A stretch of 64,000 nucleotides of DNA, taken from IMG/VR virus record IMGVR_UViG_3300029922_000013, positions 1 through 64,000 of that record. One strand, written 5' to 3'. The notes under the pieces were generated by a model. That model saw only the letters and a list, made by a program, of their open reading frames with translations. It was not told the origin of the DNA and searched no databases. A program made the position numbers and the translations under genes. Numbering within the stretch: the first letter of the stretch is position 1; each line of letters opens with the position of its first letter. The DNA comes from a virus. Shown in pieces: positions 1-64,000 of this stretch.

Positions 1-175
1 TGCTCAGGTGTATGGGAATGCATGGGTGTCTGGGAATGCATGGGTGTCTGGGAATGCTCAGGTGTCTGGGAATGCTCAGGTGTATGGGAATGCTCGGGTG
101 TCTGGGAATGCTCAGGTGTATGGGAATACTCGGGTGTCTGGGAATGCATGGGTGTCTGGGGATGCTCGGGTGTCT
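1..175 (+). repeat. 18-bp coding tandem repeat (~9.5 copies)
   Basis: GGTGT(C/A)TGGGAATGC(TCA/ATG/TCG) units encoding the hexapeptide repeat. Confidence 0.9.
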
Positions 176-388
176 TTACAGAAGCATTGCTATGTATTTC
201 ATTGTGAAAGTTACCCTATAACCGTAACACCTCAAAATGTATCCATAGGATGTCAACTAAAAACCCATAAAGAATGGTTAAAAGTTACTAAAAAACAGGC
301 GGTCGAAATGGGTTTAAACATATCCTTGTATGCCACTTATAAAGACTTGATTAAAATAGGCGTCAAAGCTGTAACTCGAAAGGATTGA
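1..388 (+). CDS. Hexapeptide-repeat (left-handed beta-helix-like) phage protein, 5' truncated
   Basis: Tandem V[SY]GNA[WQR] repeats followed by a C-terminal IGCQ-x-K domain; repeats continue to the window edge. Confidence 0.75.
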   Translation, partial: AQVYGNAWVSGNAWVSGNAQVSGNAQVYGNARVSGNAQVYGNTRVSGNAWVSGDARVSLQKHCYVFHCESYPITVTPQNVSIGCQLKTHKEWLKVTKKQAVEMGLNISLYATYKDLIKIGVKAVTRKD

Positions 389-421
389 CATACATTGTGT
401 ATCACTGAAAGGGGTTATGGT

Positions 422-646
422 ATGGGATTTAATTTTACATGCTTTAAATGTAATGGTGCCATGAATGGTTATGCACGATACTTTGATAAGGATCGGTGTT
501 ATCGGTGCGAGGGTAGGCCTAGCTCATTGGCCTATGACTTAGAAGTTAACCTAGTCATTGAGGATATCAAATACGATTTGGAAGCTAGGGGTTATTCCCC
601 ACAATTGATTTCATTCATTACTGATATCATTGGAGAAAAGCTATAA
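422..646 (+). CDS. Small Cys-rich hypothetical protein
   Basis: ORF track 395..646; ATG at 422; two CxxC pairs. Confidence 0.6.
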   Translation: MGFNFTCFKCNGAMNGYARYFDKDRCYRCEGRPSSLAYDLEVNLVIEDIKYDLEARGYSPQLISFITDIIGEKL

Positions 647-735
647 GTTGTATATCGCCCTACACACTGGCTAATACTTAAACATCTCCTATTCATTAAC
701 CTATTAAATAACCCAATGACTGCGGGTTAGTGTTT

Positions 736-751
736 TGGCATTCCCTATGCA
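736..751 (+). promoter_or_regulatory. sigma54 (-24/-12) promoter
   Basis: TGGCATTCCCTATGCA, GG-N10-GC spacing, intergenic, 40 bp before ATG 791. Confidence 0.75.
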
Positions 752-790
752 ATACCTATCTACATAACGAACGAATAGGAGCTAACGAAT

Positions 791-937
791 ATGAAGACTG
801 TAATTGAGCCAGATGGTAGGGGTTATAGGGTTTTGATCTATCCAAATTTCGGTTATGTTCAAATGACTACCTGGATTCCCACATTGAAAGAAGCTATGCA
901 AGCGGCGTTACGCATTCAAATACTGGGTAGGAGATAA
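791..937 (+). CDS. Hypothetical protein (48 aa, not in ORF track)
   Basis: AGGAG RBS then MKTVIEPDGRGYRVLIYPNFGY...LGRR*. Confidence 0.65.
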   Translation: MKTVIEPDGRGYRVLIYPNFGYVQMTTWIPTLKEAMQAALRIQILGRR

Positions 938-939
938 TT

Positions 940-1140
940 ATGGGCACCAAATTGACAAATGAAATCGAAGTCTTGAAGGCTATTGATAACGTACGCTTAG
1001 AACTTGCTAGCGCTGTCAAGCTAGGGGATTATGACGCCAAAAATGAAGCCTTGCAACGACTACTAGGGTTATATGCGGCGCTTGACGTTCACAATGTAAT
1101 CGTGGCTATTGAACGCATTGAATATCGGAAGGCTGCTTAA
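940..1140 (+). CDS. Hypothetical protein
   Basis: AGGAG RBS, operon-packed. Confidence 0.7.
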   Translation: MGTKLTNEIEVLKAIDNVRLELASAVKLGDYDAKNEALQRLLGLYAALDVHNVIVAIERIEYRKAA

Positions 1141-1154
1141 TCGAAAGGATTGAT

Positions 1155-1553
1155 ATGAATAAACTTGAAGCATTGGCACGGTTTTTGGAATGCGAAGTAA
1201 ACGAAGTAGAATGCATGAGATACGACGATAATGCATTTGAAAATGGACGCGAAGAATATCTAGTCCTAACAGACAATGAAGCCGACGAATATGCAACCAA
1301 GGCTATCCTTGACTCTGTGTGGGCATTCCGCGCATCGTTTTTGGAAGCTCATATATCAGACCTTGACGAAAGTTGTATTCAAAAAATACAAGAGCTTTGC
1401 GAGGATGCTAACCCTGTATTGCTTAAGCTACTCAATGACAAAGCCCATTTCGTTGACGACGCTGTATTATCGGATGGACGCGGGCATTTCATTGGTCAAT
1501 ACGACTTCGAAGAACATGAGCAAGGTGAGTATTTCATTTATAGACTGAACTAA
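1155..1553 (+). CDS. Acidic early protein (possible DNA mimic)
   Basis: D/E-rich, EEYLVLTDxEAD and DGRGHF motifs, AAGGA RBS. Confidence 0.7.
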   Translation: MNKLEALARFLECEVNEVECMRYDDNAFENGREEYLVLTDNEADEYATKAILDSVWAFRASFLEAHISDLDESCIQKIQELCEDANPVLLKLLNDKAHFVDDAVLSDGRGHFIGQYDFEEHEQGEYFIYRLN

Positions 1554-1633
1554 TCGACTAAGCATTATACATTTGATAACGCGCTATACACCATGCTAAA
1601 ATGGTATGCTGAACTATATTCAATAGTTAGCTA

Positions 1634-1649
1634 TGGCATTCCCCATGCA
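1634..1649 (+). promoter_or_regulatory. sigma54 promoter
   Basis: TGGCATTCCCCATGCA upstream of 1692. Confidence 0.75.
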
Positions 1650-1691
1650 TTACTTAGATGCATAACGAAACAATAACAAAGGAGTTTTACA

Positions 1692-2387
1692 ATGGCTTAT
1701 AAATTCGATATCCTGTCTAAGACACATAAATCGTCGTTTGCTAACAAGTCCACGAACTCGCTAGGAAAAACAACTAGCGAATCTTATGAAGACAAAATTA
1801 TCGGACCAATCCTTAGACGATTGAATAAAAATAGTCCTACACACTGCGCAATTTTGGTCGGGCATCCAAGCGGTCTATTGAGACACATTATCCGTTATCG
1901 CAAAATGGGATTTCAAGACGCTAATATCGTGGTATTTGAATGGTGCCCTAAACTTGCGGCTAAACTGCGTCGCTTTGTCCAGCTAAAAGGTCTCAAGTGT
2001 CAAGTAATCGAAGGGGATTTAATTGCAGGGGTTGAAAGGTTAGCTGCAATTGGTCATAAGTTTAGTTGTGTCGAGTTTGACAGTGTTGAAATGTTTGGTC
2101 GCGCTGAACCACGCGTCTTTAGTTTGGTTAAGCATTTGAATATCCCTGTAGTTGTAACTCAGGGTAGTGCTAGGGGTCAATCTCTTGCTTTTAAAGAATA
2201 CTTGAGAGAAAAAGGGCATCGTCAGTCATGGTGTAAACAAAATAAACGTTTGAGTTTTTCTCTCAATGAAAAAGCCCCTGTCTATGTAAAAAACAAGTTG
2301 TCAGGCTACGCTAGTTGGTTTAAAACTTATGGTGGACTTAACAATTTCCCTATGTACATGTCTGTATCAATCGCGAAAGGGGTTTAA
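1692..2387 (+). CDS. Basic hypothetical protein, possible degenerate SAM-methyltransferase fold
   Basis: AAGGAG RBS; VVFE..., VIEGDL and VEFD strand pattern; function weakly supported. Confidence 0.6.
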   Translation: MAYKFDILSKTHKSSFANKSTNSLGKTTSESYEDKIIGPILRRLNKNSPTHCAILVGHPSGLLRHIIRYRKMGFQDANIVVFEWCPKLAAKLRRFVQLKGLKCQVIEGDLIAGVERLAAIGHKFSCVEFDSVEMFGRAEPRVFSLVKHLNIPVVVTQGSARGQSLAFKEYLREKGHRQSWCKQNKRLSFSLNEKAPVYVKNKLSGYASWFKTYGGLNNFPMYMSVSIAKGV

Positions 2388-2388
2388 T

Positions 2389-2586
2389 ATGACACAATTA
2401 ATTAGTCGTTCTAAAGCGATTCAATTGCTCATTGAAAGTAAAAAATTCAATAGTTTTTCGAAGGAAGAACTACAGGAAATACTCAATGATTCCGAAGAAG
2501 CTTATTATGACACACTTGAAACGCCACAACTAGAATTAGAACTTGGAAGCATTTTAAATAGTCGTATTCAAATCGTAAATGATTGA
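2389..2586 (+). CDS. Hypothetical protein
   Basis: ORF track 2329..2586; ATG 2389 after AAGGGG. Confidence 0.65.
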   Translation: MTQLISRSKAIQLLIESKKFNSFSKEELQEILNDSEEAYYDTLETPQLELELGSILNSRIQIVND

Positions 2587-2598
2587 AAGGAAATAAAA

Positions 2599-3192
2599 AT
2601 GAGCAAGCTAGCTAAACTGACTAAAACTAATAAAGAATATGACAACGTGGTAACAAAGGGCTATCAGGATATCCTCTTGGAAAGTTTGGAGGATTTGGAT
2701 ATACCATTTGACGCTTATAATACCGTAGTTGAGCCACTAGAGTTCGAATCAAGAGATGGTTTTTGGGCGCATGATCGAAATAGAGGAGGTGCCGACTTTA
2801 TAGCCTTTACGACTACAGGGTTTTTACATGGTTCCGGAGAACATACAAGCACTAGCATTGAGAATAGAATTGAAGAAGAATATGAAAGTATTTGGAAGGA
2901 TACACTTGCTGATAACCCTGAATTAGATCCTAACAATGAAAGTCATTTAAATGATCTTTACGAAGCCCTAGACAACACTCTCAATAACGACTATTGTGGT
3001 CAAGCTTTTAGAATTCGGCTTATGTATGAAGGGAATGGCGTGCTACTGGTACACTCGGGATGGGACAACGACGCGCCCTATTTTCGTTGGAGTAACAAAA
3101 CTGATTTGGAGCAAGAAATCAAGTTCAAAACCAAAAGTGAATTGAAACAAAAGCTTGTAAAGGCTATTGCAAAAGCTCTTAAAAAACTGTAA
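2599..3192 (+). CDS. Acidic hypothetical protein
   Basis: 197 aa, AAGGA RBS. Confidence 0.75.
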   Translation: MSKLAKLTKTNKEYDNVVTKGYQDILLESLEDLDIPFDAYNTVVEPLEFESRDGFWAHDRNRGGADFIAFTTTGFLHGSGEHTSTSIENRIEEEYESIWKDTLADNPELDPNNESHLNDLYEALDNTLNNDYCGQAFRIRLMYEGNGVLLVHSGWDNDAPYFRWSNKTDLEQEIKFKTKSELKQKLVKAIAKALKKL

Positions 3193-3201
3193 AGGATTAA
3201 T

Positions 3202-3366
3202 ATGAATAAACAAAATGCTCTAAATGAAGTATTGGAAGCGGCTCGGGATAGAGCGGATTATCTTGAAAAATTAGCTTTTGAATGCTCTAATTACCGGGAG
3301 CGTAAAGATTTTAAAGATAAAGCGGATAATATAAGACTAGCATGCGCTGAGTTAGATAGGAGTTAA
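3202..3366 (+). CDS. Hypothetical protein (54 aa, not in ORF track)
   Basis: AAGGA RBS, MNKQNALNEVLEAARDRADYLE... Confidence 0.65.
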   Translation: MNKQNALNEVLEAARDRADYLEKLAFECSNYRERKDFKDKADNIRLACAELDRS

Positions 3367-3368
3367 AT

Positions 3369-3623
3369 ATGAATGGTCAATATAAAGTTTGGCTTGAACG
3401 TAAAGATTACAGAACTAAAAGCATATTTGACGGTGAGATAATGAATTGGTCTGAAATTCAACAATTACTAGGCGCTAAGCTATTGGAGTGTAACAAAGCC
3501 GAAATGCATCCGGAAGGCACCGGCTATGAATTGTATGGGAGTTATCAAGCGGCTAGCGGCGAATTCCTACCTTTCAAATATTCCCTGTCATTTGAAATAG
3601 TCCAGGGAGATCAAAATGCGTAA
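3369..3623 (+). CDS. Hypothetical protein
   Basis: AGGAG RBS. Confidence 0.7.
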   Translation: MNGQYKVWLERKDYRTKSIFDGEIMNWSEIQQLLGAKLLECNKAEMHPEGTGYELYGSYQAASGEFLPFKYSLSFEIVQGDQNA

Positions 3624-3774
3624 ATATATAGTATGCATCGACCGCAGCCATCCGGCCTATTTGAAACGCGGCAAAGTTCGGCGGCATTCAGATACTGGAA
3701 TGATTCTAATCGAATGGTGTACGTGGTCCTATATCTGTACATGGGTATTTAAAGACGAACTAAGTGGGATATAG
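3616..3774 (+). CDS. Hypothetical protein (52 aa, not in ORF track)
   Basis: GGGAG RBS; stop codon lies inside the first bipartite motif. Confidence 0.55.
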   Translation: MRKYIVCIDRSHPAYLKRGKVRRHSDTGMILIEWCTWSYICTWVFKDELSGI

Positions 3775-3818
3775 GTCAATTTTGACACATGTCTTCAATG
3801 ATTACTAAAAGTGAATTT
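3772..3818 (+). repeat. Bipartite intergenic motif, copy 1 (others near 4379, 5051, 5624, 6035, 7528, 10415)
   Basis: TAGGTCAATTTTGAC ... AAAAGTGAATTT with invariant 32-bp offset between boxes. Confidence 0.8.
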
Positions 3819-3830
3819 CGAAAGGAACAT

Positions 3831-4373
3831 ATGATTAAATCTAATACGATTGCAAAACTTGAGAATCAACTAACCACACTGACCAAGGATTACAATGAAA
3901 AATCGTCAGTCATTCAAAACAAATTGCGAAACGAATACGTCAAAGCATTTGAATCAACTTGGTCTGGCGTAGTAACTGACACACTTAAGGCTTTGAACGA
4001 TACTAAAGAGTATGATACTGATAGCCACGGTGAGATTAGACGTTGGGCATACGTGCGCAGTGCCCTAGACCAAATCCCTACAGAGGCACGCGAAGCATTT
4101 GAAGCGCATGTTAATGACTTGGAATGCGCTTATATTGACTGGGAAGTAGGGACGGTTTACACGTTGGAATGTGGTAACTTGATTATCAATGACGACGGCG
4201 ATGTATTAGATACGGATTCGGGAAAATGGGTTATTCAAAATCATGAATACGATGATGATACTCAAAGGAATAACCTTATTGAGCAATACATGGAAAAGTC
4301 AGGATACTATCCTAATGTGTTTAAACAAGACCGTCACGGGAATGTATTTTGGGTTAACACTAAAGCAGCCTAG
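3831..4373 (+). CDS. Acidic hypothetical protein
   Basis: ORF track 3789..4373; ATG 3831 after AAGGA. Confidence 0.75.
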   Translation: MIKSNTIAKLENQLTTLTKDYNEKSSVIQNKLRNEYVKAFESTWSGVVTDTLKALNDTKEYDTDSHGEIRRWAYVRSALDQIPTEAREAFEAHVNDLECAYIDWEVGTVYTLECGNLIINDDGDVLDTDSGKWVIQNHEYDDDTQRNNLIEQYMEKSGYYPNVFKQDRHGNVFWVNTKAA

Positions 4374-4437
4374 GGATATAGGTCAATTTTGACATAGGTT
4401 TGAGCTGACACACAAAAGTGATTTTGAGGTAACACAT

Positions 4438-5040
4438 ATGAATAACCAAGGATTTTCTTTAATCGAGTGTATGGTTGCTCTAGGTTTAGTATCGGCTGCA
4501 ACTTTGGCATTAGCGCAACAGACTGTCAATTCTAGCCTAACCCAAAACTATGCCGACTTCCGTTTAGAAACTAATTCGCTTGCGAGTTCATTAGTCGGGA
4601 ATGTCAGTAATGACGCAGGTTGTACCAGTGCATTCCAGGGAGTCACATTTGACCCTGCTTTGACTGATATCCCATTGACTTTGACGCTACCTAACAAGAC
4701 GATAGCAGCCGGCACGGCATTGCCTAATTATAAACTAACAGTCAAAGGCTTGACGTTTAGCAATTACAAGGTTATCCAAGTGAACAACGGCATAACAGTT
4801 TACTTTGGCGACTTAGTGTTGACAACCCAAGCACTGCGAAATGTCTTGGGACCTAAAACTAGTAGCATTACTCTCAATAGTGTTTACTTGACGGCTAGTG
4901 GCGCTGTAACCGCTTGCAATCAAGCATTGACTTTGACGCTACCTAGTCCGGTACCGACTCCCACGCCGACGCAAGTTATTCCTACGCCAGTAACAGACGA
5001 TAATGCGACTAGGACCAATACCGATCCATGCCAACATTGA
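4438..5040 (+). CDS. Type IV prepilin-like protein
   Basis: Class III signal NQG/FSLIECMVALGLV with Glu at +5, Cys pair in body, Pro/Thr tail. Confidence 0.8.
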   Translation: MNNQGFSLIECMVALGLVSAATLALAQQTVNSSLTQNYADFRLETNSLASSLVGNVSNDAGCTSAFQGVTFDPALTDIPLTLTLPNKTIAAGTALPNYKLTVKGLTFSNYKVIQVNNGITVYFGDLVLTTQALRNVLGPKTSSITLNSVYLTASGAVTACNQALTLTLPSPVPTPTPTQVIPTPVTDDNATRTNTDPCQH

Positions 5041-5108
5041 GCAGGCCCTATAGGTTAAATTTGACACATATATCTGGATTAACACAATAGTGATTTTTAG
5101 GAGGCAAT

Positions 5109-5618
5109 ATGCAACAGTTTAAAAAAATCCATGCCAAAGTACAGAGATTAATTAAATCGAGCGGCGCGCACGTTGTTCCTTTCTATAAAGTCCAAAACAC
5201 TATGTCTAAAAGAATGCTCGGTTATTCAACAGGCGCGTATAGCTCTCGGTTTGATGTTATAGCAATTAACACGCTTGATACTTATAAAGGAACATTGCCT
5301 TGGAATATCAACGTAACCCTTTTGCACGAACTCATTCATTGGACGGGCCATGAGAAGAGGCTCAATCGAAAAAGCGTTACGAGAAAAATAGCGCGTATAA
5401 ACACACAAACATACCACACAGAAGAGGCTATCGCTCAATATGGTATGTATTATCTTGCTATCGAGCTTGGATTTGACAAAAAACATTATGCCAAGGTTTT
5501 ACGTGCGTACTTAAAAGAATATCCTTTAGCCGATAGAGTAAAAGCCAGAAAAGCTGCTAAGGCCGCAACCACATACCTACTGAGCCTTGGTAAGGATCTA
5601 AAATTGCAAGCAGCCTAG
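5109..5618 (+). CDS. Zincin-like metallopeptidase (ArdC C-terminal / MPTase-PolyVal type)
   Basis: TLLHELIHWTGHEKRLNR ... YHTEEAIA. Confidence 0.8.
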   Translation: MQQFKKIHAKVQRLIKSSGAHVVPFYKVQNTMSKRMLGYSTGAYSSRFDVIAINTLDTYKGTLPWNINVTLLHELIHWTGHEKRLNRKSVTRKIARINTQTYHTEEAIAQYGMYYLAIELGFDKKHYAKVLRAYLKEYPLADRVKARKAAKAATTYLLSLGKDLKLQAA

Positions 5619-5686
5619 TCCCCAGGGTCAATTTTAACATGTGTCTGTAGGAATTTATAAAAGTGTTTTTAACAAAGGAGAATGAT

Positions 5687-6064
5687 ATGCTAAAGAAGAA
5701 CGCGATGCGCTGGGTTAAGGCTTTGAGGAGCGGGAAGTATAAGCAGGGGGCTAGTAAGTTATGCCAAAATCCGGGTGCTGGAATTGAGCATTGTTGCTTA
5801 GGAGTGCTCGCCGATATTAACGGTTATAGCAAGGAGTTGATCCGAGGAAGAGCGATACTAGATCTCCCTGGCATGCAAGAAAAGTGCGACATTAAATCTG
5901 CCAGTGGTAAAATTCGGGATGACATTAATAATATTAGTAAAACTATCACTGTTAGAAGCGGCACCCGCAAATTTATGTCCGTTGATCTAGCCCATATAAA
6001 CGATGAAGGCGCTAGTTTTAAGGCTATAGCTACGTGGATCGAAAAGAATTATAAATTGTTGTAA
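5687..6064 (+). CDS. Conserved phage hypothetical protein
   Basis: WVKALRSGKYKQG...CCLGVL...ND.G.SF..IA.WIE family pattern. Confidence 0.75.
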   Translation: MLKKNAMRWVKALRSGKYKQGASKLCQNPGAGIEHCCLGVLADINGYSKELIRGRAILDLPGMQEKCDIKSASGKIRDDINNISKTITVRSGTRKFMSVDLAHINDEGASFKAIATWIEKNYKLL

Positions 6065-6092
6065 TTTACAGAAGTGAATTTTGGGAGGAAAT

Positions 6093-6341
6093 ATGCTTTT
6101 AAAAGAACTACTAGATGCGAAAGAAGCTAAAAGAGTTTCGGAACTTAATGAACTCAAATGCTATACAGATCGCGTTGTTGGCGGAATCCAAGTGGCTATT
6201 AGCCAAGGTAAAACCTCGATCTATTTTTTATCTTTATATTTCAATACTTTCCCCAAAATAATGGAAGAGTTGACAGCAAAAGGGTACAAAGTAACAAAAG
6301 AGCCCCTGTCTGATTGGTGCGTCTCGTGGAAAAATAGTTAA
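6093..6341 (+). CDS. Hypothetical protein
   Basis: GGAGG RBS. Confidence 0.7.
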   Translation: MLLKELLDAKEAKRVSELNELKCYTDRVVGGIQVAISQGKTSIYFLSLYFNTFPKIMEELTAKGYKVTKEPLSDWCVSWKNS

Positions 6342-6353
6342 AGGAGATGGTTA

Positions 6354-6779
6354 ATGGTATACTTATTGCTTATTCTTTATCAAGCCAAACATTTTCTCGC
6401 AGACTTTCCTTTGCAGACACAGTATATGCTGGGCAAGTTTAAGAAGTCTCCTAACTTTATATTACCGCTATTAGCGCATGTAGCTGTACACGGTATGGGT
6501 ACATTTTTAATTGCCTCATACTTTAAACCTAAAAGTGCTTTTTGGCTGGCGCTACTAGATATGTCAGTGCACTTTGTGGTGGACAGGATCAAGGCTAGTC
6601 CTACGCTTGGTGGACGATGGAAGGCTCTTACAAAGGATACTTACGCAGCTGCTGTACAAGCCAATGATCAAGACGCTTTGAAAGGAAATACTTATTTTTG
6701 GTTCGCATTAGGCACTGATCAGCTGGCGCATCATTTAACCCACTACTTTATTATTTGGAGGTTACTGACCAACAACTAA
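6354..6779 (+). CDS. DUF3307-like membrane protein
   Basis: KHFLADFPLQ, H...H, HFVVDRIK and DQLAHH motifs with TM segments. Confidence 0.8.
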   Translation: MVYLLLILYQAKHFLADFPLQTQYMLGKFKKSPNFILPLLAHVAVHGMGTFLIASYFKPKSAFWLALLDMSVHFVVDRIKASPTLGGRWKALTKDTYAAAVQANDQDALKGNTYFWFALGTDQLAHHLTHYFIIWRLLTNN

Positions 6780-6842
6780 ACACTGTCTAAATAATAACCA
6801 GACAAAAATTGTCACGAAGTAATAAAACCAAGCAGTTAGCGG

Positions 6843-6858
6843 TGGCATGAAGATAGCA
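6843..6858 (+). promoter_or_regulatory. sigma54 promoter
   Basis: TGGCATGAAGATAGCA upstream of 6891. Confidence 0.75.
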
Positions 6859-6890
6859 TTACTTAGTACCGTAACCAAGGAGAAAAACAA

Positions 6891-7292
6891 ATGTTGACTA
6901 AATCAAATAAAGTATTCGTATCCGCTGAACTTTCTGGCAAGTCTGACAGTATCAATCACCAAAATCATATCAAGGCTCTTAATCTGCTTAAGCGCGAAGG
7001 TAGCAATTTCGCAGTAGTCAAGGGAGTTTATAAGAATGTAGCTGAATCCACTTTCATGCTCTATGCCGATAGCGCCAAGGACCACGCCGAGAATCTCTCG
7101 ATCGCTTTGAACTTGGGTGCACTGTTTAACCAAGAAAGCGTGCTCGAAGTTCACAATGACGATACAGCGGTGTTGCATTATGTAGCAGGCAATTCGGAGA
7201 AGATTGGACAGTTTACGGAAGTGAATGAAGCTGAGGCTTTGACACATAACTGTTACACATTTTCCAATGGCCGTTATTATGTGGTGCGGTAA
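6891..7292 (+). CDS. S-adenosylmethionine lyase (T3 SAMase-like anti-restriction protein)
   Basis: VSA..N..H, GVY...E, FNQESVL, GQFTEV and CYT..GRY match the T3 gp0.3 pattern as recalled. Confidence 0.75.
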   Translation: MLTKSNKVFVSAELSGKSDSINHQNHIKALNLLKREGSNFAVVKGVYKNVAESTFMLYADSAKDHAENLSIALNLGALFNQESVLEVHNDDTAVLHYVAGNSEKIGQFTEVNEAEALTHNCYTFSNGRYYVVR

Positions 7293-7308
7293 TGAAAAGG
7301 AGAATTAT

Positions 7309-7545
7309 ATGAAGAAAAAGTTATGTCAGATTTGTAACGTATGGTTAGACAAAACTGAATTTGGGTCCGACAAAAGCAGGAAAAAAGATGGCTTGTCTTT
7401 AAAATGTAAATTATGCGATAAAATTAGAAATAAAAACTACTGTGATAGAAATCGTGATAAAATTAATCTCAGAGTAAGAAATTACGATAGGCTTCAAAGA
7501 TTTCTTAGAGAATCGGATATCGAGGGGTGGATTAAACGTATCTAA
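7309..7545 (+). CDS. Zinc-finger protein (resembles N-terminal module of HNH/EndoVII nucleases)
   Basis: CQIC...EF...KDGL..KCKLC, no nuclease domain. Confidence 0.6.
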   Translation: MKKKLCQICNVWLDKTEFGSDKSRKKDGLSLKCKLCDKIRNKNYCDRNRDKINLRVRNYDRLQRFLRESDIEGWIKRI

Positions 7546-7580
7546 TTATACTAAATATTTACAGAAGTGAATTTTATATA

Positions 7581-7657
7581 CCGCCGTGGTCGGGGCTGGT
7601 CGCTCCAAAGGCTCTTATAAGGCTTTGACCTAGGTTCAATTCCTAGGCGGCGGACCA
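7581..7657 (+). tRNA. tRNA-Ile(UAU)-like, atypical D-arm, encoded CCA
   Basis: Acceptor CCGCCGT/GCGGCGG, anticodon arm AGGCT-CTTATAA-GGCTT, T arm CTAGG-TTCAATT-CCTAG, ACCA end. Confidence 0.8.
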
Positions 7658-7674
7658 ATTTTAAGGGTATTGAT

Positions 7675-7893
7675 ATGAAACATATAAAAGTACTTTACGC
7701 GAAAAAAAAGGATTTGAAGGTGCTCATAGCCGCAATGTCCCTTTATAAGGACTATCTGGATCTTTTAGTAGTAAAAGACAATTCAAATATAAAACAAACG
7801 GCTATAGCACGCCGAAATAGAGCCAAACAAATTCTCTTAGCTCTTCAAGATAAAAGAGTAACTGAAGAAGACTTGAAAGAATGGGAGCCTTAA
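7675..7893 (+). CDS. Hypothetical protein
   Basis: ORF track, AAGGG RBS. Confidence 0.65.
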   Translation: MKHIKVLYAKKKDLKVLIAAMSLYKDYLDLLVVKDNSNIKQTAIARRNRAKQILLALQDKRVTEEDLKEWEP

Positions 7894-8330
7894 TGCGATA
7901 TATTTGTTTATTCCTGCTATTGCTAAGTGGTTGCGGTCAACAACCCGCACCTACAATGCCTGCGCATGTAGATCCACTACTGGTTCCTTATTTTGCTAAG
8001 TTCACACAATACATAGGCGTTAGAACTGACAACATATCGGCGGGTTTTGTTTCACTTACCCTACCTAGGGTAGGCCAATGTAGCTTGTACGACGACGGCA
8101 GTAGAATTATCCAAATCGATCCCATTTATTGGGCAAAAATAGGCGATGACCTGAAGGAACAACTTGTGTTTCATGAGCTTGGACATTGCGCTATGGGACT
8201 TCAACATATTAAGGACGTGGACGCTAATAATTGCCCTGTAAGTATTATGTTTCCGTCTGTCTTTGGTGATACGCCTTGTTATATTAATAATAAGTATCGA
8301 TATTACCAAGAACTAGAGCTGTACAAGTGA
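7893..8330 (+). CDS. Lipoprotein zinc metallopeptidase
   Basis: Lipobox LLLSG-C; HELGHCAMGLQH zinc motif; SIM Met-turn. Confidence 0.8.
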   Translation: MRYICLFLLLLSGCGQQPAPTMPAHVDPLLVPYFAKFTQYIGVRTDNISAGFVSLTLPRVGQCSLYDDGSRIIQIDPIYWAKIGDDLKEQLVFHELGHCAMGLQHIKDVDANNCPVSIMFPSVFGDTPCYINNKYRYYQELELYK

Positions 8331-8404
8331 ATAAGTATACTACAACTGTATCAAAGTTCTTCAGTCTGGTTTTGTTCAATAGTTGAAATGAATAGTTTAT
8401 TAGT

Positions 8405-8420
8405 TGGTATCTTGGTTGCA
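8405..8420 (+). promoter_or_regulatory. sigma54 promoter
   Basis: TGGTATCTTGGTTGCA upstream of 8456. Confidence 0.7.
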
Positions 8421-8455
8421 TTATATAGAAATGTAAGTTAACAAAGGAGTCCATA

Positions 8456-8938
8456 ATGAAAAAAGTAATTGTCGGTCTGAGTCTAATCCTTCTTAATCAA
8501 TCAGCCTTCGCATACGAAGTATGTGGCCAAGCTCCAACGGTTTGTCATGCTAATCCGCAACTGACTAAATCCTGCGGTTGTCCATTGCCAAAAAAGAAGG
8601 CTACTACAACGCCGCAAAAGCCTAGCACCGTGATCACAAATACCACAACCAACACAACTACTAATAACACTGTTACGATCGTTCAGCCACAACAACATCG
8701 ACAAACTAGACCTGTAGTGATCAGGGAAGCCCAAAGGAAAACCTCCATTTCACTTGTGGGCATGATGACGCCTAATAAGTTGACTACTAGCTACACTAGT
8801 ACAACTTACACAGCTAACAATAGCTACCAACCAGACGTAGGCTTGATGCTTCAACGAGATTTCTCGGATGCTATTCGAGGAACGCTTGGCGCTACAGTAA
8901 GAGGCAACGCGTGGCTTGGACTTGGTTATAACTTCTAA
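8456..8938 (+). CDS. Secreted protein with outer-membrane beta-strand C-terminus
   Basis: Signal peptide ending AFA; Thr-rich linker; amphipathic strands ending WLGLGYNF. Confidence 0.7.
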   Translation: MKKVIVGLSLILLNQSAFAYEVCGQAPTVCHANPQLTKSCGCPLPKKKATTTPQKPSTVITNTTTNTTTNNTVTIVQPQQHRQTRPVVIREAQRKTSISLVGMMTPNKLTTSYTSTTYTANNSYQPDVGLMLQRDFSDAIRGTLGATVRGNAWLGLGYNF

Positions 8939-8947
8939 GGAGAATAT

Positions 8948-10039
8948 ATGCAAAACAAGAACATCTCTATGATTTATTGGATTGTTAAGAAAATGGGTAG
9001 AACTGTAACACATGCAAAAGCTACACAGATTGCAGGACATTTTACTTTCTCGGAATTGAACCGGATATACAAAAAAGCTAACAAAAATGGAGCAACCAGT
9101 ATGTTAAAAATTATCTCACTTACTGTCTTTATCAGCGTAGTATCAGGGTGTGGTGAGATTAGCCTTACAGTCCCACTGGTCAATTCTAAGTCACAAAACT
9201 GTACGGTGTCAGAAGTGAATGGCGCATCTACTATTACATGCCCAGATGGAACCACAACTACGGTTAGTAATGGGATTGCTGGTCAGGCAGGGACTGCTGG
9301 ACAAAATGGCTCTCAGGGCTTGGGAGCAGGACTACAGGCTACCCAACTACCAAATGCGTGCAATGGGGTAGGGGGTGTTCAACTGATTACCTTTACCGAT
9401 CCTTCCAATAGTGGATTTTACAATGCGACATCGGATACAGTTACATCTACAACATTGGTATGTAATGGTGCTGTTGGACAGCAAGGCTTGCAAGGAAATG
9501 TTGGTGCTACCGGAAGTTCTGGACAAAATGGCACGAGTTCTTCGGTGAGTGTTACAGTGGCTACGTCTGCTCAATGTTCTACTGGTGGCCAGGTGGTGGT
9601 CGTAACTAATGCAGGAGTAGTCTCTACGCCAAAAGTGATTTGCAATGGTTTGGTCGGAGCTACTGGATCACAGGGTTCTGTAGGTCCTCAAGGTCCAGCT
9701 GGTAATTCTGGACTCACTCCTATGTCTTTTATAGCGCCGTGTGGATTAGCTTCAAGCGCATGGAAAGAAGAGCTAATTTTGTTTAGCAATGGAGATTTAC
9801 TTGCTGATTTTTCCCAAACAATGGCTGGGCAAGACACTCGTCTATCCTTTATTCCAGATGGAAGCTATCAAGATACAGACGAATCGGGTTGTAAGTTTTC
9901 AATCAATACTAATACCACTACTCATACCCGCACACTATCGTGGCAGGCTGGTTGTAGTTCGGCTGAACCACACGGTTGGGCCGCAGGTTCTACTTCTTGG
10001 AGTGTACCTGCTAGTTTTAATCCAAGTGTAGGAGAATAA
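8948..10039 (+). CDS. Collagen-like repeat lipoprotein (probable functional start 9101)
   Basis: GGAG RBS and MLKIISLTVFISVVSG-C lipobox at 9101; CNG-x-x-G-x-x-G repeats. Confidence 0.75.
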   Translation: MQNKNISMIYWIVKKMGRTVTHAKATQIAGHFTFSELNRIYKKANKNGATSMLKIISLTVFISVVSGCGEISLTVPLVNSKSQNCTVSEVNGASTITCPDGTTTTVSNGIAGQAGTAGQNGSQGLGAGLQATQLPNACNGVGGVQLITFTDPSNSGFYNATSDTVTSTTLVCNGAVGQQGLQGNVGATGSSGQNGTSSSVSVTVATSAQCSTGGQVVVVTNAGVVSTPKVICNGLVGATGSQGSVGPQGPAGNSGLTPMSFIAPCGLASSAWKEELILFSNGDLLADFSQTMAGQDTRLSFIPDGSYQDTDESGCKFSINTNTTTHTRTLSWQAGCSSAEPHGWAAGSTSWSVPASFNPSVGE

Positions 10040-10040
10040 G

Positions 10041-10409
10041 ATGGGAAGAAAAAGAGATTTTAATTATTACGTAGGAAAAAGATACGATTCGATGATGGCT
10101 AGATGTTACAGGAAAACTGATACTTCTTATAAAAATTACGGCGCCAGAAACATTAGGGTTTGTTCTCACTGGATTGAAGACATCTATAATTTCAGAGTGT
10201 GGTTTGAAAGAGAGCTAGTGGCAAGAGGAATAAGCCAAGAAGACTTTATTTCTAATAGTCGCCATTATCAGTTAGATAGAATCGATTCGAATGGGCACTA
10301 CCTTCCTGAAAATTGTAGGATTGTTAATCCACAACAAAATATACGAAATAGGCGTGTCTGCTCTGGAAAAGTAATTGAATCTGCAGAAGGTGAAAAGTTC
10401 GAATTCTAG
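10041..10409 (+). CDS. HNH homing endonuclease-like protein
   Basis: YKNYGARNIRVC..W, LDRIDSNGHYLPENCR. Confidence 0.8.
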   Translation: MGRKRDFNYYVGKRYDSMMARCYRKTDTSYKNYGARNIRVCSHWIEDIYNFRVWFERELVARGISQEDFISNSRHYQLDRIDSNGHYLPENCRIVNPQQNIRNRRVCSGKVIESAEGEKFEF

Positions 10410-10462
10410 AGGTATGGGTCAAATTTCGAATTGTAATTTAAAATAATACAGGAGCGAATTTT

Positions 10463-10672
10463 ATGAAAGTGTATGTTGTTGAACGTGGTGAAAGATATGA
10501 GGGTGGACAAGCAGTAGGTGTTTATTCTACTTTTAGTAAAGCAAAGGCCGCAGCACTCAACCAAGATACAGCTTTTGAAGATGGTTGGATTGAAGCCGAT
10601 ACACATTACTGGAAGAATGGATGCGATTATGTGACGGTGATTGAATTCGAAGTGGATGCTGAACAAGAATAA
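10463..10672 (+). CDS. Small hypothetical protein
   Basis: MKVYVV...GVYST..KA, common phage family. Confidence 0.7.
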   Translation: MKVYVVERGERYEGGQAVGVYSTFSKAKAAALNQDTAFEDGWIEADTHYWKNGCDYVTVIEFEVDAEQE

Positions 10673-10720
10673 GACAACTGACTAAAAGTTATACGGATTA
10701 GTAAAACGTATAACCAATAG

Positions 10721-10753
10721 AATCAATATCTTAAGGTTGGCACAAAGATAGCA
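10721..10753 (+). promoter_or_regulatory. IHF site plus sigma54 promoter
   Basis: AATCAATATCTTA (exact WATCAANNNNTTR) followed by TGGCACAAAGATAGCA at 10738. Confidence 0.8.
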
Positions 10754-10779
10754 TTAATAGTAAACAAGAGGTATCTAAA

Positions 10780-11316
10780 ATGATTGGTTCAAAACCGCTG
10801 AACGATAAAGAAGTTAAGATGATGCTCGATAGCTTTACTAGCCAACGTAATAAGTGCCTATTCCTACTTGGATGCAAGACTGGATTTCGTATCAGTGAAC
10901 TGCTTTCAATTACTGTGCAAGATGTAGTTCAGTATGGAAAGATTAAAGACTCGGTTACGGTTAAGCGAGCGTCTATGAAAGGGAAACACAACAGCCGTAC
11001 GGTGGTTCTACATGATAAAGCTAAAGCTGCACTTGAAGCAATGGGAGTTATAACTATGCAACCACAAGATAGTCTATTCCCTATTAAACGAGCACAAGCA
11101 CACAGAATCATTAAGAAAGCTGTAGCTGATGCAAGGATTGAAGGTAAAGTATCTAGTCATTCAATGCGCAAGACTCTAGCTAAAAATGTATTTGAAGCCT
11201 TAGGAAGAGATCTCATAAATACCCAAAGGGCGCTTGGACATAAATCTATTAATTCAACGGTGAGCTACTTGAGCTTTGACCAGGGCGCAATTGATAATGC
11301 GATTAAGGGGATCTGA
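10780..11316 (+). CDS. Tyrosine recombinase, catalytic domain only
   Basis: GFRISE (R), MKGK (K), HSMR (HxxR), LGH, TVSY (Y). Confidence 0.9.
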   Translation: MIGSKPLNDKEVKMMLDSFTSQRNKCLFLLGCKTGFRISELLSITVQDVVQYGKIKDSVTVKRASMKGKHNSRTVVLHDKAKAALEAMGVITMQPQDSLFPIKRAQAHRIIKKAVADARIEGKVSSHSMRKTLAKNVFEALGRDLINTQRALGHKSINSTVSYLSFDQGAIDNAIKGI

Positions 11317-11317
11317 T

Positions 11318-11683
11318 ATGGATAAGGAATTTTTACAGGGACGATTGCATACCATAGCTAAATACAGACTCAGTTCTATTGGCAATCGAACAGAACGAGA
11401 AATTTACTGGGCTCATATACAAGGCCTAACAAATGCGTGTTGGAATTCGTGGATGGACATAAATGATGCATTAAATTATATAGACAATCTGCTCACTAAC
11501 GGAAAACTTAATGCAAAATTTGGCTTTTTCGTTAGGAAACTCTATATGTTAGAATTAGCTTGCAAAGATACAAAGGATGTGGTAAGTTCAATGAAACGAT
11601 GGGAAGGTACGTCTGATACCTGTGATCCAGAACGTTTATTTGCTAAAGAATTCAAGGAGATGGAAAAGTGTCTGAAGAGTTAG
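11318..11683 (+). CDS. Hypothetical protein
   Basis: ORF track 11276..11683, ATG 11318. Confidence 0.65.
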   Translation: MDKEFLQGRLHTIAKYRLSSIGNRTEREIYWAHIQGLTNACWNSWMDINDALNYIDNLLTNGKLNAKFGFFVRKLYMLELACKDTKDVVSSMKRWEGTSDTCDPERLFAKEFKEMEKCLKS

Positions 11684-11859
11684 TTTTATTGAAAGAGTAT
11701 TTTGATGGACTAGGGGTAGGTAGGGATGATTTTACTATGAGACACTTATCGTTACTCAGAAGTGAATTAAAGCAAGCAGGGGAATCTGGATTGGCTGATA
11801 TGGTTGCCAGGTTCTCAAGTCCAACTGAACTATTTGATTATATTGGGGAGGAAGAATGA
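11668..11859 (+). CDS. Hypothetical protein
   Basis: GTG start after AAGGAG; overlaps neighbours. Confidence 0.6.
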   Translation: MSEELVLLKEYFDGLGVGRDDFTMRHLSLLRSELKQAGESGLADMVARFSSPTELFDYIGEEE

Positions 11860-12392
11860 AGGCCACCAATGAACAGCTTACAAATGAACTAGCACTCGCA
11901 CACTCAAAGATACTAAAACTAGTCGCGGAAAACGCCGAGCTTAAAGAATCTATGCAATATCATCGAACCAAAGAGGACGTAGATCTGATTGGTGCCATCG
12001 CAAGAGATCTCATTAAAACTCGCAAAGAACGCGACGAGCTGAAAGACCAGAACCAGAAGCTTATGGTTTTGGGGATAGAGACTGCAAAGCACGCTGACCA
12101 ACGCTATGATGCACTCGCTAAGAAGCTGGATGCCACCGCACAGGAGGAGCTGAGGCTGAGAGGGGCGCTTGAGTTCTATGGCGACAAGTCACAATGGGAA
12201 TCGCCATCGGGTAAGGTAGGAATAACCCCTATGTGGATGACTATGTGGAACGTGGCCCAACAAGCCCTACTCCCCGCACCAAGCCACCTGGCTGAGGCGT
12301 GGCGGGGATTGGAAAAGGCGGTCCTAACGGGCAATTGGGATACTATCGGTAAAGCTATGGATGCTTTAACTAGAGCACGAGGTATAAAATGA
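11856..12392 (+). CDS. Coiled-coil hypothetical protein
   Basis: ATGA overlap, heptad pattern, ALEFYG motif. Confidence 0.7.
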   Translation: MKATNEQLTNELALAHSKILKLVAENAELKESMQYHRTKEDVDLIGAIARDLIKTRKERDELKDQNQKLMVLGIETAKHADQRYDALAKKLDATAQEELRLRGALEFYGDKSQWESPSGKVGITPMWMTMWNVAQQALLPAPSHLAEAWRGLEKAVLTGNWDTIGKAMDALTRARGIK

Positions 12393-12631
12393 ACTGTGTA
12401 GGATGTAATAAATTACTCGATATAAATTTCATCGCTAGTCCAACTCAGAGTGGTTATTTTGATACTTATTGTGAAAGTTGCTATGAGACCTACTTGATGG
12501 GCGCATATTCAAGCATGGTAAAACCAGAACCAACCATGTTCGTAGGTCCTAAGTGCGAATGCGGGAACAAGGGTAATCCAATTGGACAAGGGCATTCTAA
12601 TTGGTGCGACATGTTTAGAAAGGATTTTTAA
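12389..12631 (+). CDS. Cys-rich hypothetical protein
   Basis: CxxC pairs, CECG...HSNWC. Confidence 0.65.
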   Translation: MNCVGCNKLLDINFIASPTQSGYFDTYCESCYETYLMGAYSSMVKPEPTMFVGPKCECGNKGNPIGQGHSNWCDMFRKDF

Positions 12632-12632
12632 T

Positions 12633-12854
12633 ATGCAATTTGAAGAAGGGAAAGTTTATTCGCACATAAGAATGCTAGATGTAGCGATCTATGTACTAGA
12701 TATTATTTATCAAGAATTAGATCAGACTTTTCTTAAAATTAGATGGTGTACTAAAGCAGGTCGCGACATGAATCAAATAGACAAAATTACTATTGTTGCA
12801 AGCGAGTTCGATAACTGGTACGAAATAAAGGGAGAACGACATGATAATGTTTAA
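12633..12854 (+). CDS. Hypothetical protein
   Basis: ORF track 12582..12854, ATG 12633 after AAGGA. Confidence 0.6.
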   Translation: MQFEEGKVYSHIRMLDVAIYVLDIIYQELDQTFLKIRWCTKAGRDMNQIDKITIVASEFDNWYEIKGERHDNV

Positions 12855-13020
12855 AATGGAAAAAGATGAAAGAGAAGTGTCTGTTGTATTCGAAAATGGA
12901 GTTTACAAAGCCAAGTACGCAAACGATGTAATTTTTAGTCATATCGACTATGAATTGGTTAGAGAAGTAATCATGGGTTTCGACGCAAATTGGAGTCATT
13001 CAAATGGATCAAATACGTAA
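12841..13020 (+). CDS. Hypothetical protein (59 aa, not in ORF track)
   Basis: GGGAG RBS; MIMFKMEKDEREVSVVF... Confidence 0.5.
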   Translation: MIMFKMEKDEREVSVVFENGVYKAKYANDVIFSHIDYELVREVIMGFDANWSHSNGSNT

Positions 13021-13231
13021 AGCTAAGATCAAGCAAGTAATGATTGATACATTAACAAAGAATGTTAACTATCCCAACTGTTCGGAAGCCGATATTCATT
13101 CGCAACTAAAGCCTATGTGGATCGCGTTGGAGGAGTGTCACTTGACTGATGGGCTCAGCTATAAAGCGTTTCAAGAACATGCTAGTAACCAAGCGATGCT
13201 GGCTAATTTCAGCAAAATACTTGGTATTTAA
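13004..13231 (+). CDS. Hypothetical protein
   Basis: GGAG RBS; last gene of the + strand early block. Confidence 0.65.
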   Translation: MDQIRKAKIKQVMIDTLTKNVNYPNCSEADIHSQLKPMWIALEECHLTDGLSYKAFQEHASNQAMLANFSKILGI

Positions 13232-13716
13232 AACTCGCCGCCTTCTTTTTCTTCATTCTGTAATTGTTTAATGAGACTCATATTGATACCCCCACTTTTG
13301 GGGAGTTCTTTTTCTCCTGTGTCTTCTTTCGGCTTATCGCCAAACTTCTTGCTGGTATCCAACGATGAATGAATTGCTTCGCCCATTTCAACGCGGCGTT
13401 TTTCTTCTTCAACAATCTGGCGCATTTCTTCACGCAACGCTTTTTCTTTTTCTTGATCGTAATTAGGATTAGATAAATTGCCTATGAGATCAAGTACATC
13501 GTCAATACGTTCCTCGGTGTTCCATGTACTAAGCTGATCCGAAGTCACTTGATGAACTACGAACTCTGGATCGAGAGTTAAAACTTCAATCAAAGAAGTG
13601 TGAAACCTCGTGCTAAACTCTCTACAATATTTATACCAAATAGAAACTTCGGTTGGATGAAGCTTTTCAGATAAAGCAATACTTTGGGCCGTCTCAAGCA
13701 ATTCTCTGAAGGACAT
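13228..13716 (-). CDS. Hypothetical protein, possibly tail-assembly-chaperone associated
   Basis: ORF track 13228..13749; W..Y...F pattern and acidic tail; lies downstream of chaperone-like gene. Confidence 0.6.
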   Translation of the reverse strand: MSFRELLETAQSIALSEKLHPTEVSIWYKYCREFSTRFHTSLIEVLTLDPEFVVHQVTSDQLSTWNTEERIDDVLDLIGNLSNPNYDQEKEKALREEMRQIVEEEKRRVEMGEAIHSSLDTSKKFGDKPKEDTGEKELPKSGGINMSLIKQLQNEEKEGGEF

Positions 13717-13718
13717 TT

Positions 13719-14321
13719 TTATTCCATCAATCTTAGACAGTTGCCGCACGTTATATCTTTGGGATTAAAAGAAAATCTTAAGTCTCCCTTTTTATTGAGT
13801 CTATGACAGCGTGCTATTAAAATTTGTTGATTATTGTTTTCAGATTCCAAACTCAAATGAACTTTAGGAGTATAGGCTACTACACCACCGACCAATGTTT
13901 CATATATTTTTTCTGTTCTTTCGTCTCTTTTGTCTACAAAATTTTTATTGTTTAATACTTGAGCAATCTGCTTTTCGGTGCTTTCCACCATTTTTGTGAG
14001 TATTCGGCATATTCTAGTAAAATTAGTAGTGTAAAAAAATTCGGTGCTGCCGGGGTAAGTCTCCCAGATAGCGTAACATTCCGCTAAAGATAGCTTTTCA
14101 GAAACTTCATAGTGTTCCGTTTTAACAAAAAAAGTGTCTAATATTTCTAGACACCATGGGGTCGTATAAGCGTCCATTCTTTTCTGTATATTTTTGGAAC
14201 AGCCTATCTTTACCCCATTTTTGAATCTTAAAGCATAAACTCCTGAACTCTCAGGGAAACAATCCATCAAATGTCTTTGATTGAAATGCCTGTAGTAAAT
14301 ATGCTTTGTTCTTCTTCCCAT
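13719..14321 (-). CDS. GIY-YIG superfamily nuclease
   Basis: GVYAL...KIGCSKNIQKR...E...EFF. Confidence 0.7.
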   Translation of the reverse strand: MGRRTKHIYYRHFNQRHLMDCFPESSGVYALRFKNGVKIGCSKNIQKRMDAYTTPWCLEILDTFFVKTEHYEVSEKLSLAECYAIWETYPGSTEFFYTTNFTRICRILTKMVESTEKQIAQVLNNKNFVDKRDERTEKIYETLVGGVVAYTPKVHLSLESENNNQQILIARCHRLNKKGDLRFSFNPKDITCGNCLRLME

Positions 14322-14322
14322 T

Positions 14323-14799
14323 TCATTCTCCTTCGGTAACTTTTTGTTTTATTTGATTAATAACCTCATTCGATTTCTCCAAAGCTTCCTTCTTCTTGTC
14401 CTTCAGGCGTTCCTTGTAGGCCACTTCTGCGTCAATGGCGCGGGCTAGGACAGTAGAGATGATGTTCACGTCAGGAATGTTGCCTGCCAGCATCGAATCA
14501 GTATTCCAAAAAGGTGGGGCTTTGATAATTCGTTTTTGAAGTTGAGAAAGACTGAAAGCCAAAAATCTTTCTGTCTCAGAAGCATCCTGGGGATTAGGTC
14601 CCAATAGGTCACGATAGACACGACCCGCTGAGAGCGTCGCTAAGGGGTCTAGAAAGCATCTAAACGTAAACGTGCCTTTGTATGTGCCAAGCACTTCGCC
14701 TTCATCTTGTAGCGTGAATACAGCGGTTCCATCAGGATTTAGAATCAAGTCAGGTGGTAAAGGCGTTTGCTCGGTCTTGGCTTCAGGTTTATCACTCAT
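14323..14799 (-). CDS. Putative tail assembly chaperone
   Basis: YKGTFTFR...L...I.KAPPFW pattern typical of large-myovirus chaperones; inference. Confidence 0.55.
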   Translation of the reverse strand: MSDKPEAKTEQTPLPPDLILNPDGTAVFTLQDEGEVLGTYKGTFTFRCFLDPLATLSAGRVYRDLLGPNPQDASETERFLAFSLSQLQKRIIKAPPFWNTDSMLAGNIPDVNIISTVLARAIDAEVAYKERLKDKKKEALEKSNEVINQIKQKVTEGE

Positions 14800-14939
14800 G
14801 CCTATGTTATATCACAAATCAAACTGGACACAAATTATCAACAGATCGATGCTCCCGGCTTTTATTTATATTAGCTGCCGGCTAGTGCCGTGTCCAAAGT
14901 AAAAACGCCTGAAAAAGAAATAGCTTCTATATATAGCGG

Positions 14940-14977
14940 TGTCTCCCTCTTCTGTCTCCCTCTTCTGTCTCCCTCTT
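14940..14977 (+). repeat. Three tandem 13-bp direct repeats (iteron-like)
   Basis: TGTCTCCCTCTTC x3 (last copy 12 bp) in a divergent intergenic region. Confidence 0.85.
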
Positions 14978-15101
14978 AAAATGTTTTCGTCTGCTGGGTT
15001 ATTTACTTGGAGAGGGGGATAACTGGTAAGCATTTAGTGCTATATGAAAACCATTGACTTTGGATTTTTGTTGTGATACAAGTATGCAAGAGGTGTTAAA
15101 A

Positions 15102-15509
15102 ATGTCTGATAAAATTGTAGCTAATTATTTTAAAATTCCACACGGTTTTATGAAACTAGGCTTGAATCCCTATGAAGTTTTTGTTCTAGTCTATTTTCTT
15201 TCGTTAGATGGCTTGGGACAAATATTCCCTTCGCAGCAAACTATTGCTAAAGTTTGTAAGATGTCTCCCAGGAAAGTAACCCAAGTGATCAACTCTCTTG
15301 CTAAGAAAGATTTGATAAAATATAAAAAGGGTAGCAGAGGATTCTCTAATCGTTATAGTGTGTTATTAAAAAACATCGATCCTAAGTGTACTGTGGTAAA
15401 TTACCAGAGTCCTTTAACCCAAAAGGCAAACGATAAGGTCGAACTTGAATTTACCAATCTTTTTAAGGAACTAGCAGAAGAGAAAAATCTAGTTGACTTT
15501 TCCAGTTAA
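15102..15509 (+). CDS. Winged-HTH protein (replication-initiator N-terminal type)
   Basis: IFPSQQTIAKVCKMSPRKVTQVINSL.K..LI....SNRY. Confidence 0.75.
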   Translation: MSDKIVANYFKIPHGFMKLGLNPYEVFVLVYFLSLDGLGQIFPSQQTIAKVCKMSPRKVTQVINSLAKKDLIKYKKGSRGFSNRYSVLLKNIDPKCTVVNYQSPLTQKANDKVELEFTNLFKELAEEKNLVDFSS

Positions 15510-15542
15510 GTATGTTTTACTGTATATCAAGAGGAGAACGGT

Positions 15543-15818
15543 ATGATTAAAAATATGTCGAATTCTGCAGGGTACGATCTTTACGAAGCATTTGAGAATC
15601 AATGGGTCCTAGATTTTAAGAACGGAGATGCGTTCCACGGGACTTTGAAGGAGATTGGCTTTTACATGTGCGATAAACTTGATTTCTATCTCGAAGATAT
15701 TGAATTCGCTGTGGAAACTATTCTCCAAAATGGACACAATGCCGCCCATTTTGGTATTTTTAAGAGCTTGCTATTTACTTTTACTAAAGATCTCTCCGAT
15801 AAAAGGAGAGCGAGCTAA
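15543..15818 (+). CDS. Hypothetical protein
   Basis: GAGGAG RBS, upstream TTGACT promoter-like sequence. Confidence 0.65.
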   Translation: MIKNMSNSAGYDLYEAFENQWVLDFKNGDAFHGTLKEIGFYMCDKLDFYLEDIEFAVETILQNGHNAAHFGIFKSLLFTFTKDLSDKRRAS

Positions 15819-15819
15819 T

Positions 15820-16083
15820 ATGCTCAAAAGCACAGCTGGTGGACTCAGATTCCTATGCGAACGTTGCACTGTAATTCTAGCTAGTGATTTTAGTTTTCTG
15901 ACTGAAAACCCGCACTGGATTCGCGTGAAATCGCCCAAGAAAAACCAAAAAGTTGGAGGTCGTTATTTAGATTTTTGCTCTGTTAAGTGCAAACTCATTT
16001 TTTTCAAAGGACGGAAGTATATAAGTAGAAAGCATAGGCACATCCAGTCTAATTTAGACAAACTATATACTAACTTTAACTAG
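15820..16083 (+). CDS. Zinc-binding hypothetical protein
   Basis: CERC ... DFCSVKC; AGGAG upstream of 15820. Confidence 0.55.
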   Translation: MLKSTAGGLRFLCERCTVILASDFSFLTENPHWIRVKSPKKNQKVGGRYLDFCSVKCKLIFFKGRKYISRKHRHIQSNLDKLYTNFN

Positions 16084-16239
16084 ATGACTTTAAAACTCAT
16101 TAAAACTAATACCGTCGATTTTAAATGTAGCCATTGTTCCAAAAGTGATTTTGTGCAAGTTGGGTATGGATGGGCTTGTTATCATTGTGGTTTGTATATT
16201 TATCCCGAGTTATGATATAACACATCAGAGGAACCCACT

Positions 16240-16491
16240 ATGATGCCCGATATGCGTGTTTTAACTTTGAATTCTTTTGGAGAAACTGCCGCCGACGATC
16301 TTCGCGTGACTCTTTCAGCTATGAATATTAAAGCCGTTATAGCCCAAGATGGCAATGTACAGAACAGACCGGTCAAGATCACTACCGTTATGTTTATGGG
16401 TGATCCAGAAGCGGTAACTTTGAAGTTGAGTGAGTTTGATTTGCTGCAGCTAGAGTCGGTGGTGGGGGCTTACGGCTTCTTTGAAGAGTGA
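16240..16491 (+). CDS. Hypothetical protein
   Basis: TGATATAA promoter-like motif and GAGG RBS. Confidence 0.65.
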   Translation: MMPDMRVLTLNSFGETAADDLRVTLSAMNIKAVIAQDGNVQNRPVKITTVMFMGDPEAVTLKLSEFDLLQLESVVGAYGFFEE

Positions 16492-16866
16492 TTATTTATC
16501 CACGAGTCTCGTGAGTAGAGAAATCAAGTTACTGTGAGCCATCTTGACTTCTTCACGCAAAGAGTCAATTTTCTCTGAAAGATTCCTGATCTCATTAGCT
16601 TGTGTCTCTTTTATGTGCTCGATATCTTTAGAGACGCTTTCCTTCAGATTGTTTAAATCCATCTCAAGGGCACTAATTTTGGCTTCTAGTTTTATTTTGA
16701 TAGCGTTGTCGTGAGCCTTGGCTTCTTCCAGAAAGCCATCTGCCCTGGCTTTATTGGCTTTTCTTATCTCTCTGGCGATCTTGGCGATGGTATAGATGAC
16801 ACTTACAAACGCAGCGAATAAGCCCAGTGCGGATAAAAAGGTGTTATAGGTTAGTAGTGGAATCAT
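16492..16866 (-). CDS. Membrane-anchored coiled-coil protein (possible lysis accessory)
   Basis: N-terminal TM plus coiled coil; preceded by AATCTTTA. Confidence 0.65.
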   Translation of the reverse strand: MIPLLTYNTFLSALGLFAAFVSVIYTIAKIAREIRKANKARADGFLEEAKAHDNAIKIKLEAKISALEMDLNNLKESVSKDIEHIKETQANEIRNLSEKIDSLREEVKMAHSNLISLLTRLVDK

Positions 16867-16927
16867 ACTTCAATCCTCTTATTAAAGATTGTTGTATTAT
16901 ATGATATAAACATAATAAGAGGTTGAT

Positions 16928-17206
16928 ATGTTTCAAAAAATTCAAGAAATCACAAGTGTAATCCTAGGTTTGCGTAAATTCCTTATAATGGCAGCTCTCA
17001 TCTCAATTGCCGTGGTGTTTAGGCTCCATGACTATCTAGACGGTGCACAGTTCACAGATCTGCTAAAAGCCACCACTTTGGGGTTTCTAGCATCTAACAG
17101 TATGGAGCACCTTAAAATGGCTGTCACCTCATACGCCGACTCTAAAAGTGGCAAACAGGTCCAAGAGACTGATAGTTCGGTAGGAGATGACTCAAATGCT
17201 AAGTAA
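16928..17206 (+). CDS. Small membrane protein (holin-like)
   Basis: Two hydrophobic segments, RKF motif, charged tail. Confidence 0.55.
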   Translation: MFQKIQEITSVILGLRKFLIMAALISIAVVFRLHDYLDGAQFTDLLKATTLGFLASNSMEHLKMAVTSYADSKSGKQVQETDSSVGDDSNAK

Positions 17207-17537
17207 ATTGAAATCTTTGGTCTCAGGCCTCAAATCGTTCGTGGCTAATTTCAAAGCCAAGGCCTCCAAGGACCTATCCGAGCTATGGAAGGATTATAAA
17301 GGGTTCTTAATCGTTTTTGGAGCTTTGATCCTCACTTTAAAGTTTAGAGAGCTTCTTGTGAGTTTTTTGTTGAATTCTTCTAAGCGTTTCTTTCAAGGGG
17401 CTCAAAAAAAGAGCGCTTCTTTGGACTTGAAAGAAAATAAAGACGATGCCCAGTCAAATGCTTTAGTCGAACAAGCTCAAGATCTTCCTAAAACAGAACA
17501 ACCGGTTACAGTAGACTGGTATAAGGATAAAAAATGA
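17187..17537 (+). CDS. Single-TM protein (possible spanin/lysis component)
   Basis: Central TM and coiled tail; overlaps neighbours. Confidence 0.5.
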   Translation: MTQMLSKLKSLVSGLKSFVANFKAKASKDLSELWKDYKGFLIVFGALILTLKFRELLVSFLLNSSKRFFQGAQKKSASLDLKENKDDAQSNALVEQAQDLPKTEQPVTVDWYKDKK

Positions 17538-17920
17538 GAATATTTATTGGATTACTCTTACTTGCGTTTACTAGTCAAGTAGCATTAGCCGATTGTGATT
17601 GGTCTAAGATTAAACCACTTGATGATGGAGGCTTCGAATATTCCCAAGATCTTCACTTGTGCGTGGGACAACTTGTTCAAGCTTCTGCAGTAAAAGATCA
17701 ACAAATACAAGATCTGAACGGGGCTATTCAACTCAAAGACTTGGCTCTAAAGGCTTCAGATGATCGCGCTACGCTGTGGTCTACTACTAGCCAGGGACTT
17801 GAGGATCGTTTGCAAAAGATCGATGCTACCCAAAAGCATAATGATTGGTTGTTTTTTGCTGCGGGTGCCGTGACAGTTATTGGGGCTGGCTGGATGGCTA
17901 GTCGCCTATTACACCCCTAA
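17534..17920 (+). CDS. Signal-peptide coiled-coil protein with C-terminal TM (possible spanin-like)
   Basis: ALA signal cleavage site, C-terminal hydrophobic helix. Confidence 0.5.
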   Translation: MRIFIGLLLLAFTSQVALADCDWSKIKPLDDGGFEYSQDLHLCVGQLVQASAVKDQQIQDLNGAIQLKDLALKASDDRATLWSTTSQGLEDRLQKIDATQKHNDWLFFAAGAVTVIGAGWMASRLLHP

Positions 17921-18468
17921 GATTTAGATTCAATAAGTTCAAATAAGTCTGGCCTGGACAGGACCAGGGTATATATGTCTTGTGGCGATGCTGATCCTAG
18001 ACCGTATCCATCGAATAATGATTTGAAACCGCAGCCTTCTATAAATTCTCGCAAGAATTGAGAGCAAATTCTTGTCGTTTGACTTTGATACCAATTATCT
18101 TTTGCTTTAATATCTCTTCCCAAAAATCTATTTAAATAGCGCCACATAAACCAAGGATAAGCCAAAAATGCATAAGAATCCTCAAGCTCCTTTATTTGGT
18201 TTTTAATAGAAGAATCTATAGTAGCTCGATCTATTTTAAGTTGATAAACTTCATAGGCCTGATTCACATTGTTTCTATAGCCAATGTCAAAAGAACTAAC
18301 GCTGACTCCTCCACCGCAAGCTTCCATGAGCATTTCTTTACCGAGCATTGGGGGACAGGTAAAAAAGGAATGAGACCATTTAGATCCAGTTAGTTTGGAT
18401 ATGCACCAATCATACCATTTATTTTTGGTATAGGCAAAGCAAACGTAGCCATATTGTGCATTATCCAT
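17917..18468 (-). CDS. Permuted NlpC/P60 (YiiX-like) amidase/peptidase
   Basis: ISKLTGSKWSH ... Y ... ICSQF ... SPQDI. Confidence 0.75.
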   Translation of the reverse strand: MDNAQYGYVCFAYTKNKWYDWCISKLTGSKWSHSFFTCPPMLGKEMLMEACGGGVSVSSFDIGYRNNVNQAYEVYQLKIDRATIDSSIKNQIKELEDSYAFLAYPWFMWRYLNRFLGRDIKAKDNWYQSQTTRICSQFLREFIEGCGFKSLFDGYGLGSASPQDIYTLVLSRPDLFELIESKS

Positions 18469-18481
18469 ATTGTACCCCGAC

Positions 18482-19288
18482 TTATGTAGCTGCTGGAATT
18501 CCCCAGTCTAAGTTAACTCTAATACCACCAGTAAATACTCCTGCCGGACGAATGTATTTAATTTTTAAATAAAAGCCAGAAGGAAGAAATGCATATCCAG
18601 CGATAGGCTCAAGCTCAGTTTCTCCTATTGGAGGTAAACCATCTCCCTGTGCCTCTGCCCAAAAGTACCACCCTTGATTATCCGAAGGAGCTTGATCGTC
18701 GTAATAAGTCTTTATAACTGGATAAAGAGGGAATGCTTGATTGAAAGGAGCTGGAAGAGTGCCTAGCGCTATAACTGTAGCATCGCTCAAAGGAGCGGTA
18801 GCGCTGGGATTGGATGCCAAAGCCAATGCCCAAGCAACACACCGATCGTCATCATTTACATATAACAAAGCACGATCGTCCTTATTATAATCTTCCGTGA
18901 TTCCATAACCACCAGCAATATAACGTCCCAATCCAGTCCCAAAAGTTCCGGGGCACTTTATGGATGCGATAGCGCTTGTAGTGGCACCATCGTTTGGAAG
19001 CTCTGCAGAAGTACACGCTATCTTTAGGTCTTTATTGTTGAATTCAAATTGCGTAGTAACCGTAGTCAAGGAAGGAAGCAACGGCTTGTTAGCTGTGGGC
19101 ATGTAGTTTGTTTCAAAATCTGTTTGATCGGTGGAATCAGAGCCGTCCATTGGGATCTGTGCCGTCACTTCCATTGGACCGTCTGAAGCAAAGAGATAGT
19201 AGGTATTATTTGCTATGACGTATTGAATGCACAAATTTCTAGCAACTACAAATGCTTTAATATCTGACCAACCTAGATTAATTTGCAT
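18482..19288 (-). CDS. Putative virion structural protein
   Basis: DQTDFETNY motif, beta-rich, co-transcribed with fibre genes. Confidence 0.55.
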   Translation of the reverse strand: MQINLGWSDIKAFVVARNLCIQYVIANNTYYLFASDGPMEVTAQIPMDGSDSTDQTDFETNYMPTANKPLLPSLTTVTTQFEFNNKDLKIACTSAELPNDGATTSAIASIKCPGTFGTGLGRYIAGGYGITEDYNKDDRALLYVNDDDRCVAWALALASNPSATAPLSDATVIALGTLPAPFNQAFPLYPVIKTYYDDQAPSDNQGWYFWAEAQGDGLPPIGETELEPIAGYAFLPSGFYLKIKYIRPAGVFTGGIRVNLDWGIPAAT

Positions 19289-19289
19289 A

Positions 19290-22200
19290 TCACTCCTCAG
19301 TCCATTCCACGTAGCAAGTCCATGTACCGCCCGCAACCGTGGTAGCGTTTAGATTAATGGATAGCACCTGTGTAGTGCCTCTTAGAACGACACATTTTTC
19401 TGGCAAATAACCAAAATCCCATTCATTTACAAAGTCGGCGATGTCAGTTCCTGAGGTAGGGATAAACATTCTTGCTGCTCTTACGGTACCCACAGCTGCG
19501 CCCAATGTAGTAGGATTAGCAGTATAGTTCAATACAGTAGCAGTTGCAGCAGCATCACTACTATCATGGGGTACGGCTGTAGCCGCTGCAGAAGTGCCAC
19601 CAGAGTTTGCCGCAGATTTCTTTATGAGTAAAATATTTACTACTCCGGCTGTAGTTACTTGAGCGCTGAACCCAACTCTCAGAATTCTTATAGTTTTGGT
19701 GGCCGAACCGGTAATGGTAAAAATGTCTGTTGCAGCGGTGGCGGAGGCAAAACCAATTGCAGAAGTAGCCGAGTACGTTGCTTTTAAGCCATCGACCGGC
19801 GCAGATTCTGTCAATAAGAAGCCAGATGCTGTCACTTGTAATCCAGCTTGTTCTCCATTTGTCAGGGTAGGAAGAGTAGTATTGAAAACGCCCCCAACAA
19901 GCGCAGAACCGGTTCCGGCAGTCCCAGCGCCTGGGCCGGAACCAACTATGTTGTCAATTAACTGTAAGGAAGTTATTTCCGTAGCCTGATTCGCAGCGGT
20001 GGCCGCACCGGTAGGAAGAGATACTGTGCCTGTAATATTATCTATATTGAAATTGTCTACGCCTGTCGAAACAATCAAAGCGCCTCTCGCAGTAGATTGA
20101 GCTTCAACAGTTTCACCAGTCGTTACTGTTGGTTGAGTAGTATTGAATACGCCACCAATTTGTACCGGATTTCCTGCTTTAGCCGCTCCGCTAGCTGAAT
20201 CTCCTTGAACAGTCCAAGGTGGAGTTCCCTGTTGAACAGTCCATGTTCCAGATTGGCTTGCTGGTATCGCGGTTTGATCTGTTGGTAGTACAACTCGCAG
20301 TACCTGAGCAGTAGTGGTACCTGCTCCGAATGCAGCAGCACCAGTCGCGTTACCGATTTGAGAAGCGGTTCTAAGTGTACTTGCTCCAACGGTGCCATAG
20401 TTAGTATCAACGGTAGTGGGAAAATTAGATGCATTTGCGATCGTCAGTAATCTACCGCTAGAATCTACTTGCAACGCAGCCTGTTGCCCTGTAGTCAGAG
20501 TGGGCAGTAAGGAATTATATTGTCCCCCAGCTAGGCTAGACTTTGTGGCTACTGTTCCTGGAGTGACAGGTCCATCGGAAGAATCTGTAACTAGCCAAGG
20601 AGTAGTATTCGCCGTGTTTCCTGGCTGCACCGTCCATGTTCCGCTTTGTGTTGCTAGTATATTAGAGTCATTTGATACAGTAACACGAGGAATACCTGCA
20701 CCAGAAGCTCCCGTTCCAGTCACGATAGCACTTCCGCCAAAATCAGCTACGTTTATATTCCAGGGAGTAGCGTTGGCTGTTCCTTGATTCGCCGTAACCG
20801 TGCCAGATACAGGTTGGGTAACTCCAGATCCGTCAACTCGCAATGCACCAGCCGTAGTTAGAGAGAGACCTTCCAGTTCCCCAGTTGTGTATGTAGGTGC
20901 CGTAGTGGTAACTGATCCGGCTATATAAGTGGCTTCTGAGGGAGGAGGATTGCCGATAAACGTTACAGACGGATTGGTCGCAGTAACTGACCAACTTCCG
21001 CCTTGGTACACGGTAGCCAATAAATTAGCCTGATTAAGCTGGGTGGCTTCTACCACATCGGCTGCCGCGCCACTATTGATAGTTATAGTGGCTGTTCCCG
21101 AAGTCCAACTCAGAGCTTCAACAACTATAGTTGAGAAAGCTGCTGGCATCATCACTTTATATAGGCCAGTGGTGGTAATTGTTGAGTATGTGTAGGCGAG
21201 AGGAGTGGCTCCATTTGTATTTGCTACAAAAACTCCAAAAGCAGAACTACCTATACCGCCGCTTATCTCTAAAGTTCCGACCCATGTTCCAGAAACTTCT
21301 ATTAAAACAGATCCGCCGCTAAACGCCGTTACGTTTTGACCGCCCGCAGTAATAGTTCCCGTGACAGTTTGAATTAGCCCACCATTAATTATACGCCCCG
21401 AAGAATCCAACTGGATAGCCGATTGCTGACCGGTAGTTAGAGTAGGTAACGTAGAATTGTACTGTCCTCCAGTGAGGATTGATTTTGTAGCAGCGGTTCC
21501 TGGCGATACAGGACCATCAGCCGCATCTGAAGTAGTCCAAGGAGACGCGCCTTGATAAACAGTAGCTAACAAATTTGCTTGATTTAGTTGAACGGCCTCT
21601 ATGTTAGAGGACGCGACGCCACTATTCATTGTTATAGCAGCCGAACCTGAGGTCCATGACTGAACAATCAGTTCAACATTTGTGTATCCTGCTGGGGCCA
21701 AGACTTGATAAGCCCCACTCCCGGTAATATTGCTTACCGTATAAGTACCGGTATTAGATCCTAAAGTTGTATAAGGAATGTTGTATCCAACGCCCCCTAT
21801 GTAACCGATTAGAGCAATGCTCCCAACCCATGTTCCGCTTATATTTATGAAAACAGAACCGCCCCCATTTACGGCCAAACTATTCCCATTACTGGTAAAA
21901 GTGGCCGCAACTGTTTGGAATAACGGAGCTTCTATAACTCTGCCACTTACATCTACTTGAATAGCCGATTGTTGAGTATTGGTTAAAGTTGGAAAAGCTG
22001 TGTTGTATTGTCCGCCAACAAGATCGGAAAAACTAGCCGCTGTACCGGGCGCAGTTGGACCAATAGAAGGTATTACAACGTCTAACCATTGGTTGGTGGA
22101 TAAAGTTTGTGAACTGATTGCATTGCCGGAACCATCATATGTGTTGGCTGCTACCCTAAGAGTTTGCGCCCCAGTAACCCCACTCCCAAAACTAGCAGCC

Positions 22201-22664
22201 CCGGTCGCATTGCCAATCTGCGCAGCAACTCTTAAAGTATTTGCTCCAACTGTACCATAATTTTCATCGTAAGGAAGTGTAACAGCTCCCGTGGTAATTA
22301 ATGCACCAGTTGAAGTAAGTTGTAAAGCCGATTGCTGACCGGTAGTTAGCGTAGGCAACGTAGAATTGTATTGACCACCAATGAGCTGAGAGAAACTAGC
22401 TGCGGTGCCGGGAGTGACAGGTCCATCAGCTTGATCTTTTGTTACCCACGGAGAAGTTGACTGACTTACTGGAACAGCCGTACCGCTGGCGACGCCTTGA
22501 ATGGAAACTACGCCGCCCGCAGGAGTACCAGCCACTCCTTGGCCCGCAACTTGCAAACTTCCGCTCGAATTAACATCGGCGAAGTTGTCAGGAATCCCCC
22601 CCGTGGAGGAAACCCCAGTGATTCTTATGGGTAGACCTTCTTGTACTGACACTAAATCTGCCAT
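19290..22664 (-). CDS. Large repetitive fibre-like virion protein
   Basis: 1124 aa G/T/A/S-rich; recurring GGQYNSTLPTLTTGQQ and NYGTVGA.TLR modules. Confidence 0.75.
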   Translation of the reverse strand: MADLVSVQEGLPIRITGVSSTGGIPDNFADVNSSGSLQVAGQGVAGTPAGGVVSIQGVASGTAVPVSQSTSPWVTKDQADGPVTPGTAASFSQLIGGQYNSTLPTLTTGQQSALQLTSTGALITTGAVTLPYDENYGTVGANTLRVAAQIGNATGAASFGSGVTGAQTLRVAANTYDGSGNAISSQTLSTNQWLDVVIPSIGPTAPGTAASFSDLVGGQYNTAFPTLTNTQQSAIQVDVSGRVIEAPLFQTVAATFTSNGNSLAVNGGGSVFINISGTWVGSIALIGYIGGVGYNIPYTTLGSNTGTYTVSNITGSGAYQVLAPAGYTNVELIVQSWTSGSAAITMNSGVASSNIEAVQLNQANLLATVYQGASPWTTSDAADGPVSPGTAATKSILTGGQYNSTLPTLTTGQQSAIQLDSSGRIINGGLIQTVTGTITAGGQNVTAFSGGSVLIEVSGTWVGTLEISGGIGSSAFGVFVANTNGATPLAYTYSTITTTGLYKVMMPAAFSTIVVEALSWTSGTATITINSGAAADVVEATQLNQANLLATVYQGGSWSVTATNPSVTFIGNPPPSEATYIAGSVTTTAPTYTTGELEGLSLTTAGALRVDGSGVTQPVSGTVTANQGTANATPWNINVADFGGSAIVTGTGASGAGIPRVTVSNDSNILATQSGTWTVQPGNTANTTPWLVTDSSDGPVTPGTVATKSSLAGGQYNSLLPTLTTGQQAALQVDSSGRLLTIANASNFPTTVDTNYGTVGASTLRTASQIGNATGAAAFGAGTTTAQVLRVVLPTDQTAIPASQSGTWTVQQGTPPWTVQGDSASGAAKAGNPVQIGGVFNTTQPTVTTGETVEAQSTARGALIVSTGVDNFNIDNITGTVSLPTGAATAANQATEITSLQLIDNIVGSGPGAGTAGTGSALVGGVFNTTLPTLTNGEQAGLQVTASGFLLTESAPVDGLKATYSATSAIGFASATAATDIFTITGSATKTIRILRVGFSAQVTTAGVVNILLIKKSAANSGGTSAAATAVPHDSSDAAATATVLNYTANPTTLGAAVGTVRAARMFIPTSGTDIADFVNEWDFGYLPEKCVVLRGTTQVLSINLNATTVAGGTWTCYVEWTEE

Positions 22665-22711
22665 ACTGTCCTTATATCATATGTATCAGTATCTAGTTCT
22701 TAAAATAGTAA

Positions 22712-22741
22712 GCCCAATTAGATGTAAACACCTAATTGGGC
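22712..22741 (-). terminator. Hairpin between the two fibre-like genes
   Basis: GCCCAATTAG...CTAATTGGGC inverted repeat. Confidence 0.55.
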
Positions 22742-22767
22742 CATTCTTTAGTAAAAATAACTAGTTA

Positions 22768-24240
22768 TCAGTTCTGATTTCCTTCAATGGTTGCATACAC
22801 ATCAAAAGCCAATAAGTCTGTGTTAGTAACGGTAACGGTTACAGTGTTACCTGCCGCGATGGTCGGAGGAGCGATTACAGTGATGTCAATATTTGGATTA
22901 GCCGTACTATTAAATCCCACGAAGATAGTGGTTCCGTTATTTTGCACAAGCGCTTTAATTTTACCAGATGCCGAAGCCCAAATTCTTTCCAAATTGAAAG
23001 TATGGGTAGCTACTACGGTATATGTAAAGGTCGTCGAAGCTCCAGCGGCCACAGTAGCGGTATGGTAATCCTGAATCGCCGTGCCGGGAGTAGTTGACAC
23101 CACCGATACAGGAACCGGATTAGTATTAGTTACGTTAGCCCCGGCTATTGCCAGATTCGCGGCCACTCTTAGAGTTTGGGCTCCAGTTGCTCCATTATTA
23201 AAATCTGCAGCGCCTGCAGCATTACCTATTTGGGCAGCAGTTCTTAGAGTCGTTGCGCCAACTGTACCATAGTTTTCATCATAAGGAAATACTACAGCGG
23301 CGTCTACCAACAATCTGCCAGCAGAATCTACTTGCAACGCAGCTTGTTGACCGGTGGTTAAAGTAGGTGGAGTCGAGTTATACTGACCACCAGCTAATTG
23401 CGAGAAGGAAGCTACTGTTCCAGGAGTGACTGGACCATCTGACTGATCTTTGGTAATCCAAGGAGAAGTTCCTTGATTTACAGAACCAATTACGTTGGAA
23501 CCAGTAGGCAAAGGACTATTAGGAGAAAAAGCGACTACCAGCGCGGGTTCAGTAGCTGTAGCGGCAGTTGAGGCTGGAGTTACTGCAACTGGGCCGTTAG
23601 TGCCATCCGTGATCTCCATCGGCCACGCACCAGAGAGAGAAGCAGCCGTCCCTTGGTTAGCTGACACTCTAAGGGTCTGAGCATCAGTAGCGCCAGCACC
23701 GAAGTCAGCAGCTCCAGTAGCATTGCCAATTTGAGAAGCAGTTCTTAAAGTTTGTGCACCCACCGTGCCATAGTTGAAATTGGCAGCACCCGTAGCATTG
23801 CCAATCTGCGCAGCAGTTCTGAGAGTGTTGGCGCCGACCGTTCCATAGTTTTCATCGTAAGGAAAAGTAATGGCAGCATCGACAAGTAATCTACCAGCAG
23901 AATCCAACTGAAGAGCGGATTGCTGCCCGTTTGTCAGTGTTTCTGGTGTAGAATTGTAAATACCACCGGCAAGCACGGAAAATGCCGAGGCCGTTCCTGG
24001 CGCAGCTGGACCATTTGCAGGCGTAATCACTTGGAGCCAGTAGCTGGCACTCAGAAGTTGGTCGCCAATGGCGTTCCCGGAGATATCTTTAAGTACTGAA
24101 AACTGGCTCCCAAATGTGTCTACTGCGGCCTGTTGCGTAGTAGGATTAGTAGCATCGCCCAGTTTAATTATAACATCTTGATATACTGCTTGGCCTGTTA
24201 ATTCTGTCCTAATAGGTAACGCTGAAAATGCATCTGCCAT
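22768..24240 (-). CDS. Fibre-like virion protein, paralogue of 19290..22664
   Basis: Same repeat modules (PYDENYGTVGA.TLRTAAQIGNA). Confidence 0.75.
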   Translation of the reverse strand: MADAFSALPIRTELTGQAVYQDVIIKLGDATNPTTQQAAVDTFGSQFSVLKDISGNAIGDQLLSASYWLQVITPANGPAAPGTASAFSVLAGGIYNSTPETLTNGQQSALQLDSAGRLLVDAAITFPYDENYGTVGANTLRTAAQIGNATGAANFNYGTVGAQTLRTASQIGNATGAADFGAGATDAQTLRVSANQGTAASLSGAWPMEITDGTNGPVAVTPASTAATATEPALVVAFSPNSPLPTGSNVIGSVNQGTSPWITKDQSDGPVTPGTVASFSQLAGGQYNSTPPTLTTGQQAALQVDSAGRLLVDAAVVFPYDENYGTVGATTLRTAAQIGNAAGAADFNNGATGAQTLRVAANLAIAGANVTNTNPVPVSVVSTTPGTAIQDYHTATVAAGASTTFTYTVVATHTFNLERIWASASGKIKALVQNNGTTIFVGFNSTANPNIDITVIAPPTIAAGNTVTVTVTNTDLLAFDVYATIEGNQN

Positions 24241-24248
24241 AAATACTC

Positions 24249-24455
24249 CTATGTACTACTTGTTTGGCTATCTGTTTCCTGCATAACTTTTATTTTGTCA
24301 AGTATTTCGTTTTCTTTATTTATAGAAATAGCTATACTTGCTTCTATGCGGTTGATTTGCTCTTGAAATTCAAAAACACGAAGTTCTTGTTCTTCTCTGG
24401 CTGCATTCACGCGCTTGTATTCAACTTGTAATTTTTTTAAATCATATGCACTCAT
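24249..24455 (-). CDS. Small coiled-coil protein
   Basis: Follows AATCTTTA late motif. Confidence 0.65.
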   Translation of the reverse strand: MSAYDLKKLQVEYKRVNAAREEQELRVFEFQEQINRIEASIAISINKENEILDKIKVMQETDSQTSST

Positions 24456-24502
24456 ATAACACCTGCTTTAAAGATTGTTCTTGATTTTCTACATAACATA
24501 AA

Positions 24503-25408
24503 TTATATATTAATTACAAGCACTTGTATTCTAGATTCGAAATCTGCGGGATAGGGGCGAGGATTATAGACCTGAACTTGAATTAAAGTGCCAGCGTTTA
24601 GAAGTAAACCTGAATCATTTCCCGTTGTGAAATTGAATTCACCAGTCAAATCGCCACCAAACATTGTCCTTGCGGTATCTTGTTTGATAGAATTAATCAA
24701 TAAATCATAACGTGCAACATTTTCACCCGAAAAGGGGATTCTTTGTAAAACAGCTTGACTTGCAACCGGAACTGTATAACTTACAATTATAGCTGTCCCA
24801 CCGGCTGCCAGTGAGACTACTTCGTTGTAAGTGCTTATTACCGTTGAATTAGGGCTAGGAACAGATTCAACTATAACGTTTATGGAGCCGTCTGCGTTGA
24901 CTTTTAGAGTATTACCGTCGTCCACAATGGAAACGGAACCGATAGATATAGTTCCCTCCACGGCAACAGGCATCGGATTAGCCGGACCATATATGTTTCC
25001 ATAAGGGTCGACATTTGTAACTCTAAGAGCTACGGTAGGATCAGCCTCGTAAACAGCTTGATCAATATCATCAGCTTTGATTTTATTTTTGGGTTGCATC
25101 CCAAATCCAATAACGGAATTGAGAGCTACTGTAAAGGCGCTGACATCAACAACGGCACCGCTAGCTATACCGCCTGCCGTGCCCGAAGGAGAGCTTCCTG
25201 GCCTGCCCACAATCATTGTGGTGGAGGAGAGAACTTGGTTGATCTGAACAACCATGTGAAGACCGGACGAATTTGATAATTGAGCTTGGCCTTTGACTTT
25301 AAAGCCGACAGTGTCTGCTACAGTTATAACACCTAAAGAAGTGCCATCTGTAGTTAAGGGTGTGGGCGCAACTGTGCTCCAGCTTTTCTCAAATGCCATT
25401 TTATCCAA
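24503..25408 (-). CDS. Putative virion structural protein
   Basis: Beta-rich, VNADGSINV and NPMPV motifs; late motif upstream. Confidence 0.6.
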   Translation of the reverse strand: MDKMAFEKSWSTVAPTPLTTDGTSLGVITVADTVGFKVKGQAQLSNSSGLHMVVQINQVLSSTTMIVGRPGSSPSGTAGGIASGAVVDVSAFTVALNSVIGFGMQPKNKIKADDIDQAVYEADPTVALRVTNVDPYGNIYGPANPMPVAVEGTISIGSVSIVDDGNTLKVNADGSINVIVESVPSPNSTVISTYNEVVSLAAGGTAIIVSYTVPVASQAVLQRIPFSGENVARYDLLINSIKQDTARTMFGGDLTGEFNFTTGNDSGLLLNAGTLIQVQVYNPRPYPADFESRIQVLVINI

Positions 25409-25488
25409 TCCTATTCAGGAGTTAGCGCCACCGCTAACGGTACTTTTAGCCCACGCTAAAAGCTTGTGAATTGCTTCACAAGTTACCT
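25409..25488 (-). ncRNA. Structured 5' leader / candidate cis-regulatory RNA
   Basis: Three perfect hairpins (loops GCAA, GUGG, GUGG), closing GGUA/UACC helix and a short RBS-covering stem. Confidence 0.5.
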
Positions 25489-25510
25489 TAAAGATTGGTT
25501 TTGAAAGGAA

Positions 25511-26539
25511 TTAGAGATCTAAAAGAGGAAGGGGCTTGGGATAAACAGAGCATTCATTGGAAAGCCATGCTTTGGAGAGCTTAATACAGTAATCCTTATT
25601 TCTTGTCCAGTCTTCTTCTTTGATGTGAAGAACCTGAATTCCCTGATAAAGAAATGAATAAGAGTCTTTTATTTCATGATAATTTCTGATATCTTCATCC
25701 GACCAAAGCTTTTTTCTTTTATTTTTTCTCATACATTTAAAAGAATGGTGATAGGTACCATCAAATTCCACAGCTTTTTTCATTTTTTGATTGACAATAT
25801 CTAGCTCGAAACGTTTTATATGAGGTTTTGTAGGAATTTCTATTTTATAAAATTTAATCTTCTTCGAATCTGGCAGAACTTTTCTTATTTCACTTAGTAG
25901 TTCTAATTCCATAAGAGAACTTCCCTTAGATTTTTTCATATGCTGACAAATATCGTCTAGAATTTTCTTTCTATTAGCCGAACAGTAAGCCCCATTACTT
26001 TTTTTATAGAATTCTCCTCTGGTTCCATATTTACTAGCTTCTTTTTTTAAATCCTCGTGGGTCCAGTCCTCTCTTATTAGTCTTGTCATATGACTACATA
26101 TAAGATCTAGAATTTTTCTATTTTGTGCGGTTTGATAAGCATTATCATTTAATTTAGCAAAATCAATTCTAGTGCTATATTTTTGGGCTTCATGCGCTAG
26201 CTCTTGATTTGTCCATGAATAATGGAATTGTTTCATATGAGAACAAATTTGATCTATGTAATCTTTTCTACAGGCAGCTAAATACGCGCCCATCGCGTGA
26301 TTTTTAAAGTCGTTTTTTGAGGAATATTTACTAGCTTCTTTTTTAAGTTCTTCTAAAGTCCATTTCAATTTCGGAGATACTTTCCCAATAGATGCATTTT
26401 TTGGCATGTGAGAACAAACTTTATCAAGAGCTTTGATTTTTATAGCCGCCCTGTAAGCATTAAGGTACAATCTCTTAAATTCATATCTAGTTTTACATTT
26501 CAATGCTAGTTCTTGTATTTTTTCTAAATCCCATGTCAT
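25511..26539 (-). CDS. Homing endonuclease: 4 tandem ~44-aa repeats plus Vsr/DUF559-like nuclease
   Basis: W..E.L..EA.KY..R..F......AY..A.....LD.IC.HM x4; ELDI...VEFDGTYHH. Confidence 0.8.
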   Translation of the reverse strand: MTWDLEKIQELALKCKTRYEFKRLYLNAYRAAIKIKALDKVCSHMPKNASIGKVSPKLKWTLEELKKEASKYSSKNDFKNHAMGAYLAACRKDYIDQICSHMKQFHYSWTNQELAHEAQKYSTRIDFAKLNDNAYQTAQNRKILDLICSHMTRLIREDWTHEDLKKEASKYGTRGEFYKKSNGAYCSANRKKILDDICQHMKKSKGSSLMELELLSEIRKVLPDSKKIKFYKIEIPTKPHIKRFELDIVNQKMKKAVEFDGTYHHSFKCMRKNKRKKLWSDEDIRNYHEIKDSYSFLYQGIQVLHIKEEDWTRNKDYCIKLSKAWLSNECSVYPKPLPLLDL

Positions 26540-26577
26540 ATTAATAAAGATTATCATCACTAGGGACAAAAGTCAAT

Positions 26578-26609
26578 AAAAAAAGGGGAAAAGTTTCCTT
26601 CTCCCCCTT
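26578..26609 (-). terminator. Rho-independent terminator after tail tube
   Basis: Purine/pyrimidine stem followed by a U tract on the minus strand. Confidence 0.65.
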
Positions 26610-26633
26610 CCCATAATACTTTTATTTAAAAAC

Positions 26634-27164
26634 TTATGGCCAAGAAGGAGTTCCTTCGCCATCAGTTGGATTGCCGCTTGCATCTGTCGTGCTTTCGTCA
26701 AATGCTGCAATGCCACTATAGCTAATATTGATTTTAGTAGTCGCCCTCGCCGAGTAACTTTCAGAATCCGTAGTTGGAACGCAACCAGTGACAACCATTA
26801 AGGTATCGCCAGTTTGTCTATCCACAACCTTTACAACGACACCCTGATAAGTCAAAAGTTGTGCCAAGGTAGGGAAGTTACCCAGAACCGTGGTACCAGC
26901 GCCTACAACTCGAAATCCACCACAATTCAAGGTGACTTCATTGTAAGCTGTGATAGCCTGTTCACGTGCGCTATATTGGCCCAAAGTATGGATAGCTTCA
27001 GCTGAAAGACCTCTGTTTCTAGAAACAGTATCAAATACTCCAGCCAAAACAAGAGTTCCTACGCTATTAGGTAGATACAGTTGTGCTCTGCCCCCAGTTA
27101 CAGTGTAACTTTGGCCAGGACCCCCGTTAGTAGGTCTATAATTAGGTAATTGTGCTCCTGCCAT
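26634..27164 (-). CDS. Tail tube protein
   Basis: 176 aa directly after sheath; TGGRAQL, IHTLGQY and VVDRQTG patterns. Confidence 0.75.
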   Translation of the reverse strand: MAGAQLPNYRPTNGGPGQSYTVTGGRAQLYLPNSVGTLVLAGVFDTVSRNRGLSAEAIHTLGQYSAREQAITAYNEVTLNCGGFRVVGAGTTVLGNFPTLAQLLTYQGVVVKVVDRQTGDTLMVVTGCVPTTDSESYSARATTKINISYSGIAAFDESTTDASGNPTDGEGTPSWP

Positions 27165-27185
27165 ATTCTATTCTCCTTATAAAAA

Positions 27186-29531
27186 TTATGCCGATTGCTG
27201 TACTGCAGAAATCGCGAAAGTGATTGGGACGAAGTAGATCGCTGTGGCCAGTTTAATCTCCACACTTACCGTCATGGTAGGAGCTGCAATAGAGATTTTA
27301 GCGTTCTTGAACCCGAGTGGAGCGTCACTGCTTGCAGCAATCAACTTCAATTGGAAATAGGTTCCCATTTTTTGCGTCAAGAAAGCTGACGCAGAAGCAG
27401 CTGAAACGTCCGCCAGTGATTGACCGACGAATGCATTAGCAAAACTGAACTTCAGATCGATAGCGATAATATCCGCGTCGTAAACAGCTTGTATGCTGTT
27501 GTACACGAAATTGTTGTCGATTCCGTAAGTTGTTTGATCTGACACCCAACGAACTCCTCCAACATCAGTAAAGAGTGGAAGCAAACCGGATTCCAGAGCT
27601 TGACTGGTATCGCCTGGATCGCCATTGTTATAACCCGTAGGATCAACAATACTAATCACATTGGCATACTTATTGACAATAGCTTTATAGAATCCGCCAG
27701 CTTGCATGCCTGCCGCGACTACTGCAGCGTACCAAGGTTGGAACTGAGTTACGACACCAAATGAATTGACTTGTGTAACGGATTGGAATGCGACAGAACA
27801 ACGGAAACTTGCCAATGATTGGGCCTGAGTTTCTGCATTGACAAAAAGTCCATTGTAAGATAGAATACAAATGCGATTTTTTCCGAGGCTTGGTTCGCTA
27901 TATTCGAGACAATGACTCTTGAGGAGTGCATTTGTTGCTGCAATAGTGTAAGTCGAATCCGGAGAAGTCTGATCTGCGATGATGTCTGCGCTGGCATCTT
28001 GAGAAATCAATGGCACGATAATGTTGCAATTGATGGAACCCAAGGAGTTGATAGCGTTTGCAACGTCGGCAGCCAGAGTGGCTCCACGAGTTCCACCTGC
28101 TAAGTAAGCAGGAGAAGCCATAGGAGTTGGAAGTCCGGAAGTCGCCGTAGCAGTAAAGGACATCAATCGGCTGGTCGCCATTGCTTGAGTGAATTCGTAC
28201 AAACCCATTTTGATACGGCCTGGCTCTTCACTTGCACCCGTAGAAGCGATACCGATTGCAGAAACTGCATCCAGAGCACTCGTAGGGAGCTGAGTAGCAG
28301 GAGAAGCAACGGTTGCACTATACCCAGGTTGAGAAGAGATGAAGGAGGCGAGTTGTCCTATAGTGGTGTAATCACTCAAAGTGATACTCAGATTACCGCC
28401 TGAACCGCCAGTGACCGTGGTTGTCAATACGCCGGCTGTTATAGTGAGAGTTCCAGTAGCTCCTTGATAACCTACGCTTAGAGCAACATCAGCGCTAGCT
28501 TGAAGCGTTTCGTTAACACCAGTCGTAGCATTTGAGTCCTGAATTTCAATTTCAGGTTCTTGGGAAGAAATGTACAAATTTGGTGTAAATCCAAGGGCTG
28601 CAAGATCACCAGGAGTCGAATCGATAAGTTCGAACGATTTACCCCATCCGTTACCCCATGCAGCGGAATCTGGATTCACTGCGAGTGTCAAAGTATTCGT
28701 AGCCATTCCCATGGATGCAGTCATCGCTTCCGGAAGCAATCTGGTGAATGTCGAGAAAGTAATGGTCGTGTCTCCAGTTCCACTGACTTTGGTCAAAGTT
28801 CCGGCAGGTAGAGGAGCCCCAGTCCCAGTAGCGAACAAAGTTGTTCCGGCGACAATAGTTGCCAAAACAGTGAAGGTTTGGGTATTATTACTATAAATTG
28901 CTCCTACAGTAGCATTAGCTGCCGTAATAGTAAAGTCATAGCGATTAAGTTCGGTAACCAAATGGCCGATAGTATCGTGATCGGCAGATGTAGCTGAAAG
29001 TGTTACGGTTGTCGCAGCGGCACCATTTATACGAATGCTGAAAGAATCGCCGTTGAGAGCCGAACCAAACGCTGGAATGGTGGTTCCCGTGACAGAAGGA
29101 GCTACTTCTGCAGCTGCGGACAATATCTGATAACGATCTTGATTGCCGAGAACACCCCAGTTTAAATCGAACAAGTCTCCATAAGAAGGAGCCAAACTAG
29201 CAGTTGCCATTGTTCCGGTATTCGTTTTTACAACGTAGACCTGAGTAGCAGTTCCGGTAATGTTAGCATCGTTGGAAGGAGATGCGATGGCCATAAAAGC
29301 ATCTACGATTTGACCACTCGTAAAGTTTTGCATTACCTTACTAATTTGGTCAGGTGTGTACAAACTTTGTGCAAGAGAAACTTGCTCGTAGCTTGGTCCA
29401 CCATCAGCTTCACCCAAAAGTACTACGATACCAGATGAAGCGACACCAACGGGCTGGCTAACAACGTTATAATTAACGTAAGCGCCAGGGATAACCGTAT
29501 TTACGAAAGTCGTATTTAGTCTTTGAGCCAT
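27186..29531 (-). CDS. Contractile tail sheath protein
   Basis: IPGAYV...LLGEADGGP N-terminus; C-terminal VSDQTTY...NSI and YFVPITF. Confidence 0.85.
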   Translation of the reverse strand: MAQRLNTTFVNTVIPGAYVNYNVVSQPVGVASSGIVVLLGEADGGPSYEQVSLAQSLYTPDQISKVMQNFTSGQIVDAFMAIASPSNDANITGTATQVYVVKTNTGTMATASLAPSYGDLFDLNWGVLGNQDRYQILSAAAEVAPSVTGTTIPAFGSALNGDSFSIRINGAAATTVTLSATSADHDTIGHLVTELNRYDFTITAANATVGAIYSNNTQTFTVLATIVAGTTLFATGTGAPLPAGTLTKVSGTGDTTITFSTFTRLLPEAMTASMGMATNTLTLAVNPDSAAWGNGWGKSFELIDSTPGDLAALGFTPNLYISSQEPEIEIQDSNATTGVNETLQASADVALSVGYQGATGTLTITAGVLTTTVTGGSGGNLSITLSDYTTIGQLASFISSQPGYSATVASPATQLPTSALDAVSAIGIASTGASEEPGRIKMGLYEFTQAMATSRLMSFTATATSGLPTPMASPAYLAGGTRGATLAADVANAINSLGSINCNIIVPLISQDASADIIADQTSPDSTYTIAATNALLKSHCLEYSEPSLGKNRICILSYNGLFVNAETQAQSLASFRCSVAFQSVTQVNSFGVVTQFQPWYAAVVAAGMQAGGFYKAIVNKYANVISIVDPTGYNNGDPGDTSQALESGLLPLFTDVGGVRWVSDQTTYGIDNNFVYNSIQAVYDADIIAIDLKFSFANAFVGQSLADVSAASASAFLTQKMGTYFQLKLIAASSDAPLGFKNAKISIAAPTMTVSVEIKLATAIYFVPITFAISAVQQSA

Positions 29532-29532
29532 T

Positions 29533-29835
29533 TTATTTCTCCCTATTTAAACTTTTAACGCCAAAATTCTTGAGCCCAGCTTCGAAATTTTCAGGGCTAT
29601 CGTTTTTTGTACTGACCAAGTGCAGCCACAAGATTTGTTCCATTTTTCCTGTGAGGCCATATTTTTTCTTATTTTCAGTCCAATAAACTTTAAAGGCTTG
29701 TCTTTTTTGCTTTTCTGTGAGCAACTTAGCAATATTAGTAGCCAAAGAAGCACGGTAGGCTTTCGCCTCTTCCATAGTCATATCTTCTTTTGGCTCTGTT
29801 TGTTCTAGTGAACGTTGTTGTTCTTTTTTATACAT
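29533..29835 (-). CDS. Hypothetical protein preceding sheath
   Basis: Operon position. Confidence 0.65.
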   Translation of the reverse strand: MYKKEQQRSLEQTEPKEDMTMEEAKAYRASLATNIAKLLTEKQKRQAFKVYWTENKKKYGLTGKMEQILWLHLVSTKNDSPENFEAGLKNFGVKSLNREK

Positions 29836-29838
29836 AAG

Positions 29839-30978
29839 TTATCTCGGAAGCTTCGGTTTAATCTTGGATTGTTGTTCCATGCGAGCTACCGAATGAGCCC
29901 TAGCTGTTCCAACGTCTCCCGTCCTAACTGAAGCACCAGCTCCAGATATCCCTTCTCTAAAAGAAGGATTTGGTTTCGTTCCTACACCTTTTTCGTGTCC
30001 TGTTTCAGCTTTGTCCACGTCAGGTCTACCGTCTTGAGTAGAACGAGGTGCTGGAGCATCACTTGCTTCATGTCCGACAGCTTCAGCAGATTCTCCAGCC
30101 TTTCTCTTGGCGTGTTTTCTTTCCATGAACTTTGCTAACTTAGCAGATAGTATTTGGGTTCCCGGAATAAAAGAAGACTGTTCTCCTTCAGCTTTTTGCT
30201 GTTCAGGTTTAACGCCTTCAGCCACACAAACAGCCTCTGGACTAGTAACTTCTGGTGAATTTTGTTTGACACCTTCCACACAACGTCCAAATTTACTCTT
30301 ACCATCTGACTTAGCCATGGGTTTAGCCATAAGTTTGTGTCCTTCTTTAGCTTCAGCTTCCTTATTTTGCTTGAAGTGATCTTCTACGTCTTTTTCAACC
30401 TTTTCGCCCAATTTGGCATCAGCATCTTTATCAGGATTTTCAGCTTTGCCCATTTTTTTACCTTTGTGGGCTGCATTCTCAAAAGCTTTTTTCCCGTATT
30501 TTTTCATTCCAGCGGCGGCTGCAACAGCCGCAGGATCAGAAGCCCCACTTTTAGCTGCGCTCGCTTCAACGGCTTTAAAGCCTTCATATTTCTTTTTCAT
30601 CTCAGACTTGTCTAAGGCTGCTTTTTCTTTAGCTAACTCGCCTTTGACTTTGTCCTTAAATTCGTACGGAGGTTCCATACCATCAGGTTTGTTATTACCT
30701 TCGGCAGCTTCTTTAGGATTTCCAGAAGGAGAAATTTGCTTAGCTACTCTCGGACCGGCTGAGTCTTTTGATTTTCCAGGTTTAACTTCGTATTCACTGT
30801 AATCGCGCTCAGTGGCTTTTTGGTTGGTTTCGATTGAACCATACTTAACGCCAGGTTTGGGTGAATTCTCAGTTTCGTATTTTTTTAAAGTTTCCGATTT
30901 ATTAAGGATTTCCTGCGCCTTGGCCAGCACCATTTGGGCGACCGTTCTAGCTGAAATTGGTTTGTTGTCGTTTGCCAT
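29839..30978 (-). CDS. Low-complexity probable internal head protein
   Basis: Several K[SA]E motifs (LNKSE, LDKSE, MGKAE, VDKAE); late motif upstream. Confidence 0.6.
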   Translation of the reverse strand: MANDNKPISARTVAQMVLAKAQEILNKSETLKKYETENSPKPGVKYGSIETNQKATERDYSEYEVKPGKSKDSAGPRVAKQISPSGNPKEAAEGNNKPDGMEPPYEFKDKVKGELAKEKAALDKSEMKKKYEGFKAVEASAAKSGASDPAAVAAAAGMKKYGKKAFENAAHKGKKMGKAENPDKDADAKLGEKVEKDVEDHFKQNKEAEAKEGHKLMAKPMAKSDGKSKFGRCVEGVKQNSPEVTSPEAVCVAEGVKPEQQKAEGEQSSFIPGTQILSAKLAKFMERKHAKRKAGESAEAVGHEASDAPAPRSTQDGRPDVDKAETGHEKGVGTKPNPSFREGISGAGASVRTGDVGTARAHSVARMEQQSKIKPKLPR

Positions 30979-31074
30979 AGTTAAACCCCTGTTATCTATC
31001 CTTAAAGATTAGTTTAGGTACTAATTCTACTATACAACTTACTGATTTTATTAACTTTTATTCTTTTAATGTTA

Positions 31075-32133
31075 TCAATCTTCATATTCATACTCTCCCT
31101 CGCAATCGGGAGTATTTGGAACCGCAGGTTCTGTCACATCTACCCCTGCATACCAGTCCTGGTCATTTTCTTGTAATGGTGGAGTATTTAAGTTAGATAT
31201 TATACGAAGACCACCAATATAACCTTTTGGATTTTCTTCTGTAACGGCTGCTGGATCTTGATCCCGTAGAAGGACTGATTCAATATTTCTGTGAAGGCCG
31301 CGAATGAATTGCTGCTGCACTTTTCCAAACATGGTGATTTGACGACAAAATATTTCTTCGCCCCCAGCGTTAGAAAAATCCGGATTAAATATGTCAGTGC
31401 TAGTTATATGAGTTTCTGCAAAACCATTATGTTCGTAGAATTCTCTATAACGCAATAATCCAAACACCACAATAGAATGAAGCCACAAAAGAGTTTGAGG
31501 ATCGTTAGTCGCTAAAGTAATATTCCAGTTTTCCTCAAACCAAGATCTCCCGAGTCTAGAAGTAAAAAATCTATACTGAGGAATTACTCCTAGTTGTGTA
31601 GAGTCTAATTCAATGCCGGGTTGTATTTGAATTTCCCCGTCAGGAGTTATTCCTTCAATAACAACTCCAGCTCCATTCGACGGATTAACTAAAACCATTC
31701 CAGGAGAAACGGGAGCTATGTCGGTCCCAACAGGAACACCTACTAAACCAGTGGAAGCATCGAAACTGATAGGAGAAAAAGGTTTAACTACGTATGGAAT
31801 AGGTTGCCCCACCCTATTGGGCATAAGGATCAAGTCTTCCTCACTTATATCACTCATGGTTCGTAAATCTTGAACCTCGTTACTACTTCCAAGTGTTAGG
31901 AATATAGCAGGAAATTTTTCTTTATCCTTAGAAAATTGTAACTGCACATTAACATTATTATTAGAGAACCATTCCTTGGCCGCTAGTATTTGTTTTTGTC
32001 CAAATTGAGATTTCAAAAAAGGATTTTGAGTAAAATCATCTAGAATGTAATCTAAAAGCCATAGGTTGGTTTTTATATCCCCTAATGTTTTTTCTAGAAT
32101 TGTTTTAAGAAGTGCGTCTGTTTGAAATATCAT
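31075..32133 (-). CDS. Putative tail completion/terminator protein
   Basis: FPAIFLTLGSSNE motif, position upstream of sheath. Confidence 0.55.
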   Translation of the reverse strand: MIFQTDALLKTILEKTLGDIKTNLWLLDYILDDFTQNPFLKSQFGQKQILAAKEWFSNNNVNVQLQFSKDKEKFPAIFLTLGSSNEVQDLRTMSDISEEDLILMPNRVGQPIPYVVKPFSPISFDASTGLVGVPVGTDIAPVSPGMVLVNPSNGAGVVIEGITPDGEIQIQPGIELDSTQLGVIPQYRFFTSRLGRSWFEENWNITLATNDPQTLLWLHSIVVFGLLRYREFYEHNGFAETHITSTDIFNPDFSNAGGEEIFCRQITMFGKVQQQFIRGLHRNIESVLLRDQDPAAVTEENPKGYIGGLRIISNLNTPPLQENDQDWYAGVDVTEPAVPNTPDCEGEYEYED

Positions 32134-32136
32134 ATA

Positions 32137-33006
32137 CTAATCCTTCCACTTAGAAATAATGTCAGGAATAATTCTAGTGTAGAATTCATTTTCTGCCCAC
32201 ATCATAGCTTCTTCCATAAATTTGTTAGCTTTGTAACCAGGATGTATAAACTTGTCCTTTGGGGCTACTCCTGTTTCAGGATTCACAATGGGACTTTCCG
32301 AAGCAGTTCTAAACGTCATGAATGAGCGTGTTACTTTTACTTTACCTTTTTTATTAAGCTTAGCGTTACCTGCAGAGTCTTTATCTATCGCTTGATAAAT
32401 TCTCATTCTTTCTAGTGGATCACTTGACCATTTGTGACTGGATTTACCACCCTTGAAATCAAATTCGTGCAGCAGCCCTTCTTTAGGATTACCGTTTTTA
32501 TCTCTTTCAACTCCGGCCCACGGCACCGTTTCTAAGCCATTAGCTTTTCTACGTTTATTCATTGCTTTGAGTTCAAATCTAACGCGATCTGTTAGGCCTT
32601 TTTCATAGCCAGTTTGAAGGCTCGGTTTCTTAGAGTGTTCAAAGGGAATTACTAGATAACGACCATTTTTGCCGTGTTTTGTGCTTTTAGAAGAAAACAA
32701 CCAAGCATCTGTTTTCATATCAGTATTAGGGGGTATACCTTCTTCAATCCAATAGGCAGATCCAGACAAAGTGACGACGCTAGTGTTGGAATCTAGATGA
32801 TCCACTCTAAGATTTTGCTCATTATCTTTTCCACGGAATACTAATTGCAAACTAGGACTTAATTTTTTTTGAGCAAGTTCTATTATATGTTGTTTAGTAG
32901 CATTAGCCAAATCTCTAACGCTTTTAGAAAGTTCTTTTTTAACTTTTTCTTGTTCGCTTTTGCAAACTTCAAGAACATCTTTAGGATCAAGTTTGAGCTT
33001 AAGCAT
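32137..33006 (-). CDS. Putative neck protein
   Basis: AYWIEEG...DMK, RYLVIPF, FMTFRT and FIHPG motifs typical of large-myovirus neck proteins. Confidence 0.65.
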   Translation of the reverse strand: MLKLKLDPKDVLEVCKSEQEKVKKELSKSVRDLANATKQHIIELAQKKLSPSLQLVFRGKDNEQNLRVDHLDSNTSVVTLSGSAYWIEEGIPPNTDMKTDAWLFSSKSTKHGKNGRYLVIPFEHSKKPSLQTGYEKGLTDRVRFELKAMNKRRKANGLETVPWAGVERDKNGNPKEGLLHEFDFKGGKSSHKWSSDPLERMRIYQAIDKDSAGNAKLNKKGKVKVTRSFMTFRTASESPIVNPETGVAPKDKFIHPGYKANKFMEEAMMWAENEFYTRIIPDIISKWKD

Positions 33007-33008
33007 AT

Positions 33009-33356
33009 TTAGCCTTTTACAGGCACTCCGCCAGGCCCCATAACGCGACCTTCTTTCATATCAATGAATCTAACCTTACCGTTAGGGTCGGTTATTTTTT
33101 TCTGACCTTTTGCGTTTACCCCACCTTCTGGTATAGGATCTTTAGCAATATGGGGAGTGCTCGCTGTAGTAGGTAGCTTTTTTATTGATCCGGCGCCAGT
33201 AGCTGAATTAGCTACCGGCTTTGAACTGTGGGGATTGAGCAGCACTCTCCGGGGCCGCTTCTTTTTCATGGGGATGCCCGCAATTAGGGCAAGCTTCATC
33301 ACTAGGCATTTCCTCAGAACCCGGTTGTTCTTCTGGATTTTCGCTTTGGCCTTCAA
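33009..33356 (-). CDS. Small ORF with uncertain start (possible frameshifted extension of 33208..34887)
   Basis: Fills the 200-bp gap to the next gene but has no start codon outside the overlap. Confidence 0.4.
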   Translation of the reverse strand: MKAKAKIQKNNRVLRKCLVMKLALIAGIPMKKKRPRRVLLNPHSSKPVANSATGAGSIKKLPTTASTPHIAKDPIPEGGVNAKGQKKITDPNGKVRFIDMKEGRVMGPGGVPVKG

Positions 33357-34887
33357 TCTCGTTAACTTCTTGTTCAGTCTCTCCAGAATTATCTAATCCA
33401 GCCAATGAACAAAGTTCTATCATAGCTCTTAACATACTTATACACGCATCGTATAGTTCAGGTGCTTGATCTTTAGCTTTATCCAGGATCGCTTTCTGAG
33501 ACTTAAATCCTTCCAAAGCGTGACCAACCAATTGAGTCACCTTTTCTCGTTGAATATTGTCGGCATGTTGATCCAAACCACCTTGTAAAACTTCTGAAAG
33601 GTCCGGGTCAGATCCATTTGCATCTTCCTCACTTAAACCTAAGTCACCCTGTTTTTGATTATAGTCAGCTGGACGACTTGTACCATCTGGGTCCATATCT
33701 TGCAACATCTCTTGTTGATTATCTAAGTTAGCATCGAGTAAATCTGTTGTAGTTTTAGGCTGTCCGTCATCTATAATATCTTCAAAATCTTTAGAATTGT
33801 CAAGATTTTGATCCAGCAAATCTTCAGCAGAATCCCCATGTTGATCACAAGTGCAACTTGGACAATGCTGAGCTTCACCCATAGATTCTTGCTCGTAGTT
33901 TTCGGCTTCATCTGAAGTAGAATTTTCTATAGGAATGTCAGCCTGTGGTTGTAGTTGTTCAGTATCATTATATTTCAGATCGCTTGGCTTATCGCCTTGA
34001 GGTTGAGCCATACTTTGAGGAGCAGATCCTTCGGCTTGTCCACGATAATCTTTTGGAGCAGGTTTCTTGTCCATAGGTTCTCCATCTTTAGGGTCTGGCA
34101 TTTCTTCGTTCATTTTACGATCTGATTCCTGAACATCAGTTGAGACCGCTTCGAATGTTCTAGGTTGTGCGATGAGGTTTGGTTTTTTAATAGTAGGGGG
34201 AGTAGAGTCATTTGCTTGATAAGAATTGTCTCTCTGCTTTAAATCACTATTTTTGTAACCGGAATCGTAGCCGTGGTTGTTGTCTTGTTTAGGTGGCTCA
34301 GATTCGGTAGGCTCATTTTCATTAGAGTCCGAACCTTCAGGTAAGACTTGGCCCTGAGTATTCGGGCTGTCTGGAGCTTGATTTGCCAATCCTTCTTTTA
34401 CGGATTCAGGTTCGCCAGTGTCTTCTCCGCCACCTACAACGTCTGCGATTTTCTTTCTTTCTTCTTCATGAGGATCAGAAGCGTTCCCTACAGCATCGCT
34501 AATTTCTTGTTCAACAGAATCATCGTATTGTACAATTTGATCTTTCCCACGGGACTTGGCTGCCAACAGAGCCTTACCAGCTTGTGAAATAGTTTGCCCA
34601 TAACCAATGGACAGAGTCGCTTGAACCATATCGGCATAGTTTTGTCGAAGCTGTTCTAATAAATTTACGAAATCAGATGGTGCAACAAAGCTCCCCTCAT
34701 CTCCACCACCGCTTATCCATCGTCCACCATTAGCTTCCACGAATTCTTTAATCTGATTATTTCCAGCCGTAATAAGCTGAGAAACTTGAGATACTTGATC
34801 CAGATCATCAGAAAGAATGGCTCTAGCATGACGTTTGCCAATTCCATCGCCATCGAATGCAAATACTACTTGATTCTGATTATCCAT
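33208..34887 (-). CDS. mCpol (minimal CRISPR polymerase / Cas10 palm-like cyclase) domain fused to long acidic region
   Basis: FDGDGIG, ISGGGDEG, TLSIGYG and ALLAAKSRGKDQI within the first ~122 aa. Confidence 0.8.
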   Translation of the reverse strand: MDNQNQVVFAFDGDGIGKRHARAILSDDLDQVSQVSQLITAGNNQIKEFVEANGGRWISGGGDEGSFVAPSDFVNLLEQLRQNYADMVQATLSIGYGQTISQAGKALLAAKSRGKDQIVQYDDSVEQEISDAVGNASDPHEEERKKIADVVGGGEDTGEPESVKEGLANQAPDSPNTQGQVLPEGSDSNENEPTESEPPKQDNNHGYDSGYKNSDLKQRDNSYQANDSTPPTIKKPNLIAQPRTFEAVSTDVQESDRKMNEEMPDPKDGEPMDKKPAPKDYRGQAEGSAPQSMAQPQGDKPSDLKYNDTEQLQPQADIPIENSTSDEAENYEQESMGEAQHCPSCTCDQHGDSAEDLLDQNLDNSKDFEDIIDDGQPKTTTDLLDANLDNQQEMLQDMDPDGTSRPADYNQKQGDLGLSEEDANGSDPDLSEVLQGGLDQHADNIQREKVTQLVGHALEGFKSQKAILDKAKDQAPELYDACISMLRAMIELCSLAGLDNSGETEQEVNEIEGQSENPEEQPGSEEMPSDEACPNCGHPHEKEAAPESAAQSPQFKAGS

Positions 34888-35818
34888 TTTTATTACTCCT
34901 CAGAACTTCAAGCAACATTTCAATATTTTCAGAGTTCCATGATTTAGGAAAACTAACTTTAATACCGTCTTCAGTTTTCTTTAGAAAAACTTTCTTACCC
35001 ATATCTTGACCAAAACACATACAAGCACTTACGCCAGAATCATTAAAAATAACGCCATTGCAATCGGGACAATTGATCTGCTCACTTTTTACCATTTCAA
35101 TAGAAAATTCTTTTTTTGCAAGCTTCTTTTTTCTATTTTCTACGAACTCTGCCAACTGGAGAGATTTTTTTGTAGGCTCTAAAACGATTACGGTAGGCTT
35201 TGGAGCCTCTTTAGGTTTTGCCATTTCTTTGTGCTCTTCAGTTATTTTTTTATGTTCAGCAGACAATTGATTCAATTTAGCTAAAAATAATTGTTGAACA
35301 GCGTCTCTTTGCATGAGCTTGCCGTCTATAACTTTGTTGACTAAACTATGCAAATTCATACGTTCATCAATGATACGATTAATTTCTGCTTCTTTAGTAT
35401 GATCAACTTCTGTTTCTTTATCCAGATCTTCTACGTCATAAAGTTCTAGAATTGAAAGCAGCACAAGCCCCAAGCCTGGGATAGAACGGTGCAAGAAATC
35501 TGAAATTTTAACATTGTTTTGAAGTACTTGACCTGAAAAGCTATCGCGCTCATGCTTGGTCGTAGAAACGATGGTATCTTCTTTGCCGGGAATTCTAATT
35601 TCTTTAGTATCCCCAATTTGCATGGGAGACAATTCACGAATCAAAAGACTCAACAAAGCCTTAGGTACAATTTGAAGCCCTTGATATAGATCATTCGTAT
35701 CAGTGACAGTCCGAGTTCCTTGCTTGTAAATTTCGCTTTTAGACAAGTCATTCCCTAAGGATTCTAGAAAATCCTCGCCAAGCGTTTTAATAAGGAAGTA
35801 CTCGGCATTCTTTTTCAT
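34880..35818 (-). CDS. Probable head-associated protein with C-terminal Zn ribbon
   Basis: LSKSE and MVKSE tags; CPDC...CMC. Confidence 0.6.
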   Translation of the reverse strand: MKKNAEYFLIKTLGEDFLESLGNDLSKSEIYKQGTRTVTDTNDLYQGLQIVPKALLSLLIRELSPMQIGDTKEIRIPGKEDTIVSTTKHERDSFSGQVLQNNVKISDFLHRSIPGLGLVLLSILELYDVEDLDKETEVDHTKEAEINRIIDERMNLHSLVNKVIDGKLMQRDAVQQLFLAKLNQLSAEHKKITEEHKEMAKPKEAPKPTVIVLEPTKKSLQLAEFVENRKKKLAKKEFSIEMVKSEQINCPDCNGVIFNDSGVSACMCFGQDMGKKVFLKKTEDGIKVSFPKSWNSENIEMLLEVLRSNKNG

Positions 35819-35821
35819 ATA

Positions 35822-36289
35822 TTAAGGGATCATGCTGCTGGTCATGGCGACAGCAACAGGTTGAATACTTGAGTTATCGTTAATCAAATAAACTAGTAAA
35901 CTAGAAGAACTAGAAATTACCCAATTAGAGTAGCCCCCTGCAAAGTAGGACCAGGAATTTGGCATACAAGGAAGACCCACTCTGCCAGAAGAATCGGTAG
36001 CGCCTGCAGCTAGCGCAGTCACGGTGCCGTCGGTACCAAAGGTGATAGCAGCGACGGTTCCAGAGTTGTTGTAGACAGCCAGGTTGCGTCCAGCATTAGG
36101 AAGAGGATAGGCAGACGAAGGATTGGTGGTATACCCGTTACCTACGCCTGGAACAGGAAGAGGAAGCAAATGACGGCCAACCTCAGCAGTTTTGTTAGCA
36201 CCCGCCGCATTGTTGTAAGTATTATTGGCTATGGCCCCAGTGTCTTGGGTGTCAAATCCTTGAATATTACGTTTTTTAATCTCAGCCAT
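35822..36289 (-). CDS. Putative virion structural protein
   Basis: Beta-rich; late motif at 36328. Confidence 0.55.
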   Translation of the reverse strand: MAEIKKRNIQGFDTQDTGAIANNTYNNAAGANKTAEVGRHLLPLPVPGVGNGYTTNPSSAYPLPNAGRNLAVYNNSGTVAAITFGTDGTVTALAAGATDSSGRVGLPCMPNSWSYFAGGYSNWVISSSSSLLVYLINDNSSIQPVAVAMTSSMIP

Positions 36290-36343
36290 GTTATTGTTTT
36301 CCTTATCTTTTTATCTAATCCTATAGGTAAAGATTACTCGTTA

Positions 36344-37366
36344 TTAGGTATCGTTTTCGACATCCAACATTTCTACGCGGATAACCGGTTGATTTATATT
36401 GACTTTGTCCATTGGTTCAGCCGTTTGCCTGATTTCCATATTCGGTTGGGGTGGTTTGTTGAGTTCATTACCCCGATTTATATTATGGTACAGGAACTCT
36501 CTAGTTACCTGGACAAACTCGGGCATCCGTTCCGATGACCTAACTCCATTTTGGGTAACATCAGTGATACGAACTTCTCTTAAAATTGAAGTTATGTAGT
36601 AAAAAGCCCTATAAAGGTATCTTACACTATACGTTCTTCCCTCACCCGTATCTGGATCAATACCAGGATTATTGCCCCCGTCAATCCAAGCGATATTTCC
36701 GTGATCCGAAATTTTATAGTCAATACCTTGAGTATAATAAACCCCTCTGGAGTCTATCAAAGGAGCGGCCATTTTTTTGATAGGAAACATCGGCACATTT
36801 TCTGAATTAAAAGAAAATTGAAGCAACTCTTTATTAACAACCAAGTCATCTGCTTGGGGATCACCGTGATACAGTCTATCACCAGGAGCTAGGTAAATCC
36901 TGTTGTTCGCAGCTATAGGAGCTGGTTCGCAACAGTCTTCTTCAGATGTGCCACTCTGCTCAGATAAACCACCTGGTATCGAAGGAGCTTGGTCATAAAA
37001 TCTAGGCAAAACAAGGTTTCCCGTGGAAGAGTCATGCAATCCACCTTCAGAAGGTCTTAGTTGATCTTTTTGATTGCTTGTCAATACAGCAGTGAATTTA
37101 CCTGCCAAAGTGTAAATATATCCGTTAGAAGTAATGACATCAACATCACCATTATTTCTGCGATAATCCCCTTTTTCATTCAATCCGATAGGGCTAATAT
37201 TTGCAACGTAATGCAAAAAAGTAGTTCCCAAACTTTGGACGAACATATCCAGTCTATTCAAGTCAAACGATTCTTGAATATAAGGTATAAACGGTGCAAT
37301 TACCGATATCTGTTCGCCGACAGGCTTTTTATTTGCCACATTTATCTTTCTTACAAAGTTCTGCAA
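36344..37366 (-). CDS. Putative neck/head-completion protein
   Basis: LAPGDRL, YTQGIDY, GNIAW and YSVRY motifs; position. Confidence 0.6.
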   Translation of the reverse strand: MQNFVRKINVANKKPVGEQISVIAPFIPYIQESFDLNRLDMFVQSLGTTFLHYVANISPIGLNEKGDYRRNNGDVDVITSNGYIYTLAGKFTAVLTSNQKDQLRPSEGGLHDSSTGNLVLPRFYDQAPSIPGGLSEQSGTSEEDCCEPAPIAANNRIYLAPGDRLYHGDPQADDLVVNKELLQFSFNSENVPMFPIKKMAAPLIDSRGVYYTQGIDYKISDHGNIAWIDGGNNPGIDPDTGEGRTYSVRYLYRAFYYITSILREVRITDVTQNGVRSSERMPEFVQVTREFLYHNINRGNELNKPPQPNMEIRQTAEPMDKVNINQPVIRVEMLDVENDT

Positions 37367-37523
37367 GTTCTTTCAGGCCATCATCCGTATTCTTATGAAA
37401 CAGCGCCAGTCCTTTAATTATATCATCAACGAGCGTCTCTTTAGCTAACTCTTTGTTCTTCTTAAATAATTTAGAGTCAATGACATTGTTTTTTGGTTGA
37501 TCGCCAGAAGATTGGTTACTCAT
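37329..37523 (-). CDS. Hypothetical protein
   Basis: Operon-packed, AAGGTG RBS. Confidence 0.55.
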   Translation of the reverse strand: MSNQSSGDQPKNNVIDSKLFKKNKELAKETLVDDIIKGLALFHKNTDDGLKELAELCKKDKCGK

Positions 37524-37524
37524 G

Positions 37525-38010
37525 TCATTTCACCTTTATTGCTTTAGAATTGCATGACAAAGCTTTTTCGGTAGTAGCTCCAGCCATTGCCCTAACAAAT
37601 TCCTTGGGAAAATTGATTTCCGGAATAAACAAAGAGTCTTCTCTCAAAATGCCGTTAACAGAAGCCAACTTGACATTATGCTTAGTAATCTGAAACTCAA
37701 CGTCTGCACCAGTCTGAATGCTATAGATATCGTGACCTGATTTACGAAGATCATCGGACAAAAAATGAGAGTGCTTGTCTACTAAGGCTTCTGTGTTGAA
37801 ATTTTCTGATTTACAAAGAACGGCCTGGAAGGCAGGAAACATTTTAGAAATAGTGTGTTTTACGATAGCAGGATGTGATCCTCCTGAAACAACTTTTCCA
37901 TTGACAATTCCCATCCAGAATCCACCTTTTGTGCGCACCAATTTCACGGGCTGACCATTTAGCATTCCAGCTTCTTCTACATTGTCGATATCTTCTGGTC
38001 GTAAATTCAT
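37525..38010 (-). CDS. Probable head-associated protein
   Basis: LCKSE tag; operon position. Confidence 0.55.
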   Translation of the reverse strand: MNLRPEDIDNVEEAGMLNGQPVKLVRTKGGFWMGIVNGKVVSGGSHPAIVKHTISKMFPAFQAVLCKSENFNTEALVDKHSHFLSDDLRKSGHDIYSIQTGADVEFQITKHNVKLASVNGILREDSLFIPEINFPKEFVRAMAGATTEKALSCNSKAIKVK

Positions 38011-38011
38011 A

Positions 38012-38965
38012 CTATTTTCCTCTTTTCAATTCAGGATTATCTTCTATATATCGTCTAAGATCGTCCCCATTAAGCAACGTAATTTTTTCACTCTTATTTA
38101 TTTCTTCGGCTTCTTTTTGAGCTTCCTTGCGATACTCCTCAAGAGCATCATGAATTTCTTGTAATACCGTAGGATGGGTGTCTCCAATCAGAGCGGCATG
38201 CTCGACAGCTTCATGCCTATATTCTTCAGCGTCAGTTTTCCATTTCCAGTCGCCAGTTTCTTTCAATTTTTCGTAGCAAGCAGCTGCGCGTGAAGCCCAA
38301 GTCCAAGCAGTGTCTTCTTGAATTTCAGCTAGAGTTTTTTCTGTTATATCTTTGGAGCCTTTTTTCAGATCTAGTTTAGAAGGCTTTTCTATATTAGGGG
38401 AGTAGGTTTCTAGAGTTTTAGGACCTTTTCGCAATTCTGCATTACTAAACTCAATACCTGCATCCTCGGCGGTCTTTGCTCCGGAAGCCTTTATTTTATC
38501 ATGAGTAGCCTTATCCACGCTAACATGAGCATTCCACTCATAATTTTCTTTGTGACCCAAATGATCAAACTTTTCGTGGTGCTCTTTCATTTTATCTGCA
38601 TATGCACCCTGCAAACTAATAGCATATACATCATTGCCATTACGATCTGTTAACATCTTAGGTTCTATCTTAGTTTGCTTTGGATCTGGTGGATTCATCT
38701 CAAGTGCTGAGGCAGTTTTATGGGCGTCTTCAGGCTTATCATTTTTTTTATCAAAAAACTTAATAGTAGCGTGGTAGTCAATACCATTATCTGGTCTCTT
38801 ATCTTTCCCATTTATTTTTACGGGATAGGCAAGTATAAAACCAGTTGAAGCGAGCTTGGCATATGCAGCTGGATCTTCAGCTTTTCTCAATGATTGAGAC
38901 TTGTCCATGTGAGCAATATCAGAGAGAGAATCGGAAAACATTCTTTTCCAAAGTTTATTTTTCAT
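38012..38965 (-). CDS. 2H phosphoesterase domain protein (Acb1/LigT-like)
   Basis: Two Hx[T/S] motifs, YHATI and AHVSV, ~80 aa apart; flanked by LRKAE and INKSE. Confidence 0.65.
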   Translation of the reverse strand: MKNKLWKRMFSDSLSDIAHMDKSQSLRKAEDPAAYAKLASTGFILAYPVKINGKDKRPDNGIDYHATIKFFDKKNDKPEDAHKTASALEMNPPDPKQTKIEPKMLTDRNGNDVYAISLQGAYADKMKEHHEKFDHLGHKENYEWNAHVSVDKATHDKIKASGAKTAEDAGIEFSNAELRKGPKTLETYSPNIEKPSKLDLKKGSKDITEKTLAEIQEDTAWTWASRAAACYEKLKETGDWKWKTDAEEYRHEAVEHAALIGDTHPTVLQEIHDALEEYRKEAQKEAEEINKSEKITLLNGDDLRRYIEDNPELKRGK

Positions 38966-39680
38966 TGTGCCAATCCCCACTAGTAACATGTTCCGGCATC
39001 AGGCCAGCTTTTTGATCAGCGAAAACAGTCTGGGAAGGATTTTTTCTGTTATTCTCACCATGAGGTCCAAAGTTCACCCAGTTGTTTTGGCCAGCTGTTT
39101 CGGTGAATAAAGCTCGTTGAGCTGCGGGACTGTACATCTTTTTGTGTGTTAGATAGGCTTGATGTTCGCCAGTAGGACCAAAACCAGTTTTGCCGCCTTT
39201 GTGGTGTCCGTTAATATCGTGAACTATTCTGAATACATCATTTGCTAAAAGTTTTTGGCCACCGTGGTTGAACTCAGTTGGAGCCAGCATAGGATGATCA
39301 TTTGTTTGGTCTTTGCTGCCAAAGCCTTGGTCCGTAGGAAAATACCAAAGATGCTTATTGTTTTCCACATCGTGATGCATTTCTTTAGAATTTTTATAAG
39401 GATTTGCTTGTCCAGGCTTAATTCTTGATATCTTAAGACCTGAACCTAAGATGTCTTTGAACTGTTTCCCCGTTTCATGGGTCAAAGCACCATACGCAGA
39501 TTTTACATCTGGATGAGTTGGATCGTGCTTCATGCCCTCATAAGCATTTGCTATCGCTTTCCCATGCTCAGGATTTATTTTTACTTTTGGAGCTTCCGAC
39601 GATGACGTGGTGGTTGGCTCAGCTTTTTGAACTGAGTTATTTTCGCATAAAACTGCTAAAATACCACGATCCATTCCCAT
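38955..39680 (-). CDS. HDxxGH metal-binding domain protein (zincin-like)
   Basis: NDVFRIVHDINGH...GFGPTGE..AY..H..MYS...LFTETAGQN.WVNFG. Confidence 0.6.
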   Translation of the reverse strand: MGMDRGILAVLCENNSVQKAEPTTTSSSEAPKVKINPEHGKAIANAYEGMKHDPTHPDVKSAYGALTHETGKQFKDILGSGLKISRIKPGQANPYKNSKEMHHDVENNKHLWYFPTDQGFGSKDQTNDHPMLAPTEFNHGGQKLLANDVFRIVHDINGHHKGGKTGFGPTGEHQAYLTHKKMYSPAAQRALFTETAGQNNWVNFGPHGENNRKNPSQTVFADQKAGLMPEHVTSGDWHNEK

Positions 39681-39683
39681 ATG

Positions 39684-40538
39684 TTAATATTCACCAATCA
39701 CATATCTTCTAGCAAAGATACCTTTTATTCTTTGAATTAATTCGTCTCTATTTCTAGTAAGTTCTTCAATACGAAGTGCGAATCTACGAGGACCAAGAGA
39801 GCTGGAACTTTGGGAAATACCGTCTTGGGTTTGAGATTGAGATGTAGCAAAATATAGGACAGCTATTTGGGATAGCAAGTTGATGGCAGCGTTAGTTCCT
39901 ATTAATTGATTCACAATGATTGGCACCTGTCCTTCTCTATTAGATAAACCGGACGAGTAGGTCAGCTGCCAATAGGCGGGCACTTGCCCACAGTTGCCTT
40001 GGGCACCCCAGATAGCCAAAAATGCGATCCCGGCCCCTTGATTTGTAGCCGTGATTTGGGTTCCGCTCGCACTAGTAGCGCCAAAGGCTGCGAGCAAAGG
40101 CACCACATTGACTTGACCTATGCTAAAATTTGCCGTTGTTATCCACATACTCGGAACAGTAAAGATAACCTCGTCATTAGATGCAACGATAGAAAGATCT
40201 TCAACACTTATGATTGGGCCGTGGCGGGGCTTTAGATGTATAAAAGCCTTGTATAATGAGTAATCAAAAACTAACTGTTCTTTGAATTCTTCTCTTGTTA
40301 TAGTCGTATTTAACTGAGCCTCAGTTTCATTCATGGCCATCATGATACGATCTTTTAGCTCATCATCAGTAAATCTATCGCCATTAGGAAATACTAGCGG
40401 GATACCTTTTAGGTATCTGCTCCTAAATAACTCTGGCGTAAGGAATGGTTCAACACGAGCGAGCAACCCACTCGTTTGGGAGGCATGCACCGGGTACATG
40501 CTTGTCTGAAAAGTGCGGGACCTTGAGAAATCAGCCAT
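39684..40538 (-). CDS. Putative head-tail adaptor protein
   Basis: PIISV..L, VPAYW.LTY.SG, SQSQTQDGISQS. Confidence 0.65.
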   Translation of the reverse strand: MADFSRSRTFQTSMYPVHASQTSGLLARVEPFLTPELFRSRYLKGIPLVFPNGDRFTDDELKDRIMMAMNETEAQLNTTITREEFKEQLVFDYSLYKAFIHLKPRHGPIISVEDLSIVASNDEVIFTVPSMWITTANFSIGQVNVVPLLAAFGATSASGTQITATNQGAGIAFLAIWGAQGNCGQVPAYWQLTYSSGLSNREGQVPIIVNQLIGTNAAINLLSQIAVLYFATSQSQTQDGISQSSSSLGPRRFALRIEELTRNRDELIQRIKGIFARRYVIGEY

Positions 40539-41502
40539 TTTTTTGCTCCAAAAATTCTAGGCATCTTTTGATGCAGTCTTGTTTGTCTTTTGACCATTCC
40601 TCTTCTTTAATATGAAGAATCTTAATTCCTTTAGATAAGAAGTGCGCGTCTTTAATTTGATGGTAATTTACCAGATCTTCTTTTGGCCAATCTTTGCGAG
40701 AACGACTCAAGCCTTTTACGCTATGCCAGTACTTCCCATCCATTTCTATTCCTAAATTACTTTTGTCAATAAAGATGTCAATGTCAAACCCTTTGATGTG
40801 CGGCTTTCCTTCAATTTTAACATTTACATCCCTTATTTTCCTAGCAGTTGGAATTGTAGATGTAATTGCGTCAAAAAGTTCTTGCTCACACCTAGATACG
40901 CCACCTGAACGCTTCATGTGCCCACACATTTTTGGCAAAATATTTTTTCTTTTACCGGCTCTATAAGCACTCGGACTGCTATTTTTAAATTCACTTCTCG
41001 TGTTATATTTTAAAGCTTCTGCGTAAAGATCGGCATCTGTCCAGTCTGTTCTAATGAGTCTGATCATATGTCCACAAATAAGATCCATCATATTTCTTTT
41101 TAATGCGAGGTCATAGGCTTTACGGCTGTAGTTTTCAAAATCTTTTCTGGTACCGTATTTCAAAGCTTCTTGATGCAATTGTAGATTTGTCCATTCTCTG
41201 CGTTTAAGATCCATGTGATTACAAATAACGTCTAACATCTCTCTTTTTAAAGCAATTTGATAAGCATTAAAACTATTTTTTTGAAACTCTCCTCTGGAAG
41301 TATATTTTTTAGCTTCATTTTTAAGAGCATCGAGAGGCCAAGAATAATGTTTAATTATCATATGGGTGCATATACTATCTAAAATGCCCATATTACGTGC
41401 GGCCTGATAAGCTCCTGAGCTGTGCTCGAAGAATTCGGTCCTGGTGCTATATTTTTTAGCCTCAGTATTTAAATTTTTGAATGACCATTTTTTAGTCTTC
41501 AT
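40531..41502 (-). CDS. Homing endonuclease, 4 tandem repeats plus Vsr/DUF559-like nuclease
   Basis: Paralogue of 25511; DIDIFI...GIEMDGKYWH. Confidence 0.8.
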   Translation of the reverse strand: MKTKKWSFKNLNTEAKKYSTRTEFFEHSSGAYQAARNMGILDSICTHMIIKHYSWPLDALKNEAKKYTSRGEFQKNSFNAYQIALKREMLDVICNHMDLKRREWTNLQLHQEALKYGTRKDFENYSRKAYDLALKRNMMDLICGHMIRLIRTDWTDADLYAEALKYNTRSEFKNSSPSAYRAGKRKNILPKMCGHMKRSGGVSRCEQELFDAITSTIPTARKIRDVNVKIEGKPHIKGFDIDIFIDKSNLGIEMDGKYWHSVKGLSRSRKDWPKEDLVNYHQIKDAHFLSKGIKILHIKEEEWSKDKQDCIKRCLEFLEQKNG

Positions 41503-41546
41503 ATTTTTATAATAATCTACATTGTATTAAAAGTCAACCAAATTAC

Positions 41547-41975
41547 TCAAAAGAAAAATGTATTATCAGGCAATCCAGAATCGCTCCCATCATCTGGATA
41601 TTGCACGACTAATGCCTGCTTAACATTAAATGTGGTTACATTGTTTCCTTCAAATAGTTGAAAAACAACGTTCCCCGTCTGTGGCGTTGATGTAAAAGGT
41701 ATTGACACACTGAAAATTGAACCATCGCATGTGGATTGAGCAGCTACGATAGTGAACACAGCGTTACAGTCTATGGAAGGAAAAGTAACGTTCATACCGA
41801 CTGTTACGCCCTCAACGCACCCTCCTGGGATGTACCTGAGCCCGCACTGGTCTAAATCTATCAATTGGTAGTAAAGTGTGCTAGTGTCACTAGCATTAAC
41901 TTGCCATTGATTCGCGTACTTGAAGCTGTTTATGTTTTGATAACCAACAATAGGTCTTGCTGAAAGTCTGGCCAT
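41547..41975 (-). CDS. Putative virion structural protein
   Basis: Beta-rich; late motif at 42033. Confidence 0.55.
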   Translation of the reverse strand: MARLSARPIVGYQNINSFKYANQWQVNASDTSTLYYQLIDLDQCGLRYIPGGCVEGVTVGMNVTFPSIDCNAVFTIVAAQSTCDGSIFSVSIPFTSTPQTGNVVFQLFEGNNVTTFNVKQALVVQYPDDGSDSGLPDNTFFF

Positions 41976-42082
41976 TTTATACACCCCTAAATAGATCTTG
42001 ACAAAGTCTATTATTAAAGATAAACTTCTAGTTAAAGATTGGTCTTAAACTGCTTTTAGGGCCTAAAATAGAGGTTAAATAT

Positions 42083-42472
42083 ATGAAATCTAAGAAGAAA
42101 GTACCTAAAAGTAAGCCAAAGCCAAAATCTAAGGCCAAAACACCTAAAAAGGCAAAGCCTAAGAGCAAGAAGAAGCCCGCTAAGCGAGCAGACCTAGTTT
42201 CCACTCTTATATTGCCTGCTGCTGGGAAAGACGGACAAGTGCTCTGGCTAGATCAAAATGGGGCCATGGAATGGCGTGATCCTCCGGTTAGCATAGATCT
42301 TTCTAGTAAAACCGAAGTAGCCGATGAATTAAAACGACCTTATGAAGTTCCTTTTGATGAAAACGAAGTCCTACTGAAAGATGAGCTAGTTGAACAAACT
42401 AGAGAAGAAATGACAAAATCTAGTTTTTCTTCCCGTGCGTGGAACTTTCTAGCTAAGTTGTTCTGGAGGTAA
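42083..42472 (+). CDS. Hypothetical protein with Lys/Pro-rich N-terminus
   Basis: GAGG RBS; histone-H1-like basic tract. Confidence 0.6.
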   Translation: MKSKKKVPKSKPKPKSKAKTPKKAKPKSKKKPAKRADLVSTLILPAAGKDGQVLWLDQNGAMEWRDPPVSIDLSSKTEVADELKRPYEVPFDENEVLLKDELVEQTREEMTKSSFSSRAWNFLAKLFWR

Positions 42473-42478
42473 TAAATT

Positions 42479-43159
42479 ATGAGTAAAATTATAGCATTAT
42501 CAGGCTTTAAAGGTTCAGGAAAAGATATTTGTGCTGATTTTCTTGTCAAAAATCATGGATTTAAGCGTGTGTCCTTTGCAGATGCTCTGAAGGATATGGT
42601 AGCCTCAGAGTTTGGAATAACGCGCAGTTGGCTAGATGACCCAAGCAGGAAAGAATTTCCAATTCATTGGCTCCCCGTGGAATCAAAGGACGAATTCACC
42701 AAAATGATTCACACCTTCATGGTGAGAGAATTTAAGACATTTAAGAATTTTTCACCTGATCCAGGATATGTTAGAGTTGAAAATGGCAAACTTGAATCAT
42801 TTATACACGATCGTTGGGAACAACTTTACCAGACTCCCAGATCTCTAGCTATTCTTAAGGGAAGCGTAAATCGTTCCGTAAAATCAGATTATTGGGTTCG
42901 AAAGGCGATCGAAGACATTAATTCGGTGGATGGAAAATATGTTATTTCTGATCTTAGATATCGGTCAGAAATAGACCAGCTTAAAGAAGCTTTTGGTGAA
43001 GTTCTAACGACTGTTAGAATAGAGAGATTTGATAGTAGCCCATCGTCAGATCCGTCAGAACTGGACTTGAATGATAGTAAGTTTGATCACTATCTTAATA
43101 ACAAAAAAACTAAAGAAGAAGTTTTTGCTCAACTAAAAGAAATACTTGATAAACTATAG
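42479..43159 (+). CDS. Deoxynucleoside monophosphate kinase
   Basis: IIALSGFKGSGKD, SFADALK, VISDLRY..E. Confidence 0.85.
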   Translation: MSKIIALSGFKGSGKDICADFLVKNHGFKRVSFADALKDMVASEFGITRSWLDDPSRKEFPIHWLPVESKDEFTKMIHTFMVREFKTFKNFSPDPGYVRVENGKLESFIHDRWEQLYQTPRSLAILKGSVNRSVKSDYWVRKAIEDINSVDGKYVISDLRYRSEIDQLKEAFGEVLTTVRIERFDSSPSSDPSELDLNDSKFDHYLNNKKTKEEVFAQLKEILDKL

Positions 43160-43168
43160 CTTAACTAT

Positions 43169-43206
43169 AAAAAAAGACCCATGAACTATAACATTCATGG
43201 GTCTTA
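43169..43206. terminator. Terminator between convergent genes
   Basis: AAGACCCATGAA...TTCATGGGTCTT stem with A tract. Confidence 0.75.
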
Positions 43207-43227
43207 AAACGTCAGTCTTAGATTTTA

Positions 43228-45066
43228 TTAGGTAGTTACAACCACATCGTCGAGTGTAACCGCTGTTTGAGCATATAGAGATCCGTGTACTGTGCTAGTA
43301 GTTTGGCAAGCGATGTTGGTGGCTGCCAATATAACGCCTCTGGCTACGCTGCTTACACCGAATGTGACGCTTCCAGCTACAGCCCAGAATACATTAGATG
43401 CTTGTGCTCCACCAGTAAGAACTATTTGAGCAGACGACGCCATATTTAGAGTGCTCGACAGTTGGAAAATCCAAACATCATTAACTCCGCCGTTCAATGT
43501 AAGATTACCAGTGATGGAAGTTGGAACAGTGAGTTTGTACAAACCAGGAACTAGAGTCAGACCACCCAAGGCCCCAGCACCAGGATTGGTAGCCGTTGGC
43601 ATTGTACGACCTTGAGCGTCTGTATATGCCGCACCCATTGCTGAAATGGCACTAGTCAGATTAGCTGGAGTCGGTGCGCTATAGTCTGCAGCATAGATAT
43701 CGCCAGTCACATTTGGAGCGGTAGAGAATTCTCCGCTTCCATCAAGAGTTAGAGTAAAACCGGTAATTGCCGTATGCGCAATTGGGGATACGCCCATATT
43801 CCCAGTGATTTCAGATCCCGAAGTGTCGCTAATACCAGATTCCGTGAGTATTCTGTATGTAGCTGCAGCTCCAAGATTGACAGCAGCAGGTCCAAGTGCC
43901 GTAATAGTGTAGGCTGCAGATCCAATATTAGAGTTAGAAAGACCGGCATGAGTTGCCAATACTTTTACGGTTTCACTTTGATTTACAGAAATAGGCCCCG
44001 TATAAAGAGTCGATCCCGTGGTAGGAGTACTTCCGTTTGTTGTATAGTAGAACGTTGCTCCAGTCGTAAGAGAGCTAATCGTAATCGATTGGGTTCCAGC
44101 GTAAGTTCCAGCAACTGGTGAAAAAGTTGGAGTTGCAACTTGGGAACCCCCAATAATATAAGCTGCAGACGCCACTGTAGAATTTGCAGAACCGGCTTTT
44201 ACGGCTATTGCATTGATTGGCTCGCTTGCACTTACAGTAATAGGCCCCGTATAAAGAGTACTTCCAGCCGTTGGAGTTGATCCATTAGTCGTATAGTAAA
44301 TGGCTGCTCCAGAAGTAATGGAGGTGATGGTCACTGATTGGGTTGTAGCATAAGTACCGGCCACTGGAGAAAAAACTGGAACAGCAACTGTACTAATAGT
44401 GGGAGTTGGAGAAATGGTAACGGTAGAACCACTTACAGTGGTGCTGGCGGCTGCAAGAGCAGCTAGAGCCGTATTAGTCTTAGTAGCAACTTGAGCAGCA
44501 GTGTCACTGCTGAGGATAGTCACTTCAATGCCAGTAAAACCAATTGGGGCTGGATTTGTATTAGTTCCACCAGAAACATTATACCAAACATCGTACGCAT
44601 TAGTATTTCCAGCAGTGTAAACTACGAAATAAGCACCTGGTCCAAAGTTTGGAAAGGTACTTCCTGCTGTAAACGTTGTTACAGCCATAAGCTGTTGAGC
44701 AGGTCCAACGTAAGAAGGCGCAACGCTAAATCCAACAGGCATAGAAACATTTGATGGAGGAAGTGGAAAAGTGTTAGGCGATGGAGGCAGACTAGACAAG
44801 ATTTGAGCTAACATCGCTGGATTACTAGTAAGATCGAATCCGTCCGTGATAACTTGAAGATCTGCCTGAGACAAAGTGTATTGACCTAAAATAGCGGCTT
44901 GAAAATGAGCGGCTACGGTTGCACTACAAAGAGCAACAACCAGTCTATTATAAGTAAAAGGCGAAAGGACCAAACTATTGGTGATCGCGTTAGCCAGCTC
45001 ATTACCAGCAAATACGCTTGTTAGAGCATCTTGAAGATAGATGATAGTGTTATTAGGTAGGGCCAT
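43228..45066 (-). CDS. Ice-binding-like (DUF3494) protein with two Fn3-associated/chitobiase C-terminal-like domains
   Basis: P.FSP..GTY...YYTTNGSTPT x2; C-terminal VNLG.A..Y.IL...GVSP...AYTDA.GR...PGLY...WIFQ...GAQASNVFW. Confidence 0.85.
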   Translation of the reverse strand: MALPNNTIIYLQDALTSVFAGNELANAITNSLVLSPFTYNRLVVALCSATVAAHFQAAILGQYTLSQADLQVITDGFDLTSNPAMLAQILSSLPPSPNTFPLPPSNVSMPVGFSVAPSYVGPAQQLMAVTTFTAGSTFPNFGPGAYFVVYTAGNTNAYDVWYNVSGGTNTNPAPIGFTGIEVTILSSDTAAQVATKTNTALAALAAASTTVSGSTVTISPTPTISTVAVPVFSPVAGTYATTQSVTITSITSGAAIYYTTNGSTPTAGSTLYTGPITVSASEPINAIAVKAGSANSTVASAAYIIGGSQVATPTFSPVAGTYAGTQSITISSLTTGATFYYTTNGSTPTTGSTLYTGPISVNQSETVKVLATHAGLSNSNIGSAAYTITALGPAAVNLGAAATYRILTESGISDTSGSEITGNMGVSPIAHTAITGFTLTLDGSGEFSTAPNVTGDIYAADYSAPTPANLTSAISAMGAAYTDAQGRTMPTATNPGAGALGGLTLVPGLYKLTVPTSITGNLTLNGGVNDVWIFQLSSTLNMASSAQIVLTGGAQASNVFWAVAGSVTFGVSSVARGVILAATNIACQTTSTVHGSLYAQTAVTLDDVVVTT

Positions 45067-45127
45067 GAAAAACTCCTTAAGGTTGACTGGTAATTACTCC
45101 AGTAGATATCTTGGTTTAAAGATTACT

Positions 45128-45778
45128 TTACAGATCGATAACGATGGGTAAGTTGACTGGTTTGTATTGTTCATTGCAAATCGAAGCATTTACGAATTTA
45201 ACGGTACCGTTGTCAAATACACCATATCCATCGTGGATATGACCAAAACAATGAATTTTGAGTTGCTCTAATTCTTTGATTTTGTTAGTTAATTCTTCAC
45301 ATCCTAAATTCATTATAGGATCGTGTGTTTTAACAGTATCCAAAATACCATAAGGAGGTCCATGAGTTACCAATATATCGGTGTCTATTGGTATTCTGTC
45401 CCAATGTTTTTTGATTTCCTCTCCTCTATATCTATTCCAAGCCCAATTAAAAAAGAAAGGTGTTATAGCAGAACACCAAATTTTTAAACCTTCTATTTCA
45501 ACAAGCCCTTCATCTATAAAGATGATATCTGGACAATATTCTTCAGCTATTTGTTTAGAAAAGCTAAAAGCGCTTTCCACACCTTTTTCATGGTTACCTT
45601 GTACGGATATTTTATGCTTAGCGTTTTGTTTACTAAACCACTTATGGAAGTTTTTAACTTCATGAGGTTGACCTAAAAAACTATAATCTCCACAACTAAT
45701 GAGTATGTCACACTCAGGAATTTTCAACTTATTAAATTTACAATGGACATCACTGATTATGACTATTTTTAATCCCAT
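45128..45778 (-). CDS. Calcineurin-like metallophosphoesterase
   Basis: SDVH, GD, GNHE, THGPP, FGHIH. Confidence 0.9.
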   Translation of the reverse strand: MGLKIVIISDVHCKFNKLKIPECDILISCGDYSFLGQPHEVKNFHKWFSKQNAKHKISVQGNHEKGVESAFSFSKQIAEEYCPDIIFIDEGLVEIEGLKIWCSAITPFFFNWAWNRYRGEEIKKHWDRIPIDTDILVTHGPPYGILDTVKTHDPIMNLGCEELTNKIKELEQLKIHCFGHIHDGYGVFDNGTVKFVNASICNEQYKPVNLPIVIDL

Positions 45779-45924
45779 GTTAGAACTATATCATATGTAT
45801 TCTGATTTGTCAATGTATATAACCTATTGATTTTATAGACTTTCGTGTACGGAGAGTAATAATTAACTGTAAGTACGTAATATTACGCTCGTATTGAGCG
45901 AAACCTTTTTAAAGGAGATTTAAA

Positions 45925-46389
45925 ATGATTACCAGTAATCAAAAACTTCAAGCAATTGCCCGAGATCTCGGGAACAGGCTTGCCCTTCGTTTCCAGAATA
46001 ACTCTGGTCTTAACACTATTCGGTATGCTGCAGATGCTCAAGGAGGCCAACTACTTTTCTTCTCGCATAACGGGAATGAAGCAGAAGGACAACCAGTTGT
46101 TTTGGTCTATTTGCAACAGATTTCCATGGTCAGTAATGACATTTTCGGTAATCCTGAACTTGCCTATACTCCATCGCTTTCTCAGTTCTGTTATGAACTT
46201 AATAGCGCAGGAGCACCAATTCCAGCTCAAGCAGATATCACGACCATTGAATGGGAACTTATTCCATTCGGAATGCGCCAGCAATTGGTACCAATTGCAA
46301 ACGGAACTGCTGTGACTGCAACTAGTGCAGAAGCTGCAACTCCTACGGCAGATCTTGACAACCTTTATTGGCCAACTAAGGGCGTATAA
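45925..46389 (+). CDS. Putative head structural protein
   Basis: Strong AAGGAG RBS, first gene of capsid operon. Confidence 0.55.
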   Translation: MITSNQKLQAIARDLGNRLALRFQNNSGLNTIRYAADAQGGQLLFFSHNGNEAEGQPVVLVYLQQISMVSNDIFGNPELAYTPSLSQFCYELNSAGAPIPAQADITTIEWELIPFGMRQQLVPIANGTAVTATSAEAATPTADLDNLYWPTKGV

Positions 46390-46416
46390 TTTTTTATTAC
46401 GCAGAGGAGTAAAAAT

Positions 46417-47301
46417 ATGCATACCTATACCGATAAAGATGTTGCAAAACTTATTGCGGACGTAGAAAAAGCATTTACTGCTCAATTGGCTAAAGCTGAA
46501 GACATGTCTCTTGCTAAATCTGAAGATGGTGAAAAAGACCATGAAGATAAAGAAGAGCATAAAGAAAAGCCTGAACACGAAAAACCTTTCAAACATGAAG
46601 CTAAAGACGGTGAGTCTAAGCAACATGATGACGGGGAAGAACATCATGATGGGAACGATGAGTCCCATGATGAAAATGACAAAGAACATGGTGGACAAGA
46701 AGAACACCATGAAGAAGGCCATGATCAGGGCCACGACTATGATGAAGAAGACATGCAGCACATGGAAAAAATGTACCGCTCTATGTCTCCTGGTGAACAG
46801 AAACATCATAGTGATTGTCTCGCAAAGTGTATGGGTAAGACTGAAGCTAAGCCATCAGATATGAGCAAAAATGAAAATGGAAGTCAAAAAAGGGGCAATG
46901 GCGGCGAAATGTCCGCTTGTGAACCTAAAGACAGTCCAGGTGCTAAGTCTGAAGCAAGTAAGGCCCATGGAGATAAAATGGAAAAATCAGAAAACCAAGA
47001 AGTCGAGCTACTTAAATCTGAACTCGCATCTCAAAAAGAAAAGTTTGAAGCAGTTCAAGAATTCTTGACTAAATTGGCTAAAAAAGCTGTCCCTCAAGGT
47101 AAGGCTATTACCTCACTCGATGTTATCGCTAAATCCGAAACACCAAGTGAAGAAAAAACCTTTACTAAGGCTCAGATCACCGAAATTCTTAATACGAAGA
47201 CGGCTGATCCGTCACTTAAGAAGTCTGATAGGGATGCAGTCACATCCTATTATCTCAATGGTCAGTTAAACGTTAACAGTATCAGCCACCTGCTTAAATA
47301 G
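46417..47301 (+). CDS. Prohead scaffold protein
   Basis: Charged low-complexity protein directly before MCP; about 8 K[SATN][ED] sites. Confidence 0.7.
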   Translation: MHTYTDKDVAKLIADVEKAFTAQLAKAEDMSLAKSEDGEKDHEDKEEHKEKPEHEKPFKHEAKDGESKQHDDGEEHHDGNDESHDENDKEHGGQEEHHEEGHDQGHDYDEEDMQHMEKMYRSMSPGEQKHHSDCLAKCMGKTEAKPSDMSKNENGSQKRGNGGEMSACEPKDSPGAKSEASKAHGDKMEKSENQEVELLKSELASQKEKFEAVQEFLTKLAKKAVPQGKAITSLDVIAKSETPSEEKTFTKAQITEILNTKTADPSLKKSDRDAVTSYYLNGQLNVNSISHLLK

Positions 47302-47321
47302 GCTGGCTTAATTAAAGGAGA

Positions 47322-48713
47322 ATGAAAATGATTGAACAACTTCAGTCGTTAATGAAAGCCCTTGAAGCAGGCAGTTATATGGCCTCTCCAGGGAATTTGG
47401 AACAGGGTGCAGCTCTTCAAGTTGAAGATCTATCACCTGTAATGCAAAACGTTACTTTTGATGATAGTCATATTAAGTTGCAGAAAATGCTTCCTTCCAA
47501 GGAAGTCAAATCCCAACTTCATCAATTCAATCGTCAGCTCGATTATGGTATCTTCGGGGGTTCTGCCCAGTTCGAAGGTGGCGTAGGCGAAGAAGACGTG
47601 TCTAACTTCATCCGTGCAGTTGTGCCTATGGCATATTACAGCACGATTCGTAGAGTGACCGTTGCTGCCAACATGATTGGTGCATTTGACGGCGTCAAAG
47701 CTGAAGATCGTTCTTCTGCTGATGCTGCGATGAAACTCGCTGGCGACATCGAGTTTGACTCCTTCCGTGGACAAGCTGACTTCTCGAACGCTGGTGTTTT
47801 CGATGGTAATCCTACCGTTGTTGCTCAGCTTCCTAACATGATTGGTGTTGACCAACAGGTTCGTCAGTCTGATACTCAGAGCAACACTCAAGATTTGATG
47901 TTTGCTGAATTCGGATCTAACCAGACCGTAGTGCTTTCGTCTGGCGGTACCCTTACTCAGTCGATCATCGAAGATTCTTCGGTTCGTTCTGCCATGAACA
48001 TGGGAGCTGCTGATCGTCTTATCCTCGATCCAATCAGCTTGTCGGCTTATAACAAAATCGCTCACGCTAAGGAACGTATCATGCTTGCTGGTTCTGCTCA
48101 AGAAGCTACCGGCGCTCATCTTCGTACCCAGTGGACTTCGTCTGCAGTGGTTTCGCTTGAAGCTTCCCGTTTCTTGTCTGGAAAGACCCAACCAGCTCGT
48201 TCGCGCGTTGGTACTCCTAATCAGCCATCGATCGCCGTTGCTGATGCAGGTGCTGCAGGATCTCTCCTTCAGGCTGGAACCTATACGTACTACGCTACCG
48301 CGTGCTCGCTCTTGGGTGAATCTCTCCCGAGTCCTTCGCAGGTAGCAACTGTGACCGCTGCTGGTGACAAAGTCACTGTCACGATCACGGCTCAATCCGG
48401 CGCTGCTTACTACAATGTCTATCGTTCAGAACTCGGTGGCAACACCGCTAATGCGAAGTTCATTGGTAAGATCAAACAGAGCAGCGGGAACCCAGTGTTC
48501 ACTGACCTTGGCAATAAACAGCCAGGTTCTGTTACTGGTTTCTTGATCCAAGGGAATACCCTCGGATTTGCTCAGTTGGCTCCATACAGCAAACTTAAAT
48601 TGGCAGTTTCGGATCTCTCACTTCCGGAAGCGCATTTTAGGTTTTTGTCCCTTGCAGCCTATCAGCCAAGAAAGAATGTGCTCATAGATAACATCACTGG
48701 TCAACTTAGCTAA
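47322..48713 (+). CDS. Major capsid protein
   Basis: GAALQVEDL N-arm, IEFDSFRG, Ig-like insertion (YTYYAT...GES...YYNVYRS) as in SPO1/Twort-type MCPs; strongly biased codons. Confidence 0.9.
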   Translation: MKMIEQLQSLMKALEAGSYMASPGNLEQGAALQVEDLSPVMQNVTFDDSHIKLQKMLPSKEVKSQLHQFNRQLDYGIFGGSAQFEGGVGEEDVSNFIRAVVPMAYYSTIRRVTVAANMIGAFDGVKAEDRSSADAAMKLAGDIEFDSFRGQADFSNAGVFDGNPTVVAQLPNMIGVDQQVRQSDTQSNTQDLMFAEFGSNQTVVLSSGGTLTQSIIEDSSVRSAMNMGAADRLILDPISLSAYNKIAHAKERIMLAGSAQEATGAHLRTQWTSSAVVSLEASRFLSGKTQPARSRVGTPNQPSIAVADAGAAGSLLQAGTYTYYATACSLLGESLPSPSQVATVTAAGDKVTVTITAQSGAAYYNVYRSELGGNTANAKFIGKIKQSSGNPVFTDLGNKQPGSVTGFLIQGNTLGFAQLAPYSKLKLAVSDLSLPEAHFRFLSLAAYQPRKNVLIDNITGQLS

Positions 48714-48737
48714 TAAAACTGAATAAAATCAGATATT

Positions 48738-48775
48738 TAAAGCCCCTTATTGAAAAATAAGGGGCTTTTTTATTT
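48738..48775 (+). terminator. Rho-independent terminator after MCP
   Basis: AGCCCCTTAT...ATAAGGGGCT plus T tract. Confidence 0.9.
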
Positions 48776-48816
48776 CATGGTTGACAAATAGCAATCTTCA
48801 CTATATGCTATTAAAC

Positions 48817-50370
48817 ATGAAGACAGCAAATTGTAAAAATTGTAAAAAAGAATTTGAATATAAATGGACAGGCAGAGGAAATTCTTGTTCGAAAGAGTGC
48901 ACAGCTGTCATCGTTGCTAAAAGTAAATTAAAATATTCCGATGAACAAATAGAACTGGTTGTTTTCTTAAAAAAAGAAGGTAGAACTAATAAAGACATCG
49001 TCACTTTAAGTGGAGTTAAACTCAGTAAAGTAAAAGAAATTATTAAGAATAATAATGTTCTGCTTACTCCAGAAGAACGTCAAAAGCATGCTTATGAAGC
49101 GAAAATAGCAAAGGACCCGCTAGCCATGGAACGCATGAGATCTAGTAGGACTGAAGAATCTTTTGAAAGAGCTGCTAAAACTAGAACCAAAACTTTGTCA
49201 GATCCAAAATATTTTAATATTTTTTCTACAAACGCCAAAAATGTATGGATCGACTTTCGCGACAATCCTGCTAAATATAAAAAGCGCGTAAATAAACAAT
49301 CTGTCTCCCAAAGAGAGACCAAGCTTGGGATGTCTTTGGAGAAATACGAAGAACTGTTGCTTATAATTAAGAAAGAAGTAGAAGATAAAAAAGAAACAAT
49401 CACATCTGCATCACAAAAATATGAAATATCCTTTATAACTACGCTCCGACAGTTTCATAAACGTGGCTGGGGTGATCTCGTTTCTAGTTTTGTCTCCAAA
49501 GCCCAACTGGATATCTATAACTATGTAAAAAGTATTACCGATAAAACTATACTTTTGAATGACAGAACCGCTCTTAGAGGAACAGAACTAGATGTTTATG
49601 TTCCAGAATTAAGATTTGGTATAGAGTTCAACGGATTGTATTGGCATTCTTCCGGATCGGATCAATTCAAGAAGATGTCTCACGTCAAAAAAATACAAAA
49701 ATGCCTAGACAATAACGTTAGCCTATTGGCTATTTATGAAGACGAATGGAAAAATGAGGCAAAACAAGAACTGATCAAGAAAATGATCGCTTATCGTCTT
49801 AAAGTGTTAAAACCAAAAACATTGAGTCCTAGAAAACTTGAATTGAGACTGCTTCCCTCTAATTCGCAGTTTAAAGGTTTCTTCGAAAAACATCATATCG
49901 ATGGACACTCAAACGCTTCCTTTGCCTATGGTTTTTTTAAGGGAGAGGAATTGATATTTTGTGCTTCTTTTAGAACGAATTTTAACAAGGAATTAGAAAT
50001 CGCCAGACTTGCGTCTAATTATGATTACTCAGTCCCAGGTGCTCTTGGAAAAATTCTTAAGAAGATAAATCAACCTATCGTAAGCTATTCCAATAATCGT
50101 TTATCTCATGGAAATATTTACGTTCAAAATGGCTTTGTAGAAATAACCAAAAGTCATCAACCCTCCTATTGGTACACAGACCTTAAAACTAGAGTTTGGC
50201 GCTTTAAATGTAAAAGGAACAATGATCCAGTTATTATTGCTCAATTCCCTACTGAACAAACCCAAGCTGAAAATGGAGTATTTAGTCAAAAACTCTTTGG
50301 AGATGACAGACCTTTATTTAGAATTGAAGACTATGGTCACAGAAAATGGCTTTGGAATCCTAGCACTTAG
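48817..50370 (+). CDS. Hef-like homing endonuclease
   Basis: ELDVYVPELRFGIEFNGLYWHS, IYEDEW, EIARLAS; inserted between MCP and terminase. Confidence 0.75.
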   Translation: MKTANCKNCKKEFEYKWTGRGNSCSKECTAVIVAKSKLKYSDEQIELVVFLKKEGRTNKDIVTLSGVKLSKVKEIIKNNNVLLTPEERQKHAYEAKIAKDPLAMERMRSSRTEESFERAAKTRTKTLSDPKYFNIFSTNAKNVWIDFRDNPAKYKKRVNKQSVSQRETKLGMSLEKYEELLLIIKKEVEDKKETITSASQKYEISFITTLRQFHKRGWGDLVSSFVSKAQLDIYNYVKSITDKTILLNDRTALRGTELDVYVPELRFGIEFNGLYWHSSGSDQFKKMSHVKKIQKCLDNNVSLLAIYEDEWKNEAKQELIKKMIAYRLKVLKPKTLSPRKLELRLLPSNSQFKGFFEKHHIDGHSNASFAYGFFKGEELIFCASFRTNFNKELEIARLASNYDYSVPGALGKILKKINQPIVSYSNNRLSHGNIYVQNGFVEITKSHQPSYWYTDLKTRVWRFKCKRNNDPVIIAQFPTEQTQAENGVFSQKLFGDDRPLFRIEDYGHRKWLWNPST

Positions 50371-50392
50371 ACACTTATGATATAACCAAGGC

Positions 50393-52258
50393 ATGGATTT
50401 TGCCTTATTAGAAGATAGTAAAAAAGCCGAAATAGCTAAATTAATGCTTGCCCCTTTGAATTCTGCGAAGGAAATTAAGGATTGGGCTAAGTTCTATTTA
50501 GATCTCGAACTACCCACCGAAAATACCGACCCAGATTCCACATCCAACCCTCTAGACGCAGCATGGTATATCTACGAAACCTTCAAAAATAACTGGGGTA
50601 ATGTAAGACCTGGCGCTATTATGATTAGTTGTCGTGAAGGTCTAAAAACTATTATTGTGACTATTTTAGAGCTTCTTTTATTGATTCATTTTCAACTTGA
50701 GGTCGGTCATGCGGCAGCTATCGAGTCTCAGTCGTCTATTGCTTTAAACTATATAGAAGGCTTTCTTCTTAAAATTGGCCCTCTACTGGATGCAGCTGGT
50801 TGGATTCCAATGTCTTCCAATAAGCGTGTTATCCGCTATAAGACCCCTCAGAAAAAAACTGCTTTTATCAAGGTTGTTATTTGTTCTTCCAAAGGGATGA
50901 ATGGATTGCATTCAAATGTACTATTTCTTGATGAATTAGATCTAGCTGATAAGGCAGCTCTCAAAGAAGGTAAGAACATTACCGGATTCTCTAAGGGCGT
51001 TTACGGAATGATGGTTTTGGTCAGTTCTTACAAGTACTCATTCGGTAATGTGGCCGAAGCTTTGGAAAAAGCTGATGACATGAACTATAAAGTTCTTAAG
51101 TGGAATCTACTGGACCTCACCGAAAAATGTCCAGAGGATCGTCATAAGCCCGATGAACCCAGACAAGACATGTATGTGGCTAAAGACTTACCACTTAGAA
51201 ATTTATTGCAAGAAGAGTATTTGATACTGCCGGATATAGAGAAACCCAAATACGAATTCATTAAAGATGCTTATGCAGGTTGTGTGAAATGTCCTTTGTT
51301 GCCTCTTTGTAAGAAAAAACTCGCCGTTAAAGATGCGTCAGCTACTGGTGGTTTTTATAAACCCATCAGTTCGGTCATTCAAAAATTCAGAGAAAATGAC
51401 CCTGATATGGCTGCTTCTCAATTACTGTGCCAAAAACCAGGGAGCGAAGGGCTGGTTTATCCCAGATTTAGTTCGGGCGTAGGAATCGGCAATGTCATTA
51501 CTACCAAACAAGCTTACGAAACTTTGATCGGTCCCACAAATTTCCAGAACGTATCAGAAGCGACTCTTTTATACGAAATGCAAAAAGCTGGGATCGAATT
51601 CTTCTGTGGCGTTGACTGGGGATTTGGACATGATTTCGTCATTCTAGTAGTAGCCAAGATTCCCAATGGCGATTGGTGGCTGATGGAAACGTATGCATCC
51701 CCCGGTTTAGAGTTTGATGACATATTACAAATTTCAAAAACCTACCGCGATAAATACAATCCATCAAAATGGTTTGTTGACCAAAATATGCCAGCTTACA
51801 TTAAGTCCTTCAATAAAAATGGTATGAAGTGTCCTCCTTTTACAAAAGACGTTTTGGGAGGCATCAGTGCTGTTAGGTCTAAAATAGTTAGTTCTGGCGG
51901 CAAAAGATCTTTCAAAATTTTGCAAAATGAAAGTAATAAAAAAACTATATCGGCCATAGCCAAACATCGTTTCCAGTTGGATGGTCAGGGTAATGTGACT
52001 CCGAATCCGGCAGATGAAATGGGTATTGCCGATATTTGCGATAGCTTAAGGTACATAGGCCAGAATATGTGGGCTGTTCGTGGTACTTACAGGGCTATGG
52101 TGGAATATACGGATGATCCAGGCAAGGTAGGAATGCCAAACAAGCCCAATCCTACTGTAAACGAGCAAATGCGCAATGAAATTGCCAAGAGAATCAATGG
52201 GGACTCTGTTGCCATAAGCAGTACCAAAAAGAAGGGTGGATTTACATTTACCTTTTAA
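50393..52258 (+). CDS. terL: Terminase large subunit
   Basis: Deviant Walker A (SCREGLKT), LFLDE Walker B, GVDWG and DICDSLRY nuclease motifs. Confidence 0.85.
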   Translation: MDFALLEDSKKAEIAKLMLAPLNSAKEIKDWAKFYLDLELPTENTDPDSTSNPLDAAWYIYETFKNNWGNVRPGAIMISCREGLKTIIVTILELLLLIHFQLEVGHAAAIESQSSIALNYIEGFLLKIGPLLDAAGWIPMSSNKRVIRYKTPQKKTAFIKVVICSSKGMNGLHSNVLFLDELDLADKAALKEGKNITGFSKGVYGMMVLVSSYKYSFGNVAEALEKADDMNYKVLKWNLLDLTEKCPEDRHKPDEPRQDMYVAKDLPLRNLLQEEYLILPDIEKPKYEFIKDAYAGCVKCPLLPLCKKKLAVKDASATGGFYKPISSVIQKFRENDPDMAASQLLCQKPGSEGLVYPRFSSGVGIGNVITTKQAYETLIGPTNFQNVSEATLLYEMQKAGIEFFCGVDWGFGHDFVILVVAKIPNGDWWLMETYASPGLEFDDILQISKTYRDKYNPSKWFVDQNMPAYIKSFNKNGMKCPPFTKDVLGGISAVRSKIVSSGGKRSFKILQNESNKKTISAIAKHRFQLDGQGNVTPNPADEMGIADICDSLRYIGQNMWAVRGTYRAMVEYTDDPGKVGMPNKPNPTVNEQMRNEIAKRINGDSVAISSTKKKGGFTFTF

Positions 52259-52323
52259 TTTCAATAGTTTGTGCAAGCTCTCATAAAAAGCAATCTTTAA
52301 CGTAGTATATCAGGAGCTTAAAA

Positions 52324-53277
52324 ATGCCACTAAAAAGTTTAATATTTTTGCAGGCTTACGGGGTAGGCGGTAATGGTGGAGCTTGTTCTGGGAACCAGCC
52401 TCAAAGACAGAATTTTAAGTGGACGAGAGAAACCACTGATTTTTCTATATCTAGTGCCCTCAGTGAGACCTTCCAAACCGCGCCAGGAGCCACCCAAGCC
52501 CTTTTTAGCGGCACCAGGAGCCTTACACAAGACAATACGACTACCTACTCTTTAGCCCTTGCACCGTTCAGTACCAGTACCTACCAGCTTTCTTATGTTT
52601 CCGGGATGGTTCCTGGTTTTAGAACGCTAAGAACGATTGGCACGAACGCTACTTCACAAGTAACTACATCCATAAATGGTCCAGTATTAACCTACACCTT
52701 CACTGGCGGAACACTCCCGAACCTGAGTTCAGTTCAGGTTGGAGACCAAGTCCTTATTGGTAACCAATTCAATCTTGCCAATCAAGGCATATTCCAGATT
52801 ATTTCAACCACTAGCACGAGTATTTCCGTAGTTAATCCGACAGGGTACGTTCAAGGGCCAATAACCCTAGGATCTGGATACGCTACCCAACTTCGCATCT
52901 TTAGTGCCGGCAACGTTCAAGTGGGCGATACTCTGGTTATTAACTCTGGTTTTAGTCCTGTTTCTCAAAATTCTTACGAAATTACTCAAGTAACCGACTC
53001 GTATGTCCAATTTTCTTATGCAGGCGCCTTGCCAACAGAAACCGTGACGACCGAAGTCACCGCATACACTATGGCTAAAACCATGATCTATATGGAATGT
53101 GACCAAAAATGTGAGATTTTGATCAACGGAGCTGTTACTGGTCCCATAGTTACCCCCATTGTTTCCAATGGCGTTGCTTATCCTGGATTGTTCCTGCTAA
53201 ACTCTGTGATCTGGAGTCTTTCCGTTACTAATAACTCAATCAATCTAGCCAATATCACGCTCCTAAGCACTGAATGA
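52324..53277 (+). CDS. Putative virion structural protein
   Basis: T/S-rich beta protein; late motif at 52292. Confidence 0.6.
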   Translation: MPLKSLIFLQAYGVGGNGGACSGNQPQRQNFKWTRETTDFSISSALSETFQTAPGATQALFSGTRSLTQDNTTTYSLALAPFSTSTYQLSYVSGMVPGFRTLRTIGTNATSQVTTSINGPVLTYTFTGGTLPNLSSVQVGDQVLIGNQFNLANQGIFQIISTTSTSISVVNPTGYVQGPITLGSGYATQLRIFSAGNVQVGDTLVINSGFSPVSQNSYEITQVTDSYVQFSYAGALPTETVTTEVTAYTMAKTMIYMECDQKCEILINGAVTGPIVTPIVSNGVAYPGLFLLNSVIWSLSVTNNSINLANITLLSTE

Positions 53278-53293
53278 TATAAGAGGGGCGTAT

Positions 53294-55141
53294 ATGGAAG
53301 ATAAAGACAAGAAAAAAGTAGCCCTTGCTTTTGGTGACAGTACGGAAGACACGGTTGAAAAATCTGGTCTTTCTGAATTGCAACACGCAATTGATAGCGT
53401 ATCTTTGTCTGCAGACTCTCTAGCAAAAGGAGAATCCCCACTCCATAAGCTCATTCGTCAGACTACCGGAACGGCGAAGAAAAAAGCCCCAAGCTTAGCT
53501 TTTTCAGAACTACCTTCTCCGCAGGCCAATTTTCTTGGTTTATTTAAAGCTCGTACCCGACTCTTACCCCCAGAATTGATTAAAACGGTTCGAGTTACAG
53601 ATCATTTGGTTGCTGCGATTTTAAGAACACGCGGCAACATCATGAAGCTTTATGGTCATTTGAGAAAAGACCGCTTCGACGTAGGCCTTCAGCTTGACAT
53701 CAAAGCTGAGTTCTTGGATCTATTTACTCCTGAGCAATATGAAAAAATTGTAACTAGGATGAAGAGGCTTGAAATCCTACTTTTGAATTGCGGCCACGAT
53801 GAAGGTCTTGAGCAACAAGACAAAATGACTCTTGCTGATTTCATGAGCACCCAGACCATCAACGGCCTAAGTTTCGGATCTCATGGTACAGAAATTATAT
53901 ACGATCGTTCAGGTAAACCAGACAAAGATGGCAACTTCCCTTTTCATCGTTTTAGACCTGTAGACATTGCAACTATTTATCGCGCCGTTCGTCGTGGTGA
54001 ACAAGTAGGTCAGAACCTGCGTGAGTTGGCTCTCAAAGCCTTAGAAGCGATGGAAGGCAATTCTTTCAACATAGATATCAGCAAGCTCAGAGAAGATCAC
54101 TACGCCTGGTTACAGGTCATTGAAGGTCAACCTAGACAAGCGTTCACTCATAATGAAATGCTCGTTTACAATCTATTCCCATCTACGGACGTAGAGCACA
54201 ACGGATACCCTGTATCACCTTTAGACACATGCGTGAATTGTGTTACGACTCACATCTCAATCGAAGCTTTCTGGAAGACCTACTTCTCTAATGGTAAGAG
54301 CGCCAAAGGGATGTTGGTTATTAAGAGTGAAGAAGTTGATCAACAAATGATTGACGCCATTAAAATGCAATTTAATGCTTCGATCAACTCCGTATCTAAT
54401 GCATTCAGAACCCCTATTTTTGGTATATCTACAACCGATGACGTTCAGTGGACTCCAACTCAAGATCGCCTTGAGAATGGTGAATTCTCGTTTACCTACG
54501 ATCAAGTAGCCAGAAACATCTTGTCAGCTTTCGGTGTGTCTCCTGATGAAATTCCAGGGTATGGCCATTTGTCTAAAGGAACTAATTCACAAACGCTTTC
54601 AGAATCAAATAATGAATTCAAGATGACCGCTGCCAGAGATTCCGGCTTAAGGCCTCTGATTCTTGGCTGGCAAACTTACTTCAATCAAAGGCTGCTACCC
54701 ATCATCGACCCAGAGATGGCTCAAATAGTCGAAGTTAAATTGTCTGGTTTGGATGCTCAATCAAAGGAACAAGAGTCTGCCCGTTTACAACAAGACTCCA
54801 CTCTATTCCATACCTATGATAGTTTGCTTGCAGAAGTAGATGAGGATGGACCTGGAAAAGCTTTTGGGGGAGATGTTCCATTTAATGAACGCTATCGTCA
54901 AGTATTAGATTTTTATAGTAGTGTAGGAGAAGTTCGTAGCAAGTTCTTTGGCGATCCTAGCGCCTTAATAGATCCACTTCTTAAGTTTAAAAGAGACCCA
55001 TTTGCCCTACAATGGATACAACTTCTGGTGCAAGTTAACCCAAATGCCATCAAAGCCATGGCAGCCCCTAAAAAACATAACCTTGAGTTTCTGAAAATGG
55101 AAATTGAAGATATGCTTGAAGATGATGGAACTGGAGAATAA
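53294..55141 (+). CDS. Portal protein
   Basis: GYPVSPL, YFSNG...KGML, ILSAFGVSPDEI, GLRPL. Confidence 0.85.
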   Translation: MEDKDKKKVALAFGDSTEDTVEKSGLSELQHAIDSVSLSADSLAKGESPLHKLIRQTTGTAKKKAPSLAFSELPSPQANFLGLFKARTRLLPPELIKTVRVTDHLVAAILRTRGNIMKLYGHLRKDRFDVGLQLDIKAEFLDLFTPEQYEKIVTRMKRLEILLLNCGHDEGLEQQDKMTLADFMSTQTINGLSFGSHGTEIIYDRSGKPDKDGNFPFHRFRPVDIATIYRAVRRGEQVGQNLRELALKALEAMEGNSFNIDISKLREDHYAWLQVIEGQPRQAFTHNEMLVYNLFPSTDVEHNGYPVSPLDTCVNCVTTHISIEAFWKTYFSNGKSAKGMLVIKSEEVDQQMIDAIKMQFNASINSVSNAFRTPIFGISTTDDVQWTPTQDRLENGEFSFTYDQVARNILSAFGVSPDEIPGYGHLSKGTNSQTLSESNNEFKMTAARDSGLRPLILGWQTYFNQRLLPIIDPEMAQIVEVKLSGLDAQSKEQESARLQQDSTLFHTYDSLLAEVDEDGPGKAFGGDVPFNERYRQVLDFYSSVGEVRSKFFGDPSALIDPLLKFKRDPFALQWIQLLVQVNPNAIKAMAAPKKHNLEFLKMEIEDMLEDDGTGE

Positions 55142-55143
55142 GT

Positions 55144-55692
55144 ATGCCGCCAATTGATTATAAGACTAAGTATCAGGAATTAAAAGCTAGATTTATGTCC
55201 AGTGTTGACGTAGCTTGGCGTGATGGTTACGAACAAGGCATGCAAGCTTCTCAAAATGACCAAGCACAGCAACAAGCTCAGCAGGCCCAGGAAGCCACGA
55301 TGGCCGCACAGCAACCCGGACAGCCTGGACAAGAAGGTCAAGAGGGTGAACAACCTCAACCAGGAGCCGAAGACGCTGAACAACAGCCTATTTCTCAGAA
55401 CCCCAATGGCGACGATGAACTTGGACAACATATCGAAAAACTTGAAAATATTCTTGGCAAAAGCGAACTATCTCCCTTTGTAATGCAAGATCTTAAAAAA
55501 GCTATAGACGAGATGCGTACGCTTACTATTCCAGCTAGAGTTAAAGCTAATGTGCCAGAAGCTGGCCTAAAAGCCTTAACACTTCAAGAGAAAATTGTTA
55601 AAGACGTGTTTGCTAAATGGGAAGGTGACCAAACCAAAGCAGCTAGCGATATCAGTTCCATTTTGAATGTAGAAGGTTTGACTAAAAAGTAA
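55144..55692 (+). CDS. Gln-rich head-associated protein
   Basis: Follows portal; LGKSE tag. Confidence 0.55.
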   Translation: MPPIDYKTKYQELKARFMSSVDVAWRDGYEQGMQASQNDQAQQQAQQAQEATMAAQQPGQPGQEGQEGEQPQPGAEDAEQQPISQNPNGDDELGQHIEKLENILGKSELSPFVMQDLKKAIDEMRTLTIPARVKANVPEAGLKALTLQEKIVKDVFAKWEGDQTKAASDISSILNVEGLTKK

Positions 55693-55697
55693 AGCCC

Positions 55698-56465
55698 ATG
55701 CATGGCATACATTCTTCTACTTCAGAATCTATAAAAAAAGTAGTCGATGATTTGTTCGACAAAACAGCTTTGCGTTTCCTCGGTCATGTTCCCAAACTCC
55801 ACCACAAACGACACACTCTAATCGGTTTTGAAGCGGGAGCCTCTTTGGCTTACCTATTCCTTCAAGCGATGGGGAACAAATATCTTAATAATGTTGAAGA
55901 TGATGTACTGAAGGGTCTGTTGGCTGGAGCTTATGGCTATATAAGTACTTTAAGGGAGAAAACTTCCAACAACATCGTTCAACAAATAGAAGGCATGGCT
56001 AGACAATCCAGATTAACTGGGGAGAAGATTGACCAAGAGACCTTGAATAAAATTATACAAGACCAATTAGACAAAGCTAAAACTGATATGGAAGCCATAG
56101 TTGCAGCAGAAGGAACCAAAACCCGTAACATTGGCACCGTGATGGAAATTTCAAGAAACGCCGCTCTTAATAATGACAGAGACCCTATCGTAGGGTTTGC
56201 TGTAATACGTGATGCGTCTACCTGTCCAGTTTGTGTTAAATTAAATATAATGGAAGACGGTGTGACTCCACGTCTTTTTAAGTTGAGTGAGCTATCCGCT
56301 GGATACTATAAACGTGGGGACAAAGTTCCTAGTCTTATAGGGAATCACCCTCACTGTAGGTGCACACCCTTCTACGTCCCTACCAATTGGGGGTTTGATA
56401 GACAAGGCCACATTACTTTCGTAGGTTCTGGTCATAATGAACTTGAGAATCAGAGAAAAGACTGA
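55698..56465 (+). CDS. MuF/SPP1 gp7-like head morphogenesis protein
   Basis: TCPVC and HPHCRC motifs, downstream of portal. Confidence 0.8.
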   Translation: MHGIHSSTSESIKKVVDDLFDKTALRFLGHVPKLHHKRHTLIGFEAGASLAYLFLQAMGNKYLNNVEDDVLKGLLAGAYGYISTLREKTSNNIVQQIEGMARQSRLTGEKIDQETLNKIIQDQLDKAKTDMEAIVAAEGTKTRNIGTVMEISRNAALNNDRDPIVGFAVIRDASTCPVCVKLNIMEDGVTPRLFKLSELSAGYYKRGDKVPSLIGNHPHCRCTPFYVPTNWGFDRQGHITFVGSGHNELENQRKD

Positions 56466-56810
56466 CTATTCAACTAGATGTACATACACTAGCTTGTTTA
56501 ACTTTTTCATTTCCTCTATCATATTTTTAGTCCCACGACTCTTCCCGTCCCATACTGCTATTAAAGCATCTGCATAAGCGGCCATGGTTTTGTTTCTAAT
56601 TGGACCTGCAGCCTTTCCGTGTGCATCCCAGTCTGCTTTAAATATTGTTAATTTTAGTGATGCTAATTTAGCAAAACTTTCTCCAAGATAATCTACGCCA
56701 GTTGCACCTCCAGATACAACTTCCGTAATATCAAACTTAGATAGCTTTATAGCCCTACCTACAGTCGGCCAGTAAGTAATGTTTCTGCCTCCTGCAATTA
56801 TAACCTTCAT
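56466..56810 (-). CDS. SLOG family (YspA/DUF2493-like) protein
   Basis: KVIIAGGR, VSGGATGVD, GKAAGPIRN, WDGKSRGT. Confidence 0.85.
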   Translation of the reverse strand: MKVIIAGGRNITYWPTVGRAIKLSKFDITEVVSGGATGVDYLGESFAKLASLKLTIFKADWDAHGKAAGPIRNKTMAAYADALIAVWDGKSRGTKNMIEEMKKLNKLVYVHLVE

Positions 56811-57043
56811 TTGTCTGGCCATCCAGGTAATCTTCTGCATTTTTGACATCGTATATAGGTAGTATCAAGCATATCCAACTGTTCTTCCCATTCCCACGAA
56901 TGTGGGGGACAAGATTTTTCTATAGGAATATCTTTTATAAAATCTTCGTGATCCTTTTTTAATTTCTCATCATAGTGAGCACCTATTTTACCAGAAATAA
57001 GAAGCAACAATATTATAATTAAAAACCATGCAAAATCGTTCAT
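56807..57043 (-). CDS. Small membrane protein with Cys motif
   Basis: N-terminal TM, CPPHSW...CQKC. Confidence 0.55.
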   Translation of the reverse strand: MNDFAWFLIIILLLLISGKIGAHYDEKLKKDHEDFIKDIPIEKSCPPHSWEWEEQLDMLDTTYIRCQKCRRLPGWPDK

Positions 57044-57053
57044 TCGCTTATCC

Positions 57054-57419
57054 TTATAATTCAGACCAGGACTTCTTGCGTCCGCGCCTACTTTTGGCCT
57101 TACTATAAAAAATATAGTATTCATCCTCATTTATATCTGCACTATCCAGCAATTTAACGGCATAAGCATGGGCTTTTGTTTCAGATCTGATTTTCTTAGA
57201 CCAATTGAACATATTGTCTCCGCTCATATAAAAGAGATGACCTGCTTCATGCGCTAGAGTGAAGTACTTTTCTTTATAGGACATTTTTGAATCTATGTAG
57301 ATAAAAGCTCTAAATTTTTTCGTGTGGTTGCAGAAACCAATAAAATCGTAATCATAAACGGCACAACGAAGTTCGTCAATGGAGGTTGCGAGTTCTTTAT
57401 AGAGTTGTTTGTAACCCAT
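57054..57419 (-). CDS. ImmA/IrrE-like metallopeptidase
   Basis: FTLAHEAGH ... E.KAHAYA. Confidence 0.7.
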   Translation of the reverse strand: MGYKQLYKELATSIDELRCAVYDYDFIGFCNHTKKFRAFIYIDSKMSYKEKYFTLAHEAGHLFYMSGDNMFNWSKKIRSETKAHAYAVKLLDSADINEDEYYIFYSKAKSRRGRKKSWSEL

Positions 57420-57736
57420 TACCATGGTGTCCGCATCGAGCAGTAAAACATGTGGTCCCATTCGAAAGAGGAGAACTTCGCTCCACATTCACATTTAAAA
57501 TCAGATCCAAAAAGTTCTTCGAAACTAACCATATCAACATAAAAGTGAGGATCATAACTAGGAATTTGGGATAGTATTAGAACGTAATCGCTAAAGCCTG
57601 CAGGATCTGTAGTATAGAAGGACCATTCCCATTTTTTATTGTTGTAGCTGAGAGCTTTAGGGAAATCCATTAGTTCTTTCCACCAGTTGATCTGTTTTTG
57701 TGGTCCTTCAGATCCAAAATGTATAGTTATTTTCAT
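57419..57736 (-). CDS. Hypothetical protein
   Basis: CECGA...H..YC C-terminus. Confidence 0.6.
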   Translation of the reverse strand: MKITIHFGSEGPQKQINWWKELMDFPKALSYNNKKWEWSFYTTDPAGFSDYVLILSQIPSYDPHFYVDMVSFEELFGSDFKCECGAKFSSFEWDHMFYCSMRTPW

Positions 57737-57800
57737 TGTTTTTTCTATACCAATCTTTATATAGGTTATAGTGATAAAGCAAGAAAGTCAAGAGGTTTAT

Positions 57801-58355
57801 ATGGCAGGATCTATTTGGAGTGATTTGGGTAAATTATTGTTGAGCTTTTTAGTTAACAAAACTAATGAAAGTGCTCCTGTGGAGACTAAAGCTCCAGAAC
57901 CAACTGAAAAGCAAGAAGTCGATTGGACAAATCCTGATTGTAAAGTGTCAAAATATTTTACAGTCAAAGAAATGATCTACTTACCAACCTGGAAACGAAT
58001 GGCCAATGAAACGGATGGACTAAACGATCAAATCAAAGAAAATCTCATTAATTTAGCCATGGACATGGATATAGTTCGCGATTATTTCGACAAACCAATC
58101 AATGTTCATGTTACCTACAGACCGCTAGAGTACAATAAGGCTATTGGTGGAGCTTTACACTCAGCCCACAGCGAAGGTGAAGCCATGGATTTTGATATTG
58201 TGGGTATGACTTGCGATGAAGTCAGAGAAGAGCTGGTAAGTAAGAATTTACTCGACAAATGGGGCATGAGATGCGAAAAAGCTCCAGGAAGCAATTGGGT
58301 TCATTTAGATTACAGACAGCTTGCCGCAGGTGGGAATAGGTATTTTATCCCTTAA
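57801..58355 (+). CDS. Peptidase M15 family endolysin candidate
   Basis: YRP..YN..IGGA..SAH..G.AMD ... WVHLD; late motif at 57752. Confidence 0.85.
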   Translation: MAGSIWSDLGKLLLSFLVNKTNESAPVETKAPEPTEKQEVDWTNPDCKVSKYFTVKEMIYLPTWKRMANETDGLNDQIKENLINLAMDMDIVRDYFDKPINVHVTYRPLEYNKAIGGALHSAHSEGEAMDFDIVGMTCDEVREELVSKNLLDKWGMRCEKAPGSNWVHLDYRQLAAGGNRYFIP

Positions 58356-58558
58356 GGTTTGCCACAGATACAGTCGTAATCTTGTTTATCGTATTTAATA
58401 AATAATTTTAGACATGGAGCATCGGAATATAATTTAGGACATCTGCTAGAGCATGTATTGATAACTTCTTTGTCATGATCGTTCCAAGGATAGTTGGTTC
58501 TGTTGATTAAAGATGGATTCGGACAGGCCAACGATAAGAATATCAAAAATTCTGCCAT
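58352..58558 (-). CDS. Small Cys-rich protein
   Basis: ORF track; follows protease. Confidence 0.5.
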   Translation of the reverse strand: MAEFLIFLSLACPNPSLINRTNYPWNDHDKEVINTCSSRCPKLYSDAPCLKLFIKYDKQDYDCICGKP

Positions 58559-58563
58559 AAATA

Positions 58564-59640
58564 CTATTTTTTCTCTTTTTTCTCAACAAAACTATCCATA
58601 TCGCTGCCAACCATCATTTTAGCAAGCTTCTTTTCAGCTTTCATGGATTTGTTTAAACAAAGAACTTGCCCAATAGCCGCGATTTCGCCCTTGGCTAGGT
58701 GTGGCATAGTTTTTGACATATAAGTTTCAAAAGCTTCTCTCTTACCCCAAGCTTTATATTCTTGTTCTGCTCGTTGAAGGAGTGTGGACTTCTTCATCTT
58801 CTTATCTAAAGCTTCTTTTCCCAAGGCAGCTCCACCAACCATATTACCTGGGGCAGTCATTCCTGAGCCTGCAGTCATCGCTTTTTTCATTGATTCGCCT
58901 TTACCGATTTCACCTTGAATAGCTTTAGGAGCTACAGGTCCGAATTTAGGGGAACTAGCCACAGCCATTCTATGGTTCTTTGTTCCTGATTTTCTAGCAG
59001 CTATCGGACGATTTTTGGGGGAACCCACTAGATAAGATGGCTGACCGCCTCTTTGGGCATCCGAAGGGAATTTTTTGCCTGGATTTTGACCTTTAGAAAG
59101 AAGTTCAATAGTAAAAGAAGGCTCAGATTTAAAAATGGAATCTGAGTCAGTTTTTTCAGGATCTGCTGGGATCATTTCGGCGACACAAGTTTTATTTGCC
59201 GGGATATTAGTCAAAGTTATCTTACGAGCCACCGATTTGGTAACTATTAGACCAACCTTATCTATCTTGGAACCCTCGATAGAGAAGCCAACCATCGGTT
59301 GTTCATCTGGATGCTCAGCATCATCCATAAAAAGAGCGGCAACTTCTCTTGAAGAGTCTTTTTTATCATCGAACAAGCGTCCCATTACATACAAAAAGGG
59401 AGTCTTGCATTTTTCCCAATAATATGCGTGCCTGTCATTTTCACAATCTTTATCCGAGAATATTTTTTTATATTCGAGAATTTTACCGCAAATTTGGGAA
59501 GGAAGTTTTGATTCATGCTCGTAATTAAAAGCAGCACCAACCAATGAGGAGCAGTCAATCCCCGCTAGATCAACGATTTCGCCAGCAGTATCAATTGCTT
59601 GACTTGAACCAATTCCATCAATATAAGTGCAGTTAGCCAT
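58564..59640 (-). CDS. Prohead protease
   Basis: IDGIGS...DTAGE, NYEH, GFSIEG, LTNIPAN (HK97/herpes-type fold). Confidence 0.85.
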   Translation of the reverse strand: MANCTYIDGIGSSQAIDTAGEIVDLAGIDCSSLVGAAFNYEHESKLPSQICGKILEYKKIFSDKDCENDRHAYYWEKCKTPFLYVMGRLFDDKKDSSREVAALFMDDAEHPDEQPMVGFSIEGSKIDKVGLIVTKSVARKITLTNIPANKTCVAEMIPADPEKTDSDSIFKSEPSFTIELLSKGQNPGKKFPSDAQRGGQPSYLVGSPKNRPIAARKSGTKNHRMAVASSPKFGPVAPKAIQGEIGKGESMKKAMTAGSGMTAPGNMVGGAALGKEALDKKMKKSTLLQRAEQEYKAWGKREAFETYMSKTMPHLAKGEIAAIGQVLCLNKSMKAEKKLAKMMVGSDMDSFVEKKEKK

Positions 59641-59700
59641 GGATAAACCTCTACATAAAGATTGATTTAGAGATCAAATATTGAAAATTATCTAGCAATA

Positions 59701-60720
59701 TTAAATAGTTGCGGTACTTTTTAAAAAATCCAAACATCTTTGAAAACATTTCCCTTTATTTTTTAAAAAGTCTTTTTCTTTAATATGAAGTATTTTGATA
59801 CCTATAGATTTGAAGTAAGAATCCTTAATTTCATGGTATTTTTTAATATCCTTATCTGGCCAATGAGGTTTAGATCTTTTCAATCCACGAAAGGAATGAT
59901 GGTAGGTTCCGTCAAATTCCACTCCTAATTTGAGTTCTGGTATATAAATATCGATGTCTAGACCATAAATGTGAGGTTTATTTAATATATTTATATTTCT
60001 TTTTCTTAGCTTCGTCGAAGTTGGATAGTATTCTTTTATAAAAGAAGCTAATTCTTTTTCTGGACGAGATTCAGACGATCTTATGGGCATGTGGACACAA
60101 ATTTCATCCATTATTCCCATTCTAAATGCAGCTTTGTAAGCACCAAGATCGTTTTTTTCAAAATCACTTCTAAAAATATATTTTTTAGCAACTTCGTTTA
60201 TTTTTTTATAATTCCAACTATTATAACCTTCTGTCATATGTTCGCAGATTTTATTTAAAATACCTCTTTTATCGGCTGCTGAATAAGCTGCCGGATTTGC
60301 ATTTAAAAAATCTTTTTTACTGTTGTATTTGTTAGCTTCTTCTTGCAATTTTTCTAGAGACCATCTAAAATTAGGGTTGTTCTCACCATTGAAATTTTGA
60401 ATTTTCATATGGGAGCAAACTTTTTGTAGGATGCCAAACTTTTTAGCAGCCTTATATGCCCCATAAGCATGTTTTATAAAATTACTTTTTATATGATATT
60501 TCAGTGCTTCTGTCAAAATTTTTTCTTCATTCCATTTAAAACGAGGATTGTTTTCCCCAGCCATACCCACACGTTTTGGCATGTGGGAACAAACTTGTTC
60601 CATTACGTTAAGTCGTTTCGCAGCTTGATAAGCTGCATAATTGCCTCTCATCAATTTACTTCTGGTAGTGTATTTGTTAGCTTCTTCTTGCAATTTTTCT
60701 AGAGACCATTTGCTTTTCAT
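59701..60720 (-). CDS. Homing endonuclease, 4 tandem repeats plus Vsr/DUF559-like nuclease
   Basis: Third paralogue; DIDIYIPELKLGVEFDGTYHH. Confidence 0.8.
   Translation of the reverse strand: MKSKWSLEKLQEEANKYTTRSKLMRGNYAAYQAAKRLNVMEQVCSHMPKRVGMAGENNPRFKWNEEKILTEALKYHIKSNFIKHAYGAYKAAKKFGILQKVCSHMKIQNFNGENNPNFRWSLEKLQEEANKYNSKKDFLNANPAAYSAADKRGILNKICEHMTEGYNSWNYKKINEVAKKYIFRSDFEKNDLGAYKAAFRMGIMDEICVHMPIRSSESRPEKELASFIKEYYPTSTKLRKRNINILNKPHIYGLDIDIYIPELKLGVEFDGTYHHSFRGLKRSKPHWPDKDIKKYHEIKDSYFKSIGIKILHIKEKDFLKNKGKCFQRCLDFLKSTATI
60324..60709. repeat. 41-bp exact direct repeat (60324-60364 and 60669-60709)
   Basis: Encodes the identical WSLEKLQEEANKY in repeats 1 and 3 of the endonuclease. Confidence 0.85.
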
Positions 60721-60780
60721 GTTATAAAGATTAACACTTTACAATTAAAAAGTCAATATATATTTACAACTTATTGATAT

Positions 60781-62547
60781 TTAAGCTCTTTTGTTTGCTT
60801 CATTAACATTCATTTCAGGATATTCGCAATTTCTTAAAAATTCGCTATCTGCTTTGGCTTCTTCTCTCTCATATATAGGATCTCGTTCAAAGCTAATAAT
60901 TCCCCCTATAGCTCCAAACAAGCTTGCAATAGATACTGCATTGACCAAGGAATCTTGGACGCTTCTAGTCGCATCAAATAGACCCAACTCTTCGGCCTTC
61001 CCGAACTGTTCATTTTCGATGTCATAAACTAGCTGAGGATCTTTAAGAAGCTCCTCTATGATTACTCCAATTTCTTCCCTATCATAGCCCGCATTAGACA
61101 GCAGCTTCTCTGGTAGGCAAAGCAAGGAAGAAAATAGAACGGTCATAGCCGGATCGTTTTCTGGTAGTTTTTCTGCAAGCAACATAGCCATGTCCAAACT
61201 CATTCTGCACCCGCCCGGCAAGCACCCATAGACGATGGCGCTCTTTGCCGCCATAACAGCATCTTCTACTCGGTCAGCCTTCTCTTTAAGGCTCCCAGAG
61301 CTATTACTGAAGATAGTGAGCTTGACAATCCCGCTAGTGAGTTTGCCTAGACGTTCTTCTAGCCAAATTTTCTCTGCGATGCTTTCAGAATTGTCTTTCA
61401 TCTTTTTAAGCTCTTCAGCACGAATTTCAATGTTGAATGGATCACTTTCACCTACAACCGTACTGCGGTAGCGATACATTTCGAACGATTCCATCCCAGT
61501 ACCGAGATCTTTTAGAGTAACTGTGCCTAGTTGATCTTTAAACCCAAACACCTTAGCATTGCAAAAGGCCCCAAGATCCAACAAAAACTGTTGCTGGCTA
61601 TTGACATGCTGAGCCATTGGTGTTCTCATGGGGACGATATTAATAGTACCTGGATTGGCAAAATTGTAAGCTAGTGTAGTCATGACGTTATCAGAAAATC
61701 CATGAGCTACTACGACCACATTTTTAAAGTTTTCGTCGCCATCAGCGTACCTTTGACCAATCTGGTCAAAAATAGGTGACAATCCAATGAGATCGGTAAT
61801 CATTCCATCAAATAGGACAAAAATAGGTTTAATTAAGTGGCATCTAAGTGATGCTTGATCATTGATGTACACATTGCTAAATTTGCCAAGATCTTCCATT
61901 CCGGTTGGAATGGGCATCCCATCAATTCGTTCAACTTTATAGCTATCATTGCCCGTAGCCTCACGAATAGTCACATGGCTGGAATCAGAATAGCCGAGTA
62001 GCTCAAAGCATTCGATAACAGCATCGGCAAGCTCTTTATCCCCATTGGCAGAGATAGTAGCTACTTTGCGGATAAGTTCTTTGTTTTCTTCTGTGATCTT
62101 GATTGCTCGGCTTTCAATGTAAGGAATTAGAATTTCTTTAACTACTTTGTGAATTCTACGGATAGCTTTTTGTGGAGAATACTTGGGATTTTGTTCACAA
62201 AAATCAAACATATGCTTGATGATATTGTAAGATAGAATGGTAGCCGTAGTAGTACCATCGCCTACCGTATTAGCGGTTCTAACAGCTGCATCTCTAGCAG
62301 ATTCGATTATCAGATGCTCATAAGAGTCTTCTGAACCCAAATTCTTAAAGATAGTCACCCCATCTTTAGTCAACCTATTTGGGATGTTAGGAAGACTTTC
62401 TTCAATCAATGTCACACGACCACCTGGGCCGAGAGAACTTCCAACTATGTCCGATACTTTCTTCATTGTCCTTAAAACGATCTTTTTAAGCTGTTCTTGG
62501 TCAGATAAATAAGATTTTGGAGCTGTTTTAGCTTTTCTGATAGACAT
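60781..62547 (-). CDS. groEL: Phage-encoded GroEL-like chaperonin
   Basis: SLGPGG, TKDGVT, GDGTTTAT, ISANGD, ERLGKL, DRVEDA, PGG. Confidence 0.92.
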   Translation of the reverse strand: MSIRKAKTAPKSYLSDQEQLKKIVLRTMKKVSDIVGSSLGPGGRVTLIEESLPNIPNRLTKDGVTIFKNLGSEDSYEHLIIESARDAAVRTANTVGDGTTTATILSYNIIKHMFDFCEQNPKYSPQKAIRRIHKVVKEILIPYIESRAIKITEENKELIRKVATISANGDKELADAVIECFELLGYSDSSHVTIREATGNDSYKVERIDGMPIPTGMEDLGKFSNVYINDQASLRCHLIKPIFVLFDGMITDLIGLSPIFDQIGQRYADGDENFKNVVVVAHGFSDNVMTTLAYNFANPGTINIVPMRTPMAQHVNSQQQFLLDLGAFCNAKVFGFKDQLGTVTLKDLGTGMESFEMYRYRSTVVGESDPFNIEIRAEELKKMKDNSESIAEKIWLEERLGKLTSGIVKLTIFSNSSGSLKEKADRVEDAVMAAKSAIVYGCLPGGCRMSLDMAMLLAEKLPENDPAMTVLFSSLLCLPEKLLSNAGYDREEIGVIIEELLKDPQLVYDIENEQFGKAEELGLFDATRSVQDSLVNAVSIASLFGAIGGIISFERDPIYEREEAKADSEFLRNCEYPEMNVNEANKRA

Positions 62548-62578
62548 CGGTGGTTGTTCCCTCGGCTTTTAGTGTTTA

Positions 62579-63178
62579 TTAAGCGGTAGCTTCAGCAGGT
62601 GCGGCTTCTGGAGTAGCATCAGCGGACGCCGATTGAGCGTCTTCGGCTGGCGCTGCAGCAGCTTCTGGGGCTTTAGGAGTAATAATATTGTAGGCTTCTA
62701 GAACATTGATAGAAGCTCCTTGATCGCCTACAGGAATGTTGTCACCCGTTTTAGCACCATCAAGTTTATTCCGAACTTCTTCGTGTTGCAAAGAAGAAAG
62801 CAAGAACTGCATACGTGGATTAACAATCTTACCACTTGCATCAGCTTCGTTGATAATCACGAATGATTCCTTCGAAATAGTGTCGGTAGCAGCTAGAAGC
62901 CCGCTTTCTACCATTTGCGTCACCTTGCTAGAAAGTTCTTTTACATTGTTTTCGGTCATGAAACTAGCGATGGCTTCATCAGTAATGGTTTCGCCTTGAT
63001 TGGAGGCTTTAACAACAGCGTCAAGCTTATTATTGAGAAGCTTTAGTGCCTCTTTAAAGTTACCAAGATCGCGGGCCATTGGCTCCATAGGTTGAAGAGC
63101 CTGAATAATCTGGTGTACTACTTTCTCTAGATCTTCAAGTCGTTCGGTTGCATTCTTTTTGTTTTCAGTATCTGACAT
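62579..63178 (-). CDS. Hypothetical protein upstream of chaperonin
   Basis: AAGGAG RBS, TGATATAA motif upstream. Confidence 0.7.
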   Translation of the reverse strand: MSDTENKKNATERLEDLEKVVHQIIQALQPMEPMARDLGNFKEALKLLNNKLDAVVKASNQGETITDEAIASFMTENNVKELSSKVTQMVESGLLAATDTISKESFVIINEADASGKIVNPRMQFLLSSLQHEEVRNKLDGAKTGDNIPVGDQGASINVLEAYNIITPKAPEAAAAPAEDAQSASADATPEAAPAEATA

Positions 63179-63272
63179 GTTTATTTCTCCTTGTTTTAAG
63201 TATCTACTCTTCTTATATCATAAGTTGCTTTTTGTTTGACTTTTTACAAATATATATATAGTGTCTATAGTT

Positions 63273-64000
63273 ATGAAAGTCAAGATATTATCGCCCACTA
63301 AAGCGTATATAATGCAAGCTTCCAATGAAGAAATGGAATCTCTAGCAGATCAGCTTACTTATATCGATCTGGCTGTTAAGTATGAGCTAAAAAGACTATC
63401 TCAAAACTTATGGTATAGGAATTCTAACCCCATAAAGTGGCAACTTCAGTGTGATTCACTAAAAGTGAAACTTAAACAAACTCTTATTTTTGATGAAAAT
63501 GGTATAAAATATATACGGCCTGGTAGCTTGCCCTATTTGACGGGTCTATCCGTAGACGTAGATAATCAAGTAATATATCCCACCCCCAAAAAGATCCCAT
63601 GGCAAAAACCTCTGCCATTTACTTTATACGACTTTCAAGGGCTTTCTGTTGAAAAATTAATCGATGGAAAACATGACAACGTAGAATTATGCACAGGTGC
63701 AGGAAAATCTGCAATAATTTTAAGTGTTTGCAGAGAAACTGGTTTTAGATGTGCTATAGTTGCGCCTTCTAAGGGGATTTTTAATGAACTAGTGGAAAAA
63801 TTCGAGTATCATCTAGGTAAAGGGAATGTGGGTAAGTTCGGAGATGGAAAGAAAAAGATAGGAAAAAGAATAACCATTTGTATAGGCGATAGTCTGTGCA
63901 ACCTAAAACGAGGCACAGAAGAGTGGGACTTCTTCTCTAAGTTGGACATGATTGTTTGCGATGAGTCACACACTCTTCCAGCAGAAACTCTAGAGCAAGT
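63273..64000 (+). CDS. SF2 (UvsW-like) DNA helicase, 3' truncated
   Basis: Manual translation: LYDFQ, ELCTGAGKS Walker A, IVCDESH Walker B; open to window end. Confidence 0.85.
   Translation, partial: MKVKILSPTKAYIMQASNEEMESLADQLTYIDLAVKYELKRLSQNLWYRNSNPIKWQLQCDSLKVKLKQTLIFDENGIKYIRPGSLPYLTGLSVDVDNQVIYPTPKKIPWQKPLPFTLYDFQGLSVEKLIDGKHDNVELCTGAGKSAIILSVCRETGFRCAIVAPSKGIFNELVEKFEYHLGKGNVGKFGDGKKKIGKRITICIGDSLCNLKRGTEEWDFFSKLDMIVCDESHTLPAETLEQ

Follow-up and report, generated by a model that had tools for sequence, protein, structure and literature searches.

A catalytically intact-looking mCpol head on a virion-module carrier protein of Mx1-like large myophages, with a putatively frameshift-reached C-terminal peptide

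Work on mCpol enzymes has so far concerned only bacterial guard systems, of which they are the half that makes decoy nucleotides. In Panoptes, a relatively rare system (PMC12657218), the enzyme is OptS, a stand-alone protein of ~120 aa for which several structures are available (9mnr, 9pd0, 9nwn; PMC12657218, PMC12657230, PMC13577387). Its catalytic aspartates are D6 and D57 in KpOptS (PMC12657218). On the phage side, the closest described class is that of the polyvalent proteins, which are predicted to be packaged and injected, and in which Iyer, Burroughs, Anand, de Souza and Aravind predicted GGDEF and 2H domains in 2017; in their view the GGDEF heads might disturb the host's nucleotide-based responses, and immune nucleotides might be broken down by the 2H domains (PMC5512222). 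That work makes no mention of mCpol. Relatives of the protein described here have been tabulated: Supplementary Table 3 of PMC12657218 contains the Mx1 protein WNM70340.1 as 'mCpol+?' and a 562-aa MAG protein as 'mCpol+disordered+ZnF+disordered'. These family members appear as rows only, without phage context, function or recoding, and the Mx1 copy lacks both catalytic aspartates. An earlier note on the present DNA had held that no effector-less mCpol of a virion operon had been described; such an arrangement is indeed undiscussed in the literature searched, but the tabulated relatives qualify the statement.

The gene in question lies in a window of 64,000 nucleotides, by which the whole stretch of DNA analysed is meant. 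The source record is a virus contig of 151 kb, ~91% complete, from an uncultured relative of Myxococcus phage Mx1. The start of the gene overlaps the stop of the gene upstream (34880-35818), and its product consists of an N-terminal mCpol head followed by a long tail, referred to below as the carrier:

33208..34887, minus strand: mCpol-carrier gene, short zero-frame isoform of 559 aa (ORF call and translation)
34525..34863, minus strand: mCpol palm domain, aa 9-121 (Pfam, PDB sequence match, AF2, Foldseek)
34846..34854, minus strand: D12-G-D14 metal-binding motif, D12 aligned to the KpOptS catalytic Asp6
34696..34707, minus strand: G61-G62-D63-E64 hairpin motif, D63 aligned to the KpOptS catalytic Asp57
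33838..33867, minus strand: HCPSCTCDQH Cys/His knuckle (conserved block)
33403..33597, minus strand: helical carrier domain, aa 431-495 (IQREKV ... QAPELY ...; homologue conservation, AF2 model)
33274..33291, minus strand: CPNCGH Cys/His knuckle (conserved block)

The N-terminus of this open reading frame is a full-length mCpol domain with both catalytic aspartates present. The reading frame itself and the four palm-cyclase motifs reported for it in the earlier note are real and in place (DGDGIG at residues 12-17, GGGDE at 60-64, SIGYG at 93-97 and ALLAAKSRGK at 106-115). The Pfam mCpol profile PF18182 matches with 64.9 bits (E 1.1e-17) against a curated cut-off of 26.4 bits, residues 9-121 corresponding to profile positions 2-114 of 114, and in a genome-wide search it matches with 68.9 bits. 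A PDB sequence search places Panoptes OptS first (9mnr/9nwn, E 2e-6). An AF2 model of residues 5-135 has a pLDDT >95 and is matched by Foldseek to 9pd0 with a TMt of 0.87 and an rmsd of 1.7 A; across 9pd0, 9mnr and 9nwn the values are 0.84-0.87 and 1.7-2.1 A, with Cas10 and GGDEF proteins next in rank. The palm fold is present and its catalytic residues are conserved in homologues: D12, D14, G61, G62 and D63 are invariant in 71 of 71, and both acidic motifs are kept in ~140 of 150 representatives at 50% identity, as judged by regular expression and inspection. From this conservation, the head is apparently a catalytically working copy, and since a catalytically intact-looking mCpol resides in a phage, the phage may itself make immune-type nucleotides.

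The head shares with the Panoptes OptS proteins the same minimal palm fold and the same two catalytic aspartates, and the serine equivalent to KpOptS S30 is found in the phage head as well. The two are nevertheless only ~25% identical and differ in several respects. The phage head has a Cas10/GGDEF-like GGDE hairpin whereas OptS has only ..AAD, and it is fused to a 434-aa carrier whereas OptS stands alone. The base-contacting Asn34 of KpOptS is unconserved (T40 here), so the substrate is not predictable. The genetic setting differs too, the phage gene lying among neck genes without a 2TM-beta or CARF-TM effector. Domain searches bear out, for the neighbours, the earlier observation that no CARF or 2TM effector is adjacent: CARF, SAVED and Cap15-type domains were not found among them, and neither a Cap15-type receptor nor a SAVED domain was found in the whole 151-kb genome (CARF families were sought in the neighbours). 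No TM segment occurs within ~7 kb on either side (27186-41984). As to membership in Panoptes (types I and II), whose constitutive product keeps a toxic effector silent, no sensing operon partner (S-2TM-beta OptE or CARF-TM) was found among the neighbours, and the gene belongs to a phage neck/sheath module, where Panoptes is encoded by bacteria or archaea, often beside CBASS.

The tail that follows the head had been described as acidic low-complexity sequence. Acidic it is (~434 aa, D+E 23%, pI 4.1), but low complexity alone does not describe it, as conserved blocks and a helical domain are present. The blocks GYDSGYKNS, KPNL, GQAEG, KPSDLKY, HCPSCTC..H, GD(L/M)GLSEED and CPNCGH are conserved across homologues, and the helical domain (aa 431-495, pLDDT 74-88) is kept as far as Mx1 and in relatives without mCpol. 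Searches of Pfam and PHROGs with the tail, the helical domain and the C-terminal extension described below returned no matches, an ESM Atlas search with the carrier half of a fused relative (P0012) gave no usable one, and a recognised packaging domain (MuF, portal) was not found in the mCpol-carrier protein.

Among relatives, the carrier is the constant part and the N-terminal head the variable part. Mx1, the sole cultured relative, described in a genome paper that includes no virion proteome, keeps the carrier while its head is without D12 and D63 and scores 21 bits in Pfam, under the cut-off. In one clade (L015, L025, L026) CxYC repeats stand in place of mCpol, and longer relatives (P0157, P0195, P0124, P0184) combine mCpol with ParB_N and/or GNAT. 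Two lineages can dispense with the head, and the task of the carrier may therefore be purely morphogenetic. A search for short relatives yielded only four fragments, all of the phage family.

That family is large: at 50% identity it forms 752 clusters, and uncultured phages account for nearly all of them. Searches of GenBank phages by tblastn and megablast, with the gene and with a 14-kb region, gave no match; Mx1 alone was reached, by way of sheath, terminase or long relatives. Synteny confirms that the gene stands among the neck and virion genes of the minus-strand structural block, as previously proposed, and its downstream neighbours are the following:

32137..33006, minus strand: downstream neck gene, HK97 gp10-like / tail-completion-like, always after the carrier gene
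31075..32133, minus strand: next conserved neck gene, with a weak tail-terminator-like match
27186..29531, minus strand: tail sheath, 42% identical to the annotated Mx1 sheath

The order g39684, 2H gene, g37525, g36344, g35822, g34880, carrier, C-peptide, g32137, g31075, sheath is common to 19 IMG/VR loci. The core order of carrier, g32137 and g31075 extends to Mx1 and to the distant loci L022 and L023; a sheath match is seen in Mx1 and L022, and L023 ends before the sheath. Wherever a related locus was checked, Mx1 included, the carrier gene lies at this position, with the neck genes and the sheath downstream of it. PDB profile searches with the two downstream neck genes gave no matches. Across a very broad phage lineage the gene belongs to the fixed core. 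Such a pattern would be explained by a basic function in the biology of the phage itself no less well than by a weapon against a rare bacterial system.

The arrangement resembles that of the polyvalent proteins (PMC5512222) in that nucleotide-signalling enzymes occur amid virion genes, with ParB_N and GNAT added in relatives. It also departs from them. A single enzymatic domain is found here, where polyvalent proteins combine two or more unrelated conflict domains; in place of MuF, portal or zincin, a new carrier ending in a C-terminal peptide is the putative anchor; and frameshift isoforms are no part of the polyvalent-protein concept.

In tail chaperones of the lambda G/GT type, a shift at the 3' end of the gene produces a minor, C-terminally extended form, and signals of the dnaX type consist of an SD, a heptamer and a hairpin. 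The 3' end of the carrier gene has comparable features:

33245..33250, minus strand: SD-like GGAGAG, 11 nt upstream of the shift site (GGAGG(G) in relatives)
33228..33233, minus strand: putative shift site CC CCA C (zero frame TCC CCA CAG), conserved in six loci
33195..33219, minus strand: 10-bp hairpin that starts 8 nt past the shift site (dG -22.3 kcal/mol, z -2.55)
33009..33233, minus strand: C-terminal extension frame of 73 residues, basic (pI 10.2), the frame conserved in relatives

The extension is conserved in every locus compared, and 2 nt separate its stop from the ATG of the gene that follows (32137..33006). The relation of its frame to that of the carrier divides the relatives into three kinds. 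In all six loci where it lies in the +1/-2 frame, CC CCA C is kept, with a hairpin downstream and GGAGG upstream, and conservation past the site is found in the shifted frame (PHSSKP) but not in the zero frame. The hairpin at 33195..33219 holds the zero-frame stop codon in its loop and is partly conserved in relatives. In the loci with a -1 relation, X XXY YYZ heptamers occur within the short overlap in 6/6 (9 observed against ~0.35 expected), and the MFE fold contains a hairpin in 6/6, its stem starting 2-9 nt from the beginning of the folded segment, which lies downstream of the slip site. In L003, L014, L015, Mx1 and 44 of the 150 representatives the extension is fused in frame, and relatives with such a fusion are without the SD-like element. 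On these signals, programmed ribosomal frameshifting is the most likely means by which the extension is reached, and the carrier gene would then yield a 559-aa form and a predicted long isoform of 626 aa.

The site CC CCA C is non-canonical and no textbook shift site. A uniform +1 frameshift across the family was considered and is ruled out, as relatives use -1 or in-frame fusion. Also ruled out is the C-peptide as a general cargo tag, since it occurs a single time in the genome. With G/GT and dnaX the gene shares an SD-like element upstream, a putative slippery site and, downstream of it, a hairpin. Further points in common are a shift direction that changes from relative to relative and, in some of them, an in-frame fusion. 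Unlike the G/GT genes, this one is located upstream of the sheath and not between tube and tape measure, it bears an enzyme, and it uses a non-canonical site.

A second nucleotide-related enzyme belongs to the same block:

38012..38989, minus strand: divergent 2H phosphoesterase (HATI, HVSV) followed by a helical bundle (homologue motifs, model, Foldseek)

Gene callers place its start at the ATG at 38965. The earlier assignment of a 2H phosphoesterase near the mCpol gene proves correct: the protein has a true 2H fold and starts 3.1 kb upstream. Its H65-A-T and H147-V-S149 motifs are conserved in 42 homologues, its model has a pLDDT of 87, and the top Foldseek matches are nearly all 2H proteins. 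In a structural comparison (VIA) it aligns to VP3, CPDase and LigT with Z 9.4 over 131-135 residues; Acb1 (7t26/7t27) gives Z 7.2-7.6, lower than other 2H families, and by sequence no similarity to Acb1 is detectable. With the 2H enzymes that act on immune nucleotides (Acb1, rotavirus VP3, poxvirus cGAMP PDE) it shares the 2H fold and two H-x-T/S motifs. Unlike them, it has an N-terminal leader and a C-terminal helical bundle, and in relatives the 2H domain is fused to an SLT cell-wall hydrolase. The two genes do co-occur, 2H and intact mCpol being found together in 14 of 14 distinct loci with an intact mCpol. The 2H gene is missing in four loci without an active mCpol, namely Mx1 (whole genome) and L015, L025 and L026 (2H slot), which amount to only ~two independent losses. 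A KAE motif lies near the N-termini of a scaffold-like protein, the 2H protein and g38955; the mCpol protein lacks it, its head starting at residue 5 without a leader where the neighbours bear N-terminal ..KAE leaders. As a protease tag, KAE shows no overall enrichment (17 observed against 13.8 expected).

The reading we prefer, at a probability of about 50%, is that the gene encodes a protein of two parts, which belongs to the virion-assembly module of Mx1-like large myophages. It would comprise a carrier with a frameshift-reached C-peptide and an mCpol head that is active, anchored to the particle and able to disturb host nucleotide immunity or signalling. The carrier, acidic and for the most part a disordered linker, has short conserved motifs and a helical domain; its basic C-terminal peptide would be added only when ribosomes shift at CC CCA C, so that short 559-aa and long 626-aa forms would coexist. 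Two or more heads would pair and condense NTPs to a cyclic di- or oligonucleotide in the infected cell, as Panoptes OptS and Cas10 do. Through the long form the protein may be attached to the particle, close to neck or portal, and the enzyme would either enter with the DNA or be made late. Its product would disturb nucleotide-based immunity or signalling of the host, possibly together with the nearby 2H phosphodiesterase.

The enzyme could instead be active without delivery by the particle. The short isoform would then act late in the cytoplasm, in lysis timing, a superinfection block or host metabolism, and the position of the gene would merely provide late expression. The short form, which should be the major product, is indeed without the putative anchor; the head begins at residue 5 with no leader, and no packaging domain was found. 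Such a role, which we regard as unlikely, leaves unexplained both the tether of the head to a conserved carrier with a possible virion-type anchor and the appearance on that carrier of ParB_N and GNAT, which are typical of injected polyvalent proteins. A more elaborate form of particle delivery may be envisaged, in which a writer (mCpol on a carrier proximal to neck or portal, its copy number set by the frameshift) and an eraser (2H on a second cargo scaffold) are gained and lost together and, on entry, replace the host alarm pool with a signal of the phage's choosing; this remains speculative, and we consider it decidedly unlikely.

A purely morphogenetic role, as a structural neck protein or assembly chaperone whose head only oligomerises or binds nucleotide and releases no signal, would account for the fixed slot between neck genes, for short and long frameshift isoforms typical of assembly proteins such as the G/GT tail chaperones, and for the persistence of the carrier with a dead head in Mx1 or a Cys-repeat head in one clade. 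It is made improbable by the catalytic aspartate pair and the GGDE hairpin, essentially invariant over very divergent lineages and needless for oligomerisation, and by the ParB_N and GNAT of relatives, which look like cargo, not structure.

Quite improbable is a role as decoy maker, in which the phage cyclase supplies the nucleotide that silences Panoptes-type guards (mCpol paired with an effector of the 2TM-beta or CARF-TM kind) and the signals of CBASS or type III systems are erased by the 2H enzyme or by sponges. The head is of the same enzyme family as OptS, and a true 2H phosphoesterase lies 3 kb away, is present in all 14 distinct intact-mCpol loci and is absent from Mx1 and the Cys-repeat clade; its fusion to SLT in relatives suggests delivery by the particle. 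Panoptes is relatively rare, however (PMC12657218), whereas the phage gene is a fixed core in hundreds of lineages, and the co-loss of 2H and mCpol represents only ~two independent events. Moreover, the base-contact residues of the head differ from those of OptS, and the phage 2H enzyme might destroy the phage's own product.

Very improbable indeed is that the conserved frame following the carrier gene represents a small gene in its own right and no frameshift extension: although in the window ATG codons of that frame occur 61 and 91 nt upstream of the zero-frame stop, and although the frame relation varies among relatives (+1/-2, -1 or same frame), L008, L013 and L019 contain no ATG, GTG or TTG from which it could start, in L004, L011 and L016 the first such codons come at the zero-frame stop or beyond it (+6 in L011), and most lie within the conserved peptide, no consistent start exists elsewhere and no candidate has an SD, and the strong enrichment of slippery heptamers in the overlap, the hairpins downstream of the shift sites, the frequent in-frame fusions and an extension stop that abuts the next gene's start all argue against it.

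What is new here is that a large and widespread phage lineage keeps a catalytically intact-looking mCpol as a fixed part of its particle-building module. The carrier is a modular scaffold with swapped heads (mCpol, Cys repeats, ParB, GNAT), and its C-terminal anchor is putatively controlled by frameshifting, in a mode that differs among relatives (-1, +1/-2 or in-frame fusion). Should the enzyme be active, phages would not only degrade or sponge immune nucleotides but also synthesise them, a new move in the arms race, and the family would constitute a set of natural cyclases to explore for product specificity. If, in addition, the pairing of a writer with an eraser were to hold true, it would represent a counter, the first of its kind, to guards that rely on inverse signalling, as Panoptes does.

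The mCpol gene lies at:

33208-34887, minus strand: mCpol gene, a 559-aa open reading frame

The four palm-cyclase motifs that the earlier note attributed to its N-terminal domain, the head, are all in place within the first 122 residues (DGDGIG at 12-17, GGGDE at 60-64, SIGYG at 93-97 and ALLAAKSRGK at 106-115). Residues 9-121 cover the whole PF18182 mCpol model (Pfam E 1.1e-17; 64.9 bits, cut-off 26.4), and a second, weaker match is to the second palm domain of Cas10. The nearest solved sequences are KpOptS (9mnr, 9pd0), the mCpol synthase of the bacterial anti-phage guard Panoptes, and mCpol 9nwn (E 2e-6). When the head is aligned to solved OptS, D12 and D63 fall on KpOptS Asp6 and Asp57, S36 on Ser30 and T40 on Asn34; in KpOptS, Asp6 and Asp57 are catalytic and Ser30 contacts the base (PMC12657218). 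In an AlphaFold2 model with 71 homologues as input, pLDDT exceeds 95 over residues 5-135. The fold comparison proposed in the note places OptS/mCpol chains in the top six Foldseek positions (TM by target 0.84-0.87, rmsd 1.7-2.1 A); behind them come Cas10/Csm1 and GGDEF domains. With Pfam, alignment to solved proteins, model and structural ranking in agreement, the prediction of an mCpol domain is solid.

The head belongs to a large family. A word-indexed search returned 82 homologues, many on contigs of 155-172 kb, and an exhaustive one, with residues 1-126 as the query, gave 752 cluster representatives (50% identity), 515 with E below 1e-10. The best 150 of these are nearly all 300-1300 aa long, most with mCpol at the N-terminus, and inspection shows both acidic motifs kept in about 140, while in a small group D12 is replaced by Asn. 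The expectation that catalytic residues would be conserved holds, as D12, D14, G61, G62 and D63 are invariant across a 71-sequence alignment. Only four short mCpol relatives were found, all looking like pieces of the phage-family proteins, so the phage clade is remote from the stand-alone bacterial enzymes. As the note had observed of CARF and 2TM effectors, none is adjacent: the neighbours of the mCpol gene, to which the CARF search was confined, lack CARF, SAVED, Cap15-type and transmembrane domains, and the whole genome gave no match to a Cap15-type receptor or SAVED.

The remainder of the protein, the carrier, had been described as acidic low-complexity sequence. It is indeed acidic (D+E 23%, pI 4.1) and modelled with low confidence over most of its length, but it is not featureless. 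Sixteen full-length homologues (44-67% identity) have in common the blocks GYDSGYKNS, KPNL, GQAEG, KPSDLKY and HCPSCTC..H, a repeated LDxHxDN, GD(L/M)GLSEED and CPNCGH, as well as a long helical block at residues 431-495 (pLDDT 74-88) that reaches Mx1 and much more distant relatives. The Mx1 protein in the same slot, WNM70340.1, retains both helical domain and C-terminal peptide but neither catalytic Asp (SID for DGD, LGAVG for GGGDE), and scores 21 bits against the mCpol Pfam model, under the cut-off. In one clade (P0073, P0076, P0080, P0081 and locus L015), CxYC repeats stand where mCpol would be, with carrier and slot unchanged:

L015:6222-7553: carrier protein with Cys-repeat head; four to seven CxYC...C zinc-ribbon-like repeats in the clade

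Long relatives carry ParB_N and GNAT acetyltransferase domains inserted between mCpol and the carrier end, additions that match the domain repertoire seen in polyvalent proteins of phages (PMC5512222). The head is thus exchangeable and the carrier constant. Two Cys/His knuckles of the window protein may be remnants related to the CxYC repeats.

The source record (150,858 bp, estimated 91% complete), whose first 64 kb are the window, has Myxococcus phage Mx1 as the sole cultured relative found, and its structural genes include:

27186-29531: tail sheath, 42% identical to the annotated Mx1 sheath
47322-48713: major head protein
50393-52258: terminase
53294-55141: portal

A tblastn search with the gene's neighbours recovered one fixed gene order in 19 related IMG/VR loci: g39684, 2H-like gene, g37525, g36344, g35822, g34880, mCpol gene, conserved peptide frame, g32137, g31075, two small genes and sheath (g-handles give the lower coordinate). 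Its core is kept in Mx1 and in two distant loci reached via 912-aa and 1297-aa relatives. In an ESM Atlas structure search g32137 resembles HK97 gp10-type tail-completion proteins, and g31075 has weak tail-terminator-like matches. The suggested placement among neck and virion genes is upheld, and the fixed order marks the mCpol gene as part of the core of the block that joins head to tail rather than as a mobile accessory.

Other features of the region include four homing-endonuclease-like genes (phrog_20046, phrog_3339, HNH) scattered in the structural modules, one between capsid and terminase and another separating the tube gene from later tail genes:

25511-26569, 40531-41502, 48781-50370, 59701-60720: homing-endonuclease-like genes

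Adjoining the head genes, 43228-45066 (minus) encodes 612 aa with two chitobiase/Fn3-associated domains and a complete ice-binding-like DUF3494 (E 6e-65); a GroEL/Cpn60-like chaperonin lies at 60781-62547 (minus; E 6e-32) and a single tRNA-Ile, anticodon TAT, at 7581-7657 (plus). The tail tube of relatives (L025:16291-16740, L026:10776-11225) matches Pfam Phi812_tail_tube, a hint that Mx1-like phages and myoviruses of the Herelleviridae type are remotely linked in structure.

Between the mCpol gene and g32137 lies a further conserved frame:

33009-33233, minus strand: C-terminal extension frame; about 66 codons fill the 200 nt from the zero-frame stop (33208) to the next gene

Its stop falls 2 nt ahead of the next gene's ATG, and the basic peptide (pI 10.2), single-copy in the genome, is conserved in every related locus at 47-78% identity. 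In L003 (P0012) and L014 the peptide is joined in frame to the mCpol protein, and in Mx1 and L015 to the carrier protein; by a sequence-pattern count, 44 of the 150 representatives have such a fusion, and another 26 of the 150 terminate in ..AAPxEG.., the sequence preceding the shift site in recoded loci. Three unfused loci lack any ATG, GTG or TTG in the extension frame, and in three others the first such codon comes no earlier than the zero-frame stop (in one case at +6), most of these codons falling within the conserved peptide. All six loci with a -1 relationship contain X XXY YYZ heptamers (C CCA AAA, A AAA AAG or C CCA AAG) in overlaps of 18-117 nt, nine observed against about 0.35 expected from the density elsewhere in the same genes, and in all six the predicted fold of the stretch after the slip site contains a hairpin whose stem begins 2-9 nt in. 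The six +1 (or -2) loci, the window among them, share xCC CCA CAG; from there on, protein-level conservation (PHSSKP, the Ser codons differing) is seen in the shifted frame and not in the zero frame. The window hairpin (10 bp, dG -22.3 kcal/mol, z -2.55) begins 8 nt downstream of the shift site with the zero-frame stop codon in its loop, and is partly kept in relatives with some compensatory changes. An SD-like GGAG(G) stands 11-16 nt upstream in recoded loci and is missing in fused ones. From the lack of start codons in some loci, the fusions, heptamers, hairpins and conserved shifted frame, the protein is very probably made in 559-aa and 626-aa forms through a putative shift at CC CCA C. Relatives alternate between this +1/-2 site, canonical -1 heptamers and in-frame fusion, with the SD-like element only where a shift is needed.

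The nearby gene reported as a 2H phosphoesterase lies at:

38012-38989, minus strand: 2H phosphoesterase-like gene

Pfam and PDB sequence searches with its product gave no match. H65-x-T and H147-x-S149 are kept in 42 homologues, and the top Foldseek matches of its model (pLDDT 87) are nearly all 2H enzymes, including Usb1, AKAP18, 2'-5' ligase-like proteins, phage BCSR5 phosphodiesterase, rotavirus VP3, penguinpox cGAMP PDE and Acb1, the phage anti-CBASS nuclease. VIA-align gives Z 9.4 to VP3 and CPDase (131-135 residues) and 9.2 to LigT (137 residues). Motifs and model bear out the note's call of a 2H phosphoesterase, and the protein is a divergent one. Assignment to the Acb1 family is not possible, at Z 7.2-7.6 against 9.4 for VP3 and CPDase. 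Several homologues have an SLT lytic transglycosylase fused behind the 2H domain, and the Mx1 slot holds a 1479-aa 'NUDIX hydrolase' that keeps only the C-terminal profile part (positions 240-412, site of the SLT-type motif) and no 2H domain; these point to a slot in which enzyme heads are exchanged on a scaffold such as particle-borne proteins would be expected to have. Between g39684 and g37525 the window carries the 2H protein and a VHDxxGH-motif protein (38955-39680, minus, phrog_3170), and Mx1 (L021:2405-8711) the NUDIX protein and a 619-aa kinase. Co-occurrence in relatives was also found: all 14 distinct intact-mCpol loci with a visible slot have a 2H domain (a weak match in L004, L006, L013 and L016), and Mx1 lacks it, as does the slot in L015, L025 and L026, three loci in which g39684 and g37525 are immediate neighbours. 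Since this represents about two independent losses, the association is suggestive only. A ..KAE motif, which could be a prohead-protease site, lies close to the N-terminal end of the 2H protein (as LRKAE-D, which homologues keep), of 38955-39680 and of the scaffold-like protein 46417-47301 upstream of the capsid gene, with three more in the Lys/Ala/Glu-rich g29839 (29839-30978); KAE is not enriched genome-wide (17 observed, 13.8 expected) and there is none in the mCpol protein.

The claim that an effector-less virion-operon mCpol was undescribed stands in part: the Panoptes papers and reviews searched do not discuss phage-encoded mCpol, but Mx1 WNM70340.1 appears as 'mCpol+?' in Supplementary Table 3 (PMC12657218). 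For packaged polyvalent proteins, a prediction by Iyer et al. 2017 has their GGDEF and 2H domains interfering with nucleotide signalling in the host; mCpol is not mentioned there (PMC5512222). An anti-Panoptes purpose is one of several possibilities, and both delivery by the particle and an anti-immune purpose are plausible but unproven. The best reading is a phage cargo or assembly protein, very probably produced in two lengths, in which a putatively active mCpol head, a predicted nucleotide-signal synthase, sits on a conserved carrier belonging to the virion module.
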